Source: Phyllobates terribilis (Eukaryota). Taken from it: 64,000 bases of DNA. Location of the stretch: the NCBI RefSeq assembly GCF_046119375.1, contig NW_027362764.1, positions 806,992,001-807,056,000 of the forward strand, written 5' to 3'. The notes under the pieces were generated by a model. It was not told where the DNA came from. It did no database searches and worked only from the letters and a program-made list of their open reading frames with translations. Below, piece after piece: positions 1-64,000 of the stretch. The position numbers were made by a program, and so were the translations under genes. How positions within the stretch are numbered: position 1 is the first letter of the stretch; every line of letters begins with the position of its first letter.

Positions 1-3000
1 TTATCTGTGGTGTTACATGGGACTGCGGGTGACATCTACTACATTATCTGTACTCAGAGTTATCACTGTGTTATCTGTGGTGTTACATAGGACTGCAGGT
101 GACATCTACTACATTATCTGTACTCAGAGAGTTATCACTGTGTTATCTGTGTGTGTTACATAGGACTGCAGGTGACATCTACTACATTATCTGTACTCAG
201 AGAGATATCACTGTGTTATCTGTGGTGTTACATAGGACTGCAGGTGACACCTACTACATTATCTGTACTCAGAGAGTTATCACTGTGTTATCTGTGGTGT
301 TACATAGGACTGCAGGTGACATCTACTACATTATCTGTACTCAGAGAGTTATCACTGTGTTATCTGTGGTGTTACATAGGACTGCAGGTGACATCTACTA
401 CATTATCTGTACTCAGAGAGATATCACTGTGTTATCTGTGGTGTTACATGGGACTGCAGGTGACATCTACTACATTATCTGTACTCAGAGAGTTATCACT
501 GTGTTATCGGTGGTGTTACATGGGACTGCAGGTGACATATACTACATTATCTGTACTCAGAGAGTGATCACTGTGTTATCTGTGCTGTTACATAGGACTG
601 CAGGTGACATCTACTACATTATCTGTACTCAGAGAGTGATCACTGTGTTATCTGTGGTGTTACATAGGACTGCAGTTGACATCTACTACATTATCTGTAC
701 TCAGAGAGTGATCACTGTGTTATCTGTGCTGTTACATAGGACTGCAGGTGACATCTACTACATTATCTGTACTCAGAGAGTTATCACCGTGTTATCTGTG
801 GTGTTACATAGGACTGCAGGTGACATCTACTACATTATCTGTACTCAGAGAGTTATCACTGTGTTATCTGTGGTGTTACATAGGACTGCAGGTGACATCT
901 ACTACATTATCTGTACTCAGAGAGATATCACTGTGTTATCTGTGGTGTTACATGGGACTGCAGGTGACATCTACTACATTATCTGTACTCAGAGAGTTAT
1001 CACTGTGTTATCTGTGGTGTTACATGGGACTGCAGGTGACATATACTACATTATCTGTACTCAGAGAGTGATCACTGTGTTATCTGTGCTGTTACATAGG
1101 ACTGCAGGTGACATCTACTACATTATCTGTACTCAGAGAGTGATCACTGTGTTATCTGTGGTGTTACATAGGACTGCAGGTGACATCTACTACATTATCT
1201 GTACTCAGAGAGTGATCACTGTGTTATCTGTGCTGTTACATAGGACTGCAGGTGACATCCACTACATTATCTGTACTCAGAGAGTTATCACTGTGTTATC
1301 TGTGGTGTTACATAGGACTGCAGGTGACATCTACTACATTATCTGTACTCAGAGAGATATCACTGTGTTATCTGTGGTGTTACATAGGACTGCAGGTGAC
1401 ATCTACTACATTATCTGTACTCAGAGAGTTATCACTGTGTTATCTGTGGTGTTACATGGGACTGCGGGTGACATCTACTACATTATCTGTACTCAGAGAG
1501 TTATCACTGTGTTATCTGTGTGTGTTACATAGGACTGCAGGTGACATCTACTACATTATCTGTACTCAGAGAGGTATCACTGTGTTATCTGTGGTGTTAC
1601 ATAGGACTGCAGGTGACATCTACTACATTATCTGTACTCAGAGAGTTATCACTGTGTTATCTGTGGTGTTACATAGGACTGCAGGTGACATCTACTACAT
1701 TATCTGTACTCAGAGAGTTATCACTGTGTTATCTGTGGTGTTACATAGGACTGCGGGTGACACCTACTACATTATCTGTACTCAGAGAGATATCACTGTG
1801 TTATCTGTGGTGTTACATAGGACTGCAGGTGACACCTACTACATTATCTGTACTCAGAGAGTTATCACTGTGTTATCTGTGGTGTTACATAGGACTGCAG
1901 GTGACATCTACTACATTATCTGTACTCAGAGAGGTATCACTGTGTTATCTGTGGTGTTACATGGGACTGCAGGTGACATCTACTACATTATCTGTACTCA
2001 GAGAGTTATCACTGTGTTATCTGTGGTGTTACATAGGACTGCAGGTGACATCTACTACATTATCTGTACTCAGAGAGTTATCACTGTGTTATCTGTGGTG
2101 TTACATAGGACTGCTGGTGACACCTACTACATTATCTGTACTCAGAGAGATATCACTGTGTTATCTGTGGTGTTACATAGGACTGCAGGTGACACCTACT
2201 ACATTATCTGTACTCAGAGAGTTATCACTGTGTTATCTGTGGTGTTACATAGGACTGCAGGTGACATCTACTACATTATCTGTACTCAGAGAGTTATCAC
2301 TGTGTTATCTGTGGTGTTACATAGGACTGCAGGTGACACCTACTACATTATCTGTACTCAGAGAGTTATCACTGTGTTATCTGTGGTGTTACATGGGACT
2401 GCAGGTGACATATACTACATTATCTGTACTCAGAGAGTGATCACTGTGTTATCTGTGGTGTTACATAGGACTGCAGGTGACACCTACTACGTTATCTGTA
2501 CTCAGAGAGTTATCACTGTGTTATCTGTGGTGTTACATGGGACTGCAGGTGACATATACTACATTATCTGTACTCAGAGAGTGATCACTGTGTTATCTGT
2601 GCTGTTACATAGGACTGCAGGTGACATCTACTACATTATCTGTACTCAGAGAGTAATCACTGTGTTATCTGTGGTGTTACATAGGACTGCAGGTGACATC
2701 TACTACATTATCTGTACTCAGAGAGTTATCACTGTGTTATCTGTGGTGTTACATAGGACTGCAGGTGACATCTACTACATTATCTGTACTCAGAGAGTTA
2801 TCACTGTGTTATCTGTGGTGTTACATAGGACTGCAGGTGACATCTACTACATTATCTGTACTCAGAGAGTTATCACTGTGTAATCTGTGGTGTTACATAG
2901 GACTGCAGGTGACATCTACTACATTATCTGTACTCAGAGAGTGATCACTGTGTTATCTGTGGTGTTACATAGGACTGCAGGTGACATCTACTACATTATC

Positions 3001-6000
3001 TGTACTCAGAGAGTTATCACTGTGTTATCTGTGGTGTTACATAGGACTGCAGGTGACATCTACTACATTATCTGTACTCAGAGTTATCACTGTGTTATCT
3101 GTGGTGTTACATGGGACTGCAGGTGACATCTACTACATTATCTGTACTCAGAGTTATCACTGTGTTATCTGTGTGTGTTACATAGGACTGCAGGTGACAT
3201 CTACTACATTATCTGTACTCAGAGTTATCACTGTGTTATCTGTGGTGTTACATGGGACTGCGGGTGACATCTACTACATTATCTGTACTCAGAGAGTTAT
3301 CACTGTGTTATCTGTGGTGTTACATAGGACTGCAGGTGACATCTACTACATTATCTGTACTCAGAGAGTTATCACTGTGTTATCTGTGGTGTTACATAGG
3401 ACTGCAGGTGACATCTACTACATTATCTGTACTCAGAGTTATCACTGTGTTATCTGTGGTGTTACATGGGACTGCGGGTGACATCTACTACATTATCTGT
3501 ACTCAGAGAGTTATCACTGTGTTATCTGTGTGTGTTACATAGGACTGCAGGTGACATCTACTACATTATCTGTACTCAGAGAGATATCACTGTGTTATCT
3601 GTGGTGTTACATAGGACTGCAGGTGACATCTACTACATTATCTGTACTCAGAGAGTTATCACTGTGTTATCTGTGGTGTTACATGGGACTGCGGGTGACA
3701 TCTACTACATTATCTGTACTCAGAGAGTTATCACTGTGTTATCTGTGTGTGTTACATAGGACTGCAGGTGACATCTACTACATTATCTGTACTCAGAGAG
3801 TTATCACTGTGTTATCTGTGGTGTTACATAGGACTGCAGGTGACATCTACTACATTATCTGTACTCAGAGAGCTATCACTCTGTTATCTGTGGTGTTACA
3901 TAGGACTGCAGGTGACATCTACTACATTATCTGTACTCAGAGAGCTATCACTGTGTTATCTGTGGTGTTACATAGGACTGCGGGTGACACCTACTACATT
4001 ATCTGTACTCAGAGAGATATCACTGTGTTATCTGTGGTGTTACATAGGACTGCAGGTGACACCTACTACATTATCTGTACTCAGAGAGTTATCACTGTGA
4101 TATCTGTGGTGTTACATAGGACTGCAGGTGACATCTACTACATTATCTGTACTCAGAGAGTTATCACTGTGTTATCTGTGGTGTTACATAGGACTGCAGG
4201 TGACATCTACTACATTATCTGTACTCAGAGAGATATCACTGTGTTATCTGTGGTGTTACATGGGACTGCAGGTGACATCTACTACATTATCTGTACTCAG
4301 AGAGTTATCACTGTGTTATCTGTGGTGTTACATGGGACTGCAGGTGACATATACTACATTATCTGTACTCAGAGAGTGATCACTGTGTTATCTGTGCTGT
4401 TACATAGGACTGCAGGTGACATCTACTACATTATCTGTACTCAGAGAGTGATCACTGTGTTATCTGTGGTGTTACATAGGACTGCAGGTGACATCTACTA
4501 CATTATCTGTACTCAGAGAGTTATCACTGTTATCTGTGGTGTTACATAGGACTGCAGGTGACATCTACTACGTTATCTGTACTCAGAGAGTTATCACTGT
4601 GTTATCTGTGGTGTTACATAGGACTGCAGGTGACACCTACTACATTATCTGTACTCAGAGTGTCATCACTGTGTTATCTGTGGTGTTACATAGGACTGCA
4701 GGTGACATCTACTACATTATCTGTACTCAGAGAGTTATCACTGTGTTATCTGTGGTGTTACATAGGACTGCAGGTGACATCTACTACATTATCTGTACTC
4801 AGAGAGTTATCACTGTGTTATCTGTGGTGTTACATAGGACTGCAGGTGACATCTACTACATTATCTGTATTCAGAGAGTTATCACTGTGTTATTACATAG
4901 GACTGCAGGTGACATCTACTACATTATCTGTACTCAGAGAGTTATCACTGTGTTATCTGTGGTGTTACATAGGACTGCAGGTGACATCTACTACATTATC
5001 TGTACTCAGAGAGATATCACTGTGTTATCTGTGGTGTTACATAGGACTGCAGGTGACATCTACTACATTATCTGTACTCAGAGAGTTATCACTGTGTTAT
5101 CTGTGGTGTTACATAGGACTGCAGGAGACATCTACTACATTATCTGTACTCAGAGAGTTATCACTGTGTTATCTGTGGTGTTACATAGGACTGCAGGTGA
5201 CATCTACTACATTATCTGTACTCAGAGTTATCACTGTGTTATCTGTGGTGTTACATAGGACTGCAGGTGACACCTACTACATTATCTGTACTCAGAGAGT
5301 TATCACTGTGTTATCTGTGGTGTTACATAGGACTGCAGGTGACATCTACTACATTATCTGTACTCAGAGAGTTATCACTGTGTTATCTGTAGTGTTACAT
5401 AGGACTGCAGGTGACATCTACTACATTATCTGTACTCAGAGAGTTATCACTGTGTTATCTGTGGTGTTACATAGGACTGCAGGTGTCATCTACTACATTA
5501 TCTGTACTCAGAGAGTTATCACTGTGTTATCTGTGGTGTTACATGGGACTGCAGGTGACATCTACTACATTATCTGTACTCAGAGTTATCACTGTGTTAT
5601 CTGTGGTGTTACATGGGACTGCGGGTGACATCTACTACATTATCTGTACTCAGAGAGTTATCACTGTGTTATCTGTGGTGTTACATAGGACTGCAGGTGA
5701 CATCTACTACATTATCTGTACTCAGAGAGTTATCACTGTGTTATCTGTGGTGTTACATAGGACTGCAGGTGACATCTACTACATTATCTGTACTCAGAGT
5801 TATCACTGTGTTATCTGTGGTGTTACATGGGACTGCGGGTGACATCTACTACATTATCTGTACTCAGAGAGTTATCACTGTGTTATCTGTGTGTGTTACA
5901 TAGGACTGCAGGTGACATCTACTACATTATCTGTACTCAGAGAGATATCACTGTGTTATCTGTGGTGTTACATAGGACTGCAGGTGACATCTACTACATT

Positions 6001-9000
6001 ATCTGTACTCAGAGAGTTATCACTGTGTTATCTGTGGTGTTACATGGGACTGCGGGTGACATCTACTACATTATCTGTACTCAGAGAGTTATCACTGTGT
6101 TATCTGTGTGTGTTACATAGGACTGCAGGTGACATCTACTACATTATCTGTACTCAGAGAGTTATCACTGTGTTATCTGTGTGTGTTACATAGGACTGCA
6201 GGTGACATCTACTACATTATCTGTACTCAGAGAGTCATCACTGTGTTATCTGTGGTGTTACATAGGACTGCAGGTGACATCTACTACATTATCTGTACTC
6301 AGAGAGCTATCACTGTGTTATCTGTGGTGTTACATAGGACTGCGGGTGATACCTACTACATTATCTGTACTCAGAGAGATATCACTGTGTTATCTGTGGT
6401 GTTACATAGGACTGCAGGTGACACCTACTACATTATCTGTACTCAGAGAGTTATCACTGTGATATCTGTGGTGTTACATAGGACTGCAGGTGACATCTAC
6501 TACATTATCTGTACTCAGAGAGTTATCACTGTGTTATCTGTGGTGTTACATAGGACTGCAGGTGACATCTACTACATTATCTGTACTCAGAGAGATATCA
6601 CTGTGTTATCTGTGGTGTTACATGGGACTGCAGGTGACATCTACTACATTATCTGTACTCAGAGAGTTATCACTGTGTTATCTGTGGTGTTACATGGGAC
6701 TACAGGTGACATATACTACATTATCTGTACTCAGAGAGTGATCACTGTGTTATCTGTGCTGTTACATAGGACTGCAGGTGACATCTACTACATTATCTGT
6801 ACTCAGAGAGTGATCACTGTGTTATCTGTGGTGTTACATAGGACTGCAGGTGACATCTACTACATTATCTGTACTCAGAGAGTTATCACTGTGCTATCTG
6901 TGGTGTTACATAGGACTGCGGGTGACATCTACTACATTATCTGTACTCAGAGAGTTATCACTGTGTTATCTGTGGTGTTACATAGGACTGCAGGTGACAC
7001 CTACTACATTATCTGTACTCAGAGTGTCATCACTGTGTTATCTGTGGTGTTACATAGGACTGCAGGTGACATCTACTACATTATCTGTACTCAGAGAGTT
7101 ATCACTGTGCTATCTGTGGTGTTACATAGGACTGCGGGTGACATCTACTACATTATCTGTACTCAGAGAGTTATCACTGTGTTATCTGTGGTGTTACATA
7201 GGACTGCAGGTGACATCTACTACATTATCTGTATTCAGAGAGTTATCACTGTGTTATTACATAGGACTGCAGGTGACATCTACTACATTATCTGTACTCA
7301 GAGAGTTATCACTGTGTTATCTGTGGTGTTACATAGGACTGCAGGTGACATCTACTACATTATCTGTACTCAGAGAGTTATCACTGTGTTATCTGTGGTG
7401 TTACATAGGACTGCAGGTGACATCTACTACATTATCTGTACTCAGAGTTATCACTGTGTTATCTGTGGTGTTACATGGGACTGCGGGTGACATCTACTAC
7501 ATTATCTGTACTCAGAGAGTTATCACTGTGTTATCTGTGTGTGTTACATAGGACTGCAGGTGACATCTACTACATTATCTGTACTCAGAGAGATATCACT
7601 GTGTTATCTGTGGTGTTACATAGGACTGCAGGTGACATCTACTACATTATCTGTACTCAGAGAGTTATCACTGTGTTATCTGTGGTGTTACATGGGACTG
7701 CGGGTGACATCTACTACATTATCTGTACTCAGAGAGTTATCACTGTGTTATCTGTGTGTGTTACATAGGACTGCAGGTGACATCTACTACATTATCTGTA
7801 CTCAGAGAGTTATCACTGTGTTATCTGTGTGTGTTACATAGGACTGCAGGTGACATCTACTACATTATCTGTACTCAGAGAGTCATCACTGTGTTATCTG
7901 TGGTGTTACATAGGACTGCAGGTGACATCTACTACATTATCTGTACTCAGAGAGCTATCACTGTGTTATCTGTGGTGTTACATAGGACTGCGGGTGATAC
8001 CTACTACATTATCTGTACTCAGAGAGATATCACTGTGTTATCTGTGGTGTTACATAGGACTGCAGGTGACACCTACTACATTATCTGTACTCAGAGAGTT
8101 ATCACTGTGATATCTGTGGTGTTACATAGGACTGCAGGTGACATCTACTACATTATCTGTACTCAGAGAGTTATCACTGTGTTATCTGTGGTGTTACATA
8201 GGACTGCAGGTGACATCTACTACATTATCTGTACTCAGAGAGATATCACTGTGTTATCTGTGGTGTTACATGGGACTGCAGGTGACATCTACTACATTAT
8301 CTGTACTCAGAGAGTTATCACTGTGCTATCTGTGGTGTTACATAGGACTGCGGGTGACATCTACTACATTATCTGTACTCAGAGAGTTATCACTGTGTTA
8401 TCTGTGGTGTTACATAGGACTGCAGGTGACACCTACTACATTATCTGTACTCAGAGTGTCATCACTGTGTTATCTGTGGTGTTACATAGGACTGCAGGTA
8501 ACATCTACTACATTATCTGTACTCAGAGAGTGATCACTGTGTTATCTGTGGTGTTACATAGGACTGCAGGTGACATCTACTACATTATCTGTACTCAGAG
8601 AGTGATCACTGTGTTATCTGTGGTGTTACATAGGACTGCAGGTGACATCTACTACATTATCTGTACTCAGAGAGTTATCACTGTGCTATCTGTGGTGTTA
8701 CATAGGACTGCGGGTGACATCTACTACATTATCTGTACTCAGAGAGTTATCACTGTGTTATCTGTGGTGTTACATAGGACTGCAGGTGACACCTACTACA
8801 TTATCTGTACTCAGAGTGTCATCACTGTGTTATCTGTGGTGTTACATAGGACTGCAGGTGACATCTACTACATTATCTGTACTCAGAGAGTTATCACTGT
8901 GCTATCTGTGGTGTTACATAGGACTGCGGGTGACATCTACTACATTATCTGTACTCAGAGAGTTATCACTGTGTTATCTGTGGTGTTACATAGGACTGCA

Positions 9001-12000
9001 GGTGACATCTACTACATTATCTGTATTCAGAGAGTTATCACTGTGTTATTACATAGGACTGCAGGTGACATCTACTACATTATCTGTACTCAGAGAGTTA
9101 TCACTGTGTTATCTGTGGTGTTACATAGGACTGCAGGTGACATCTACTACATTATCTGTACTCAGAGAGATATCACTGTGTTATCTGTGGTGTTACATAG
9201 GACTGCAGGTGACATCTACTACATTATCTGTACTCAGAGAGTTATCACTGTGTTATCTGTGGTGTTACATAGGACTGCAGGTGACATCTACTACATTATC
9301 TGTACTCAGAGTTATCACTGTGTTATCTGTGGTGTTACATAGGACTGCAGGTGACATCTACTACATTATCTGTACTCAGAGAGTTATCACTGTGTTATCT
9401 GTGGTGTTACATAGGACTGCAGGTGACATCTACTACATTATCTGTACTCAGAGTTATCACTGTGTTATCTGTGGTGTTACATAGGACTGCAGGTGACATC
9501 TACTACATTATCTGTACTCAGAGAGTTATCACTGTGTTATCTGTGGTGTTACATAGGACTGCAGGTGACATCTACTACATTATCTGTACTCAGAGAGTTA
9601 TCACTGTGTTATCTGTGGTGTTACATAGGACTGCAGGTGACATCTACTACATTATCTGTACTCAGAGAGCTATCACTGTGTTATCTGTGGTGTTACATAG
9701 GACTGCGGGTGATACCTACTACATTATCTGTACTCAGAGAGATATCACTGTGTTATCTGTGGTGTTACATAGGACTGCAGGTGACACCTACTACATTATC
9801 TGTACTCAGAGAGTTATCACTGTGATATCTGTGGTGTTACATAGGACTGCAGGTGACACCTACTACATTATCTGTACTCAGAGTGTCATCACTGTGTTAT
9901 CTGTGGTGTTACATAGGACTGCAGGTGACATCTACTACATTATCTGTACTCAGAGAGTTATCACTGTGTTATCTGTGGTGTTACATAGGACTGCAGGTGA
10001 CATCTACTACATTATCTGTACTCAGAGTTATCACTGTGTTATCTGTGGTGTTACATAGGACTGCAGGTGACATCTACTACATTATCTGTACTCAGAGAGT
10101 TATCACTGTGTTATCTGTGGTGTTACATAGGACTGCAGGTGACATCTACTACATTATCTGTACTCAGAGTTATCACTGTGTTATCTGTGGTGTTACATAG
10201 GACTGCGGGTGATACCTACTACATTATCTGTACTCAGAGAGATATCACTGTGTTATCTGTGGTGTTACATAGGACTGCAGGTGACACCTACTACATTATC
10301 TGTACTCAGAGAGTTATCACTGTGATATCTGTGGTGTTACATAGGACTGCAGGTGACACCTACTACATTATCTGTACTCAGAGTGTCATCACTGTGTTAT
10401 CTGTGGTGTTACATAGGACTGCAGGTGACATCTACTACATTATCTGTACTCAGAGAGTCATCACTGTGTTATCTGTGGTGTTACATAGGACTGCAGGTGA
10501 CATCTACTACATTATCTGTACTCAGAGAGCTATCACTGTGTTATCTGTGGTGTTACATAGGACTGCGGGTGATACCTACTACATTATCTGTACTCAGAGA
10601 GATATCACTGTGTTATCTGTGGTGTTACATAGGACTGCAGGTGACACCTACTACATTATCTGTACTCAGAGAGTTATCACTGTGATATCTGTGGTGTTAC
10701 ATAGGACTGCAGGTGACATCTACTACATTATCTGTACTCAGAGAGTTATCACTGTGTTATCTGTGGTGTTACATAGGACTGCAGGTGACATCTACTACAT
10801 TATCTGTACTCAGAGAGATATCACTGTGTTATCTGTGGTGTTACATGGGACTGCAGGTGACATCTACTACATTATCTGTACTCAGAGAGTTATCACTGTG
10901 TTATCTGTGGTGTTACATGGGACTACAGGTGACATATACTACATTATCTGTACTCAGAGAGTGATCACTGTGTTATCTGTGCTGTTACATAGGACTGCAG
11001 GTGACATCTACTACATTATCTGTACTCAGAGAGTGATCACTGTGTTATCTGTGGTGTTACATAGGACTGCAGGTGACATCTACTACATTATCTGTACTCA
11101 GAGAGTTATCACTGTGCTATCTGTGGTGTTACATAGGACTGCGGGTGACATCTACTACATTATCTGTACTCAGAGAGTTATCACTGTGTTATCTGTGGTG
11201 TTACATAGGACTGCAGGTGACACCTACTACATTATCTGTACTCAGAGTGTCATCACTGTGTTATCTGTGGTGTTACATAGGACTGCAGGTGACATCTACT
11301 ACATTATCTGTACTCAGAGAGTTATCACTGTGCTATCTGTGGTGTTACATAGGACTGCGGGTGACATCTACTACATTATCTGTACTCAGAGAGTTATCAC
11401 TGTGTTATCTGTGGTGTTACATAGGACTGCAGGTGACATCTACTACATTATCTGTATTCAGAGAGTTATCACTGTGTTATTACATAGGACTGCAGGTGAC
11501 ATCTACTACATTATCTGTACTCAGAGAGTTATCACTGTGTTATCTGTGGTGTTACATAGGACTGCAGGTGACATCTACTACATTATCTGTACTCAGAGAG
11601 ATATCACTGTGTTATCTGTGGTGTTACATAGGACTGCAGGTGACATCTACTACATTATCTGTACTCAGAGAGTTATCACTGTGTTATCTGTGGTGTTACA
11701 TAGGACTGCAGGTGACATCTACTACATTATCTGTACTCAGAGTTATCACTGTGTTATCTGTGGTGTTACATAGGACTGCAGGTGACATCTACTACATTAT
11801 CTGTACTCAGAGAGTTATCACTGTGTTATCTGTGGTGTTACATAGGACTGCAGGTGACATCTACTACATTATCTGTACTCAGAGTTATCACTGTGTTATC
11901 TGTGGTGTTACATAGGACTGCAGGTGACATCTACTACATTATCTGTACTCAGAGAGTTATCACTGTGTTATCTGTGGTGTTACATAGGACTGCAGGTGAC

Positions 12001-13297
12001 ATCTACTACATTATCTGTACTCAGAGAGTTATCACTGTGTTATCTGTAGTGTTACATAGGACTGCAGGTGACATCTACTACATTATCTGTACTCAGAGAG
12101 TTATCACTGTGTTATCTGTGGTGTTACATAGGACTGCAGGTGTCATCTACTACATTATCTGTACTCAGAGAGTTATCACTGTGTTATCTGTGGCGTTACA
12201 TGGGACTGCAGGTGACATCTACTACATTATCTGTACTCAGAGAGTTATCACTGTGTTATCTGTAGTGTTACATAGGACTGCAGGTGACATCTACTACATT
12301 ATCTGTACTCAGAGAGTTATCACTGTGTTATCTGTGGTGTTACATAGGACTGCAGGTGTCATCTACTACATTATCTGTACTCAGAGAGTTATCACTGTGT
12401 TATCTGTGGCGTTACATAGGACTGCAGGTGACATCTACTACATTATCTGTACTCAGAGAGTTATCACTGTGTTACCTGTGGTGTTACATAGGACTGCAGG
12501 TGACATCTACTACATTATCTGTACTCAGAAAGTTATCACTGTGTTATCTGTGGTGTTACATAGGACTGCAGGTGACATCTACTACATTATGTGTACTCAG
12601 AGAGTTATCATTGTGTTATCTGTGGTGTTACATAGGACTGCAGGTGACATCTACTACATTATCTGTACTCAGAGAGTTATCACTGTGTTATCTGTGGTGT
12701 TACATAGGACTGCAGGTGACATCTACTACATTATCTGTACTCAGAGAGTTATCACTGTGTTATCTGTGGTGTTACATAGGACTGCTGGTGACATCTGCTA
12801 CATTATCTGTACTCAGAGAGTTATCACTGTGTTATCTGTGGTGTTACATAGGACTGCAGGTGACATCTACTACATTATCTGTACTCAGAGAGTTATCACT
12901 GTGTTATCTGTGGTGTTACATAGGACTGCTGGTGACATCTGCTACATTATCTGTACTCAGAGAGTTATCACTGTGTTATCTGTGGTGTTACATAGGACTG
13001 CAGGTGACATCTACTACATTATCTGTACTCAGAGAGTTATCACTGTGTTATCTGTGGTGTTACATAGGACTGCAGGTGTCATCTACTACATTATCTGTAC
13101 TCAGAGTTATCACTGTGTTATCTGTGGTGTTACATAGGACTGCAGGTGACATCTACTACATTATCTGTACTCAGAGAGTTATCACTGTGTTATCTGTGGT
13201 GTTACATAGGACTGCAGGTGACATCTACTACATTATCTGTACTCAGAGAGTTATCACTGTGTTATCTGTGGTGTTACATGGGACTGCAGGTGACATC
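1..13297 (+). repeat. 72-bp tandem satellite, about 185 copies, continues past the left window edge
   Basis: Monomer TTATCACTGTGTTATCTGTGGTGTTACATAGGACTGCAGGTGACATCTACTACATTATCTGTACTCAGAGAG. Length variants are 70 bp (GA lost), 73 bp (GTGTGT) and 63 bp. The ORF track shows the expected 24-aa periodicity. Clean match ends at GACATC 13297, with degenerate similarity to about 13308. Confidence 0.99.
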
Positions 13298-13659
13298 CAA
13301 TGCATTATAACTTGCTATCTCTCTGGTATGATACATTTTCCTGCATATAAGGGAGTTCAATCGCTTTTTCTTTTATCTCTAACATGAAGAACTGTATTAT
13401 GGTTTAAAGATTCAAGTTGCAGTACCACTTTCTACCACAGCTGGCTGCAAATCTTTCCATTAACACTTATGCAACAGCGCCCCCAGCTCTGTTCTAAAGG
13501 GAATCTGATGCTTTTCTTTGAAAACTAATAACTATGGATGGAGGCTTCACCTAATAATCACACAATCCTCCTCCTGTGTCTCAGGAGGAGCCGCAGAGTA
13601 ATCACTGATCAAATATAAATTCTATGTTCCCTCTAATTGGCCGTATCGTCTTCAGTCTT

Positions 13660-14273
13660 CTCTGTCCCTTATAAATATGATTTAGAAGATAAAGACCCCA
13701 GGAAATCTCCGCTTAGCGCTGGAGATGAGCGGCGCTCAGGCGCCGGCTGCTTGCAGGGTGCGTACAGTGTTCAGGCTGTCGGCTCCTTTATCTGCTGAGA
13801 TGTTGAGTCTGGAATGAGTCGGTGAACAGAGCGATTTCCATGATCAGTGACCCCAGCGCCGACTGACAGCCCCCCGCAATGTGCGCTAATGGCCGGACCA
13901 CCGCGTCCTCTGCGCTCAGTCAAGCAGCGGAAAGTGTCAGCAATCAGTTCTCCTCCGCAGAGCTAAGTCCCCGGATTCCCCGGCGGAGCTGTCAGTCTCT
14001 CCAGCCGCGCAGCGGATCCCCCCGGCCGCACAGCGGATCCCCCCGGCCACGCTGCGGATCCCCCCAGGGATAATCTCCGGGGAAGCTGCAGGTCTCACAC
14101 TTAATGGGTCGCAGAGAAAGAGAATAAATTATTCTGCAAAACCGCGAAGTTACCGGCGAAGCCGCCCAGAGCTGAGGATAAGAGCTGCTAACAAAGACTA
14201 GAGGATAAAGAGACAGCGAGGCCGAGGGTGAGGGAGAGAAAGGGCCGGGAATGAGGTGAACCCAGCTGTAAGT
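13660..14273 (+). promoter_or_regulatory. CpG-rich unique island, candidate promoter or first exon
   Basis: Dense CpG/GC sequence at about 13700-14250 and TATAAAT at about 13669. Consensus splice donor GTAAGT at 14268-14273, directly after the GC-rich stretch. Function is inferred only. Confidence 0.4.
14010..14066 (+). repeat. 21-bp micro-tandem repeat, about 2.7 copies
   Basis: CAGCGGATCCCCCCGGCCGCA / CAGCGGATCCCCCCGGCCACG / CTGCGGATCCCCCC. Confidence 0.85.
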
Positions 14274-14306
14274 ATTTACTAATTCTACAGCACTCATTGC
14301 TATATT

Positions 14307-16884
14307 AGAATCTTATCATGTATCTCTGTATACAGGGAGCTCCCCCTAGTGGTGACTGCAGACAGATTCTTATCATGTATCTCTGTATATTGGGAGCTCC
14401 CCCTAGTGGTGGCTGCAGACAGGATCTTATCATGTATCTCTGTATACAGGAGACTCCCCCTAGTGGTGGCTGCAGACAGGATCTTATCATGTATCTCTGT
14501 ATACAGGGAGCTCCCACTAGTGGTGGCTGCAGACAGAATCTTATCATGTATCTCTGTATACAGGGAGCTCCCCCTAGTGGAGGCTGCAGACAGAATCTTA
14601 TCATGTATCTCTGTATACAGGGAGCTCCCCCTAGTGGTGACTACAGACAGATTCTTATCATGTATCTCTGTATACAGGGAGCTCCCCCTAGTGGTGGCTG
14701 CAGACAGGATCTTATCATGTATCTCTGTATACAGGGAGCTCCACCTAGTGGTGACTGCAGACAGAATCTTATCATGTATCTCTGTATACAGGCAGCTCCC
14801 CCTAGTGGTGACTGCAGACAGATTCTTATCATGTATCTCTGTATACAGGGAGCTCCCCCTAGTGGTGGCTGCAGACAGAATCTTATCATGTATCTCTGTA
14901 TACAGGGAGCTCCCCCTAGTGGTGACTGCAGACAGGATCTTATCATGTATCTCTGTATACAGGGAGCTCCCCCTAGTGGTGACTGCAGACAGATTCTTAT
15001 CATGTATCTCTGTATACAGGAGACTCCCCCTAGTGGTGGCTGCAGACAGAATCTTATCATGTATCTCTGTATACAGGGAGCTCCCCCTAGTGGTGACTGC
15101 AGACAGATTCTTATCATGTATCTCTGTATACAGGAGACTCCCCCTAGTGGTGGCTGCAGACAGGATCTTATCATGTATCTCTGTATACAGGGAGCTCCCC
15201 CTAGTGGTGGCTGCAGACAGAATCTTATCATGTATCTCTGTATACAGGAAGCTCCCCCTAGTGGTGGCTGCAGACAGTATCTTATCATCTGTCTCTGTAT
15301 ACAGGGAGCTCCCCCTAGTGGTGGCTGCAGACTGAATCTTATCATGTATCTCTGTATACAGGGAGCTCACCCTAGTGGTGGCTGCAGACAGGATCTTATC
15401 ATGTATCTCTGTATACAGGGAGCTCCCCCTAGTGGTGGCTGCAGACAGGATCTTATCATGTATCTCTGTATACAGGGAGCTCCCCCTAGTGGTGGCTGCA
15501 GATAGAATCTTATCATGTATCTCTGTATACAGGGAGCTCCCCCTACTGGTGGCTGCAGACAGGATCTTATGTATCTGTATACAGGGAGCTCCTGCTAGTG
15601 GAGGCTGCAGACAGGATCTTATCATGTATCTCTGTATACAGGGAGCTCCCCCTAGTGGTGGCTGCAGACAGAATCTTATCATGTATCTCTGTATACAGGG
15701 AGCTCCCCCTAGTGGTGGCTGCAGACAGGATCTTATCATGTATCTCTGTATATAGTGATCTCCCCCTAGTGATGGCTGCAGGCAGGATCTTATCATGTAT
15801 CTCTGTATACAGGGAACTCCCCCTAGTGGTGGTTGCAGACAGGATCTTATCATGTATCTCTGTATACAGGGAGCTCCCCCTAGTGATGACTGCAGACAGG
15901 ATCTTATCATGTATCTCTGTATACAGGGAGCTCCCCCTAGTGATGACTGCATACAGAATCTTATCATGTATCTCTGTATACAGGGAGCTCCCCCTAGTGG
16001 TGGCTGCAGACAGAACCTTATCATGTTTCTCTGTATACAGGGAGCCCCCCCCTAGTGATGACTGCATACAGAATCTTATCATGTATCTCTGTATACAGGG
16101 AGCTACCCCTAGTGGTGGCTGCAGACAGGATCTTATCATGTATCTCTGTATACAGGGAGCTCCCCCTAGTGGTGGCTGCAGACAGAACCTTATCATGTTT
16201 CTCTGTATACAGGGAGCCCCCCCCTAGTGATGACTGCATACAGAATCTTATCATGTATCTCTGTATACAGGGAGCTCCCCCTAGTGGTGGCTGCAGACAG
16301 AACCTTATCATGTATCTCTGTATACAGGGAGCTCCCCCTAGTGGTGGCTGCAGGCAGGATCTTATCATGTATCTCTGTATACAGGGAACTCCCCCTAGTG
16401 GTGGTTGCAGACAGGATCTTATCATGTATCTCTGTATACAGGGAGCTCCCCCTAGTGATGACTGCAGACAGGATCTTATCATGTATCTCTGTATACAGGG
16501 AGCTCCCCCTAGTGGTGACTGCAGACATAATCTTATCATGTATCTCTGTATACAGGGAGCTCCCTCTAGTGGTGGCTGCAGACAGAATCTTATCATGTAT
16601 CTCTGTATACAGGGAGCTACCCCTAGTGGTGGCTGCAGACAGGATCTTATCATGTATCTCTGTATACAGGTAGCACCCCCTAGTGGTGGCTGCAGACAGA
16701 ACCTTATCATGTTTCTCTGTATACAGGGAGCTCCCCCTAGTGGTGGATGCAGACAGAATCTTATCATGTATCTCTGTATACAGGGAGCTCCCCCTAGTGG
16801 TGACTGCAGACAGAATCTTATCATGTATCTCTGTATACAGGGAGCTCCCCCTAGTGGTGTTTGCAGACAGATTCTTATCATGTA
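14307..16884 (+). repeat. 57-bp minisatellite, about 45 copies
   Basis: Monomer TCTTATCATGTATCTCTGTATACAGGGAGCTCCCCCTAGTGGTGGCTGCAGACAGGA, giving 19-aa periodicity in the ORF track. Contains the palindromes CTGTATACAG and GGGAGCTCCC. A local 172-bp duplication is marked by GGGAGCCCCCCCCTAG at about 16041 and 16213. Confidence 0.98.
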
Positions 16885-17634
16885 CTCCCTATAGACCTCA
16901 GTGGAGGTATATTCAGTATTAGGATCCATTTTTCTTCCTTTCTGGTTCATGCATGAGACGTTGCCTCTGATATCAGGCACACAGACTGCTGGATGGAGGA
17001 GAATGAGTTTTCCTTTTCTGCATGTGTTTCGCCATTGTTCCATTTAGCTTTCGCCGAGGTATATTTTACATTTTAGACCTGTGTACACCAGTGCAATGCT
17101 GCATTGGAAATGTAGTACACGGAGCTGGAATCTGCATCGGACGAGCATGTGACGGGGAGACAGATAAGGGGTCTAAAATATATGAATCATCCTCTATGAG
17201 GGAATGATGAGAGTTGTTGTCCTGCAGGTGTGTGGGGTGCAGCCGGACATTGCGCTGTGAAGAGAAATATTTGCTTTCGCTCGTAGCCGGGAAACCAGAA
17301 GGACGCAATTAATTTCTTGCCATGTGTGAAATATGTCCCCACTTCTCGTCTCCTGGTTCTTTCTGCTCTTTCCTTGGGCAGAAGAAATTTGTCTGCGTGA
17401 GCGATGTCTGCTGACAGACTAAGCAGCTAAAAATGACATGTCAATAGGGCCACAATTAAGGGAATCGAGTCGGCGCAGCCTCCGGGGACGGATATTTATC
17501 TGAAATCAATGGCCACGAAAGCGGAAGAGGAGAAAATCCCGCTGCGAGTGTTTAGGGCCTCGCCAGGTAGTTTATGTCCTGTATGAGGAGAGACACGGAG
17601 ATGTGATGTGTGGTGCACCGCTGCCGAACACCGG

Positions 17635-20600
17635 GGAGAAGAGACAGAGACGTTATCTGAGGAAAAGAGACAGGAACATCATCTGGGAAAAAGAGACAGA
17701 GACGTCATCTGGGGGAGAAGAGACGTGACGTCATCCGGGGGAGAAGAGATGGAGACGTCATCCGGGGGAGAAGAGATGGGGACGTCATCTGGGGGAGAAG
17801 AGACGGGACGTCATCCGGGGGAGAAGAGACGGGACGTCATCCGGGGGAGAAGAGATGGGGACGTCACCTGGGGAAGAAGAGACTGGACGTCATCCGGGGG
17901 AGAAGAGACGGGACGTCATCCGGGAGAGAAGAGATGGGGACGTCATCCGGGGGAGAAGAGATGGGGACGTCATCTGGGGAAGAAGAGACTGGACGTCATC
18001 CGGGGGAGAAGAGACGGGACGTCATCCGGGGGAGAAGAGACGGGACGTCATCCGGGGGAGAAGAGACGGGACGTCATCCGGGGGAGAAGAGACGGGACGT
18101 CATCTGGGGGAGAAGAGATGGGGACGTCATCTGGGGGAGAAGAGATGGGGACGTCATCCGGGGGAGAAGAGACGGGACGTCATCCGGGGGAGAAGAGACG
18201 GGACGTCATCTGGGGGAGAAGAGATGGGGACGTCATCTGGGGGAGAAGAGATGGGGACGTCATCCGGGGGAGAAGAGACGGGACGTCATCCGGGGGAGAA
18301 GAGACGGGACGTCATCCGGGGGAGAAGAGACGGGATGTCATCCGGGGGAGAAGAGACGGGACGTCATCCGGGGGAGAAGAGATGGGGACGTCATCCGGGG
18401 GAGAAGAGATGGGGACGTCATCTGGGGAAGAAGAGACTGGACGTCATCCGGGGGAGAAGAGACGGGACGTCATCCGGGGGAGAAGAGACGGGACGTCATC
18501 CGGGGGAGAAGAGACGGGACGTCATCCGGGGGAGAAGAGATGGGGGCGTCATCCAGGGGAGAAGAGACGGGACGTCATCCGGGGGAGAAGAGATGGGGAC
18601 GTCATCTGGGGAAGAAGAGATGGGGACGTCCTCCGGGGGAGAAGAGATGGGGACGTCATCCGGGGGAGAAGAGATGGGGACGTCATCTGGAGAAGAAGAG
18701 ACTGGACGTCATCCGGGGGAGAAGAGACGGGACGTCATCCGGGGGAGAAGAGACGGGACGTCATCCGGGGGAGAAGAGACGGGACGTCATCCGGGGGAGA
18801 AGAGACGGGGGCGTCATCTGGGGAAGAAGAGACTGGACGTCATCCGGGGGAGAAGAGACGGGACGTCATCCAGGGGAGAAGAGGCGGGGACGTCATCTGA
18901 GGAAGAAGAGACTGGACGTCATCCGGGGGAGAAGAGACGGGACGTCATCCGGGAGAGAAGAGACGGGGGCGTCATCCGGGGGAGAAGAGATGGGGCGTCA
19001 TCCGGGGGAGAAGAGGCGGGGACGTCATCTGGGGAAGAAGAGACGGGACGTCATCCGGGGGAGAAGAGATGGGGACGTCATCCGGGGGAGAAGAGATGGG
19101 GACGTCCTCCGGGGGAGAAGAGATGGGGACGTCATCCGGGGGTGAAGAGACGGGGACGTCATCCGAGGGAGAAGAGACGGGACGTCATCCGAGGGAGAAG
19201 AGACGGGAACGTCATCCGGGGGAGAAGAGACAGGATCATCTGGGGAAGAAGAGACGGGACGTCATCCGGGGGAGAAGAGACGGGGGCGTCATTCGGGGGA
19301 GATGAGACAGGAACATCATCCGGGGAAGAAGAGACGGGACGTCATCCGGGGGAGAAGAGACGGGGGCGTCATCCGGGGGAGAAGAGACGGGGGCGTCATC
19401 CGGGGGAGAAGAGACAGGGGCGTCATCCGGGGGAGAAGAGGCGGGGACGTCATCCAGGGGAGAAGAGGCGGGGATATCATCCGGGGTAGAAGAGACAGGA
19501 ACATCATCCGGGGAAGAAGAGACGGGACATCATCCGGGGGAGAAGTAACGGGGGCGTCTTCCGGGGGAGAAGAGACGGGGACGTCATCTGGGGAAGAAGA
19601 GGCAGGGACGTCATCCGGGGGAGAAGAGACAGGAACATCATCCGGGGAAGAAGAGACGGGACGTCATCCGGGGGAGAAGAGACAGGGGCGTCATCCGGGG
19701 GAGAGGAGACGGGGACGTCATCCGGTGGGAGAAGAGACGGGGGCGTCATCCGAGGGAGAAGAGACGGGGACGTCATCCGGGGGAGAAGAGGCGGGGACGT
19801 CATCCGGGGGAGAAGAGGCGGGAACTTCATCCGGGAGAGAAGAGACGGGAACATCATCCGGGGAAGAAGAGACGGGACGTCATCCGGGGGAGAAGAGACG
19901 GGGGCGTCATCCGGGGGAGAAGAGACGGGGGCGTCATCTGGGGGAGAAGAGACGGGGGCGTCATCCGGGGGAGAAGAGACAGGGGCGTCATCCGGGGGAG
20001 AAGAGGCGGGGACGTCATCCAGGGGAGAAGAGGCGGGGATATCATCCGGGGTAGAAGAGACAGGAACATCATCCGGGGAAGAAGAGACGGGACGTCATCC
20101 GGGGGAGAAGTAACGGGGGCGTCTTCCGGGGGAGAAGAGACGGGGACGTCATCTGGGGAAGAAGAGGCAGGGACGTCATCCGGGGGAGAAGAGACAGGAA
20201 CATCATCCGGGGAAGAAGAGACGGGACGTCATCCGGGGGAGAAGAGACAGGGGCGTCATCCGGGGGAGAGGAGACGGGGACGTCATCCGGTGGGAGAAGA
20301 GACGGGGGCGTCATCCGAGGGAGAAGAGACGGGGACGTCATCCGGGTGAGAAGAGGCGGGGACGTCATCCGGGGGAGAAGAGGCGGGAACTTCATCCGGG
20401 AGAGAAGAGACTGGAACATCATCCGGGGAAGAAGAGACGGGACGTCATCCGGGGGAGAAGAAACGGGGGCGCCATCCGAGGGAGAAGAGACGGGGACGTC
20501 ATGCGGGGAAGAAGAGACGGAGACGTCATCCGGGGAGAAGAGACAGAGACGTCATCCGGGGAAGAGGAGACGGGACGTCAACTGGGGGAGAAGAGATGGG

Positions 20601-20640
20601 GACGTCATCTGGGGGAGAAGAGACGGGTAATCCGGGGAAA
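17635..20640 (+). repeat. Purine-rich 26/27-bp minisatellite, about 110 copies
   Basis: Monomer GGGACGTCATCCGGGGGAGAAGAGAC, with 27-bp GATGGGGACG variants. Both edges are degenerate. An internal ~565-bp block is duplicated (19504 vs 20069). Confidence 0.96.
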
Positions 20641-20658
20641 AGAGGCAGAGATGTCTGC

Positions 20659-21260
20659 GGTCTGTATTTAAGGGGTCAGGTCTGGGGGTCTGTATTTAGG
20701 GGGTTAAGTCTGGGGTCTGTATTTAGGGGGTTGGGTCTGGGGTCTGTATTTAGGGGGTCAGGTCTGAATGAAGGGGGTCAGGTCTGGGGTCTGTATTTAG
20801 AGGGTCAGGTCTGGGATCTGTATTTAGGGGGTCAGGTCTGGATGAAGGGGGTCAGGTCTGGGGTCTGCATTTAGGGGGCCGGGTCTGGGGTCTGTATTTA
20901 GGGGGTCATGTCTGGGGTCTGTACTTAGGGGGTCAGGTCTTTGGTCTGTATTTAGGGGGTCAGGTCTTGGGTCTGTATTTAGGGGGTCAGGACTGGGGTC
21001 TGTATTAAGGGGGTCAGGTCTTGGGTCTGTATTTAGGGGGTCAGGACTGTGGTCTGTATTTAGGGGGTCAGGTCTTGGGTCTGTATTTAAGGGGTCAGGT
21101 CTGGGGTCTGTATTTAGGTCTCAGGTCAGACTCTGAAAATAAATTCAGACCCCAGATCAGCCATTAAAATTAATATAGACCCCAGACCAGACCCCTGAAA
21201 AATACCCAGACTTCAGGCCAGACACCTGAAATAAATTCTGACTCCAGACCCTAGATCTGA
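20659..21260 (+). repeat. 27-bp G-rich tandem repeat (about 17 copies) followed by degenerate inverted copies
   Basis: CTGTATTTAGGGGGTCAGGTCTGGGGT repeats to about 21122. Reverse-complement remnants (TAAATTCAGACCCC, ATAGACCCCAGACC) follow at about 21139-21260. Confidence 0.9.
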
Positions 21261-22541
21261 TTTCGACCTTGGCCCACACCCTGATGGCGGGGGGTCTGCA
21301 CGGTCCGGGCAGCTGGTGCTCCAGGTCCAGATATGAACTCGACACCTATAGGGTATTCTTGTCTCAGACATCTTAGGTTATGTGATGCTTTATGTTCTTT
21401 TTTATGTCCCTTTTTAGACCATCCATGATGACAATGAGCCCCTGTCCATCGCCCGACAGATCCACCCGGCCCTGGATCCCTGCAGGAGGGGTCTCTGGGA
21501 TGTGACCCCTTTAATACACGGTCTTCAGGTTGAGTGACAACACCGGCAGAGCCTGGACGGACGAGCGGGCACGTAGTAATGCTGTGCAGAGACTTGGGGG
21601 ATGCTGGGAGGTGTTGAGAGGACGAATATGTCTTTTTCCACCGCAGGTCACAGACGTTTCACTCCCTGACTGACGAGGATAAAACATTGTCGTCGGCAAA
21701 AAGCGTGAATGACTCCTGGAGACGCGGTGGCACTTACATACGCCATCATCTCATCATCTAATGCTTCTCTAGGTCTGAAGTACAAGGTCTGCAGCTCTCA
21801 GCCATTATCCCCTCCGCTGGGGATGAACATCACAGGGTGGAGCAGATGATCTGTCGGGGGATGAGCAGAGCGCCCCCTTATGTCCACACCGTCTCCTCCT
21901 GTCGTCGCCTGCAGCTGCTCGGGAAATCAATTCTGGACGAATTGTGTGACATATAGGGAGGTGAAGTACCAAGACCACGACGTGTGGGGGACACGATACA
22001 ATGGAGACGGATGAAGAGGGAGAAGGAGGGAACATGGAAGCAGCAAGACGGGCAAGCCCCAAATATCATAAGACCAAGAGTCAGGACCAACGGGGTACAT
22101 GGCTGGGTCATCAAATGGGGGAGAAAAACACCCGGAAACCAGAGAGGGTCATTAGGTCCCCAGATATGGGACTAGAAAATTACTGGATATCTGGATCACC
22201 ACTTATGACCACCACATCACTAAACATATAGCGGGTGAAATAACTAATGAACTCGTCACCAATTTCCTAAGTAAATCTATTTCGAAAGCTGCTATCCACA
22301 CAGGCAAAGAAATCACCATAGATGTCAATGTCGATGTAATAATGAGAAATGACACTGGGAAAAGTATTAAACACATGAAGAAATAGAGGAGCAAAACGCC
22401 CTGGAAAGTCCTGACACCGACTGAGATCTATCAGTAATTAGAAAGCAATCCTGACACTTAGTGACCAATAATATCAGCCAGTTCAAATGATCGCTGATAA
22501 AAATGTGTCTCATTATCAAGGCGCCACACAAGAACCATCTC

Positions 22542-24176
22542 ATGATGTGTAAAACCAGTGAACTGCCTCAAGACCTTCACAACCTTATTGCTGCAAAACA
22601 TGCTGAGGTTATTGGTTACAAAAGAATTTCTAAAACTACTGAAGGTTCCAGTGAGCGCTGCTGGGGCCATAATCTGGAAGTGGAAACAAAATGATTTCAC
22701 CATAAACCGGCTACGACCATGTGCTCCCCGCAAGATGTCAGACAGAGGAGTGAAAAGAATTAACAAAAGAGTTGTCCAAGGGTCAAGGACCATCTGTGGA
22801 GAGCTACAGAAAGACCTGCAATCAGCAGGCACAATTGTTTAACAAAAAACTATAAGTAATGCACTCAACCTCCATGGCCTGTATGCATGTTCACCATGCA
22901 ACCTCCATGGCCCGTATGCAGGCTCACCACGCAATCTCCATGGCCTGTATGCATTCTCACCAGGCAACCTCCATGGCCTGTATGCACGCTCACCACACAA
23001 CCTCCATGGCCTGTATGCACGCTCACCACGCAACCTCCATGGCCTGAATGCACGCTCACCACGCAACCTCCATCACCTGTATGCACGCTCACCACACAAC
23101 CTCCATGGCCTGTATGCTCGCTCACCACACAACCTCCATCGCCTGTATGCACGCTCACCACGCAACCTCCATGGCCTGTATGCACGCTCACCACGCAACC
23201 TCCATGGCCTGTATGCACGCTCACCACGCAACCTCCATGGCCTGTATGCACGCTCACCACGCAACCTCCATGGCCTGTATTCACACTCACCATGCAACCT
23301 CCATGGCCTGTATGCACGCTCACCACGCAACCTCCATGGCCTGTATGCACGCTCACCACGCAACCTCCATGGCCTGTATTCACACTCACCATGCAACCTC
23401 CATGGCCTGTATGCACGCTCACCATGCAACCTCCATGGCCTGTATTCACACTCACCATGCAACCTCCATGGCCTGTATGCACGCTCACCACGCAACCTCC
23501 ATGGCCTGCATGCACGCTCACCACACAACCTCCATGGCCTGTATGCACGCTCACCACGCAACCTCCATGGCCTGTATGTATGCTCACCATGCAACCTCCA
23601 TGGCCTGTATGCATGCTCACCACGCAACCTCTATGGCCTGTATGCAAGCTCACCAGGCAACCTCCATGGCCTGTATGCACGCTCACCACGCAACCTCCAT
23701 GGCCTGTATGCACGCTCACCACACAACCTCCATGACCTGTATGCTCGCTCACCACGCAACCTCCATGGTCTGTATGCTCGCTCACCACGCTACCTCCATG
23801 GTCTGTATGCACGCTCACCACACAACCTCCATGACCTGTATGCACGCTCACCACGCAACCTCCATGGCCTGTATGCTCGCTCACCACGCAACCTCCCAAA
23901 CACACAGCCAAGGAAATTCTCAAATGGTTTTTGAGAAAGAATATAAATCTGCTAGAATGGCCGAGCCGATCACCGGACCTGAATCCAATAGAAAATGTGT
24001 GGAAGGAACTAAAGCTCAGAGATCATAGAAGGAGCCACAGAAGCTTCAGGATGTGACGAGTGTTTGTGTGGAAGAATGGGCTAAAATCCCACCTGAGCAA
24101 TGTCTGCCACTAGTTTCTCCATCAGGCGGAGCCTTGAAGCTTCATCACCAACAAAGGCTTTTGTGCAAAGTATTAA
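22542..24176 (+). pseudogene. Tc1 transposase pseudogene (element A)
   Basis: N-terminal part: MMCKTSELPQDLHNLIAAKH..GYKRISK / LLKVPVSAAGAIIWKWK..RPCAPRKMSDRG..GELQKDLQSAGTIV*QKTISNALNLHGLYA, with a frameshift near 22635 and a stop at 22840. After the array: PKHTAKEILKWFLRKNINLLEWPSRSPDLNPIENVW..KGFCAKY*. The two catalytic Asp motifs (WSDE, QDND) are absent; the Glu motif (NPIE) is present. Confidence 0.93.
22866..23895 (+). repeat. 33-bp minisatellite derived from Tc1 transposase coding sequence, about 31 copies
   Basis: Monomer CAACCTCCATGGCCTGTATGCACGCTCACCACG. In the transposase frame it reads NLHGLYARSPR and is continuous with the upstream TISNAL codons. Confidence 0.97.
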
Positions 24177-24399
24177 ATACATTTCAGTAAGGGTGTGCAA
24201 TATTTTTTCCCTGCGTCACTTCTCATTATTACACATAATTTATGGAAATCTATAGTGATTTCTTTGCTGCGTGGATTGGATGGGATCTTACCGACATCTG
24301 GGGAGAATTTCATGTCAATAGCACCTTTACAAATACATTTACTTAGAAAACTGGCAATGTGTTCAATACTAATTTCACCCACTGTATACACTGCATATA

Positions 24400-24560
24400 C
24401 AGCTTGTGCGAAAGTTTAGGCAAGTGTATAATAAATGCTGCAGAGAAGATTCATACACAGAAGGGTTAATAGTATATTTTTATAAATTATCAAAATTAAA
24501 AGTGATGAAAAGAGAAATGTAAATTTCATCAGTATCTGGTGACCGCCCGTCGCCTCCATC
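24400..24560 (-). mobile_element. Tc1/mariner element B: 3' end only
   Basis: TA (24398-99) is followed by the TIR-like CAGCTTGTGCGAAAGTTTAGGCAAG and about 130 bp of AT-rich UTR. On the minus strand follows GAG GCG ACG GGC GGT CAC C AGA TAC TGA, resembling the Tc1 transposase C-terminus (KAKGGHTKY*). Family assignment rests on general knowledge of Tc1 ends. Confidence 0.72.
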
Positions 24561-27002
24561 ATCAGTATCTGGTGACCGCCCGTCACCTCCATCATCAGTA
24601 TCTGGTGACCGCCCGTCACCTCCATCATCAGTATCTGGTGACCGCCCGTCACCTCCATCATCAGTATCTGGTGACCGCCCGTCGCCTCCATCATCAGTAT
24701 CTGGTGACCGCCCGTCGCCTCCATCATCAGTATCTGGTGACCGCCCGTCGCCTCCATCATCAGTATCTGGTGACCGCCCGTCGCCTCCATCATCAGTATC
24801 TGGTGACCGCCCGTCACCTCCATCATCAGTATCTGGTGACCGCCCGTCACCTCCATCATCAGTATCTGGTGACCGCCCGTCGCCTCCATCATCAGTATCT
24901 GGTGACCGCCCGTCACCTCCATCATCAGTATCTGGTGACCGCCCGTCACCTCCATCATCAGTATCTGGTGACCGCCCGTCGCCTCCATCATCAGTATCTG
25001 GTGACCGCCCGTCACCTCCATCATCAGTATCTGGTGACCGCCCGTCACCTCCATCATCAGTATCTGGTGACCGCCCATCGCCTCCATCATCAGTATCTGG
25101 TCACTGCCCGTCACCTCCATCATCAGTATCTGGTGACCACCTATCACCTCCATCTCTGGTGACTGCCCGTCTCCTCCATCATCAGTATCTGGTGACCGCC
25201 TGTCGCCACCATCATCAGTATCTGGTGACTACCTATCACCTCCATCATCAGTATCTGGTGACTGCCCGTCTCCTCCATCATCAGTATCTGGTGACCGCCT
25301 GTCGCCACCATCATCAGTATCTGGTGACCACCCATCGCCTCCATCATCAGTATCTAGTGACTAACTATCACCTCCATCATCAGTATCTGGTGACTACCTA
25401 TCACCTCCATCATCATTATCTGGTGACTGCCCGTCCCCTCCATCATCAGTATCTGGTGACTGCCCGTCCCCTCCATCATCAGTATTTAGTGACCGCCTGT
25501 CGTCTCCATCATCAGTATCTGGTGACCGCCCGTCTTCTCCATCATCAGTATCTGGTGACCGCCCGTCTCCTCCATCATCAGTATCTGGTCACCGCCCGTC
25601 TCCTCTATCATCAGAATCTGGTGACTGCCCGTCTCCTCCATCATCAGTATCTGATGACCGCCCGTCTCCTCCATCATCAGTATCTGGTGACCGCCCGTCT
25701 CCTCCATCATCAGTATCTGGTCACCGCCCGTCTCCTCCATCATCAGTAACTGGTGACCGCCTGTCGCCTCCACCATCAGTATCTGGTGACCGCCTGTCTC
25801 CTCCATCATCAGTATCTGGTGACCACCCGTCACCTCCATCATCAGTATCTGGTGACTGCCCGTCACCTCCATCATCAGTATCTGGTGACCGCCCGTCTCC
25901 TCCATCATCAGTATCTGGTGACCGCCCGTCTCCTCCATCATCAGTATCTGGTGACCGCCCGTCACCTCCATCATCAGTATCTGGTGACCGCCTGTCCCCT
26001 CCATCATCAGTATCTGGTGACCGCCCGTCTCCTCCATCATCAGTATCTGGTGACCGCCCGTCTCCTCCATCATCAGTATCTGGTGACCGCCCGTCTCCTC
26101 CATCATCAGTATCTGGTGACCGCCCGTCTCCTCCATCATCAGTATCTGGTGACCGCCCGTCTGCTCCATCATCAGTATCTGGTGACCGCCCGTCTCCTCC
26201 ATCATCAGTATCTGGTCACCGCCCGTCTCCTCCATCATCAGTATCTGGTCACCGCCCGTCTCCTCCATCATCAGTATCTGGTCACCGCCCGTCTCCTCCA
26301 TCATCAGTATCTGGTCACCGCCCGTCTCCTCCATCATCAGTATCTGGTCACCGCCCGTCTCCTCCATCATCAGTATCTGGTCACCGCCCGTCTCCTCCAT
26401 CATCAGTATCTGGTCACCGCCCGTCTCCTCCATCATCAGTATCTGGTCACCGCCCGTCTCCTCCATCATCAGTATCTGGTCACCGCCCGTCTCCTCCATC
26501 ATCAGTATCTGGTCACCGCCCGTCTCCTCCATCATCAGTATCTGGTCACCGCCCGTCTCCTCCATCATCAGTATCTGGTCACCGCCCGTCTCCTCCATCA
26601 TCAGTATCTGGTCACCGCCCGTCTCCTCCATCATCAGTATCTGGTGACCGCCCGTCTCCTCCATCATCAGTATCTGGTCACCGCCCGTCACCCCCATCAT
26701 CAGTATCTGGTCACCGCCCGTCTCCTCCATCATCAGTATCTGGTCACCGCCCGTCTCCTCCATCATCAGTATCTGGTCACCGCCCGTCTCCTCCATCATC
26801 AGTATCTGGTCACCGCCCGTCTCCTCCATCATCAGTATCTGGTCACCGCCCGTCTCCTCCATCATCAGTATCTGGTCACCGCCCGTCTCCTCCATCATCA
26901 GTATCTGGTCACCGCCCGTCTCCTCCATCATCAGTATCTGGTCACCGCCCGTCTCCTCCATCATCAGTATCTGGTCACCGCCCGTCTCCTCCATCATCAG
27001 TA
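24527..27002 (+). repeat. 33-bp minisatellite, about 75 copies
   Basis: Monomer CATCAGTATCTGGTGACCGCCCGTCTCCTCCAT, giving 11-aa periodicity (HHQYLVTARLL / MMEETGGHQIL). Confidence 0.98.
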
Positions 27003-27004
27003 TC

Positions 27005-27254
27005 CTATTTTTGCACTGTTAATTCTTCCTGCTTTACATTTTGCTGTATACTCTTCTGCTTCATAGTTTTTACTTTTTTTTTGATGCAATAAATGTAACT
27101 CCAGTTTTCTTCATGGAAAGTCTTTCTTTGCTTTCACAGATGAGGTTTTGGATTTTGCTCAATCTCTGCTCCAATAAATTGTATTTACATTTTACTTTTT
27201 AGAAATTCTGCAATTATCTCCATCTGAGCTTTTGCTGCACTAAATTCTGCTGCA
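27005..27254 (+). repeat. Left portion of an old degenerate AT-rich array, interrupted by Tc1 element C
   Basis: TTTTGCTGCACTAAATTCTGCTGC and CTCTGCTCCAATAAATT match the motifs recurring at 30316-31905. Confidence 0.65.
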
Positions 27255-27292
27255 TACAGTGGGTACGGAAAGTATTCAGACCCCTTTACATT
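27255..27292 (+). mobile_element. Orphan 38-bp duplicate of the element C terminus (TA plus TIR start)
   Basis: TACAGTGGGTACGGAAAGTATTCAGACCCCTTTACATT is identical to 28693-28730. Confidence 0.95.
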
Positions 27293-28692
27293 ACGGATCT
27301 TGTACTGATCCTGAGTTAAATCCTGTATTATACCCCAGAGCTGCACTCACTATTCTGCTGGTGCAGTCACTGTGTACATACATTACATTACTGATCCTGA
27401 GCTACATCCTGTATTATACTCCAGAGCTGCACTCACTATTCTGATGGTGCAGTCACTGTGTACATACATTACATTACTGATCCTGAGTTACATCCTGTAT
27501 TATACCCCAGAGCTGCACTCACTATTCTGATGGTGCAGTCACTGTGTACATACATTACATTACTGATCCTGCACTGATCCTGAGTTATATCCTGTATTAT
27601 AATCCAGAGCTGCACTCACTATTCTGCTGGTGGAGTCACTGTGTACATACATTACATTACTGATCCTGAGTTACATCCTGTATTATACTCCAGAGCTGCA
27701 CTCACTATTCTGATGGTGCAGTCACTGTGTACATACATTACATTACTGATCCTGCACTGATCCTGAGTTATATCCTGTATTATAATCCAGAGCTGCACTC
27801 ACTATTCTGCTGGTGCAGTCACTGTGTACATACATTACATTACTGATCCTGAGTTACATCCTGTATTATACTCCAGAGCTGCACTCACTATTCTGCTGGT
27901 GCAGTCACTGTGTACATACATTACATTACTGATCCTGAGTTACATCCTGTATTATACCCCAGAGCTGCACTCACTATTCTGCTGGTGCAGTCACTGTGTA
28001 CATACATTACATTACTGATCCTGAGTTACATCCTGTATTATACCCCAGAGCTGCACTCACTATTCTGCTGGTGCAGTCACTGTGTACATACATTACATTA
28101 CTGATCCTGAGTTACATCCTGTATTATACTCCAGAGCTGCACTCACTATTCTGCTGGAGCAGTCACTGTGTACATACATTATATTACTGATCCTGAGTTA
28201 CATCCTGTATTATACTCCAGAGCTGCACTCACTATTCTGCTGGTGGAGTCACTGTGTACATACATTACATTACTGATCCTGAGTTACATCCTGTATTATA
28301 CTCCAGAGCTGCACTCACTATTCTGCTGGAGCAGTCACTGTGTACATACATTACATTACTGATCCTGAGTTACATCCTGTATTATACTCCAGAGCTGCAC
28401 TCACTATTCTGCTGGTGGAGTCACTGTGTACATACATTACATTACTGATCCTGAGTTACATCCTGTATTATACTCCAGAGCTGCACTCACTATTCTGCTG
28501 GTGCAGTCACTGTGTACATACATTACATTACTGATCCTGAGTTACCTCCTGTATTATACTCCAGAGCTGCACTCACTATTCTGCTGGTGCAGTCACTGTG
28601 TACATACATTATATTACTGATCCTGAGTTACATCCGGTATTATACTCCAGAGCTGCACTCACTATTCTGCTGGAGCAGTCACTGTGTACATG
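27293..28692 (+). repeat. 86-bp satellite, about 16 copies
   Basis: Monomer ACTGTGTACATACATTACATTACTGATCCTGAGTTACATCCTGTATTATACTCCAGAGCTGCACTCACTATTCTGCTGGTGCAGTC. Near-identical small ORFs recur every 86 bp. Two units carry an extra 11 bp (GCACTGATCCT). Confidence 0.98.
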
Positions 28693-28694
28693 TA

Positions 28695-30313
28695 CAGTGG
28701 GTACGGAAAGTATTCAGACCCCTTTACATTTTTCACTCTTTGTTTCATTGCAGCTATTTGGTAAATTCTATAAAGTTCATTTTTTTTCTCATTAAAGTCC
28801 ACTCTGCACCCCATCTTGACTGAAAAAAAACAGAAATGTAGAAATTTTTGCAAATGTATTAAAAAAGAAAAACTGAGATATCACATGGTCATAAGTATTC
28901 AGACCCTTTGCTCAGTATTGAGTAGAAGCCCCCTTTTGAGCTTGTACAGCCGTGAGTCTTCTTGGAAATGATGCAACAGGTTTTTCACCCCTGGATTTGG
29001 GGGTCCTCTGCCATTCTTCCTTGCAGATCCTCTCCAGTTCCGTCAGGTTGGATGGTGAGCGTTGGTGGACAGCCATTTTCAGGTCTCTCCAGAGATGCTC
29101 AATTGGGTTTAGGTCAGGGCTCTGGCTGGGCCAGTCAAGAATGGTCACAGAGTTGTTCTGAAGCCACTCCTTTGTTATTTTAGCTGTGTGCTTAGGGTCA
29201 TTGTCTTGTTGGAAGGTGAACCTTCGGCCAAGTCTGAGGTCCGCAGCACTCTGGAAGAGGTTTTCATCCAGGATATCTCTGTACTTGGCCGCATTCATGT
29301 TTCCTTCAATTGCAACCAGTCGTCCTGTCCCTGCAGCTGAAAAATACCCCCATAGCATGATGCAGCCACCACCATGTCTCACTGTTGGGATTGTATTGGG
29401 CAGGTGATGAGCAGTGCCTGGTTTTCTCCACACATACCGCTTAGAATTATCACCAAAAAGTTCTCTTTGTCTCATCAGACCAGAGAATCTTATTTCTCAT
29501 AGTCTGGGAGTCCTTCATGTGTTTTTAAGCAAACTCTATGCGGGCTTTCATATGTCTTGCACTGAGGAGAGGCTTCCGTCAGTCCACTCTGCCATAAAGG
29601 CCCGACTGGTGGAGGGCTGCAGTGAGAGTTGACCTTGTAGAACTTTCTCCCATCTCCCTACTGCATCTCTGGAGCTCAGCCGCAGTGATCTTGGGGTTCT
29701 TCTTTACCTCTCTCACCAAGGCTCTTCTCCCACAATTGCCCTGTTTGGCTGGATGGCCAGGTCTAGGAAGACTTCTGGTGGTCCCAAACTTCTTCCATTT
29801 AAGGATTATGGAGGCCACTGTGCTCTGAGGAACCTTGAGTAATGCAGAGATTCTTTTGTAACCTTGGCCAGATCTGTGCCTTGCCACAATTCTGTCTCTG
29901 AGCTCCTTGGGCAGTTCCTTTGAGCTCATGATTCTCATTTGGTCTGACATGCACTGTGAGCTGTGAGGTCTTATATAGACAGGTGTGCGCCTTTCCAAGT
30001 CAAGTCCTATCAGTTTAATTAAACACAGCTGGACTCCAATGAAGGAGTAGAACCATCTCAAGGAGGATCACAAGGAAATGGACACCATGTGACTTAAATA
30101 TGGGTCTGAATACTTATGACCATGTGCTATTTCAGTTTTTCTTTTTTAATAAATTTGCAAAACTCTCTACATTTCTGTTTTTTTTTCAGTCAAGATGGGG
30201 TGCAGAGTGGACTGTAAGGAGAAAAAAATGAACTTTTTAGAATTTACCAAATGGCTGCAATGAAACAAAGAGTGAAAAATTTTAAGGGGTCTGAAGACTT
30301 TCCGTTCCCACTG
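28695..30313 (-). mobile_element. Full-length Tc1 element C (1619 bp, IR/DR-type TIRs of about 215 bp, TA target duplication)
   Basis: TA|CAGTGGGTACGGAAAGTATTCAGACCCC at 28695 and GGGGTCTGAAGACTTTCCGTTCCCACTG|TA ending at 30313. Inner direct repeats AAGTATTCAGACCC at about 28895 and GGGTCTGAATACTT at about 30102. Confidence 0.98.
28912..29938 (-). pseudogene. Tc1 DD34E transposase pseudogene (element C)
   Basis: MSSKELPKELRDRIVARHRSGQGYKRIS..WSDE..VWRKPG..HGGGCIMLWGYFS..FQQDNDPKHTA..WPSQSPDLNPIEHLW..KGASTQY*. In-frame stops near 29580 (GRVD*) and 29526 (EFA*), plus a frameshift just after WSDETK. Confidence 0.97.
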
Positions 30314-30315
30314 TA

Positions 30316-31905
30316 TATCCACAATAAATTGAATTCCACTCCAAACTTTTCATCTGTAAATTGTACTTTAAATGTTACTACAATAAACTCTGCTCCAACT
30401 GTGACAATAAATAAACTCCAGCTTTCAGTTTTGATACAAGAAAACCCTCTTTCTTTTGTTGCAGTAAATTCAGCTCCGATTGTCACTAAAATATGGAGTA
30501 TTTTGCTGTAACAAACTCTGCTCCATCTGTTGCAGCGATGAAGTAAACTTTCGGCTGAATAACAAGAAAATCTACTTTTCATTTTGCTGCAATAAATTCT
30601 GCTTCAAACTTTTTTTTACAGTGAATTGCACTCCAGAATTTTGCTGTAATAAACTCTACTCTAACTGTCATTTTAGCCATAAATAAAAGCCTCGCTTCTT
30701 CAGGGATTTGTTATAATAAGTTCCACTTTTCATTTTGCTGCAATCAATTCTGCTCTGGGCTTTTTCTGCACTGAACTCTGCTCCAACTGTTACTTCGAGA
30801 AACTCTGCTTTCATTCTCGCTCTTAGGAAATCCACTTTTCCATTTTACTGCAATAAATTCTGCCCCAAACTTTTATACAGTAAATGTTTATAATTTTGCT
30901 GCAATAAACTCTGCTCCAACTGGTAAAACAATAAGCTCTGCTTCCAATTTTACTACAAGTAAATCTGCTTTCCATCTTGCTGCAATAACTTCTTCTCTAA
31001 CTGTTGCTAAGCTAAACCGCTCAGTATTTTGCTGTGACAAAGTCTGCTCCAACTGTTACTGCAATAAACTAACAACTACTGTGAAAAACCTTCTTTTCAT
31101 TTTACTACAAACAATTCTGCTCCATCTGTTACTGCATAAACTCTGCTTTCAGTTTCACTAGAAGAAAATCTGTTCTCTATTTTGCTGCAATACATTCTGC
31201 TCCAAACCTTTCTACCGTAAATTGTGCTCCTTTAATTTGCTGCACTAAGCTCTGCTCTAACTGTTACTATAATAATCTTGGCTTTGAATATCTACAAAAT
31301 TGGCTCTTCTGCATTAAATTCTGGTCCGGCCTTTTCTACAGTAAACCGTGCTCCAAAACGTTTATGCACTAAATTCCGCTCCAACTGCAATAACTTTTGA
31401 GTTCAATTTTAATTGGGAAAAAAAACACTTTTCCATTTTGCTACAATGAATTCTCCTCCACAGTTTTCTACCCTAAAAAGTCTGTTGCACCAAACTCAAC
31501 AAAATCCGCTTTCCCGCTTTGTTGCAAAAAATTCTGCTCCATTCTGCACAGTAAACCGTGCTCCAAAATGTTTCTGCAACAAATTCTGCTCCAACTGTTA
31601 CTACGATAAACTCAGCTTTCAATTTTTTACTAGTAAAAAAAAAAAAAAAGTCTCTTTTCAATTTTGCTGCAATGAATTCTGCTCCAAACTTTTCCGTGGT
31701 AAATTGTGCCTCTAAAGTTTGCTGTAATAAAGTCTACTCCAACTGTTATTTTATTCCATTTTACTGCAATAAATTCTGATCTAAACTTTTCGGAACCGTG
31801 CTCATCATTTTGCTGTCCCAGGCTCTGCTCCAACAGTAAACTCTGCTTTTGATTTTGCTGCAATAAAGTCTGCTCCAATCTTTCCAGAGCCTTTGCTGGA
31901 GTTCT
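30316..31905 (+). repeat. Old degenerate AT-rich array of ~28-34-bp subunits, loosely grouped in ~130-140-bp units
   Basis: Recurrent TTTTGCTGCAATAAATTCTGCTCCAAACT, CTCTGCTCCAACTGTTACT and CAGTAAATTGTGCTCC in the same order and on the same strand. Confidence 0.8.
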
Positions 31906-32430
31906 GCTCCAGCTGCGCTCCCAATGGGGGGGCTCTGACCCTCTGCCATGACCTCTGCCGTGCAGCGGAGGCCAGGGATCTGACCTCTGGAGGCCGCTCC
32001 CCCCCCCCCCGTTTGGAGTGTGTTTGGCACAAAGCACCGATGTAAGCAGTAACCGGGACCCTCCGAAAAAAAAGCCGACGGGAGATAAAAATAAAATCCC
32101 CTGACCAGGCAGAAAGAATCGCAGAGCTCCAGCGATAAGTGTTGCCTGACTGTGTGTGAAATCCCCTGGGGGGCGTCAGCCGCCATTCCCAGAATCCTCG
32201 GGCCACACAATTGGGGGATCGCTGGCGGCTCTAATGAAGTTAGCAACAGCAAACGATTAAGTTAGGGGGTCCCGGGGGGCCGCGGCTGATGGAGACGAGT
32301 GCCGAGCCGCACAACTGCCTTTCATTTCAATTTGGTCACGGAGGCTGAGATGAAAGTAGGACGTCTACGCCCGCACCGCCGGCTCTGCTGCATCACTCAG
32401 GAAAGCGCAGTCCCATGTAAAGCATAACCC
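31905..32430. promoter_or_regulatory. CpG-rich unique island
   Basis: Non-repetitive, GC- and CpG-rich. No convincing ORF. A regulatory role is inferred only. Confidence 0.3.
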
Positions 32431-32529
32431 ACCCAAAGTGAAAAGCTCTGCCACTTTCCAATACACTGTCAGTGAGGGTCCCAGCCCAATATCTGGGGGG
32501 TCGTTACACCTGTCATCAATGTGCGACAT

Positions 32530-34110
32530 GCTGATACATTGTAACAAGCCATCAGAAAAGGGAAAAGGCCGGAACTGCCAGCGGAGGATGGGACTGTCTG
32601 CACTGACTGCAACTGCACCAAACCCTCAGCTGCAAATCAGAGGGGGGTGTAAGCAGGATCAGGAGTCACTTCACTGACAGCAAAGAAAAAAAAAGAATGA
32701 AATCCGCAAATAGTATCGGGAAAAACAGAAAAGGATCCAATGCTGGGAAGAAAAGACAACGTTACCTGCGCTGATACATTGTAACAAACTCTCAGGATCC
32801 TGCAGAATAAGGACAATTGTAACAAACCCCCTGCTGTGAATATAAACTACATTGTATGTCTATTCACTTACAGCAAGAAGAGGAGATGAGGTGAATCCAG
32901 GACAAATGTCAGGAAATGTGAAGAAAAAATGTCAACACATAAAGATGTGCAGGGATTTCTCATAGCTTCTGGGTTTCGGCACCATTTTTAATATCACTGC
33001 TTGCTGCCAGTGAATGAAAACATTCTTAGGGTATGTTCACACAGGGTCTTTTTGGTGTGTTTTTTTTCTGCAGCAAAACCTGCTCTCTTGGCAGGAAAGA
33101 AGCAGCATCAAAAATGTAGGTTTTGGAGCGTTTTTGTGGTGGTTTTTGGTGCGTTTTTGCAGTGGTTTTTGGTGCGTTTTTGCTGTGGTTTTGGTGCATA
33201 TTTGTGGTGGTTTTTGGTGCATTTTTCAGGATCCCAAAGTTCAACTTTGCTTCAACCACAGAAGCATGAACACAGGTCACCAATGTGAGACATATGTTCT
33301 TGAAAAATACACAATTACAATTGTAAGCGGGGAGGCGAATTGGTCGGGAATAATTTACCTAAGACATTGTCAGAACATTGAGTTTGTAGGACACTATTTA
33401 CTTTCACACTTTTTTCAGCCATTGAGTTGCTCAGGTATTGTTCAATCTCGCACCTTGCTCGGCCAATGTGTACACATCACTAATTTAAATAAACTGTACT
33501 AATCCAAACACGTGACCAAGACAAGTTGGTAAACTTGGGAAAATTCACAAGAATAAATGGGGTTCACATACTGCTGTACCTGCTTCCCCCCCAAAAAAAA
33601 AACGCAGCAAAACATTCACACTAGGCATCTTTTCAGCATTCTTTGCACCACCCAGTGCTTTCAGTGGGTGAAAAACACCGAAAAAACGCTGAAAGAAGTG
33701 ACGTGCTCTATAATGCAAAAAAACACGCAAAGCACAAAAAATCAAGCTGTGTGCATGAGATTTCTGAAATCACATAGACTTTGTGGGAATGTAAAACGCA
33801 GCTGAAAATTTGCATTAAAAAAGGCAGAAAAACACCTCGTGTGAACATAGTCTTACATACAAAAAAGCCCTGTGCAGACCTGAAAGTGCCAACTTCTCAG
33901 GTTTTCCTACAAAAGCTCAAGAGAATAGAGCAGATTTACCTGCACTGATACATTGTAACAAACTACATCGAACATCTGCACAAACCTCCCTGTAGATAGA
34001 TTGTTGTGTAGACTGGATACAACTGTAACAAACCCTCAGCGGTGAGGAGTGTGGAGGCCCGGCAGGTATCTGCGGCAGCTGGTATCTCTATTCACTAACA
34101 GCAAGGATTA
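32530..34110 (+). repeat. Degenerate interspersed modules (CTGATACATTGTAACAAAC family) interrupted by a MITE
   Basis: CTGATACATTGTAACAA at 32531, 32771 and 33945. TTACCTGC(G/A)CTGATACATTGTAACAAACT at 32762 and about 33937. TCTATTCACT(T/A)ACAGCAAG at about 32859 and 34087. Confidence 0.75.
33029..33852. mobile_element. PIF/Harbinger-type MITE (824 bp)
   Basis: TTA|GGGTATGTTCACAC ... GTGTGAACATAGTC|TTA gives 14-bp TIRs with 2 mismatches and a 3-bp TTA duplication. Subterminal GCGTTTTT repeats on the left arm and AAAACGC repeats on the right. A TWA target duplication is diagnostic of PIF/Harbinger. Confidence 0.88.
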
Positions 34111-34117
34111 AGACTTT

Positions 34118-37100
34118 CATCATCTACAGATCACCCATAACTGCATCATCTACAGATCCCCCATAACAGCGCGTCATCCACAGATCCCCCATAACAACGT
34201 GTCATCCACAGATCCCCCATAACAGCGTGTCATCCACAGATCCCCCATAACAGTGCATCATCCACAGATCCTCCATAACAGCGCATCATCCACAGATCCC
34301 CCATAACAGCGCGTCATCCACAGATCCCCCATAACAGTGCGTCGTCCACAGATCCCCCATAACAGTGTCATCCACAGATCCCCCATAACAGTGCGTCATC
34401 CACAGATCCCCCATAACAGCGCGTCATCCACAGATCCCCCGTAACAGCGCGTCATCCACAGATCCCCCATAACAGCGCGTAATCCGCAGATCCCCCATAA
34501 CAGCGCATCATCCACAGATCCCCCATAACAGCGAGTAATCCGCAGATCCCCCATAACAGCGCGTCATCCACAGATCCCCCATAACAGCGCGTAATCCGCA
34601 GATCTCTCATAACAGCGCGTCATCCACAGATCCCCCATAACAGCGCGTCATCCACAGATCCCCCATAACAGTGTCATCCACAGATCCCCCATAACAACGC
34701 GTCATCCACAGATCCCCCATAACAACGCATCATCCACAGATCCCCCATAACAACGCATCATCCACAGATCCTCCATAACAGTGCATCATCCACAGATCCT
34801 CCATAACAGCGCATCATCCACAGATCCCCCATAACAGCGCGTCATCCGCAGATCCCCCATAACAGCGTGTCATCCACAGATCCTCCATAACAGCGCGTCA
34901 TCCACAGATCCTCCATAACAGAGCGTCATCCACAGATCCCCCATAACAGCGCGCCATCCACAGATCCCCCATAACAGCGCGTAATCCACAGATCCCCAAT
35001 AACAGTGTGCCATCCACAGATCCTCCATAACAGTGCGTCATCCACAGATCCACCATAACAGTGCATCATCCACAGATCCTCCATAACAGCGCATCATCCA
35101 CAGATCCCCCATAACAGCGCGTCATCCACAGATCCCCCATAACAGTGCATCATCCACAGATCCTCCATAACAGCGCATCATCCACAGATCCCCCATAACA
35201 GCGCGTCATCCACAGATCCCCCATAACAGTGCGTCGTCCACAGATCCCCCATAACAGTGTCATCCACAGATCCCCCATAACAGTGCGTCATCCACAGATC
35301 CCCCATAACAGCGCGTCATCCACAGATCCCCCGTAACAGCGCGTCATCCACAGATCCCCCATAACAGCGCGTAATCCGCAGATCCCCCATAACAGCGCAT
35401 CATCCACAGATCCCCCATAACAGCGAGTAATCCGCAGATCCCCCATAACAGCGCGTCATCCACAGATCCCCCATAACAGCGCGTAATCCGCAGATCTCTC
35501 ATAACAGCGCGTCATCCACAGATCCCCCATAACAGCGCGTCATCCACAGATCCCCCATAACAGTGTCATCCACAGATCCCCCATAACAACGCGTCATCCA
35601 CAGATCCCCCATAACAACGCATCATCCACAGATCCCCCATAACAACGCATCATCCACAGATCCTCCATAACAGTGCATCATCCACAGATCCTCCATAACA
35701 GCGCATCATCCACAGATCCCCCATAACAGCGCGTCATCCGCAGATCCCCCATAACAGCGTGTCATCCACAGATCCTCCATAACAGCGCGTCATCCACAGA
35801 TCCTCCATAACAGAGCGTCATCCACAGATCCCCCATAACAGCGCGCCATCCACAGATCCCCCATAACAGCGCGTAATCCACAGATCCCCAATAACAGTGT
35901 GCCATCCACAGATCCTCCATAACAGTGCGTCATCCACAGATCCACCATAACAGCGCGTCATCCACAGATCCCCCATAACAGAGCATCATCCACAGATCCC
36001 CCATAACAGAGCATCATCCACAGATCCCCCATAACAGCGCGCCATCCACAGATCCCCCATAACAGCGCGTAATCCACAGATCCCCCATAACAGTGTGCCA
36101 TCCACAGATCCTCCATAACAGTGTGTCATCCACAGATCCTCCATAACAGTGCGTCATCCACAGATCCCCCATAACAGTGCATCATCCACAGATCCCCCAT
36201 AACAGAGCATCATCCACAGATCCCCCATAACAGCGCGCCATCCACAGATCCCCCATAACAGCGCGTAATCCACAGATCCCCCATAACAGTGTGCCATCCA
36301 CAGATCCTCCATAACAGTGCGTCATCCACAGATCCCCCATAACAGCGCGTCATCCACAGATCCTCCATAACAGTGCGTCATCCACAGATCCTCCATAACA
36401 GTGCGTCATCCACAGATCCCCCATAACAGCGCGTCATCCGCAGATCCTCCATAACAGCGCGTCATCCACAGATCCCCCATAACAGCGAGTAATCCACAGA
36501 TCCTCCATAACAGCGCGCCATCCACAGATCCCCCATAACAGTGCATCATCCACAGATCCCCCATAACAGCGCGTCATCCACAGATCCCCCATAACAGCGC
36601 GCCATCCACAGATCCTCCATAACAGTGCGCCATCCACAGATCCTCCATAACAGCGCGTCATCCACAGATCCCCCATAACAGCGCGCCATCCACAGATCCT
36701 CCATAACAGCGCGTCATCCACAGATCCTCCATAACAGTGCGTCATCCACAGATCCCCCATAACAGCGCGCCATCCACAGATCCTCCATAACAGTGCGCCA
36801 TCCACAGATCCTCCATAACAGCGCGTCATCCACAGATCCCCCATAACAGCGCGCCATCCACAGATCCTCCATAACAGCGCGTCATCCACAGATCCCCCAT
36901 AACAGCGCGTCATCCACAGATCCCCCATAACAGCGCGCCATCCACAGATCCTCCATTACAGCGCGCCATCCACAGATCCTCCATAACAGTGCGTCATCCA
37001 CAGATCCCCCATAACAGCGAGTCATCCACAGATCCCCCATAACAGCGCGTCATCCACAGATCCCCCATAACAGTGCGTCATCCACAGATCCCCCATAACA

Positions 37101-40100
37101 GTGCGTCATCCACAGATCCCCCATAACAGCGCGTCATCCACAGATCCCCCATAACAGAGCGTCATCCACAGATCCCCCATAACAACGCGTCATCCACAGA
37201 TCCTCCATAACAGTGCGTCATCCACAGATCTCCCATAACAGTGCGTCATCCACAGATCCCCCATAACAGAGCATCATCCACAGATCCCCCATAACAGTGC
37301 GTCATCCGCAGATCCCCCATAACAGAGCATCATCCACAGATCCCCCATAACAGAGCGTCATCCACAGATCCCCCATAACAGAGCATCATCCACAGATCCC
37401 CCATAACAGTGCGTCATCCGCAGATCCTCCATAACAGAGCATCATCCACAGATCCTCCATAACAGAGCGTCATCCGCAGATCCCCCATAACAGCGCGTCA
37501 TTCACAGATCCCCTATAACAGCGCGTCATCCACAGATCCCCCATAACAGCGAGCCATCCACAGATCCCCCATAACAGCGAGCCATCCACAGATCCTCCAT
37601 AACAGTGTGTCATCCACAGATCCCCCATAACAGTGCGTCATCCACAGATCCTCCATAACAGCGAGTCATCCACAGATCCCCCATAACAGTGCGACATCCA
37701 CAGATCCCCCATAACAGTGCGTAATCCGCAGATCCTCCATAACAGAGCATCATCCACAGATCCCCCATAACAGCGCGCCATCCACAGATCCCCCATAACA
37801 GCGTCATCCACAGATCCCCCATAACAGCGCGTCATCTACAGATCCCCCATAACAGTGTGTCATCCACAGATCCCCCATAACAGTGCGTCATCCACAGATC
37901 CTCCATAACAGCGAGTCATCCACAGATCCCCCATAACAGTGCGACATCCACAGATCCCCCATAACAGTGCGTAATCCGCAGATCCTCCATAACAGAGCAT
38001 CATCCACAGATCCCCCATAACAGCGCGCCATCCACAGATCCCCCATAACAGCGTCATCCACAGATCCCCCATAACAGCGCGTCATCTACAGATCCCCCAT
38101 AACAGTGTTTCATCCACAGAACCCCCATAACAGCGCGTCATCCACAGATCCCCCATAACAGAGCATCATCCACAGATCCCCCATAACAGCGCGTCATCCA
38201 CAGATCCCCCATAACAGAGCATCATCCACAGATCCCCCATAACAGTGCGTCATTCACAGATCCCCTATAACAGCGCGTCATCCACAGATCCCCCATAACA
38301 GCGCGCCATCCACAGATCCCCCATAACAGCGCGTCATCCACAGATCCCCCATAACAGCGCGTCATCCACAGATCCCCCATAACAGCGCGTCATCCACAGA
38401 TCCCCCATAACAGTGCATCATCCACAGATCCACCATAACAGCGAGTCATCCACAGATCCCCCATAACAGTGCATCATCCACAGATCCCCCATGACAGTGC
38501 ATCATCCACAGATCCTCCATAACAGTGCGTCATCCACAGATCCTCCATAAGAGCGCGTCATCCGCAGATCCCCCATAACAGCGCGTCATCCACAGATCCC
38601 CCATAACAGTGCATCATCCACAGATCCCCCATAACAGTGCATCATCCACAGATCCCCCATAACAGCGCATCATCCACAGATCCTCCATAACAGTGCATCA
38701 TCCACAAATCCTCCATAACAGCGCGTCATCCACAGATCCCCCATAACAGTGCATCATCCACAAATCCTCCATAACAGCGCGTCATCCACAGATCCCCCAT
38801 AACAGTGCGTCATCCACAGATCCTCCATAACAGCGCGTCATCCACAGATCCCCCATAACAGCGCGTCATCCACAGATCCCCCATAACAGCGCGTCATCCA
38901 CAGATCCCCCATAACAGCGCGTCATCCACAGATCCCCCATAACAGCGCGTCATCCACAGATCCCCCATAACAGCACATCATCCACACATCCCCCATAACA
39001 GCGAGTCATCCGCAGATCCCCCATAACAGCGCGTCATCCACAGATCCCCCATAACAGCACATCATCCACACATCCCCCATAACAGCACGTCATCCACAGA
39101 TCCTCCATAACAGCGCGTCATCCACAGATCCTCCATAACAGTGCGCCATCCACAGATCCCCCGTAACAGCGTCATCCACAGATCCCCCATAACAGCGTCA
39201 TCCACAGATCCCCCATAACAGCGTGTCATCCACAGATCCCCCATAACAGCGTGTCATCCACAGATCCCCCATAACAGTGTCATCCACAGATCCCCCATAA
39301 CAGCGCGTCATCCACAGATCCCCCATAACAGCGTCATCCGCAGATCCCCCATAACAGCGCGCCATCCACAGATCCCCCATAACAGTGCATCATCCACAGA
39401 TCCCCCATAACAGTGCATCATCCACAGATCCCCCATAACAGAGCGTCATCCACAGATCCCCCATAACAGCGCGTCATCCACAGATCCCCCATAACAGCGT
39501 CATCCGCAGATCCCCCATAACAGTGCATCATCCACAGATCCCCATAACAGTGCGTCATCCACAGATCCCCCATAACAGAGTGTCATCCACAGATCCCCCA
39601 TAACAGCGCGTCATCCACAGATCCCCCATAACAGAGTGTCATCCACAGATCCTCCATAACAGCGCGTCATCCGCAGATCCCCCATAACAGCGCGTCATCC
39701 ACAGATCCCCCATAACAGTGCGTCATCCACAGATCCTCCATAAGAGCGCGTCATCCGCAGATCCCCCATAACAGCGCGTCATCCACAGATCCCCCATAAC
39801 AGTGCGTCATCCACAGATCCCCCATAACAGTGTGTCATCCACAGATCCCCCATAACAGCGCGTCATCCACAGATCCCCCATAATAGCGCGCCATCCACAG
39901 ATCCCCTATAACAGTGTGTCATCCACAGATCCCCCATAACAGCGCGTCATCCACAGATCCTCCATAACAGCGCATCATCCACAGATCCCCCATAACAGTG
40001 TCATCCGCAGATCCTCCATAACAACGCGTCATCCACAGATCCTCCATAACAGCGCATCATCCACAGATCCCCCATAACAGTGTCATCAGCAGATCCTCCA

Positions 40101-43100
40101 TAACAGCGCGTCATCCACAGATCCCCCATAACAGCGCGTCATCCACAGATCCTCCATAACAGCGCGTCATCCGCAGATCCCCCATAATAGCGCGTCATCC
40201 ACAGATCACCCATAACAGAGCATCATCCACAGATCCCCCATAACAGTGTCATCCACAGATCCCCCATAACAGAGCGTCATCCACAGATCCCCCATAACAG
40301 AGCATCATCCACAGATCCCCCATAACAGTGCATCATCCACAGATCCTCCATAACAGTGCGTCATCCACAGATCCTCCATAACAGCGCATCATCCACAGAT
40401 CCCCCATAACAGTGCATCATCCACAGATCCACCATAACAGCGCGTCATCCACAGATCCCCCATAACAGTGCATCATCCACAGATCCCCCATAACAGTGCA
40501 TCATCCACAGATCCACCATAACAGCGCGTCATCCACAGATCCCCCATAACAGTGCATCATCCACAGATCCCCCATAACAGTGCATCATCCACAGATCCTC
40601 CATAACAGCGCATCATCCACAGATCCCCCATAACAGTGCATCATCCACAGATCCTCCATAACAGCGCGTCATCCACATATCCCCCATAACAGCGCGTCAT
40701 CCACAGATCCTCCATAACAGCGCGTCATCCACAGATCCCCCATAACAGCGCGTCATCCACAGATCCCCCATAACAGCGCGTCATCCACAGATCCCCCATA
40801 ACAGCGCGTCATCCACAGATCCCCCATAACAGCGCGTTATCCAGAGATCCCCCATAACAGCACATCATCCACACATCCCCCATAACAGCACGTCATCCAC
40901 AGATCCTCCATAACAACGCGTCATCCACAGATCCCCCGTAACAGCGTCATCCACAGATCCCCCGTAACAGCGTCATCCACAGATCCCCCATAACAGCGTG
41001 TCATCCACAGATCCCCCATAACAGCGTGTCATCCACAGATCCCCCATAACAGTGTCATCCACAGATCCCCCATAACAGCGCGTCATCCACAGATCCCCCA
41101 TAACAGCGTCATCCGCAGATCCCCCATAACAGCGCGCGATCCACAGATCCCCCATAACAGTGCATCATCCACAGATCCCCCATAACAGTGCGTCATCCAC
41201 AGATCCCCCATAACAGAGCGTCATCCACAGATCCCCCATAACAGCGCGTCATCCACAGATCCCCCATAACAGCGTCATCCGCAGATCCCCCATAACAGCG
41301 CGCCATCCACAGATCCCCCATAACAGTGCATCATCCACAGATCCCCCATAACAGTGCGTCATCCACAGATCCCCCATAACAGAGTGTCATCCACAGATCC
41401 CCCATAACAGCGCGTCATCCACAGATCCCCCATAACAGAGTGTCATCCACAGATCCTCCATAACAGCGCGTCATCCGCAGATCCCCCATAACAGCGCGTC
41501 ATCCACAGATCCCCCATAACAGTGCGTCATCCACAGATCCTCCATAAGAGCGCGTCATCCGCAGATCCCCCATAACAGCGCATCATCCACAGATCCCCCA
41601 TAACAGCGCACCATCCACAGATCCCCCATAACAGCGCGTCATCCACAGATCCCCCATAACAGTGTGTCATCCACAGATCCCCCATAACAGTGTGTCATCC
41701 ACAGATCCCCCATAACAGCGCGTCATCCACAGATCCCCCATAATAGCGCGCCATCCACAGATCCCCTATAACAGTGTGTCATCCACAGATCCCCCATAAC
41801 AGCGCGTCATCCACAGATCCTCCATAACAGCGCATCATCCACAGATCCCCCATAACAGTGTCATCCGCAGATCCTCCATAACAGTGAGTCATAAACAGAT
41901 CCCCCATCACAGTGCGTCATCTACAGATCCCCCATAACAGTGCGTCATCCACAGATCCTCCATAACAGCGCATCATCCACAGATCCCCCATAACAGTGTC
42001 ATCCGCAGATCCTCCATAACAGCGCGTCATCCACAGATCCCCCATAACAGCGCGTCATCCACAGATCCTCCATAACAGCGCGTCATCCGCAGATCCCCCA
42101 TAACAGCGCGTCATCCACAGATCCCCCATAACAGAGCGTCATCCACAGATCCCCCATAACAGAGCATCATCCACAGATCCCCCATAACAGTGTCATCCAC
42201 AGATCCCCCATAACAGAGCATCATCCACAGATCCCCCATAACAGTGTCATCCACAGATCCCCCATAACAGTGTCATCCACAGATCCCCCATAACAGTGCG
42301 TCATCCACAGATCCCCCATAACAGCGCGTCATCCACAGATCCCCCATAACAGTGTGTCATCCACAGATCCCCCATAACAGCGCGCCATCCACAGATCCCC
42401 CATAACAGTGTCATCCACAGATCCCCCATAACAGCTTCATCCACAGATCCCCTATAACAGCGCGTCATCCACAGATCCCCCATAACAGCGCGTCATCCAC
42501 AGATCCCCCATAACAGTGTCATCCACAGATCTCCCATAACAGCGCGCCATCCACAGATCCCCCATAACAGTGTCATCCACAGATCCCCCATAACAGCGTG
42601 CCATCCACAGATCCCCCATAACAGTGTCTTCCACAGATCCCCCATAACAGCGCGTCATCCACAGATCCTCCATAACAGCGCGTCATCCGCAGATCCCCCA
42701 TAACAGCGCGTCATCCACAGATCCCCCATAACAGTGTCATCAACAGATCCCCCATAACAGCGCGCCATCCACAGATCCCCCATAACAGTGCGTCATCCAC
42801 AGATCCCCCATAACAGTGCGCCATACACAGATCCCCCATAACAGCGCGTAATCCGCAGATCCCCCATAACAGTGCGTCATCCGCAGATCCCCCATAACAG
42901 CGTCATCCACAGATCCCCCATAACAGTGCATCCTCCACAGATCCCCATAACAGTGCGTCATCCACAGATCCCCCATAACAGTGACATCCACAGATCCCCC
43001 ATAACAGCGCGTCATCCGCAGATCCCCCATAACAGCGCGTCATCCACAGATCCCCGATAACAGTGTCATCGACAGATCCCCCATAACAGCGCACCATCCA

Positions 43101-46046
43101 CAGATCCCCCATAACAGCGTCATCCACAGATCCCCCATAACAGTGCGTCATCCACAGATCCCCCATAACAGTGTGTCATCCACAGATCCCCCATAACAGC
43201 GCGTCATCCACAGATCCCCTATAACAGCGCGTCATCCACAGATCCCCTATAACAGTGCGTCATCCACAGATCCCCCATAATAGCGCGTCATCCACAGATC
43301 CCCCATAACAGCGCGTCATCCACAGATCCCCCATAACAGTGCGTAATCCGCAGATCCCCCATAACAGCGCGTCATCCACAGATCCCCCATAACAGTGCGT
43401 CATCCACAGATCCCCCATAACAGTGCGTCATCCACAGATCCCCCATAACAGCGCGTAATCCGCAGATCCCCCATAACAGCTTCATCCACAGTTGCCCCAT
43501 AACAGTGCATCATCCCCAGATCCTCCATAACAGTGCATAATCCGCAGATCCCCCATAACAGCGCGTAATCCGCAGATCCCTCATAACAGCGCGTCCTCCA
43601 CAGATCCCCCATAACAGCGCGTCATCCACAGATCCCCCATAACAGCGCGTCATCCACAGATCCCCCATAACAGCGCGTCATCCACAGATCCCCCATAACA
43701 GAGCGTCATCCACAGATCCTCCATAACAGCGTGTCATCCACAGATCCCCCATAACAGCACGTCATCCACAGATCCCCCATAACAGCGCGTCATCCACAGA
43801 TCCCCCATAACAGCACGTCATCCACAGATCCCCCATAACAGCACGTCATCCACAGATCCTCCATAACAGCGTGTCATCCACAGATCCCCCATAACAGCGC
43901 GTCATCCACAGATCCCCCATAACAGAGCGTCATCCACAGATCCTCCATAACAGCGTGTCATCCACAGATCCCCCATAACAGCGCGTCATCCACAGATCCT
44001 CCATAACAGTGCGTCATCCACAGATCCCCCATAACAGCGCGTCATCCACAGATCCCCCATAACAGCACGTCATCCACAGATCCCCCATAACAGCACGTCA
44101 TCCACAGATCCTCCATAACAGCGTGTCATCCACAGATCCCCCATAACAGCGCGTCATCCACAGATCCCCCATAACAGAGCGTCATCCACAGATCCTCCAT
44201 AACAGCGTGTCATCCACAGATCCCCCATAACAGCGCGTCATCCACAGATCCTCCATAACAGTGCGTCATCCACAGATCCCCCATAACAGCGAGTCATCCA
44301 CAGATCCCCCATAACAGCGAGTCATCCACAGATCCCCCATAACAGCGCGTCATCCACAGATCCCCCATAACAGAGCGTCATCCACAGATCCCCCATAACA
44401 GTGTGTCATCCACAGATCCTCCATAACAGTGCGTCATCCACAGATCCCCCATAACAGCGAGTCATCCACAGATCCCCCATAACAGTGCGTCATCCACAGA
44501 TTCCCCATAACAGAGCGTCATCCACAGATCCCCCATAACAGTGCGTCATCCGCAGATCCCCCATAACAGCGCGTCATCCACAGATCCCCCATAACAGCGC
44601 GTCATCCACAGATCCCCCATAACAGCGCGTCATCCACAGATCCCCCATAACAGCGCGTCATCCACAGATCCCCCATAACAGCGCGTCATCCACAGATCCC
44701 CCATAACAGCGCATCATCCACAGATCCCCCATAACAGAGCGTCATCCACAGATCCCCCATAACAGCGAGTCATCCACAGATCCCCTATAACAGCGCGTCA
44801 TCCACAGATCCTCCATAACAGCGAGTCATCCACAGATCCCCTATAACAGCGAGTCATCCACAGATCCCCCATAACAGCGCGTCATCCACAGATCCCCCAT
44901 AACAGCGCGTCATCCACAGATCCCCCATAACAGCGCATCATCCACAGATCCCCCATAACAGTGCGTCATCCACAGATCCCCCATAACAGCGCGTCATCCA
45001 CAGATCCCCCATAACAGAGCGTCATCCACAGATCCCCCATAACAGTGTGTCATCCACAGATCCTCCATAACAGTGCGTCATCCACAGATCCCCCATAACA
45101 GCGAGTCATCCACAGATCCCCCATAACAGTGCGTCATGCACAGATCCCCCATAACAGAGCGTCATCCACAGATCCCCCATAACAGTGCGTCATCCACAGA
45201 TCCCCCATAACAGAGCGTCATCCACAGATCCCCCATAACAGTGTGTCATCCACAGATCCTCCATAACAGTGCGTCATCCACAGATCCCCCATAACAGCGA
45301 GTCATCCACAGATCCCCCATAACAGAGCGTCATCCACAGATCCCCCATAACAGTGCGTCATCCACAGATCCCCCATAACAGCGCGTCATCCACAGATCCC
45401 CCATAACAGCGCGTCATCCACAGATCCCCCATAACAGCGCGTCATCCACAGATCCCCCATAACAGAGCGTCATCCACAGATCCCCCATAACAGTGCATCA
45501 TCCACAGATCCCCCATAACAGCGCGTCATCCACAGATCCCCCATAACAGTGCGTCATCCACAGATCCCCCATAACAGCGCATCATCCGCAGATCCCCCAT
45601 AAGAGCGCGTCACCCACAGATCCCCCATAACAGCACATCATCCACAGATCCTCCATAACAGCGCATCATCCACAGAACCCCCATAACAGCACATCATCAA
45701 CAGATCCTCCATAACAGCGCATCATCCACAGATCCCCCATAACAGTGCGTCATCCACAGATCCTCCATAACAGTGCGTCATCCACAGATCCCCCATAACA
45801 GTGCGTCATCCACAGATCCCCCATAACAGTGCGTCATCCACAGATCCTCCATAACAGTGCGTCATCCACAGATCCCCCATAACAGTGCGTCATCCACAGA
45901 TCTTCCATAACAGTGCGTCATCCACAGATCCTCCATAACAGTGCGTCATCCACAGATCCCCCATAACAGTGCGTCATCCACAGATCCCCCATAACAGTGC
46001 GTCATCCACAGATCCCCCATAACAGCGCGTCATCCACAGATCCCCC
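34118..46046 (+). repeat. 28-bp satellite with 26-bp variants, about 430 copies, 11.9 kb
   Basis: Monomer AACAGCGCGTCATCCACAGATCCCCCAT. Variation is concentrated in the CAG-NNNN-TCAT segment. Confidence 0.99.
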
Positions 46047-46461
46047 TATATGACTCCCCTCTCCTGAAGTCCTCTGTGCTGCTGTAGGGTCTCTCACTAT
46101 TTGGGGCAGCAGCTCTTCCTCCTCTTTCCTCGTTGGATCGTTTTCCTGCAGTTTTATGTTCTCTGCTGATTTTACTTTCTGTAAATCCCTCGTCCTACAG
46201 CGGCGATTCTGGGAAGCCATATATCTCCGTCCCCGTCTGTGCGCGCAGTTTACGGCTCCACCACTGACCTAATCATAACCTATTAATTACCACCGTAAAT
46301 CCTGCCACGTTCCACGGAGCAACGCAACGCAGAGAAGCGCCAGGTTACACCGCGGCTCCAGGGACCCTAAATCTGCCGGAGGAGGAGGACATCGCACCGG
46401 GCCGACCGCGGAGAAACCAGCGCCGTGCGGCACCGCAACGTGACACGGCCGAGAGATAAGG
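46047..46461. promoter_or_regulatory. 415-bp CpG-rich unique island between two satellites
   Basis: Many CpGs at 46200-46455, TAATCA and TAATTA motifs at about 46270-46290, and AGATAAG at the satellite junction. Function is inferred only. Confidence 0.3.
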
Positions 46462-49400
46462 GCAGTCCCATGTAACACCACAGATAACACAGTGATAACT
46501 CTGGGTACAGATACTGTAGTAGATGTCACCAGCAGTCCTATGTAACACCACAGATAACACAGTGATAACTCTGAGTACAGATAATGTAGTAGATGTCACC
46601 TGCAGTCCTATGTAACACCACAGATAACACAGTGATAACTCTCTGAGTACAGATAATGTAGGAGATGTCACCTGCAGTCCTATGTAACACCACAGATAAC
46701 ACAGTGATAACTCTCTGAGTACAGATAATGTAGTAGATGTCACCTGCAGTCCTATGTAACACCACAGATAACACAGTGATAACTCTCTGAGTACAGATAA
46801 TGTAGTAGATTTCACCTGCAGTCCTATGTAACACCACAGATAACACCGTGATATCTCTCTGACTACAGATAATGTAGTAGATGTCACCTGCAGTCCTATG
46901 TAACACCACAGATAACAGTGATAACTCTCTGAGTACAGATAATGTAGTAGATGTCACCTGCAGTCCTATGTAACACCACAGATAACACAGTGATAACTCT
47001 CTGAGTACAGATAATGTAGTAGATGACACCTGCAGTCCTATGTAACACCACAGATAACACAGTGATAACTCTCTGAGTACAGATAATGTAGTAGATGTCA
47101 CCTGCAGTCCTATGTAACACCACGGATAACACAGTGATAACTCTGAGCACAGATAATGTAGTAGATGTTACCTGCAGTCCTATGTAACACCACAGATAAC
47201 ACCGTGATAACTCCCTGAGTACAGATAATGTAGTAGATGTCACCTGCAGTCCTATGTAATTCCACAGATAACACAGTGATAACTCTCTGAGTACAGATAA
47301 TGTAGTAGATGTCACCTGCAGTCCTATGTAACACCACGGATAACACAGTGATAACTCTGAGCACAGATAATGTAGTAGATGTCACCTGCAGTCCTATGTA
47401 ACACCACAGATAACACAGTGATAACTCTCTGAGTACAGATAATGTAGTAGATGTCGCCTGCAGTCCTATGTAACACCACAGATAACACAGTGATAACTCT
47501 CTGAGTACAGATAATGTAGTAGATGTCGCCTGCAGTCCTATGTAACTCCACAGATAACACAGTGATAACTCTCTGAGTACAGATAATGTAGTAGATGTCG
47601 CCTGCAGTCCTATGTAACTCCACAGATAACACAGTGATAACTCTCTGAGTACAGATAATGTAGTAGATGTCACCTGTAGTCCTATGTAACACCACGGATA
47701 ACACAGTGATAACTCTGAGCACAGATAATGTAGTAGATGTTACCTGCAGTCCTATGTAACACCACAGATAACACCGTGATACCTCTCTGAGTACAGATAA
47801 TGTAGTAGATGTCACCTGCAGTCCTATGTAACACCACAGATAACACAGTGATAACTCCCTGAGTACAGATAATGTAGTAGATGTCACCTGCAGTCCTATG
47901 TAACTCCACAGATAACACAGTGATAACTCTCTGAGTACAGATAATGTAGTAGATGTCACCTGCAGTCCTATGTAACACCACAGATAGCACAGTGATAACT
48001 CTCTGAGTACAGATAATGTAGTAGATGTCACCTGCAGTCCTATGTAACTCCACAGATAACACAGTGATAACTCTCTGAGTACAGATAATGTAGTAGATGT
48101 CACCTGCAGTCCTATGTAACACCACAGATAACACAGTGATAACTCTCTGAGTACAGATAATGTAGTAGATGTCACCTGCAGTCCTATGTAACACCACAGA
48201 TAACACAGTGATATCTCTCTGAGTACAGATAATGTAGTAAATGTCACCTGCAGTCCTATGTAACACCACAGATAACACAGTGATAACTCTCTGAGCACTG
48301 ATAATGTAGTAGATGTCACCTGCAGTCCTATGTAACACTACAGATAACACCGTGATATCTCTCTGAGTACAGATAATGTAGTAAATGTCACCTGCAGTCC
48401 TATGTAACACCACAGATAACACAGTGATAACTCTCTGAGTACAGATAATGTAGTAAATGTCACCTGCAGTCCTATGTAACACCACAGATAACACAGTGAT
48501 AACTCTCTGAGTAGAGATAAAGTAGTAGAGGTCACCTGCAGTCCTATGTAACACCACGGATAACACAGTGATAACTCTGAGCACAGATAATGTAGTAGAT
48601 GTTACCTGCAGTCCCATGTAACACCACAGATAACACAGTGATAACTCTCTGAGTACAGATAATGTAGTAGATGTCACCTGCAGTCCTATGTAACACCACA
48701 GATAACACAGTGATAACTCTCTGAGTACAGATAATGTAGTAGATGTCACCTGCAGTCCTATGTAACACCACAGATAACACAGTGATAACTCTCTGAGCAC
48801 TGATAATGTAGTAGATGTCACCTGCAGTCCTATGTAACACTACAGATAACACCGTGATTTCTCTCTGAGTACAGATAATGTAGTAAATGTCACCTGCAGT
48901 CCTATGTAACACCACAGATAACACAGTGATAACTCTCTGAGTAGAGATAAAGTAGTAGAGGTCACCTGCAGTCCTATGTAACACCACGGATAACACAGTG
49001 ATAACTCTCTGAGTACAGATAATGCAGTAGATGTCACCTGCAGTCCTATGTAACACCACAGATAACACAGTGATAACTCTCTGAGTACAGATAATGTAGT
49101 AGATGTCACTTGCAGTCCTATGTAACACCACAGATAACACAGTGATAACTCTCTGAGTACAGATAATGCAGTAGATGTCACCTGCAGTCCTATGTAACAC
49201 CACAGATAACACAGTGATAACTCTCTGAGTACAGATAATGTAGTAGATGTCACCTGCAGTCCTATGTAACACCACAGATAACACACTGATAACTCTCTGA
49301 GTACAGATAATGTAGTAGATGTCACATGCAGTCCTATGTAACACCACAGATAACACACTGATAACTCTCTGAGTACAGATAATGTAGTAGATGTCACCTG

Positions 49401-52400
49401 CAGTCCTATGTAACACCACAGATAACACAGTGATAACTCTCTGGGTACAGATAATGTAGTAGATGTCACCTGCAGTCCTATGTAACACCACAGATAACAC
49501 AGTGATATCTCTCTGAGTACAGATAATGTAGTAGATGTCACCTGCAGTCCTATGTAACACCACAGATAACACACTGATAACTCTCTGAGTACAGATAATG
49601 TAGTAGATGTCACCTGCGGTCCTATGTAACACCACAGATAACACTGTGATAACTCTCTGAGTACAGATAATGTAGTAGATGTCACCTGCAGTCCTATGTA
49701 ACACCACAGATAACACACTGATAACTCTCTGAGTACAGATAATGTAGTAGATGTCACCTGCAGTCCTATGTAACACCACAGATAACACAGTGATAACTCT
49801 CTGGGTACAGATAATGTAGTAGATGTCACCTGCAGTCCTATGTAACACCACAGATAACACAGTGATAACTCTGAGCACAGATAATGTAGTAGATGTTACC
49901 TGCAGTCCTATGTAACACCACAGATAACACAATGATAACTCTCTGAGTACAGATAATGTAGTAGATGTCACCTGCAGTCCTATGTAACACCACAGATAAC
50001 ACAGTGATAACTCTCTGAGTACAGATAATGTAGTAGATGTCACCTGCAGTCCTATGTAACACCACAGATAACACAGTGATAACTCTCTGAGTACAGATAA
50101 TGTAGTAGATATCACCTGCAGTCCTATGCAACACCACAGATAACACAGTGATTGCTCTCTGAGTACAGATAATGTAGTAGATGTCACCTGCAGTCCTATG
50201 TAACACTACAGATAACACAGTGATAACTCTCTGAGTACAGATAATGTAGTAGATGTCACCTGCAGTCCTATGTAACACCACAGATAACACAGTGATAACT
50301 CTCTGAGTACAGATAATGTAGTAGATGTCACCTGCAGTCCTATGTAACACCACAGATAACACAGTGATAAATCTGAGTACAGATAATGTAGTAGATGTCA
50401 CCTGCAGTCCTATGTAACACCACAGATAACACAGTGATAACTCTCTGAGTACAGATAATGTAGTAGATGTCACCTGCAGTCCTATGTAACACCACAGATA
50501 ACACAGTGATAAATCTGAGTACAGATAATGTAGTAGATGTCACCTGCAATCCTATGTAACACCACAGATAGCACAGTGATAACTCTCTGAGTACAGATAA
50601 TGTAGTAGATGTCACCTGCAGTCCTATGTAACACCACAGATAACACAGTGATAACTCTGAGTACAGATAATGTAGTAGATGTCACCTGCAGTCCTATGAA
50701 ACACCACAGATAACACAGTGATAACTCTCTGAGTACAGATAATGTAGTAGATGTCACCTACAGTCCTATGTAACACCACAGATAACACAGTGATAACTCT
50801 GAGTACAGATAATGTAGTAGATGTCGCCTGCAGTCCTATGTAACACTACAGATAACACAGTGATAACTCTGAGTACAGATAATGTAGTAGATGTCACCTG
50901 CAGTCCTATGTAACACCACAGATAACACAGTGATAACTCTCTGAGTACAGATAATGTAGTAGATGTCACCTGCAGTCCTATGTAACACCACAGATAACAG
51001 TGATAACTCTGAGTACAGATAATGTAGTAGATGTCACCTACAGTCCTATGTAACACCACAGATAACACAGTGATAACTCTGAGTACAGATAATGTAGTAG
51101 ATGTCTCCTGCAGTCCTATGTAACACCACAGATAACACAGTGATAACTCTCTGAGTACAGATAATGTAGTAGATGTCACCTGCAGTCCTATGTAACACCA
51201 CAGATAACACAGTGATAACTCTCTGAGTACAGATAATGTAGTAGATGTCACCTGCAGTCCTATGTAACACCACAGATAACACAGTGATAAATCTGAGTAC
51301 AGATAATGTAGTAGATGTCACCTGCAGTCCTATGTAACACCACAGATAGCACAGTGATAACTCTCTGAGTACAGATAATGTAGTAGATGTCACCTGCAGT
51401 CCTATGTAACACCACAGATAACACAGTGATAACTCTGAGTACAGATAATGTAGTAGATGTCACCTGCAGTCCTATGTAACACCACAGATAACACAGTGAT
51501 AACTCTCTGAGTACAGATAATGTAGTAGATGTCACCTACAGTCCTATGTAACACCACAGATAACACAGTGATGACTCTCTGAGTACAGATAATGTAGTAG
51601 ATGTCACCTGCAGTCCTATGTAACACCACAGATAACATAGTGATAAATCTGAGTACTGATAATGTAGTAGATGTCACCTGCAGTCCTATGTAACACCACA
51701 GATAACACAGTGATAACTCTGAGTACAGATAATGTAGTAGATGTCACCTGCAGTCCTATGTAACACCACAGATAACACAGTGATAACTCTCTGAGTACAG
51801 ATAATGTAGTAGATGTCACCTACAGTCCTATGTAACACCACAGATAACACAGTGATGACTCTCTGAGTACAGATAATGTAGTAGATGTCACCTGCAGTCC
51901 TATGTAACACCACAGATAACATAGTGATAAATCTGAGTACTGATAATGTAGTAGATGTCACCTGCAGTCCTATGTAACACCACAGATAACACAGTGATAA
52001 CTCTGAGTACAGATAATGTAGTAGATGTCACCTGCAGTCCTATGTAACACCACAGATAACACAGTGATAACTCTCTGAGTACAGATAATGTAGTAGATGT
52101 CACCTACAGTCCTATGTAACACCACAGATAACACAGTGATAACTCTGAGTACAGATAATGTAGTAGATGTCACCTGCAGTCCTATGTAACACCACAGATA
52201 ACATAGTGATAACTCTGAGTACAGATAATGTAGTAGATGTCACCTGCAGTCCTATGTAACACCACAGATAACACAGTGATATCTCTCTGAGTACAGATAA
52301 TGTAGTAGATGTCACCTGCAGTCCTATGTAACACCACAGATAACACAGTGATAACTCTCTGAGTTCAGATAATGAAGTAGATGTCACCTGCAGTCCTATG

Positions 52401-55400
52401 TAACACCACAGATAACACAGTGATAACTCTCTGAGTACAGATAATGTAGTAGATGTCACCTGCAGTCCTATGTAACACCACAGATAACACAGTGATAACT
52501 CTCTGAGTACAGATAATGGAGTAGATGTCACCTGCAGTCCTATGTAACACCACAGATAACACAGTGATAACTCTCTGAGTACAGATAATGTAGTAGATGT
52601 CACCTGCAGTCCTATGTAACACCACAGATAACACAGTGATAACTCCCTGAGTACAGATAATGTAGTAGATGTCACCTGCAGTCCTATGTAACTCCACAAA
52701 TAACACAGTGATAACTCTCTGAGTACAGATAATGTAGTAGATGTCACCTGCAGTCCTATGTAACTCCACAAATAACACAGTGATAACTCTCTGAGTACAG
52801 ATAATGTAGTAGATGTCACCTGCAGTCCTATGTAACACCACAGATAACACAGTGATAACTCTCTGAGTACAGATAATGTAGTAGATGTCACCTGCAGTCC
52901 TATGTAACACCACAGAGAACACAGTGATAACTCTCTGAGTACAGATAATGTAGTAGGTGTCACCTGCAGTCCTATGTAACACCACAGATAACACAGTGAT
53001 AACTCTCCGAGTACAGATAATGTAGTAGATGTCACCTGCAGTCTTATGTAACACCACAGATAACATAGTGATAACTCTCTGAGTACAGATAATGTAGTAG
53101 ATGTCACCTGCAGTCCTATGTAACACCACAGATAACACAGTGATAACTCTCTGAGTACAGATAATGTAGTAGGTGTCACCTGCAGTCCTATGTAACACCA
53201 CAGATAACACAGTGATAACTCTCTGAGTACAGATAATGTAGTAGATGTCACCTGCAGTCCTATGTAACACCACAGATAACATAGTGATAACTCTCTGAGT
53301 ACAGATAATGTAGTAGATGTCACCTGCAGTCCTATGTAACACCACAGATAACACAGTGATAACTCTCTGAGTACAGATAATGGAGTAGATGTCACCTGCA
53401 GTCCTATGTAACACCACAGATAACACAGTGATAACTCTCTGAGTACAGATAATGTAGTAGATGTCACCAGCAGTCCTATGTAACACCACAGATAACACAG
53501 TGATAACTCTGAGTACAGATAATGTAGTAGATGTCACCTGCAGTCCTATGTAACACCACAGATAACACAGTGATAACTCTCTGAATACAGATAATGTAGT
53601 AGATGTCACCTGCAGTCCTATGTAACACTACAGATAACACCGTGATAACTCTCTGAGTACAGATAATGTAGTAGATGTCACCCGCAGTCCTATGTAACAC
53701 CACAGATAACACAGTGATAACTCTCTGAGTACAGATAATGTAGTAGATGTCACCCGCAGTCCTATGTAACACCACAGATAACACAGTGATAACTCTCTGA
53801 GTACAGATAATGTGGTAGATGTCATCTGCAGTCCTATGTAACACCACAGATAACACAGTGATAACTCTCTGAGTACAGATAATGTAGTAGATGTCACCTG
53901 CAGTCCTATGTAACACCACAGATAACACAGTGATAACTCTGAGTACAGATAATGTAGTAGATGTCACCTGCAGTCCTATGTAACACCACAGATAACACAG
54001 TGATAACTCTCTGAGTACAGATAATGTAGTAGATGTCACCTGCAGTCCTATGTAACACCACAGATAACACAGTGATAACTCTCTGAGTACAGATAATGTA
54101 GTAGATGTCACCTGCAGTCCTATGTAACACCACAGATAACACAGTGATAACTCTCTGAATACAGATAATGTAGTAGATGTCACCTGCAGTCCTATGTAAC
54201 ACTACAGATAACACCGTGATAACTCTGAGTACAGATAATGGAGTAGATGTCACCAGCAGTCCTATGTAACACCACAGATAACACAGTGATAACTCTCTGA
54301 GTACAGATAATGTAGTAGATGTCACCTGCAGTCCTATGTAACACCACAGATAACACAGTGATAACTCTGAGTACAGATAATGGAGTAGATGTCACCTGCA
54401 GTCCTATGTAACACCACAGATAACACAGTGATAACTTTCTGAGTACAGATAATGGAGTAGATGTCATCTGCAGTCCTATGTAACACCACAGATAACACAG
54501 TGATAACTCTGAGTACAGATAATGGAGTAGATGTCACCTGCAGTCCTATGTAACACCACAGATAACACAGTGATAACTCTCTGAGTACAGATAATGTAGT
54601 AGGTGTCACCTGCAGTCTTATGTAACACCACAGATAACATAGTGATAACTCTCTGAGTACAGATAATGTAGTAGATGTCACCTGCAGTCCTATGTAACAC
54701 CACAGATAACACAGTGATAACTCTCTGAGTACAGATAATGGAGTAGATGTCACCTGCAGTCCTATGTAACACCACAGATAACACAGTGATAACTCTCTGA
54801 GTACAGATAATGGAGTAGATGTCACCTGCAGTCCTATGTAACACCACAGATAACACAGTGATAACTCTCTGAGTACAGATAATGTAGTAGATGTCACCAG
54901 CAGTCCTATGTAACACCACAGATAACACAGTGATAACTCTGAGTACAGATAATGTAGTAGATGTCACCTGCAGTCCTATGTAACACCACAGATAACACAG
55001 TGATAACTCTCTGAATACAGATAATGTAGTAGATGTCACCTGCAGTCCTATGTAACACTACAGATAACACCGTGATAACTCTCTGAGTACAGATAATGTA
55101 GTAGATGTCACCCGCAGTCCTATGTAACACCACAGATAACACAGTGATAACTCTCTGAGTACAGATAATGTGGTAGATGTCATCTGCAGTCCTATGTAAC
55201 ACCACAGATAACACAGTGATAACTCTCTGAGTACAGATAATGTAGTAGATGTCACCTGCAGTCCTATGTAACACCACAGATAACACAGTGATAACTCTGA
55301 GTACAGATAATGTAGTAGATGTCACCTGCAGTCCTATGTAACACCACAGATAACACAGTGATAACTCTCTGAGTACAGATAATGTAGTAGATGTCACCTG

Positions 55401-58400
55401 CAGTCCTATGTAACACCACAGATAACACAGTGATAACTCTCTGAGCACAGATAATGTAGTAGATGTCACCTGCAGTCCTATGTAACACCACAGATAACAC
55501 AGTGATAACTCTCTGAGTACAGATAATGTAGTAGATGTCACCTGCAGTCCTATGTAACACCACAGATAACACAGTGATAACTCTCTGAATACAGATAATG
55601 TAGTAGATGTCACCTGCAGTCCTATGTAACACTACAGATAACACCGTGATAACTCTGAGTACAGATAATGGAGTAGATGTCACCAGCAGTCCTATGTAAC
55701 ACCACAGATAACACAGTGATAACTCTCTGAGTACAGATAATGTAGTAGATGTCACCTGCAGTCCTATGTAACACCACAGATAACACAGTGATAACTCTGA
55801 GTACAGATAATGGAGTAGATGTCACCTGCAGTCCTATGTAACACCACAGATAGCACAGTGATAACTCTCTGAGTACAGATAATGTAGTAGATGTCACCTG
55901 CAGTCCTATGTAACTCCACAGATACCACAGTGATAACTCTCTGAGTACAGATAATGTAGTAGATGTCACCTGCAGTCCTATGTAACACCACAGATAACAC
56001 AGTGATAACTCTCTGAGTACAGATAATGTAGTAGATGTCACCTGCAGTCCTATGTAACACCACAGATAACACAGTGATAACTCTGAGTACAGATAATGTA
56101 GTAGATGTCACCTGCAGTCCTATGTAACACCACAGATAACACAGTGATAACTCTCTGAGTACAGATAATGTAGTAGATGTCACCTGCAGTCCTATGTAAC
56201 ACCACAGATAACACAGTGATAACTCTCTGAGCACAGATAATGTAGTAGATGTCACCTGCAGTCCTATGTAACACCACAGATAACACAGTGATAACTCTCT
56301 GAGTACAGATAATGTAGTAGATGTCACCTGCAGTCCTATGTAACACCACAGATAACACAGTGATAACTCTCTGAATACAGATAATGTAGTAGATGTCACC
56401 TGCAGTCCTATGTAACACTACAGATAACACTGTGATAACTCTGAGTACAGATAATGGAGTAGATGTCACCAGCAGTCCTATGTAACACCACAGATAACAC
56501 AGTGATAACTCTCTGAGTACAGATAATGTAGTAGATGTCACCTGCAGTCCTATGTAACACCACAGATAACACAGTGATAAATCTGAGTACAGATAATGTA
56601 GTAGATGTCACCTGCAGTCCTATGTAACACCACAGATAGCACAGTGATAACTCTCTGAGTACAGATAATGTAGTAGATGTCATCTGCAGTCCTATGTAAC
56701 ACCACAGATAACACAGAGATAACTCTGAGTACAGATAATGTAGTAGATGTCACCTGCAGTCCTATGTAACACCACAGATAACACAGTGATAACTCTCTGA
56801 GTACAGATAATGTAGTAGATGTCACCTACAGTCCTATGTAACACCACAGATAACACAGTGATGACTCTCTGAGTACAGATAATGTAGTAGATGTCACCTG
56901 CAGTCCTATGTAACACCACAGATAACATAGTGATAAATCTGAGTACAGATAATGTAGTAGATGTCACCTGCAGTCCTATGTAACACCACAGATAGCACAG
57001 TGATAACTCTCTGAGTACAGATAATGTAGTAGATGTCACCTACAGTCCTATGTAACACCACAGATAACACAGTGATAACTCTCTGAGTACAGATAATGTA
57101 GTAGATGTCACCTGCAGTCCTATGTAACACCACAGATAACACAGTGATAACTCTGAGTACAGATAATGTAGTAGATGTCACCTGCAGTCCTATGTAACAC
57201 CACAGATAACACAGTGATAACTCTCTGAGTACAGATAATGTAGTAGATGTCACCTACAGTCCTATGTAACACCACAGATAACACAGTGATAACTCTGAGT
57301 ACAGATAATGTAGTAGATGTCACCTGCAGTCCTATGTAACACCACAGATAACATAGTGATAACTCTGAGTACAGATAATGTAGTAGATGTCACCTGCAGT
57401 CCTATGTAACACCACAGATAACACAGTGATATCTCTCTGAGTACAGATAATGTAGTAGATGTCACCTGCAGTCCTATGTAACACCACAGATAACACAGTG
57501 ATAACTCTCTGAGTTCAGATAATGTAGTAGATGTCACCTGCAGTCCTATGTAACACCACAGATAACACAGTGATAACTCTCTGAGTACAGATAATGTAGT
57601 AGATGTCACCTGCAGTCCTATGTAACACCACAGATAACACAGTGATAACTCTCTGAGTACAGATAATGGAGTAGATGTCACCTGCAGTCCTATGTAACAC
57701 CACAGATAACACAGTGATAACTCTCTGAGTACAGATAATGTAGTAGATGTCACCTGCAGTCCTATGTAACACCACAGATAACACAGTGATAACTCCCTGA
57801 GTACAGATAATGTAGTAGATGTCACCTGCAGTCCTATGTAACTCCACAAATAACACAGTGATAACTCTCTGAGTACAGATAATGTAGTAGATGTCACCTG
57901 CAGTCCTATGTAACTCCACAAATAACACAGTGATAACTCTCTGAGTACAGATAATGTAGTAGATGTCACCTGCAGTCCTATGTAACACCACAGATAACAC
58001 AGTGATAACTCTCTGAGTACAGATAATGCAGTAGATGTCACCTGCAGTCCTATGTAACACCACAGATAACACAGTGATAACTCTCTGAGTACAGATAATG
58101 TAGTAGGTGTCACCTGCAGTCTTATGTAACACCACAGATAACATAGTGATAACTCTCTGAGTACAGATAATGTAGTAGATGTCACCTGCAGTCCTATGTA
58201 ACACCACAGATAACACAGTGATAACTCTCTGAGTACAGATAATGGAGTAGATGTCACCTGCAGTCCTATGTAACACCACAGATAACACAGTGATAACTCT
58301 CTGAGTACAGATAATGGAGTAGATGTCACCTGCAGTCCTATGTAACACCACAGATAACACAGTGATAACTCTCTGAGTACAGATAATGTAGTAGATGTCA

Positions 58401-61400
58401 CCAGCAGTCCTATGTAACACCACAGATAACACAGTGATAACTCTGAGTACAGATAATGTAGTAGATGTCACCTGCAGTCCTATGTAACACCACAGATAAC
58501 ACAGTGATAACTCTCTGAATACAGATAATGTAGTAGATGTCACCTGCAGTCCTATGTAACACCACAGATAACACAGTGATAACTCCCTGAGTACAGATAA
58601 TGTAGTAGATGTCACCTGCAGTCCTATGTAACTCCACAAATAACACAGTGATAACTCTCTGAGTACAGATAATGTAGTAGATGTCACCTGCAGTCCTATG
58701 TAACTCCACAAATAACACAGTGATAACTCTCTGAGTACAGATAATGTAGTAGATGTCACCTGCAGTCCTATGTAACACCACAGATAACACAGTGATAACT
58801 CTCTGAGTACAGATAATGTAGTAGATGTCACCTGCAGTCCTATGTAACACCACAGATAACACAGTGATAACTCTCTGAGTACAGATAATGTAGTAGGTGT
58901 CACCTGCAGTCTTATGTAACACCACAGATAACATAGTGATAACTCTCTGAGTACAGATAATGTAGTAGATGTCACCTGCAGTCCTATGTAACACCACAGA
59001 TAACACAGTGATAACTCTCTGAGTACAGATAATGGAGTAGATGTCACCTGCAGTCCTATGTAACACCACAGATAACACAGTGATAACTCTCTGAGTACAG
59101 ATAATGTAGTAGATGTCACCAGCAGTCCTATGTAACACCACAGATAACACAGTGATAACTCTGAGTACAGATAATGTAGTAGATGTCACCTGCAGTCCTA
59201 TGTAACACCACAGATAACACAGTGATAACTCTCTGAATACAGATAATGTAGTAGATGTCACCTGCAGTCCTATGTAACACTACAGATAACACCGTGATAA
59301 CTCTCTGAGTACAGATAATGTAGTAGATGTCACCCGCAGTCCTATGTAACACCACAGATAACACAGTGATAACTCTCTGAGTACAGATAATGTAGTAGAT
59401 GTCACCCGCAGTCCTATGTAACACCACAGATAACACAGTGATAACTCTCTGAGTACAGATAATGTGGTAGATGTCATCTGCAGTCCTATGTAACACCACA
59501 GATAACACAGTGATAACTCTCTGAGTACAGATAATGTAGTAGATGTCACCTGCAGTCCTATGTAACACCACAGATAACACAGTGATAACTCTGAGTACAG
59601 ATAATGTAGTAGATGTCACCTGCAGTCCTATGTAACACCACAGATAACACAGTGATAACTCTCTGAGTACAGATAATGTAGTAGATGTCACCTGCAGTCC
59701 TATGTAACACCACAGATAACACAGTGATAACTCTCTGAGCACAGATAATGTAGTAGATGTCACCTGCAGTCCTATGTAACACCACAGATAACACAGTGAT
59801 AACTCTCTGAGTACAGATAATGTAGTAGATGTCACCTGCAGTCCTATGTAACACCACAGATAACACAGTGATAACTCTCTGAATACAGATAATGTAGTAG
59901 ATGTCACCTGCAGTCCTATGTAACACTACAGATAACACCGTGATAACTCTGAGTACAGATAATGGAGTAGATGTCACCAGCAGTCCTATGTAACACCACA
60001 GATAACACAGTGATAACTCTCTGAGTACAGATAATGTAGTAGATGTAACCTGCAGTCCTATGTAACACCACAGATAACACAGTGATAACTCTGAGTACAG
60101 ATAATGGAGTAGATGTCACCTGCAGTCCTATGTAACACCACAGATAACACAGTGATAACTTTCTGAGTACAGATAATGGAGTAGATGTCATCTGCAGTCC
60201 TATGTAACACCACAGATAACACAGTGATAACTCTGAGTACAGATAATGGAGTAGATGTCACCTGCAGTCCTATGTAACACCACAGATAACACAGTGATAA
60301 CTCTCTGAGTACAGATAATGTAGTAGGTGTCACCTGCAGTCTTATGTAACACCACAGATAACATAGTGATAACTCTCTGAGTACAGATAATGTAGTAGAT
60401 GTCACCTGCAGTCCTATGTAACACCACAGATAACACAGTGATAACTCTCTGAGTACAGATAATGGAGTAGATGTCACCTGCAGTCCTATGTAACACCACA
60501 GATAACACAGTGATAACTCTCTGAGTACAGATAATGGAGTAGATGTCACCTGCAGTCCTATGTAACACCACAGATAACACAGTGATAACTCTCTGAGTAC
60601 AGATAATGTAGTAGATGTCACCAGCAGTCCTATGTAACACCACAGATAACACAGTGATAACTCTGAGTACAGATAATGTAGTAGATGTCACCTGCAGTCC
60701 TATGTAACACCACAGATAACACAGTGATAACTCTCTGAATACAGATAATGTAGTAGATGTCACCTGCAGTCCTATGTAACACTACAGATAACACCGTGAT
60801 AACTCTCTGAGTACAGATAATGTAGTAGATGTCACCCGCAGTCCTATGTAACACCACAGATAACACAGTGATAACTCTCTGAGTACAGATAATGTGGTAG
60901 ATGTCATCTGCAGTCCTATGTAACACCACAGATAACACAGTGATAACTTTCTGAGTACAGATAATGTAGTAGATGTCACCTGCAGTCCTATGTAACACCA
61001 CAGATAACACAGTGATAACTCTGAGTACAGATAATGTAGTAGATGTCACCTGCAGTCCTATGTAACACCACAGATAACACAGTGATAACTCTCTGAGTAC
61101 AGATAATGTAGTAGATGTCACCTGCAGTCCTATGTAACACCACAGATAACACAGTGATAACTCTCTGAGCACAGATAATGTAGTAGATGTCACCTGCAGT
61201 CCTATGTAACACCACAGATAACACAGTGATAACTCTCTGAGTACAGATAATGTAGTAGATGTCACCTGCAGTCCTATGTAACACCACAGATAACACAGTG
61301 ATAACTCTCTGAATACAGATAATGTAGTAGATGTCACCTGCAGTCCTATGTAACACCACAGATAACACAGTGATAACTCTGAGTACAGATAATGGAGTAG

Positions 61401-64000
61401 ATGTCACCAGCAGTCCTATGTAACATCACAGATAACACAGTGATAACTCTCTGAGTACAGATAATGTAGTAGATGTCACCTGCAGTCCTATGTAACACCA
61501 CAGATAACACAGTGATAAATCTGAGTACAGATAATGTAGTAGATGTCACCTGCAGTCCTATGTAACACCACAGATAGCACAGTGATAACTCTCTGAGTAC
61601 AGATAATGTAGTAGATGTCACCTGCAGTCCTATGTAACACTACAGATAACACCGTGATAACTCTGAGTACAGATAATGGAGTAGATGTCACCAGCAGTCC
61701 TATGTAACACCACAGATAACACAGTGATAACTCTCTGAGTACAGATAATGTAGTAGATGTCACCTGCAGTCCTATGTAACACCACAGATAACACAGTGAT
61801 AAATCTGAGTACAGATAATGTAGTAGATGTCACCTGCAGTCCTATGTAACACCACAGATAGCACAGTGATAACTCTCTGAGTACAGATAATGTAGTAGAT
61901 GTCACCTGCAGTCCTATGTAACACCACAGATAACACAGTGATAACTCTGAGTACAGATAATGTAGTAGATGTCACCTGCAGTCCTATGTAACACCACAGA
62001 TAACACAGTGATAACTCTCTGAGTACAGATAATGTAGTAGATGTCACCTACAGTCCTATGTAACACCACAGATAACACAGTGATGACTCTCTGAGTACAG
62101 ATAATGTAGTAGATGTCACCTGCAGTCCTATGTAACACCACAGATAACATAGTGATAAATCTGAGTACAGATAATGTAGTAGATGTCACCTGCAGTCCTA
62201 TGTAACACCACAGATAGCACAGTGATAACTCTCTGAGTACAGATAATGTAGTAGATGTCACCTGCAGTCCTATGTAACACCACAGATAACACAGTGATAA
62301 CTCTCTGAGTACAGATAATGCAGTAGATGTCACCTACAGTCCTATGTAACACCACAGATAACACAGTGATGACTCTCTGAGTACAGATAATGTAGTAGAT
62401 GTCACCTGCAGTCCTATGTAACACCACAGATAACACAGTGATAACTCTGAGTACAGATAATGTAGTAGATGTCACCTGCAGTCCTATGTAACACCACAGA
62501 TAACACAGTGATAACTCTCTGAGTACAGATAATGTAGTAGATGTCACCTACAGTCCTATGTAACACCACAGATAACACAGTGATAACTCTGAGTACAGAT
62601 AATGTAGTAGATGTCACCTGCAGTCCTATGTAACACCACAGATAACATAGTGATAACTCTGAGTACAGATAATGTAGTAGATGTCACCTGCAGTCCTATG
62701 TAACACCACAGATAACACAGTGATATCTCTCTGAGTACAGATAATGTAGTAGATGTCACCTGCAGTCCTATGTAACACCACAGATAACACAGTGATAACT
62801 CTCTGAGTTCAGATAATGTAGTAGATGTCACCTGCAGTCCTATGTAACACCACAGATAACACAGTGATAACTCTCTGAGTACAGATAATGTAGTAGATGT
62901 CACCTGCAGTCCTATGTAACACCACAGATAACACAGTGATAACTCTCTGAGTACAGATAATGGAGTAGATGTCACCTGCAGTCCTATGTAACACCACAGA
63001 TAACACAGTGATAACTCTCTGAGTACAGATAATGTAGTAGATGTCACCTGCAGTCCTATGTAACACCACAGATAACACAGTGATAACTCCCTGAGTACAG
63101 ATAATGTAGTAGATGTCACCTGCAGTCCTATGTAACTCCACAAATAACACAGTGATAACTCTCTGAGTACAGATAATGTAGTAGATGTCACCTGCAGTCC
63201 TATGTAACTCCACAAATAACACAGTGATAACTCTCTGAGTACAGATAATGTAGTAGATGTCACCTGCAGTCCTATGTAACACCACAGATAACACAGTGAT
63301 AACTCTCTGAGTACAGATAATGTAGTAGATGTCACCTGCAGTCCTATGTAACACCACAGATAACACAGTGATAACTCTCTGAGTACAGATAATGTATTAG
63401 GTGTCACCTGCAGTCTTATGTAACACCACAGATAACATAGTGATAACTCTCTGAGTACAGATAATGTAGTAGATGTCACCTGCAGTCCTATGTAACACCA
63501 CAGATAACACAGTGATAACTCTCTGAGTACAGATAATGGAGTAGATGTCACCTGCAGTCCTATGTAACACCACAGATAACACAGTGATAACTCTCTGAGT
63601 ACAGATAATGGAGTAGATGTCACCTGCAGTCCTATGTAACACCACAGATAACACAGTGATAACTCTCTGAGTACAGATAATGTAGTAGATGTCACCAGCA
63701 GTCCTATGTAACACCACAGATAACACAGTGATAACTCTGAGTACAGATAATGTAGTAGATGTCACCTGCAGTCCTATGTAACACCACAGATAACACAGTG
63801 ATAACTCTCTGAATACAGATAATGTAGTAGATGTCACCTGCAGTCCTATGTAACACTACAGATAACACCGTGATAACTCTCTGAGTACAGATAATGTAGT
63901 AGATGTCACCCGCAGTCCTATGTAACACCACAGATAACACAGTGATAACTCTCTGAGTACAGATAATGTAGTAGATGTCACCCGCAGTCCTATGTAACAC
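46462..64000 (-). repeat. 72-bp tandem satellite, same family as 1-13297 but inverted, about 245 copies, continues past the right window edge
   Basis: The sequence is the reverse complement of the left monomer (GCAGTCCTATGTAACACCACAGATAACACAGTGATAACTCTCTGAGTACAGATAATGTAGTAGATGTCACCT). The same peptide repeats appear on the minus strand. Confidence 0.99.

What the first reader, a model, noticed from the sequence alone, without database searches (positions are those of the whole stretch)
22430..30315. A Tc1 cluster acting as a satellite nursery: three of three elements are tied to tandem arrays
Seen within 8 kb: element A amplified 11 of its own codons, element B amplified its stop-codon region, and element C received a foreign satellite in its terminus. 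The two self-derived units are both exactly 33 bp though unrelated in sequence, and both replace deleted transposon sequence. Known: satellites arising from transposon segments are documented (for example MITE-derived arrays in Xenopus), and Tc1 excision leaves double-strand breaks repaired by synthesis-dependent annealing. Inference: aborted gap repair with reiterative template slippage at Tc1 loci may be a recurrent generator of the minisatellites that dominate this genome, possibly with a preferred unit length.
Basis: partly seen in the sequence, partly recalled or inferred. Interest (0 to 1): 0.72.

Follow-up and report, generated by a model that had tools for sequence, protein, structure and literature searches.

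The report
Dead Tc1 transposons among frog minisatellites
In a poison-frog-like genome region that is 84% tandem repeats, one dead Tc1 transposon has turned 33 bases of its own gene into an array. The two neighbouring arrays belong to widespread older repeat families, so this is an ordinary case of transposon-derived satellite DNA, not a local "nursery".

Summary
The structures are real, but the "nursery" reading does not hold.

**Element A (22229-24384).** This is a decayed Tc1. Its 33-bp array (22869-23896, about 31 units) is its own codons N-L-H-G-L-Y-A-R-S-P-R. It sits at the native site and replaces about 385 bp of the catalytic core. Contigs from public runs give the intact parent sequence on both sides of the break.

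**"Element B".** Only a one-sided 126-bp tail remains (24400-24525). I could not confirm that it is Tc1. Its 33-bp unit is an abundant satellite:
- It occurs at other loci in Ranitomeya imitator and Phyllobates terribilis.
- Its summed word depth is 10^4-10^5 times single-copy depth in runs labelled as three organisms.

**Element C (28695-30313).** This is a full-length dead Tc1. The 86-bp block lies between two exact 38-bp copies of TA plus the tip of C's terminal inverted repeat (TIR). The unit is unrelated to C and also occurs in Eleutherodactylus coqui.

**Overall.** At most one of the three arrays was born in this lineage of elements. With 84% of the window in arrays, adjacency is expected. 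The shared 33-bp period has a counterpart in two unrelated neighbouring 27-bp arrays. Gap repair is compatible with A and C but is not distinguished from slippage or unequal exchange.

The scan has noted several other Tc1-derived arrays in this genome, with units of 32, 33 and 71 bp. This is a new member of a known kind, of low to moderate interest.

The parts
22229..24384 (+). Element A: decayed, internally deleted Tc1-like transposon. It has TA at 22227-8 and 24385-6, long degenerate TIRs, an N-terminal HTH coding region at 22541-22868 and a C-terminal DDE_3 piece from 23897.
   Evidence: TIR alignment. Pfam HTH_SB scores 23.3 bits, below the cutoff; DDE_3 scores 37.3 bits, above it. At least 38 sites in 23897-24384 have nearly all family contigs carrying another letter.
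22869..23896 (+). 33-bp array of element A: the native copy, about 30 further copies and a 5-nt stub. In the transposase frame it reads NLHGLYARSPR. The unit-to-unit junction is CGCAA|CCTCC. The array ends at CCTCC|CAAACAC, which corresponds to DNDP|KHTAK.
   Evidence: TRF. Register print. The frame is open through the array. Parent sequence from contig loose ends reads GACTCCATTGCTGAAC... after 23891 and ...CAAGACAATGA before 23894. The missing part equals about 385 nt in element C. 25 of 47 unit differences fall at the 4 CpG positions.
24400..24525 (-). "Element B": a 126-bp tail that starts with TA|CAGCTTGTGCGAAAGTTTAGGCA. It is read as the 3' UTR and end of a Tc1 whose gene would lie on the minus strand. 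Its Tc1 identity is not confirmed here.
   Evidence: Sequence. Minus-strand frame reads ...AVTRY**. There is no significant similarity to the tails of A or C. Outer 50 bp are near single-copy, with depth 15-27 against 11.3 for a unique contig; the inner part occurs tens to hundreds of times.
24526..27004 (-). B-type 33-bp array of about 75 units in three domains: a left domain (24526 to about 25150), a diverged middle with a 26-bp unit that shifts the register, and a homogenised right domain holding 23 identical units.
   Evidence: TRF. Unit census. The same 11-aa-period peptide occurs in predicted proteins of Ranitomeya imitator (P0001, P0002, P0004) and Phyllobates terribilis (P0003). Summed depth is 0.3-1.26 million in four runs.
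27005..27254 (.). Degenerate 27/28-bp minisatellite (TTTGCTGCAATAAATTCTGCTCCAAAC type). It continues at 30316 to about 31900 and is the insertion target of element C.
   Evidence: Sequence. Repeat families D1-D5. TRF rows at 30892 and 31663.
27255..27292 (+). Exact 38-bp copy of TA plus the first 36 nt of element C's TIR.
   Evidence: 38/38 identity to 28693-28730.
27293..28692 (+). Block of 86-bp satellite, about 16 units, unrelated to element C. The left junction shares TACATT with the TIR tip. The right junction is ...GTGTACATG|TACAGTGGG.
   Evidence: TRF. Sequence. No BLAST similarity to C. Unit peptides occur in Eleutherodactylus coqui (P0008) and two ENA contigs.
28695..30313 (-). Element C: full-length (1,619 bp) dead Tc1-like transposon with TIRs of about 217 bp (200/217 identical). 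TA lies at 28693-4 and 30314-5. The transposase is broken by a stop and frameshifts.
   Evidence: Inverted repeats. Pfam HTH_SB, HTH_Tnp_Tc3_2 and DDE_3. Frames. TIR identity.

Best explanation
This is a mosaic of old, dead Tc1 copies and minisatellites in an array-prone, satellite-dominated region of a dendrobatid (poison-frog) genome. It is not a site where three arrays were born.

**Element A.**
- Shown: a 33-bp segment of the transposase gene was duplicated in tandem. The parent carries a short direct repeat at its borders (CTCAA|CCTCCAT ... CGCAA|GACTCCAT), and the junction used CAA.
- Inferred: the copy number then grew by slippage, unequal exchange or repeat-destabilising break repair.
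- Shown: a deletion of about 385 bp runs from inside a secondary unit to the DNDP|KHTAK codons, so at least one duplication preceded or accompanied it.

**The B array.**
- Shown: it is one locus of an abundant 33-bp satellite shared by several dendrobatid species.
- Inferred: its unit and its 126-bp flank look like the last codons, stop codon and 3' end of a Tc1. The family probably started that way, long ago and not necessarily here.

**Element C.**
- Shown: it inserted into a degenerate 27/28-bp minisatellite.
- Shown: 1.4 kb of an old, widespread frog 86-bp repeat now sits between two exact copies of TA plus the TIR tip, with short microhomology at the left junction.
- Inferred: the block arrived by break repair or template switching.

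The shared 33-bp period is coincidence.
For: - **A's unit comes from A's family.** The unit is in frame and in place. It is homologous to C's HQSGLYGRV(A)RR, and relative P0012 reads GLYGRVARRKPLL. Contigs give the parent's continuation on both sides of the break, in 48-70 contigs per run for the left side.
- **A is old.** At 38 or more of 488 sites it differs from almost all family contigs. TIR segments are about 79% alike. Over half of the array's variation is at CpG positions.
- **B is not local.** Its peptides occur in three R. imitator contigs and one P. terribilis contig, some with variants absent from the window. Depth is 0.3-1.26 million against 11.3 for the unique A/B junction contig, in runs labelled as three organisms.
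- **The 86-bp unit is foreign and old**.
- **The region is array-prone.** 84% of the window is array. A second equal-period pair of unrelated units exists.
- **Tc1 is very abundant in dendrobatids.** D. tinctorius has 897,264 annotated copies, 6.57% of the assembly (PMC11152451). Tc1-seeded arrays are therefore expected by mass action.
- **The kind is known.** Satellites arising from TE segments and DSB-repair or microhomology models are reviewed in PMC9659126 and PMC12628747.
Against: - Depth from Logan contigs is a poor copy-number measure. The unit counts are order-of-magnitude only.
- The A-unit bin also counts the single native copy in every A-family element. The evidence for other A-type arrays therefore rests on tandem-junction contigs in other organisms' runs, and on unit variants absent from the window. 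Some of those variants could be allelic.
- B's Tc1 origin was not verified here, because no parent copy could be fetched.
- Several independent notes of Tc1-derived arrays in this genome could mean that Tc1 really is over-represented as a seed. I could not test this genome-wide.
Confidence: 0.65

Rival explanations
1. After Tc1 excision the gap is repaired from the sister copy by synthesis-dependent strand annealing. Repair aborts and the nascent strand slips repeatedly. That produces an internal deletion plus a tandem array in one event, recurrently at Tc1 loci and perhaps with a preferred unit length. Under this model all three local arrays are products of the process.
For: - In A the deletion and the array are contiguous, and the left breakpoint lies inside a repeat unit.
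- Junctions carry 2-6 nt of microhomology: CAA, CC, TACATT.
- In C the duplicated segment starts exactly at TA plus the element end. This fits one nascent strand that copied the whole element and another that copied 38 nt and then switched template.
- From established knowledge: abortive gap repair makes internal deletions in P, Ac/Ds and mariner elements, and DSB repair across tandem repeats changes copy number.
- Other windows of this genome are noted to hold Tc1-derived arrays (unchecked).
Against: - B and the 86-bp unit are widespread families, not local products.
- No Tc1 sequence survives on the far side of B.
- Unit lengths of Tc1-derived arrays noted elsewhere are 32, 33 and 71 bp. Unrelated non-Tc1 neighbours share a 27-bp period.
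- Arrays are also noted from exons in this genome, so array birth is not specific to excision sites.
- Two- to three-nucleotide microhomologies do not discriminate between mechanisms.
Confidence: 0.15
2. Arrays ride on mobile elements. A Tc1 derivative that already carried a short internal array (of A type or B type) was spread by transposition, as with miDNA4 and Xstir in Xenopus. Each copy then expanded or contracted locally. The arrays here are inherited cargo rather than local births.
For: - B-type arrays lie at many loci in at least two genera.
- The 25 bp next to the array (24502-24527) is present hundreds of times. That is within an order of magnitude of a guessed array count.
- A scan note describes a Tc1 subfamily with a variable 71-bp array (unchecked).
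- The model is published for a Tc1/mariner MITE (PMC12628747).
Against: - The outer 50 bp of B's tail, where a TIR should be, is near single-copy at 85% likeness. Most B-type arrays therefore do not carry this end.
- No second end exists here.
- No contig was seen to bridge A's deletion junction, though only the longest pieces are listed.
- The A-array protein search was blank.
Confidence: 0.15
3. Assembly artefact: the arrays or their junctions with the Tc1 pieces are mis-joins in a repeat-rich assembly.
For: - Dendrobatid assemblies collapse and break at repeats (PMC12208295).
- Array copy numbers cannot be checked with short contigs.
Against: - A 226-nt contig of run X1 spans A's right TIR, the spacer, B's tail and the start of the B array with no difference.
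- Tandem junctions of both units occur in all four runs.
- Array variation is CpG-biased, as expected of real germline DNA.
Confidence: 0.03

Closest known systems
miDNA4 of Xenopus tropicalis (Tc1/mariner MITE with an internal satellite motif; Scalvenzi and Pollet 2014, as summarised in PMC12628747 and PMC9659126)
   Same: A Tc1/mariner-superfamily element in a frog carries a tandem motif that is single in most copies and expanded in some. Microhomologies at the motif borders are invoked for internal deletions and array growth.
   Different: In miDNA4 the motif is thought to have been captured, and the element is a short non-coding MITE. In element A the unit is 11 codons of the transposase gene of a full-size Tc1. 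Spread of an array-bearing subfamily is not shown here.
Xstir satellite from the Xmix MITE of Xenopus laevis (Hikosaka and Kawahara 2004, as summarised in PMC12628747)
   Same: Tandem repeats are derived from the internal sequence of a DNA transposon. MITE-only, array-only and composite forms coexist. The B-type array with a one-sided transposon tail looks like such a composite or decayed form.
   Different: A different element family and unit. The stem-loop replication model proposed there needs two adjacent elements, which is not the arrangement here.
Tetris foldback transposon and the TIR-220 satellite of Drosophila virilis (PMC4079207)
   Same: A satellite is built from a segment of a DNA transposon and is found both inside elements and as free arrays.
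   Different: The source there is the TIR, and the units are longer. Here the source is coding sequence (A) or the stop-codon region (B, inferred).
Internal-deletion derivatives made by abortive gap repair
   Same: Element A keeps both ends and has lost an internal stretch, with short homology at the junction. P0012 shows that relatives of element C also exist as internally deleted derivatives.
   Different: Classical derivatives have at most short filler, not a 1-kb array. The mechanism cannot be read from one junction.

Membership tests
Tc1-like (DD34E) DNA transposon: element A | TA target-site duplication and terminal inverted repeats starting CAGTG | tested here: met
   TA at 22227-8 and 24385-6. 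The ends read TAGCGGGTGAAAT and ATTTCACCCACTG. TIR segments are about 79% alike.
Tc1-like (DD34E) DNA transposon: element A | Transposase with a paired-like HTH and a DDE_3 catalytic domain | tested here: inconclusive
   The C-terminal piece passes Pfam DDE_3 (37.3 bits, cutoff 28.6). HTH_SB scores only 23.3 bits (cutoff 43). The stretch that in element C holds WSDET and DNDP is deleted. This is a remnant of a member, not an intact one.
Tc1-like (DD34E) DNA transposon: element C | TA duplication, CAGTG TIRs, and HTH plus DDE_3 transposase | tested here: met
   TA on both sides. TIRs are 200/217 identical. HTH_SB scores 90.9, HTH_Tnp_Tc3_2 37.6 and DDE_3 58.1 bits. The reading frame is broken.
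Tc1-like (DD34E) DNA transposon: "element B" | Two inverted ends, TA duplication and transposase coding sequence | tested here: inconclusive
   There is one end only (TA|CAGCTTGTG...) and no second end in the window. No coding sequence remains except an "AVTRY**" reading of the unit. The tail is not significantly similar to the tails of A or C. An earlier scan follow-up on another locus calls a 33-bp array Tc1-tail-derived; I did not verify this.
Transposon-derived minisatellite or satellite DNA | The unit is colinear with a segment of the parent element, and the array sits at that segment's native position | tested here: met
   Met for A: upstream sequence runs continuously into the first unit, and the parent's flanks were recovered from contigs. 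For B this holds on one side only. It is not met for the 86-bp unit, which shows no similarity to C.
Locally born ("nursery") array | The unit is private to this locus or lineage and absent elsewhere | tested here: not met
   The B unit occurs in R. imitator and P. terribilis proteins and at huge depth in runs labelled as three organisms. The 86-bp unit occurs in E. coqui. A-type tandem junctions occur in runs labelled as two other organisms, and unit variants absent from the window occur in the window organism's own runs.
Abortive gap-repair product | An internal deletion with retained ends, short direct repeats at the breakpoints, and dependence on excision | not testable with these tools
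   Retained ends and 2-3 nt microhomologies are seen. Dependence on excision cannot be read from the sequence.

The most novel reading that the evidence does not exclude
In dendrobatid genomes, Tc1 elements are disproportionately frequent seeds of minisatellites. Repeated excision and synthesis-dependent gap repair across short internal duplications drives array birth and growth. Such Tc1-derived arrays would make up a noticeable part of the large "unclassified" repeat fraction of these 6-13 Gb genomes.
Probability: 0.15. Interest if true: 0.6.

Novelty: new member of a known kind. Interest (0 to 1): 0.3.

Why it matters
Element A is an unusually legible example of a coding segment of a DNA transposon becoming a minisatellite. 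The parent sequence, the duplication borders and the later deletion can all be read.

Poison-frog genome papers report huge Tc1 loads and a majority of unclassified repeats. The three I searched do not use the words satellite or tandem repeat. A systematic link between Tc1 and arrays would help annotate these genomes. As it stands, the locus shows nothing beyond known routes from transposon to satellite.

Tried and rejected
I could not fetch the DNA around the R. imitator and P. terribilis B-type arrays, nor an intact parent of B.
- **The A array translated in the transposase frame found no protein**. This blank says little, since only one of six frames was tried and length limits apply.
- **Relatedness among all nine local units was tested against shuffles.** Nothing was convincing. 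The best were 57 vs 33A at z 3.0 and 27a vs 28 at z 2.9, among 36 comparisons. I had suspected that 33B descends from the neighbouring 27-bp unit, but the result was only z 2.4, so I dropped the idea.
- **B's tail against the tails of A and C was not significant**.
- **No further Tc1 copies of these families are in the window**. No Pfam domain was found in the eight longest open frames of the non-array segments, and no Rfam family in 13000-47000.
- **I considered a simple insertion of C into the 86-bp array and rejected it.** C's right flank is the 27/28-bp minisatellite, not the 86-bp unit.
- **Read laying was used on 23852-24624 only**, to avoid long repeats.
- **The large representative protein search was not used.**


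Full report
**Setting.**
- The window has no N.
- 84% of it is tandem array. A 72-bp satellite occupies 1-13308 and, inverted, 46462-64000.
- Between these lie arrays of 57, 27, 27, 33, 33, 86 and 28 bp.
- Protein hits point to a dendrobatid frog: Ranitomeya imitator and Phyllobates terribilis. Other agents' notes call it the golden poison frog; I did not test this.

**Element A.**
- It spans 22229-24384, with TA on both sides and long degenerate TIRs. The finding's start at 22430 lies inside it.
- Pfam finds DDE_3 (37.3 bits) in the C-terminal piece and a weak HTH_SB in the N-terminal piece.
- The coding frame reads ...KTISNALNLHGLYA.SP. and then repeats NLHGLYARSPR about 31 times without a stop. 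The homologous stretch of element C reads LHQSGLYGRVD*RKPLL.
- Laying Logan contigs of four runs on 23852-24624 recovered the parent. 48-70 contigs per run leave the window after 23891 with GACTCCATTGCTGAACAAAAAGCATGTTCA, which reads RKTPLLNKKHVQ with the preceding codon.
- Contigs of run X13 enter at 23894 from ...GGACATTTCAGCAAGACAATGA, which reads WTFQQDND.
- The duplicated segment is therefore CCTCC...CGCAA (33 nt). It is bordered in the parent by CTCAA|CCTCCAT and CGCAA|GACTCCAT, and the tandem junction used CAA.
- The array ends five bases into a unit, at CCTCC|CAAACAC, with a CC overlap with the parent's GACCCAAAC. The deletion therefore followed or accompanied at least one duplication.
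- The deletion equals about 385 nt in C. In C that stretch includes WSDET and DNDP, where the first two catalytic aspartates would lie.
- A is old. At 38 or more of 488 sites nearly all family contigs carry another letter.
- Array units differ from their consensus at 4.6% of sites. 25 of 47 differences fall at the four CpG positions.

**"Element B".**
- Only 24400-24525 remains, preceded by TA and starting CAGCTTGTGCGAAAG.
- On the minus strand the unit reads WRRRAVTRY**. From memory, not tested, this resembles Tc1 C-termini.
- A's own end reads ...KGFCAKY* and C's reads ...KGASTQY*.
- DNA similarity to the tails of A and C is not significant. A and C do not resemble each other there either.
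- The far side of the array is the 27/28-bp minisatellite, so no deletion within an element can be shown.
- The array has three domains and a 26-bp unit that shifts the register.
- The array family is not local. Its 11-aa-period peptide occurs in three R. imitator contigs and one P. terribilis contig, some with variants absent here.
- Summed contig depth over the unit is 0.82-0.86 million in X1, 1.24-1.26 million in X5, and 0.32-0.46 million in X8 and X13. These runs carry three organism labels.
- By comparison, a 226-nt contig that spans the unique A/B junction without a difference has depth 11.3.
- The outer 50 bp of the tail has depth 15-27 in X1. The inner 75 bp has about 500-7,600.
- These figures are rough. 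They still place the unit at 10^4-10^5 copies, which is a few megabases.
- An earlier follow-up describes about 250 copies of a 33-base unit made of the last nine codons and stop of a Tc1 on another piece. This is probably the same family, but I could not compare sequences.

**Element C.**
- It spans 28695-30313 on the minus strand, with TA on both sides and TIRs 200/217 identical.
- All three Tc1 domains are present, in a broken frame.
- Both outer flanks are the same degenerate minisatellite.
- The 86-bp block (27293-28692) lies between exact 38-bp copies of TA plus the TIR tip.
- The left junction shares TACATT with the unit's tail. The right junction is ...GTGTACATG|TACAGTGGG.
- The unit has no similarity to C.
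- Its peptides occur in an Eleutherodactylus coqui protein and two ENA contigs, so it is an old, widespread frog repeat.
- The two tip copies are identical, while C's two TIRs differ at 8% of positions (17 of 217). This suggests the block arrived after C inserted. It is weak evidence: about 3 differences would be expected, so P is roughly 0.05.

**Interpretation.**
- One array (A) demonstrably comes from its host family. One (B) probably descends from a Tc1 tail but belongs to a widespread satellite. One (the 86-bp block) is foreign.
- Array-type junctions of the A unit occur in about 50 contigs in each of the four runs, including those labelled as two other organisms. Unit variants absent from this window occur in X1 and X5. 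Even A's array is therefore not clearly private.
- With Tc1 near 6.6% of a dendrobatid assembly and arrays everywhere, Tc1-seeded arrays are expected.
- The equal 33-bp period is matched by an unrelated 27/27 pair next door. It is contradicted by the 32- and 71-bp Tc1-derived units noted elsewhere.
- Gap repair with template switching fits A's deletion-plus-array and fits C's structure rather well. Nothing here separates it from slippage, end joining or unequal exchange.
- The general idea is already in the literature on transposon-derived satellites.

**Limits.**
- All runs were contigs, not raw reads.
- Only 773 bases were laid.
- No genome-wide count was possible.

Noticed in passing
window 17633-21118 and 22862-27004: Two pairs of neighbouring arrays share a period but not sequence: 27/27 bp and 33/33 bp. 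This may be chance, but it happens twice among about seven neighbour pairs.
   Followed up: partly
window 1-13308 and 46462-64000: The same 72-bp satellite flanks the whole 33-kb mosaic in opposite orientations. This makes a very large inverted arrangement.
   Followed up: no
window 27303-28691; proteins P0006-P0008: The 86-bp unit is conserved enough to be recognised in predicted proteins of Eleutherodactylus coqui and in two short ENA contigs. It is therefore an old repeat shared across frog families.
   Followed up: partly
protein P0012: A relative of element C exists as an internally deleted derivative. TIR-encoded peptide is joined to ...QSGLYGRVARRKPLL, and WSDET is joined to ILDWPSQSPD. 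One breakpoint lies next to the same GLYGR region that seeded A's array.
   Followed up: no
window 14307-16884: Another agent's note on a different piece says the 57-bp array belongs to a very abundant satellite copied from the end of a frog transposon. If so, a further local monomer has a transposon origin.
   Followed up: no
window 24385-24399: Elements A and B lie end to end, separated only by TA, an 11-bp spacer (TACACTGCATA) and TA. A contig of run X1 spans this junction without a difference.
   Followed up: partly

What the first reader, a model, noticed from the sequence alone, without database searches (positions are those of the whole stretch)
22866..23895. Minisatellite born from 11 codons of a transposase, replacing its catalytic core
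Seen: the CDS runs ..ACT ATA AGT AAT GCA CTC AAC CTC CAT GGC CTG TAT GCA.. straight into about 31 copies of NLHGLYARSPR. It then jumps to CCC AAA CAC ACA GCC (PKHTA), skipping on the order of 130 codons including both catalytic aspartates. Known: this segment ends the Tc1 DNA-binding region, just before the basic NLS-like motif, and is normally single-copy. Inference: duplication began by slippage between two CAA microhomologies 33 bp apart, coupled to the deletion. The exit junction is out of frame, so no repeat-protein fusion is expected.
Basis: partly seen in the sequence, partly recalled or inferred. Interest (0 to 1): 0.75.

Follow-up and report, generated by a model that had tools for sequence, protein, structure and literature searches.

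The report
Minisatellite grown from dead Tc1 transposase
A dead, internally deleted Tc1 transposon, probably in a frog genome, has amplified 33 bases of its own transposase gene into a 31-copy tandem array; the origin is unusually easy to trace, but this is an ordinary, almost certainly functionless case of repeat DNA arising from a transposon.

Summary
Window 22867-23896 holds 31 exact-period 33-bp units plus 7 nt, with no indels, inside a TA-flanked Tc1 element (22229-24384).

Four DNA relatives and 61 protein relatives carry this segment once.

In relatives, a perfect CAA (6 of 8 when extended) lies 33 nt apart at the unit borders. At the exit, 7 nt of a unit join the element at PKHTA through a TCC microhomology. 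About 383 nt are missing, including both catalytic aspartates, and the junction is out of frame.

- The reading frame was already broken upstream (a frameshift, and a TAA 8 codons before the array).
- Coupling of duplication and deletion is not shown. The deletion starts inside a unit, so it cannot have come before the first duplication.

CpG decay, an 8:38 synonymous to non-synonymous ratio and clustered variants indicate neutral, methylated DNA that kept turning over. 84% of the window is tandem arrays.

First-stage notes, unchecked, list similar Tc1-born arrays elsewhere in this genome.

Verdict: a new member of a known kind, of modest interest.

The parts
22227..22228 (.). left TA target-site duplication
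   Evidence: Read directly. It sits just outside the inverted-repeat arm found.
22229..22363 (+). left terminal inverted repeat region. The terminus reads TAGCGGGTG, two changes from the right end's CAGTGGGTG.
   Evidence: Inverted-repeat pairs I1, I2 and I3: arms 22226-22363 against 24205-24387, 77-90% complementary.
22542..22866 (+). remnant of the transposase N-terminal DNA-binding (paired HTH) region. It is broken by a frameshift near 22640-22690 and a TAA stop at 22840-22842.
   Evidence: Translations. Pfam HTH_SB E=2.7e-6 and 3.8e-3, both below the curated cut-off. phmmer relatives reach E=1e-19 and 72% identity, and they carry HTH_SB/HTH_Tnp_Tc3_2.
22867..23889 (+). 31 full 33-bp units (consensus peptide NLHGLYARSPR), with no indels
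   Evidence: The consensus is 32/33 identical to the single-copy segment of relative L001.
23890..23896 (+). partial 32nd unit (AACCTCC). Its last three bases, TCC (23894-23896), are shared with the sequence before PKH in relative L002, so they form the deletion junction microhomology.
23897..24176 (+). remnant of the transposase C-terminus, from PKHTAKE through NPIEN (the third catalytic residue) to ...FCAKY-stop, with stops and frameshifts
   Evidence: Pfam DDE_3 E=2.8e-9, 37.4 bits against a cut-off of 28.6. Matches Sleeping Beauty SB100X chain 5cr4_A residues 137-182, E=1e-13. Translations.
24205..24384 (-). right terminal inverted repeat region, ending ...CACCCACTG
24385..24386 (.). right TA target-site duplication
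   Evidence: Read directly.

Best explanation
This is a neutral, transposon-derived minisatellite inside a dead Tc1-type DNA transposon.

The element (22229-24384) inserted at a TA site. A 33-bp stretch at the end of its DNA-binding region was duplicated in tandem, most simply by replication slippage or unequal sister exchange between a short direct repeat. That repeat is CAA when perfect and CAC-N-CAA at 6 of 8 when extended, and it lies exactly 33 nt apart in the ancestral sequence. This stretch encodes NRHGLYARSPR in relatives and NLHGLYARSPR here. Once two copies existed, unequal exchange or slippage expanded and kept reshuffling the array, now 31 units.

A deletion of about 383 bp, from 7 nt inside a repeat unit to the codons just before PKHTA, joined through a TCC microhomology. 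It removed any downstream units and the catalytic core with both aspartates. This deletion happened after or together with the first duplication.

No protein is made from the array: there is a stop and a frameshift upstream, no start codon in frame, and an out-of-frame exit.

Shown: the derivation, the breakpoints, the microhomologies, the broken frames, and the signs of neutral decay and turnover. Inferred: the molecular mechanism, the order and timing of events, and that the array arose at this locus.
For: Derivation:
- Relatives L001-L004 carry the 33 bp once, followed by AAGACTCC. The array consensus matches L001 at 32/33. The only difference is G5>T, which is present in all 31 units.
- 61 of 152 protein relatives carry the homologous segment once per transposase, and none carries it in tandem.

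Breakpoints:
- CAA is present at both borders in L001, L002 and L004.
- The exit shares TCC with L002.
- The 383 nt missing encode WSDETK and QQDND.
- The E-bearing part is kept.

Neutral decay:
- 19 of 46 unit variants are CpG transitions at two CpG sites.
- Divergence is 19% per site at CpG positions against 2.45% elsewhere.
- The synonymous to non-synonymous ratio is 8:38.

Turnover:
- Units 13, 16 and 18 share three variants.
- Units within 3 steps of each other are more alike than in 5000 shuffles of unit order (p=0.002).
- Edge units are the most diverged: 3.0 differences against 1.28.
- Flank-private divergence is about 13% (58/441 sites), against 2.45% unit-to-consensus.

Context:
- 84% of the window is tandem arrays of unrelated units.
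- The neighbouring Tc1 remnant also runs into a 33-bp array made of its last codons.

Literature: transposon-derived tandem repeats, and microhomology-mediated internal deletions of Tc1/mariner elements, are documented (PMC9659126; PMC3814204).
Against: - Only one copy could be examined. Whether the array arose at this locus, or came with a transposed array-bearing derivative, is untested.
- The 3-nt microhomologies are short and could be chance.
- The 13% 'private' flank divergence may partly reflect subfamily or species differences from the four relatives rather than age at this locus.
- The array consensus carries fewer private changes (1 of 33) than the flank rate predicts (about 3-4). This is not significant (P about 0.1-0.2), but it leaves the timing open.
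- No reads were available to confirm copy number or polymorphism.
Confidence: 0.75

Rival explanations
1. One complex repair event produced both lesions. After excision, or a break in the element, error-prone gap repair (abortive gap repair, or microhomology-mediated template switching) slipped back 33 nt one or more times. It then jumped forward about 383 nt. The tandem duplication and the core deletion were therefore born together.
For: Both junctions carry only 3-nt microhomologies, as expected for template switching or end joining. The deletion starts inside a repeat unit, so the two lesions are physically contiguous. The neighbouring Tc1 remnant shows the same design, an array with the rest of the element missing. 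Abortive gap repair is the accepted source of Tc1 and P deletion derivatives (PMC3814204).
Against: Nothing ties the two events in time. A two-step history fits equally well and needs no special process. The 5' edge units are more decayed than the 3' edge units (3.0 against 1.67 differences). That weakly suggests the 3' edge was cut later. The region makes arrays from non-transposon DNA too, so a transposition-linked process is not needed.
Confidence: 0.12
2. The array-bearing deletion derivative is a mobilised non-autonomous subfamily, like the Xenopus miDNA4 element. On this reading the array was born elsewhere and this is one of many copies.
For: The element keeps both inverted repeats and TA duplications. 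First-stage notes report Tc1 elements with internal arrays in several other windows of this genome, including one with an 11-codon unit (s1-218035). These notes are unchecked.
Against: No second copy of the monomer or of either arm at high identity exists in the 64-kb window. No unit-to-unit junction or deletion junction was found in JGI metagenome contigs, though that is a weak test. The left terminus is mutated at two of the first five bases.
Confidence: 0.1
3. Assembly artefact: the copy number or the whole array is a mis-assembly of repetitive reads.
For: The window is 84% tandem arrays, a setting that is hard to assemble.
Against: There are 20 distinct unit variants in a non-periodic order, with edge decay and CpG decay. 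This is not what collapse or stutter produces. Both junctions to the Tc1 arms are clean.
Confidence: 0.03

Closest known systems
miDNA4 of Xenopus tropicalis, a Tc1/mariner miniature element with an internal tandem-repeat motif (cited in PMC12054243 and in Table 1 of PMC9659126)
   Same: A frog Tc1/mariner-derived, non-autonomous, TIR-bounded element that carries a tandem array inside. Multi-repeat copies sit in repeat-rich chromosome regions.
   Different: miDNA4 is a high-copy mobile family, and its repeat is not traced to transposase codons. Here only one copy is known, the unit is a mapped 11-codon piece of the transposase gene, and mobility is untested.
Xstir tandem repeats riding on the Xmix MITE in Xenopus laevis (Hikosaka and Kawahara 2004, cited in PMC3814204 and PMC9659126)
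   Same: Tandem repeats created from and carried within a DNA transposon in a frog.
   Different: The Xstir unit comes from the TIR region, not the coding sequence, and it became a dispersed satellite family.
Transposon-derived minisatellites in the human genome (about 7,276 cases, arising in any region of the element; reference 61 in PMC9659126)
   Same: A short internal segment of a dead transposable element is expanded in place into a minisatellite. The array is neutral and decays at CpG sites.
   Different: The human cases are mostly Alu and LTR retroelements. This one is a DNA transposon coding segment with an adjoining core deletion.
Satellites derived from transposon open reading frames (PROsat and Pvc20 from LINE-1 ORF2, chicken HinfI/SCR1 partly from CR1 ORF2; Table 1 of PMC9659126)
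   Same: The repeat unit is taken from the coding sequence of a transposable element.
   Different: Those are large satellite families from retrotransposons. This is a 1-kb array still embedded in its parent element.
Microhomology-mediated internal deletion derivatives of Tc1/mariner (Ozma giving Gnome, Elf and Goblin in Aedes; PMC3814204)
   Same: An internal deletion of the transposase core between short microhomologies, with both ends kept.
   Different: Those junctions have 6-8 bp microhomology and no tandem array. Here the microhomology is 3 nt and the left breakpoint lies inside a minisatellite unit.

Membership tests
Tc1/mariner superfamily, Tc1-like element | TA target-site duplication flanking the element | tested here: met
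   TA at 22227-22228 and at 24385-24386, just outside the inverted repeats.
Tc1/mariner superfamily, Tc1-like element | Terminal inverted repeats beginning CAGTG... | tested here: met
   Arms 22226-22363 and 24205-24387 are 77-90% complementary. The right end reads CAGTGGGTG and the left end reads TAGCGGGTG, with two substitutions. Relative L002 has CAGCGGGG.../...CCCCACTG ends.
Tc1/mariner superfamily, Tc1-like element | N-terminal paired-type helix-turn-helix DNA-binding region | tested here: met
   The Pfam HTH_SB hits fall below the curated cut-off (27.5 and 17.4 bits against 43). However, phmmer finds 219 relatives, the best at E=1e-19 and 72% identity, and their genes carry HTH_SB and HTH_Tnp_Tc3_2.
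Tc1/mariner superfamily, Tc1-like element | DDE/DDD catalytic domain with all three acidic residues | tested here: not met
   Only the last third of the domain is present: DDE_3 at 37.4 bits, above the cut-off, covering profile positions 91-141 of 146, with a match to SB100X. The segment holding the first and second aspartates is deleted. The element is therefore a deletion derivative, not an autonomous member.
Minisatellite (VNTR) | Head-to-tail array with a unit of about 10-100 bp spanning 0.5 kb or more | tested here: met
   33 bp x 31.2 units = 1,030 bp with no indels.
Minisatellite (VNTR) | Internal variant units with signs of unequal exchange or turnover | tested here: met
   There are 20 unit types. 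Units 13, 16 and 18 are identical three-change variants. Nearby units are more alike than in shuffles of unit order (p=0.002), and the edge units are the most diverged.
Minisatellite (VNTR) | Copy-number polymorphism between individuals | not testable with these tools
Mobile transposon-borne tandem repeat families (miDNA4 / Xstir type) | Many dispersed copies of the same element that carry the same repeat | not testable with these tools
   No second copy exists in the window. No hits in JGI metagenome contigs. The host genome itself could not be searched.

The most novel reading that the evidence does not exclude
In this (probably dendrobatoid frog) genome, Tc1 elements would be a systematic nursery of minisatellites. 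An error-prone repair process acting on Tc1 copies would create a tandem duplication and an adjoining internal deletion in one step. Array-bearing derivatives would then be mobilised or expanded, seeding the large satellites that fill regions like this window. The evidence that keeps this open is the neighbouring Tc1 remnant with the same 'array plus missing remainder' design, and the many unchecked scan notes of Tc1-born arrays elsewhere in the genome.
Probability: 0.12. Interest if true: 0.6.

Novelty: new member of a known kind. Interest (0 to 1): 0.27.

Why it matters
This is a clean, fully traceable example of how a minisatellite is born. The progenitor segment, the 33-nt-spaced microhomology, the deletion junction and the later turnover can all be read from sequence and checked against single-copy relatives.

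On its own it adds one case to a well-documented class, tandem repeats derived from transposable elements, and it has no likely function.

Its wider value depends on whether Tc1-born arrays are unusually frequent in this genome. If they are, that would bear on how giant frog genomes build up satellite DNA from their very abundant Tc1/mariner load (PMC6278860 reports at least 0.4 Gb of Mariner/Tc1 in a poison frog).

Tried and rejected
- **Word-based protein search.** I searched with the array frame (residues 1-63, candidates 200-635 aa). 1,683 candidates shared words, but none scored E<=1. No array-bearing protein of that size is on record. This is uninformative for short-read assemblies.
- **Look-up of array ORFs.** Exact-product look-ups of two long array ORFs found nothing on record. 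The source genome could therefore not be identified that way.
- **Metagenome scans.** Scans of JGI metagenome contigs for the unit-to-unit junction and for the deletion junction gave 0 hits each. Frog DNA is not expected there, so this is weak.
- Depth, polymorphism and other genomic copies remain untested.
- **Hairpin-driven slippage.** Three-unit stretches fold no better than shuffles on either strand (z +1.55 and +1.36). Rejected.
- **Known RNA families.** No Rfam family matches in 21000-24600.
- **Kinship with other arrays in the window.** Best local scores between this unit and the others were 6-11. Rejected.
- **Repeat protein.** Rejected, because there is an upstream TAA and frameshift, all three forward frames of the unit are open, the exit is out of frame, and the synonymous to non-synonymous ratio is 8:38. 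Pfam hits of the array ORF (ORF29-like, desulfoferrodoxin) are low-complexity repeat artefacts.
- **Dating the founding unit.** I compared the array consensus with the flank decay rate: 1 change observed against 3-4 expected. This is not significant, so no timing claim is made.
- **Findings search by sequence.** It returned nothing.

Full report
**Observation.**
Tandem Repeats Finder reports a 33-bp period, 31.4 copies, 92% matches and no indels at 22862-23896. Cut in register from 22867, there are 31 full units and then AACCTCC. Every unit translates to NLHGLYARSPR or a near variant, in the frame of the preceding ...TISNAL.

The consensus unit matches 30 times at 3 mismatches or fewer, with 0 expected in shuffles. 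Neither the monomer nor the element arms recur at high identity elsewhere in the window. After the array the sequence continues C-AAA-CAC-ACA-GCC (PKHTA) in a different frame.

**The host element.**
Inverted-repeat arms at 22226-22363 and 24205-24387, with TA on both sides, bound a Tc1-type element at 22229-24384.
- The right-hand coding remnant passes Pfam's DDE_3 threshold, at E=2.8e-9 and 37.4 bits. It aligns to Sleeping Beauty SB100X from PKHT onward, E=1e-13.
- The left-hand remnant gives only sub-threshold HTH_SB hits. An exhaustive phmmer search found 219 relatives, the best at E=1e-19 and 72% identity, and their genes carry HTH_SB/HTH_Tnp_Tc3_2.

The copy is dead. It has a frameshift near 22640-22690, a TAA at 22840-22842 eight codons before the array, and further stops and shifts in the C-terminal part.

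Named relatives come from the poison frogs Ranitomeya imitator and Anomaloglossus baeobatrachus. More distant ones come from the fishes Silurus meridionalis and Electrophorus voltai. I infer from this that the window is probably from an anuran.

**Derivation of the monomer.**
- Six close relatives read ...KKTISNALNRHGLYARSPRKTPLLKKKH..., with the segment present once.
- Among 152 retrieved relatives, 61 contain the homologous segment, always once per transposase and never in tandem.
- I fetched the DNA of four relatives, L001-L004. All have the 33 bp once, followed by AAGACTCC (K-T-P).
- The array consensus is identical to L001 at 32 of 33 bases. The single difference, G5>T (CGC to CTC, Arg to Leu), is present in all 31 units.

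**Junctions.**
At the entry, relatives have ...CAC-T-C|AAC... before the unit and ...CAC-G-C|AAG... after it. This is a perfect CAA, or 6 of 8 when extended, exactly 33 nt apart. It is present in L001, L002 and L004 and is mutated on one side in L003.

At the exit, the partial unit AACCTCC abuts CAAACAC. L002 reads GATCCCAAACAC there, so TCC is shared by both partners.

Relative to L002, about 383 nt are missing (3372-3754). They encode WSDETK and QQDND, that is, the first and second catalytic aspartates. The NPIEN glutamate remains.

The left breakpoint lies 7 nt inside a unit. A deletion made before any duplication would have removed most of the unit itself. At least one duplication must therefore have existed already or arisen at the same moment. 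This is a logical constraint on order, not proof of coupling.

**State of the array.**
- Units differ from their consensus by 4.5%.
- 19 of the 46 differences are CpG transitions at the two CpG sites. Divergence is 19% per site there, against 2.45% elsewhere.
- Synonymous to non-synonymous changes run 8:38, so the peptide is not under selection.
- Units 13, 16 and 18 are identical three-change variants.
- Units within three steps of each other are more alike than in shuffles of unit order (p=0.002).
- The first three units are the most diverged, at 3.0 differences against 1.28 for interior units.
- At sites where all relatives agree, the flanks of this copy differ at about 13% of positions (58/441). 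That is about five times the unit-to-consensus value.

The array therefore kept being homogenised long after the copy diverged. One caveat applies: part of that 13% may be subfamily or species difference rather than age at this locus.

Single-stranded folding of the units is no better than for shuffled sequence, and no Rfam family matches.

**Context.**
About 53.9 of the 64 kb (84%) are tandem arrays of nine mutually unrelated units. Thirteen bases beyond the right TA lies the 3' end of another Tc1, on the minus strand and ending at 24400. Its inner side runs straight into a 33-bp x 75 array, and that unit reads A-V-T-R-Y-stop on the minus strand, which is the last codons of a transposase. This partly confirms the scan note s1-230141.

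The region evidently generates arrays readily. The few non-array sequences in it, largely Tc1 remnants, serve as raw material. First-stage notes list many other Tc1-born arrays in this genome, including one with an 11-codon unit, s1-218035. These notes are unchecked leads.

**Interpretation.**
The best-supported reading is a neutral minisatellite, probably born at this locus. It was seeded by slippage or unequal exchange between a short 33-nt-spaced repeat and then expanded and turned over. It is truncated on its 3' side by a microhomology-mediated deletion of about 383 bp that removed the catalytic core.

Three rivals cannot be excluded without the genome or reads:
- a mobilised array-bearing subfamily;
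- an assembly error.

**Comparison with what is known.**
- Tandem repeats derived from transposable elements are well documented, including from coding regions and from frog Tc1/mariner derivatives such as miDNA4 and Xstir (PMC9659126, PMC12054243).
- Microhomology-mediated internal deletion of Tc1/mariner elements is also documented (PMC3814204).

This is a new and unusually legible member of a known kind.

**Limits.**
Copy number, polymorphism and other genomic copies are untested.

Noticed in passing
window 24400-27004: The 3' UTR and inverted-repeat end of a second Tc1 lie on the minus strand, ending at 24400, 13 nt from the studied element's right TA. This remnant runs directly into a 33-bp x 75 array. 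On the minus strand the unit reads A-V-T-R-Y-stop-stop, which is the last codons of a transposase. No further Tc1 coding sequence follows on the far side. The design is the same as in the studied array: one edge in Tc1 coding sequence and the rest of the element gone.
   Followed up: partly
window 1-13308 and 46462-64000: The two outer 72-bp arrays (186 and 245 copies) are the same unit in opposite orientation. Together they form a very large inverted arrangement around a 33-kb centre that is itself mostly arrays. Overall about 84% of the window is tandem repeats.
   Followed up: partly
window 28705-30315 (minus strand) and 27258-28691: A third Tc1, of a different family, has ends of the type CAGTGGGAACGGAAAGT. 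It has a nearly complete but broken transposase, which includes the homologous segment STLTAALHQSGLYGRV once. A similar Tc1 end at 27258-27300 abuts the 86-bp x 16 array.
   Followed up: no
proteins P0002, P0018, P0015, P0009: Several database 'proteins' are gene-model fusions of this Tc1 family's N-terminus with host genes. Examples are a farnesyl pyrophosphate synthase-like model in Ranitomeya imitator and zinc-finger models in Anomaloglossus. Related copies also occur in a catfish and an electric eel, so the family is shared by frogs and fishes.
   Followed up: no
L001 about 960-975 and L004 about 1018-1033: Two relatives from the same run series read GACCAAACAC where L002 reads GATCCCAAACAC. 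They share this 2-nt loss at exactly the DND|PKH position where the studied deletion ends. This may hint at a fragile C-run there.
   Followed up: no

What the first reader, a model, noticed from the sequence alone, without database searches (positions are those of the whole stretch)
27255..28730. 86-bp satellite block flanked by an exact 38-bp direct repeat of the Tc1 end: evidence for a mobile satellite
Seen: TACAGTGGGTACGGAAAGTATTCAGACCCCTTTACATT occurs at 27255-27292 and 28693-28730, with 1.4 kb of satellite between. The orphan copy matches this element's left TIR at bases where the right TIR differs (right TIR: GGGAACGG, AGTCTTC, TTAAAATT), so it duplicates this particular end rather than being an independent insertion. 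The left junction uses TTACATT microhomology shared by TIR and monomer; the right uses TACA. Inference: a ready-made array was copied in from elsewhere by microhomology-mediated template switching, or by circle or RNA-mediated insertion with a long target duplication. This would be a direct footprint of how these satellites disperse.
Basis: partly seen in the sequence, partly recalled or inferred. Interest (0 to 1): 0.75.

Follow-up and report, generated by a model that had tools for sequence, protein, structure and literature searches.

The report
Satellite block copied into Tc1 end
A 1.4-kb piece of a very abundant frog satellite repeat sits between two identical 38-base copies of one end of a dead Tc1 jumping gene, most likely copied in during repair of a DNA break; it is a clean single example of a way of spreading satellites that has already been described in flies, beetles and humans.

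Summary
An exact 38-bp direct repeat (27255-27292 and 28693-28730) brackets 16 units of an 86-bp satellite. The inner copy is the true end of a 1,624-bp dead Tc1 of the Sleeping Beauty type (28693-30316).

The whole 3.06-kb composite lies in one degenerate 27/28-bp repeat tract between TA and TA, so it is one Tc1 insertion that later gained the satellite. The left junction is a true 7-bp microhomology (chance 6e-5). The right junction is not: one unassigned G, with TACA present twice.

The array probably arrived ready-made. It has 12 monomer types and two higher-order patterns, while the host Tc1 shows only three fixed private substitutions against its family. Its length is 16 whole units minus 3 nt, a weak hint of a circular template.

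Best reading: repair synthesis with template switching at the transposon end. The same signature is published for Drosophila Rsp-like (7-bp microhomology plus a 32-bp duplication).

No independent read spans the satellite junctions, and genome-wide recurrence could not be tested. First readers of this scan noted satellite blocks between 11- and 14-bp direct repeats elsewhere in this genome; those notes are unchecked.

The parts
27005..27254 (.). Left host flank: a degenerate 27/28-bp repeat tract with 'ctgctcca' cores
   Evidence: An X1 contig of 323 bp with 0 differences spans 26957-27279, from the flank into the outer TIR copy (table 8).
27255..27292 (+). Orphan (outer) 38-bp copy of the Tc1 end: TA plus the complete outer transposase-binding repeat plus 8 bp
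   Evidence: Exact match. The DR core AAGTATTCAGACCC lies at 27270.
27286..27292 (+). Left junction: the 7-bp microhomology TTACATT, shared once by the TIR and satellite positions 81-86 plus 1
   Evidence: P = 5.8e-5 over all element positions and satellite phases. Contigs of organism C in ordinary satellite context begin to fit exactly at 27286 (table 7).
27292..27302 (+). Diverged copy (9 of 11 bases) of the 11-bp extra segment that marks the 97-bp unit variant
27303..28691 (+). 86-bp satellite array: 15 full units (two are 97 bp) plus a last unit cut at consensus position 77. There are 183-bp and 172-bp higher-order pairs.
28692..28692 (+). Unassigned G at the right junction, fitting neither the satellite nor the flank
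28693..28730 (+). Inner 38-bp copy, the real terminus of the element. It starts at the TA that precedes CAGTG.
28693..30316 (-). Dead Tc1 element of the IR/DR (Sleeping Beauty-like) type, 1,624 bp including the flanking TAs, with the transposase on the minus strand. The duplicated end lies downstream of the transposase gene.
   Evidence: TIRs match at 206 of 232 aligned positions. Outer and inner DR cores lie at 28708 and 28893 on the + strand and at 30102 on the - strand.
29579..30061 (-). Transposase N-terminal fragment (HTH_SB and HTH_Tnp_Tc3_2), ending in a stop
28912..29475 (-). Transposase C-terminal fragment (DDE_3), in a separate ORF
30315..30316 (.). Right TA target duplication, partner of the TA at 27255-27256
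30317..31900 (.). Right host flank: the same degenerate 27/28-bp repeat tract
   Evidence: Only X1 has contigs here.

Best explanation
A Tc1 element inserted once, with a TA duplication, into a degenerate 27/28-bp repeat tract. Later a DNA break arose at or next to its window-left terminus, plausibly a transposase cut at that end. The flank-side 3' end copied the first 36-38 bases of a Tc1 end from the sister chromatid or from any of the thousands of identical copies. It then came off and re-annealed through the 7 bases TTACATT to the genome's abundant 86-bp satellite. It copied about 1.4 kb of already diversified array and was joined, with one or a few extra bases and no true microhomology, to the intact element end. 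This is synthesis-dependent repair with template switching, also called 'gap filling' or MMBIR-like repair. The template was either a chromosomal array or a roughly 1.41-kb satellite circle copied once round. Shown: the anatomy, the left microhomology, the abundance of the satellite and of Tc1, and the near-consensus state of the host Tc1. Inferred: the break, its cause, the order of the switches and the nature of the template.
For: The exact 38-bp repeat and the array are confirmed. The outer left end and the right end lie in the same repeat tract between TA and TA, so they belong to one insertion event. The left junction has 7 bp of shared sequence. Only 8 of about 138,000 element-position and phase combinations do as well. 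The inner copy begins within 0-2 nt of the exact transposon terminus, where transposase cuts. The array is heterogeneous: 12 haplotypes in 15 full units, 3.2% mean pairwise difference, 183- and 172-bp higher-order pairs. The host Tc1 shows only 3 substitutions (29059, 29583, 29682) that nearly all family contigs lack, out of 1,624 bp. The variation therefore predates the event. The satellite and the Tc1 family have summed contig depths of 10^4-10^6, against 5-10 for the unique flank, in three coded species. The same Tc1 family shows many internally deleted copies with short filler letters at the joints (tables 5 and 5c), the usual by-product of error-prone gap repair. The inserted stretch is 1,406 nt, which is 16 whole units minus 3 nt. 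Published precedents exist: PMC8277862 (capture by TIR elements through microhomology-guided template switching, frogs included) and PMC7403614 (satellite insertion with 7-bp microhomology and a 32-bp flanking duplication).
Against: No read or contig independent of the assembly was shown to span either satellite junction; only short Logan contigs were available. No donor array was identified. No allele without the satellite was seen. A repeat starting at the terminus could be coincidence, helped by the TACA similarity. Depth sums over contigs are only a rough guide to copy number.
Confidence: 0.55

Rival explanations
1. A double-stranded satellite circle (eccDNA) or linear fragment was ligated into a staggered break with 38-nt overhangs in the Tc1 end. 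Fill-in then produced the 38-bp duplication.
For: The length is 16 whole units minus 3 nt, as expected if a circle of whole units was opened at one point (chance about 5-8%). The eccDNA route is proposed for satellites elsewhere (PMC7719264, PMC11610590, PMC7403614).
Against: It needs two nicks 38 nt apart, one of them exactly at the transposon terminus. Ligation does not require or predict the 7-bp microhomology. The near-integer length can also arise because both junctions fall in the one TACATACATTACAT stretch of the monomer that resembles the two ends of the 38-mer.
Confidence: 0.15
2. The Tc1-end/satellite composite arose elsewhere and transposed here as one 3.06-kb unit, using the orphan outer end and the right end. 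Tc1 transposase would then carry satellite arrays around the genome.
For: TA...TA frames the whole composite. The orphan holds a complete outer binding repeat. Multicopy captured-sequence TIR elements are known (PMC8277862).
Against: IR/DR elements need both the outer and the inner repeat at each end, by established knowledge of Sleeping Beauty. The orphan lacks the inner repeat, and a complete left end lies inside. The 103-aa ORF across the right junction found no public protein covering both parts (best coverage 57%), though that database holds very few frog satellite ORFs.
Confidence: 0.1
3. RNA-mediated insertion. A nicked strand ending in TTACATT primed reverse transcription of a satellite transcript by a LINE enzyme, and a second nick 38 bp away gave a long target duplication.
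For: The 3' end TTACATT could pair with the complementary satellite RNA. First readers noted Tx1-type LINEs associated with satellites, including an 86-97-bp one, in this genome (unchecked).
Against: There is no poly(A) or other 3' tail at either end. No known ribozyme or RNA family was found, even at E = 1. No frog RNA run held the stretch. The 38-bp duplication starts at the transposon terminus, which this model does not explain.
Confidence: 0.07
4. Assembly artefact: the array and the second 38-mer were joined in wrongly.
For: The window is almost wholly satellite. The junctions were not confirmed by independent data.
Against: The repeat is direct, not inverted. The joins share 7 bp and 0 bp, far too little for assembler overlaps. 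The block is only 1.4 kb, well within single long reads. The flank-to-outer-TIR contig is exact in X1.
Confidence: 0.06
5. Two independent Tc1 insertions: the orphan is the remnant of an older element, and the satellite was already there.
For: The 38-mer shows no variant above 5% across the family, so identity alone does not prove duplication.
Against: The inner element would then have satellite on its left and the 27/28-bp tract on its right, whereas the orphan has that same tract on its left. This needs an exact replacement of an older element down to its TA, followed by a second hit in that very TA.
Confidence: 0.03

Closest known systems
Rsp-like satellite insertions into 1.688 clusters in Drosophila simulans and D. 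mauritiana (Sproul et al. 2020, PMC7403614)
   Same: In both cases a truncated satellite monomer abuts the target at a 7-bp microhomology. In some clusters the other side carries a 32-bp duplication of the target that includes the microhomology. The other junction is variable or untidy. The authors propose template switching (SDSA, FoSTeS, MMBIR) and circles.
   Different: In Drosophila the target is another satellite and the junction type recurs at many loci. Here the target is a transposon end, the duplication starts at the exact terminus, and recurrence is unknown.
Pack-TIR or 'gap-filling' capture of foreign DNA by TIR transposons (Tan et al. 2021, PMC8277862)
   Same: Foreign DNA sits between the ends of a TIR element, with microhomology at a breakpoint (1-36 bp reported). 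Frogs are included. The proposed mechanism is repair synthesis with template switching.
   Different: Pack-TIRs usually replace internal transposon sequence with unique or genic DNA. Here nothing is lost, 38 bp is duplicated, and the filler is a satellite array.
Euchromatic alpha-satellite insertions in primates (Feliciello et al. 2020, PMC7719264)
   Same: Satellite pieces are inserted in or beside transposons and are flanked by short duplications. Each insertion is unique and is not spread further by the transposon. A circle-mediated route is proposed.
   Different: The duplications there are 2-10 bp and equal the shared motif. Here the duplication is 38 bp of target, of which only 7 bp is shared.
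Satellites carried as central repeats of non-autonomous transposons (reviewed in PMC11610590)
   Same: A satellite array lies within the ends of a DNA transposon.
   Different: Those are multicopy families with the array between two inverted ends. Here there is a single known copy, with an extra direct copy of one end and a full-length element beside it.

Membership tests
Tc1/mariner, IR/DR (Sleeping Beauty-like) transposon | TA target-site duplication flanking CAGTG...CACTG termini | tested here: met
   TA at 27255-27256 and 30315-30316. The inner copy also starts with TA.
Tc1/mariner, IR/DR (Sleeping Beauty-like) transposon | Long (about 230 bp) inverted repeats, each with an outer and an inner direct repeat | tested here: met
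   206 of 232 aligned positions are identical. DR cores lie at 28708 and 28893 (+) and at 30102 (-). The right outer repeat has one change.
Tc1/mariner, IR/DR (Sleeping Beauty-like) transposon | Transposase with paired-like HTH and DDE domains | tested here: met
   HTH_SB 4.4e-26, HTH_Tnp_Tc3_2 2.8e-9, DDE_3 1.2e-15.
Tc1/mariner, IR/DR (Sleeping Beauty-like) transposon | Intact transposase reading frame (an autonomous copy) | tested here: not met
   The frame is split into ORFs of 160 and 187 aa. Family contigs differ from this copy around 29464.
Templated capture by a TIR element (Pack-TIR / gap filling) | Non-transposon DNA between the element's ends | tested here: met
   1.4 kb of satellite lies between the outer left end and the right end.
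Templated capture by a TIR element (Pack-TIR / gap filling) | Microhomology at a breakpoint beyond chance | tested here: met
   The left junction has 7 bp, P = 5.8e-5. The right junction has none.
Templated capture by a TIR element (Pack-TIR / gap filling) | Internal transposon sequence replaced by the filler | tested here: not met
   The element is full length (1,624 bp). Instead, 38 bp is duplicated.
Templated capture by a TIR element (Pack-TIR / gap filling) | Parental (donor) copy of the filler identified | not testable with these tools
   There is no genome-wide search. No other 86-mer occurs in the window.
Microhomology-mediated satellite insertion with flanking target duplication (Drosophila Rsp-like type) | A truncated monomer abuts the target at a shared motif, and the target segment including that motif is repeated on the far side | tested here: met
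   TTACATT is shared, and the 38-bp repeat includes it.
Microhomology-mediated satellite insertion with flanking target duplication (Drosophila Rsp-like type) | The same junction recurs at several loci | not testable with these tools
Circle (eccDNA)-derived satellite insertion | The insert equals a whole number of repeat units opened at one point | tested here: inconclusive
   1,406 nt is 16 units (three with the 11-bp extra) minus 3 nt. The chance is about 5-8%, and similarity of the motifs could also explain it.
Circle (eccDNA)-derived satellite insertion | The satellite is present as circles in germline cells | not testable with these tools
   No circle-sequencing data were available.
LINE-mediated (target-primed) retro-insertion | A 3' poly(A) or element-specific tail next to one target duplication | tested here: not met
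   The ends read ACGGATC... and ...TGTACATG.
Ribozyme-bearing (retrozyme-like) satellite | A self-cleaving ribozyme motif in the unit | tested here: not met
   No Rfam match at gathering score or at E up to 1.

The most novel reading that the evidence does not exclude
The block is a one-turn copy of a roughly 1.41-kb satellite circle, primed from a transposase-cut Tc1 end. That would explain why it is 16 whole units minus 3 nt and why the repeat starts at the exact terminus. The resulting composite, with a full outer binding site on its far side, could still be moved by Tc1 transposase. A hyper-abundant transposon family would then both open the breaks that take up satellite circles and carry the arrays onward.
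Probability: 0.12. Interest if true: 0.6.

Novelty: new member of a known kind. Interest (0 to 1): 0.35.

Why it matters
How satellite arrays reach new places in a genome is still argued: circles, template switching, gene conversion or transposon carriage. This locus is an unusually legible single event. Target, duplicated segment, entry phase, exit phase and host-element age can all be read to the base. The genome (by earlier unchecked notes, a poison frog) appears to hold both the satellite and the Tc1 family in very large copy numbers, so many more such events should exist. A genome-wide census of the 86-mer's array ends could separate circle-templated copying from chromosomal copying. As one locus, it adds an amphibian example to a known pattern and shows no new mechanism.

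Tried and rejected
1. Independent confirmation of the junctions failed. The only runs offered were Logan short contigs. One exact X1 contig covers the left flank into the outer TIR (26957-27279). No contig shown bridges 27292/27293 or 28691/28693, and no empty-site joint was listed.

2. Collecting other arrays of the 86-mer failed.
- Exact-pattern scans of metagenome contigs and genome contigs were blank, as expected for non-frog collections.
- A protein word search with the 103-aa ORF across the right junction found three satellite-like ORFs and some Tc1-end ORFs, but none covering both parts.

3. Searches of earlier findings by sequence were blank.

4. Birth of the satellite in place from Tc1 sequence, as in the two neighbouring Tc1s of this window, is rejected. 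Relaxed blastn finds no similarity of the 86-mer to anything else in the window. The satellite is also abundant in three species.

5. Rfam ribozyme and RNA families gave nothing.

6. The reading of two independent insertions is rejected on flank continuity.

Full report
**Observation**

The 38-mer that starts TACAGTGGGTACGG and ends TTTACATT occurs exactly twice in the window, at 27255-27292 and 28693-28730. Both copies are on the + strand, with no mismatch, and none is expected in shuffles. Between them lies an 86-bp tandem array. TRF gives 27303-28691, 15.9 copies and 93% matches. Sixteen anchor motifs are spaced 86 bp apart, or 97 bp twice. No other copy of this monomer exists in the 64-kb window, even with relaxed blastn.

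**What the parts are**

The inner 38-mer is the true terminus of a 1,624-bp Tc1 element (28693-30316).
- Its inverted repeats are about 230 bp long, identical at 206 of 232 aligned positions.
- Each end carries an outer and an inner copy of the core AAGTATTCAGACCC, which is the IR/DR architecture of Sleeping Beauty-like elements.
- The transposase lies on the minus strand and is broken into two ORFs. One has HTH_SB and HTH_Tnp_Tc3_2; the other has DDE_3.
- The duplicated end is therefore the one downstream of the transposase gene.
- The orphan 38-mer holds the TA, the whole outer binding repeat and 8 more bases, but no inner repeat.

**One insertion, later modified**

The orphan's left flank and the element's right flank both belong to the same degenerate 27/28-bp repeat tract with "ctgctcca" cores. 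The composite is framed by TA (27255-27256) and TA (30315-30316). The outer left end and the right end therefore belong to one Tc1 insertion.

The alternative of two independent insertions needs an older element replaced by satellite exactly down to its TA, then a second hit into that TA. I reject it.

**Junctions**

On the left, TTACATT (27286-27292) is shared once between TIR positions 32-38 and monomer positions 81-86 plus 1. Over every element position and every satellite phase, only 8 of about 138,000 combinations share 7 or more bases, so P = 5.8e-5. The next 11 bases (27292-27302) are a 9-of-11 match to the 11-bp extra segment that defines the 97-bp unit variant. In organism C, contigs in ordinary satellite context begin to fit the window exactly at 27286 (table 7). 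This places the start of satellite-derived sequence there.

On the right, the satellite runs to 28691, which is consensus position 77. Base 28692 is a G that fits neither partner, and TA plus CAGTG starts at 28693. TACA (or TGTACA) stands twice and is not shared once. The TGTACA-TGTACA doublet could be a short templated insertion of the kind end-joining polymerases make. That reading is inference only.

**The array came ready-made**

The 15 full monomers comprise 12 haplotypes, with a mean pairwise difference of 2.7 in 86 (3.2%). Units 3-4 and 5-6 form a 183-bp pair. Units 10-11 and 12-13 form a 172-bp pair.

The host Tc1 differs from nearly all family contigs at only three substitutions in 1,624 bp (29059, 29583, 29682), plus a few indel or structural differences. 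Mutation in place since the insertion cannot explain the diversity of the array.

Contigs laid on each variant monomer reach summed depths of 2x10^4 to 5x10^6 in all four runs, against 5-10 for the unique left flank. The satellite is thus a major repeat of three coded species (A, B, C), and its variants appear to be shared. Depth sums over contigs are only a rough measure.

Satellite-like ORFs also turned up in two ENA contigs and in a hypothetical protein of Eleutherodactylus coqui with a 27-aa (81-nt) period. The family may therefore be old.

**The "this particular end" argument fails**

At none of the 38 positions, at either copy or at the right end, does any alternative letter reach 5% of contig depth in any of the four runs (table 3). 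The left-type and right-type forms appear to be family-wide features, each present in thousands of copies. Exact identity of the two 38-mers therefore says nothing about which element was the template.

**Phase arithmetic**

Including the microhomology, the satellite-derived stretch is 1,406 nt. That equals 16 units, three of them with the 11-bp extra, minus 3 nt. Entry is at position 81 and exit at position 77.
- A circle of 16 units copied once round from a primer annealed at TTACATT, or opened at one point, would give this.
- With independent entry and exit the chance is about 5-8%.
- Both junctions also fall in the one TACATACATTACAT stretch that resembles the two ends of the 38-mer, which could produce the same result.

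I treat this as a weak hint in favour of a circular template.

**Mechanism**

I consider repair synthesis with template switching most likely (0.55).
1. A break arises at the Tc1 terminus.
2. A few dozen bases are copied from a Tc1 end.
3. Synthesis switches to the satellite through 7 bases of pairing.
4. About 1.4 kb is copied.
5. The new strand is joined untidily to the element end.

Three observations fit this model:
- The duplication begins at the exact point where transposase cuts.
- The same Tc1 family shows many internally deleted copies with filler letters at the joints (tables 5 and 5c).
- Poison-frog Tc1 families are reported as very numerous and expressed in the germline (PMC6278860: 78,037 copies of one Tc1 in Oophaga pumilio).

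The break, its cause and the order of the steps are inferred.

**Rivals**

| Rival | Confidence | Main points |
|---|---|---|
| Ligation of a circle or fragment into a staggered break | 0.15 | Fits the near-integer length; does not predict the microhomology |
| Composite formed elsewhere and transposed here | 0.10 | Fits the TA frame; the orphan lacks the inner repeat; the junction ORF found no public protein spanning both parts, a weak test |
| RNA-mediated insertion | 0.07 | No tail; no ribozyme; no frog RNA run |
| Assembly artefact | 0.06 | Direct repeat, tiny overlaps, block shorter than a long read; junctions not independently confirmed |
| Two independent insertions | 0.03 | Contradicted by flank continuity |

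**Comparison with what is known**

- Sproul et al. 2020 (PMC7403614) describe Rsp-like arrays joined to 1.688 repeats at a 7-bp microhomology. In four clusters the far side carries a 32-bp duplication that includes the microhomology. They discuss MMEJ, FoSTeS/MMBIR, SDSA with template switching, and circles.
- Feliciello et al. 2020 (PMC7719264) find 2-10-bp duplications at most euchromatic alpha-satellite insertions, many inside transposons, and propose circles.
- Tan et al. 2021 (PMC8277862) show capture by TIR elements through microhomology-guided template switching in animals, frogs included.

The present locus is a new, very readable member of this known kind. Its particular points are a transposon terminus as target, no loss of transposon sequence, and the near-integer block length.

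**Limits**

- No tool searches this genome as a whole, so the recurrence of the junctions, the donor and the empty allele remain open.
- The species is not given. Earlier notes of this scan call it a poison frog, which I did not test.
- First readers also noted, elsewhere in this genome, satellite blocks between 14-bp and 11-bp direct repeats and a Tx1-type LINE in an 86-97-bp satellite. These notes are unchecked leads. If they hold, they suggest that block insertion with flanking duplication is recurrent in this genome.

Noticed in passing
window 1-13308 and 46462-64000: The same 72-bp satellite fills both ends of the window in opposite orientation (the two TRF consensus units are reverse complements after rotation). 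It frames a 33-kb mosaic of at least six other tandem arrays with units of 57, 27, 33, 33, 86 and 28 bp. This is a large inverted arrangement of satellite.
   Followed up: no
proteins P0001-P0003: ORFs that read like this satellite occur in two ENA contigs and in a hypothetical protein of Eleutherodactylus coqui. In that protein the repeat has a 27-aa (81-nt) period instead of 86 nt. The satellite family may be shared across distantly related frogs.
   Followed up: partly
window 28693-30316, read data: Contigs of all four runs show many internally deleted derivatives of this Tc1 family with short filler letters at the joints (for example 27280 to 29906 with GCCT, and 29154 to 30234 with 14 letters). 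Most family contigs differ from this copy at 28915, 29464 and 30102, where this copy seems to carry private indels.
   Followed up: partly
window 30338-30550: The right flank has contigs only in run X1. X2, a second sample of the same coded organism, has the left flank (27043-27192, one gap) but nothing on the right at 95% likeness. This may be a structural polymorphism or a filter effect.
   Followed up: no
window 27475-27840 and 28099-28442: There are higher-order structures inside the small array. One is a 183-bp pair (a 97-bp unit plus a unit starting CACTG with TATATCC and ATAATCC), repeated twice with 2 differences. The other is a 172-bp pair alternating GGAGCAG and GTGGAG, repeated twice with 1 difference.
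   Followed up: partly
RNA runs X15-X20: The only RNA runs holding part of the stretch (about 0.11 of words) are labelled fish gut metagenome or similar. The part held is presumably Tc1. This would fit the fish-frog horizontal transfer of Tc1 proposed in PMC6278860.
   Followed up: no
window 24375-24420: Ends of two other, different Tc1 families abut back to back near 24390 (...cccactgta / tacagcttgtgcgaaag...), next to the 33-bp array at 24526-27004. Three unrelated Tc1 families lie within 8 kb.
   Followed up: no
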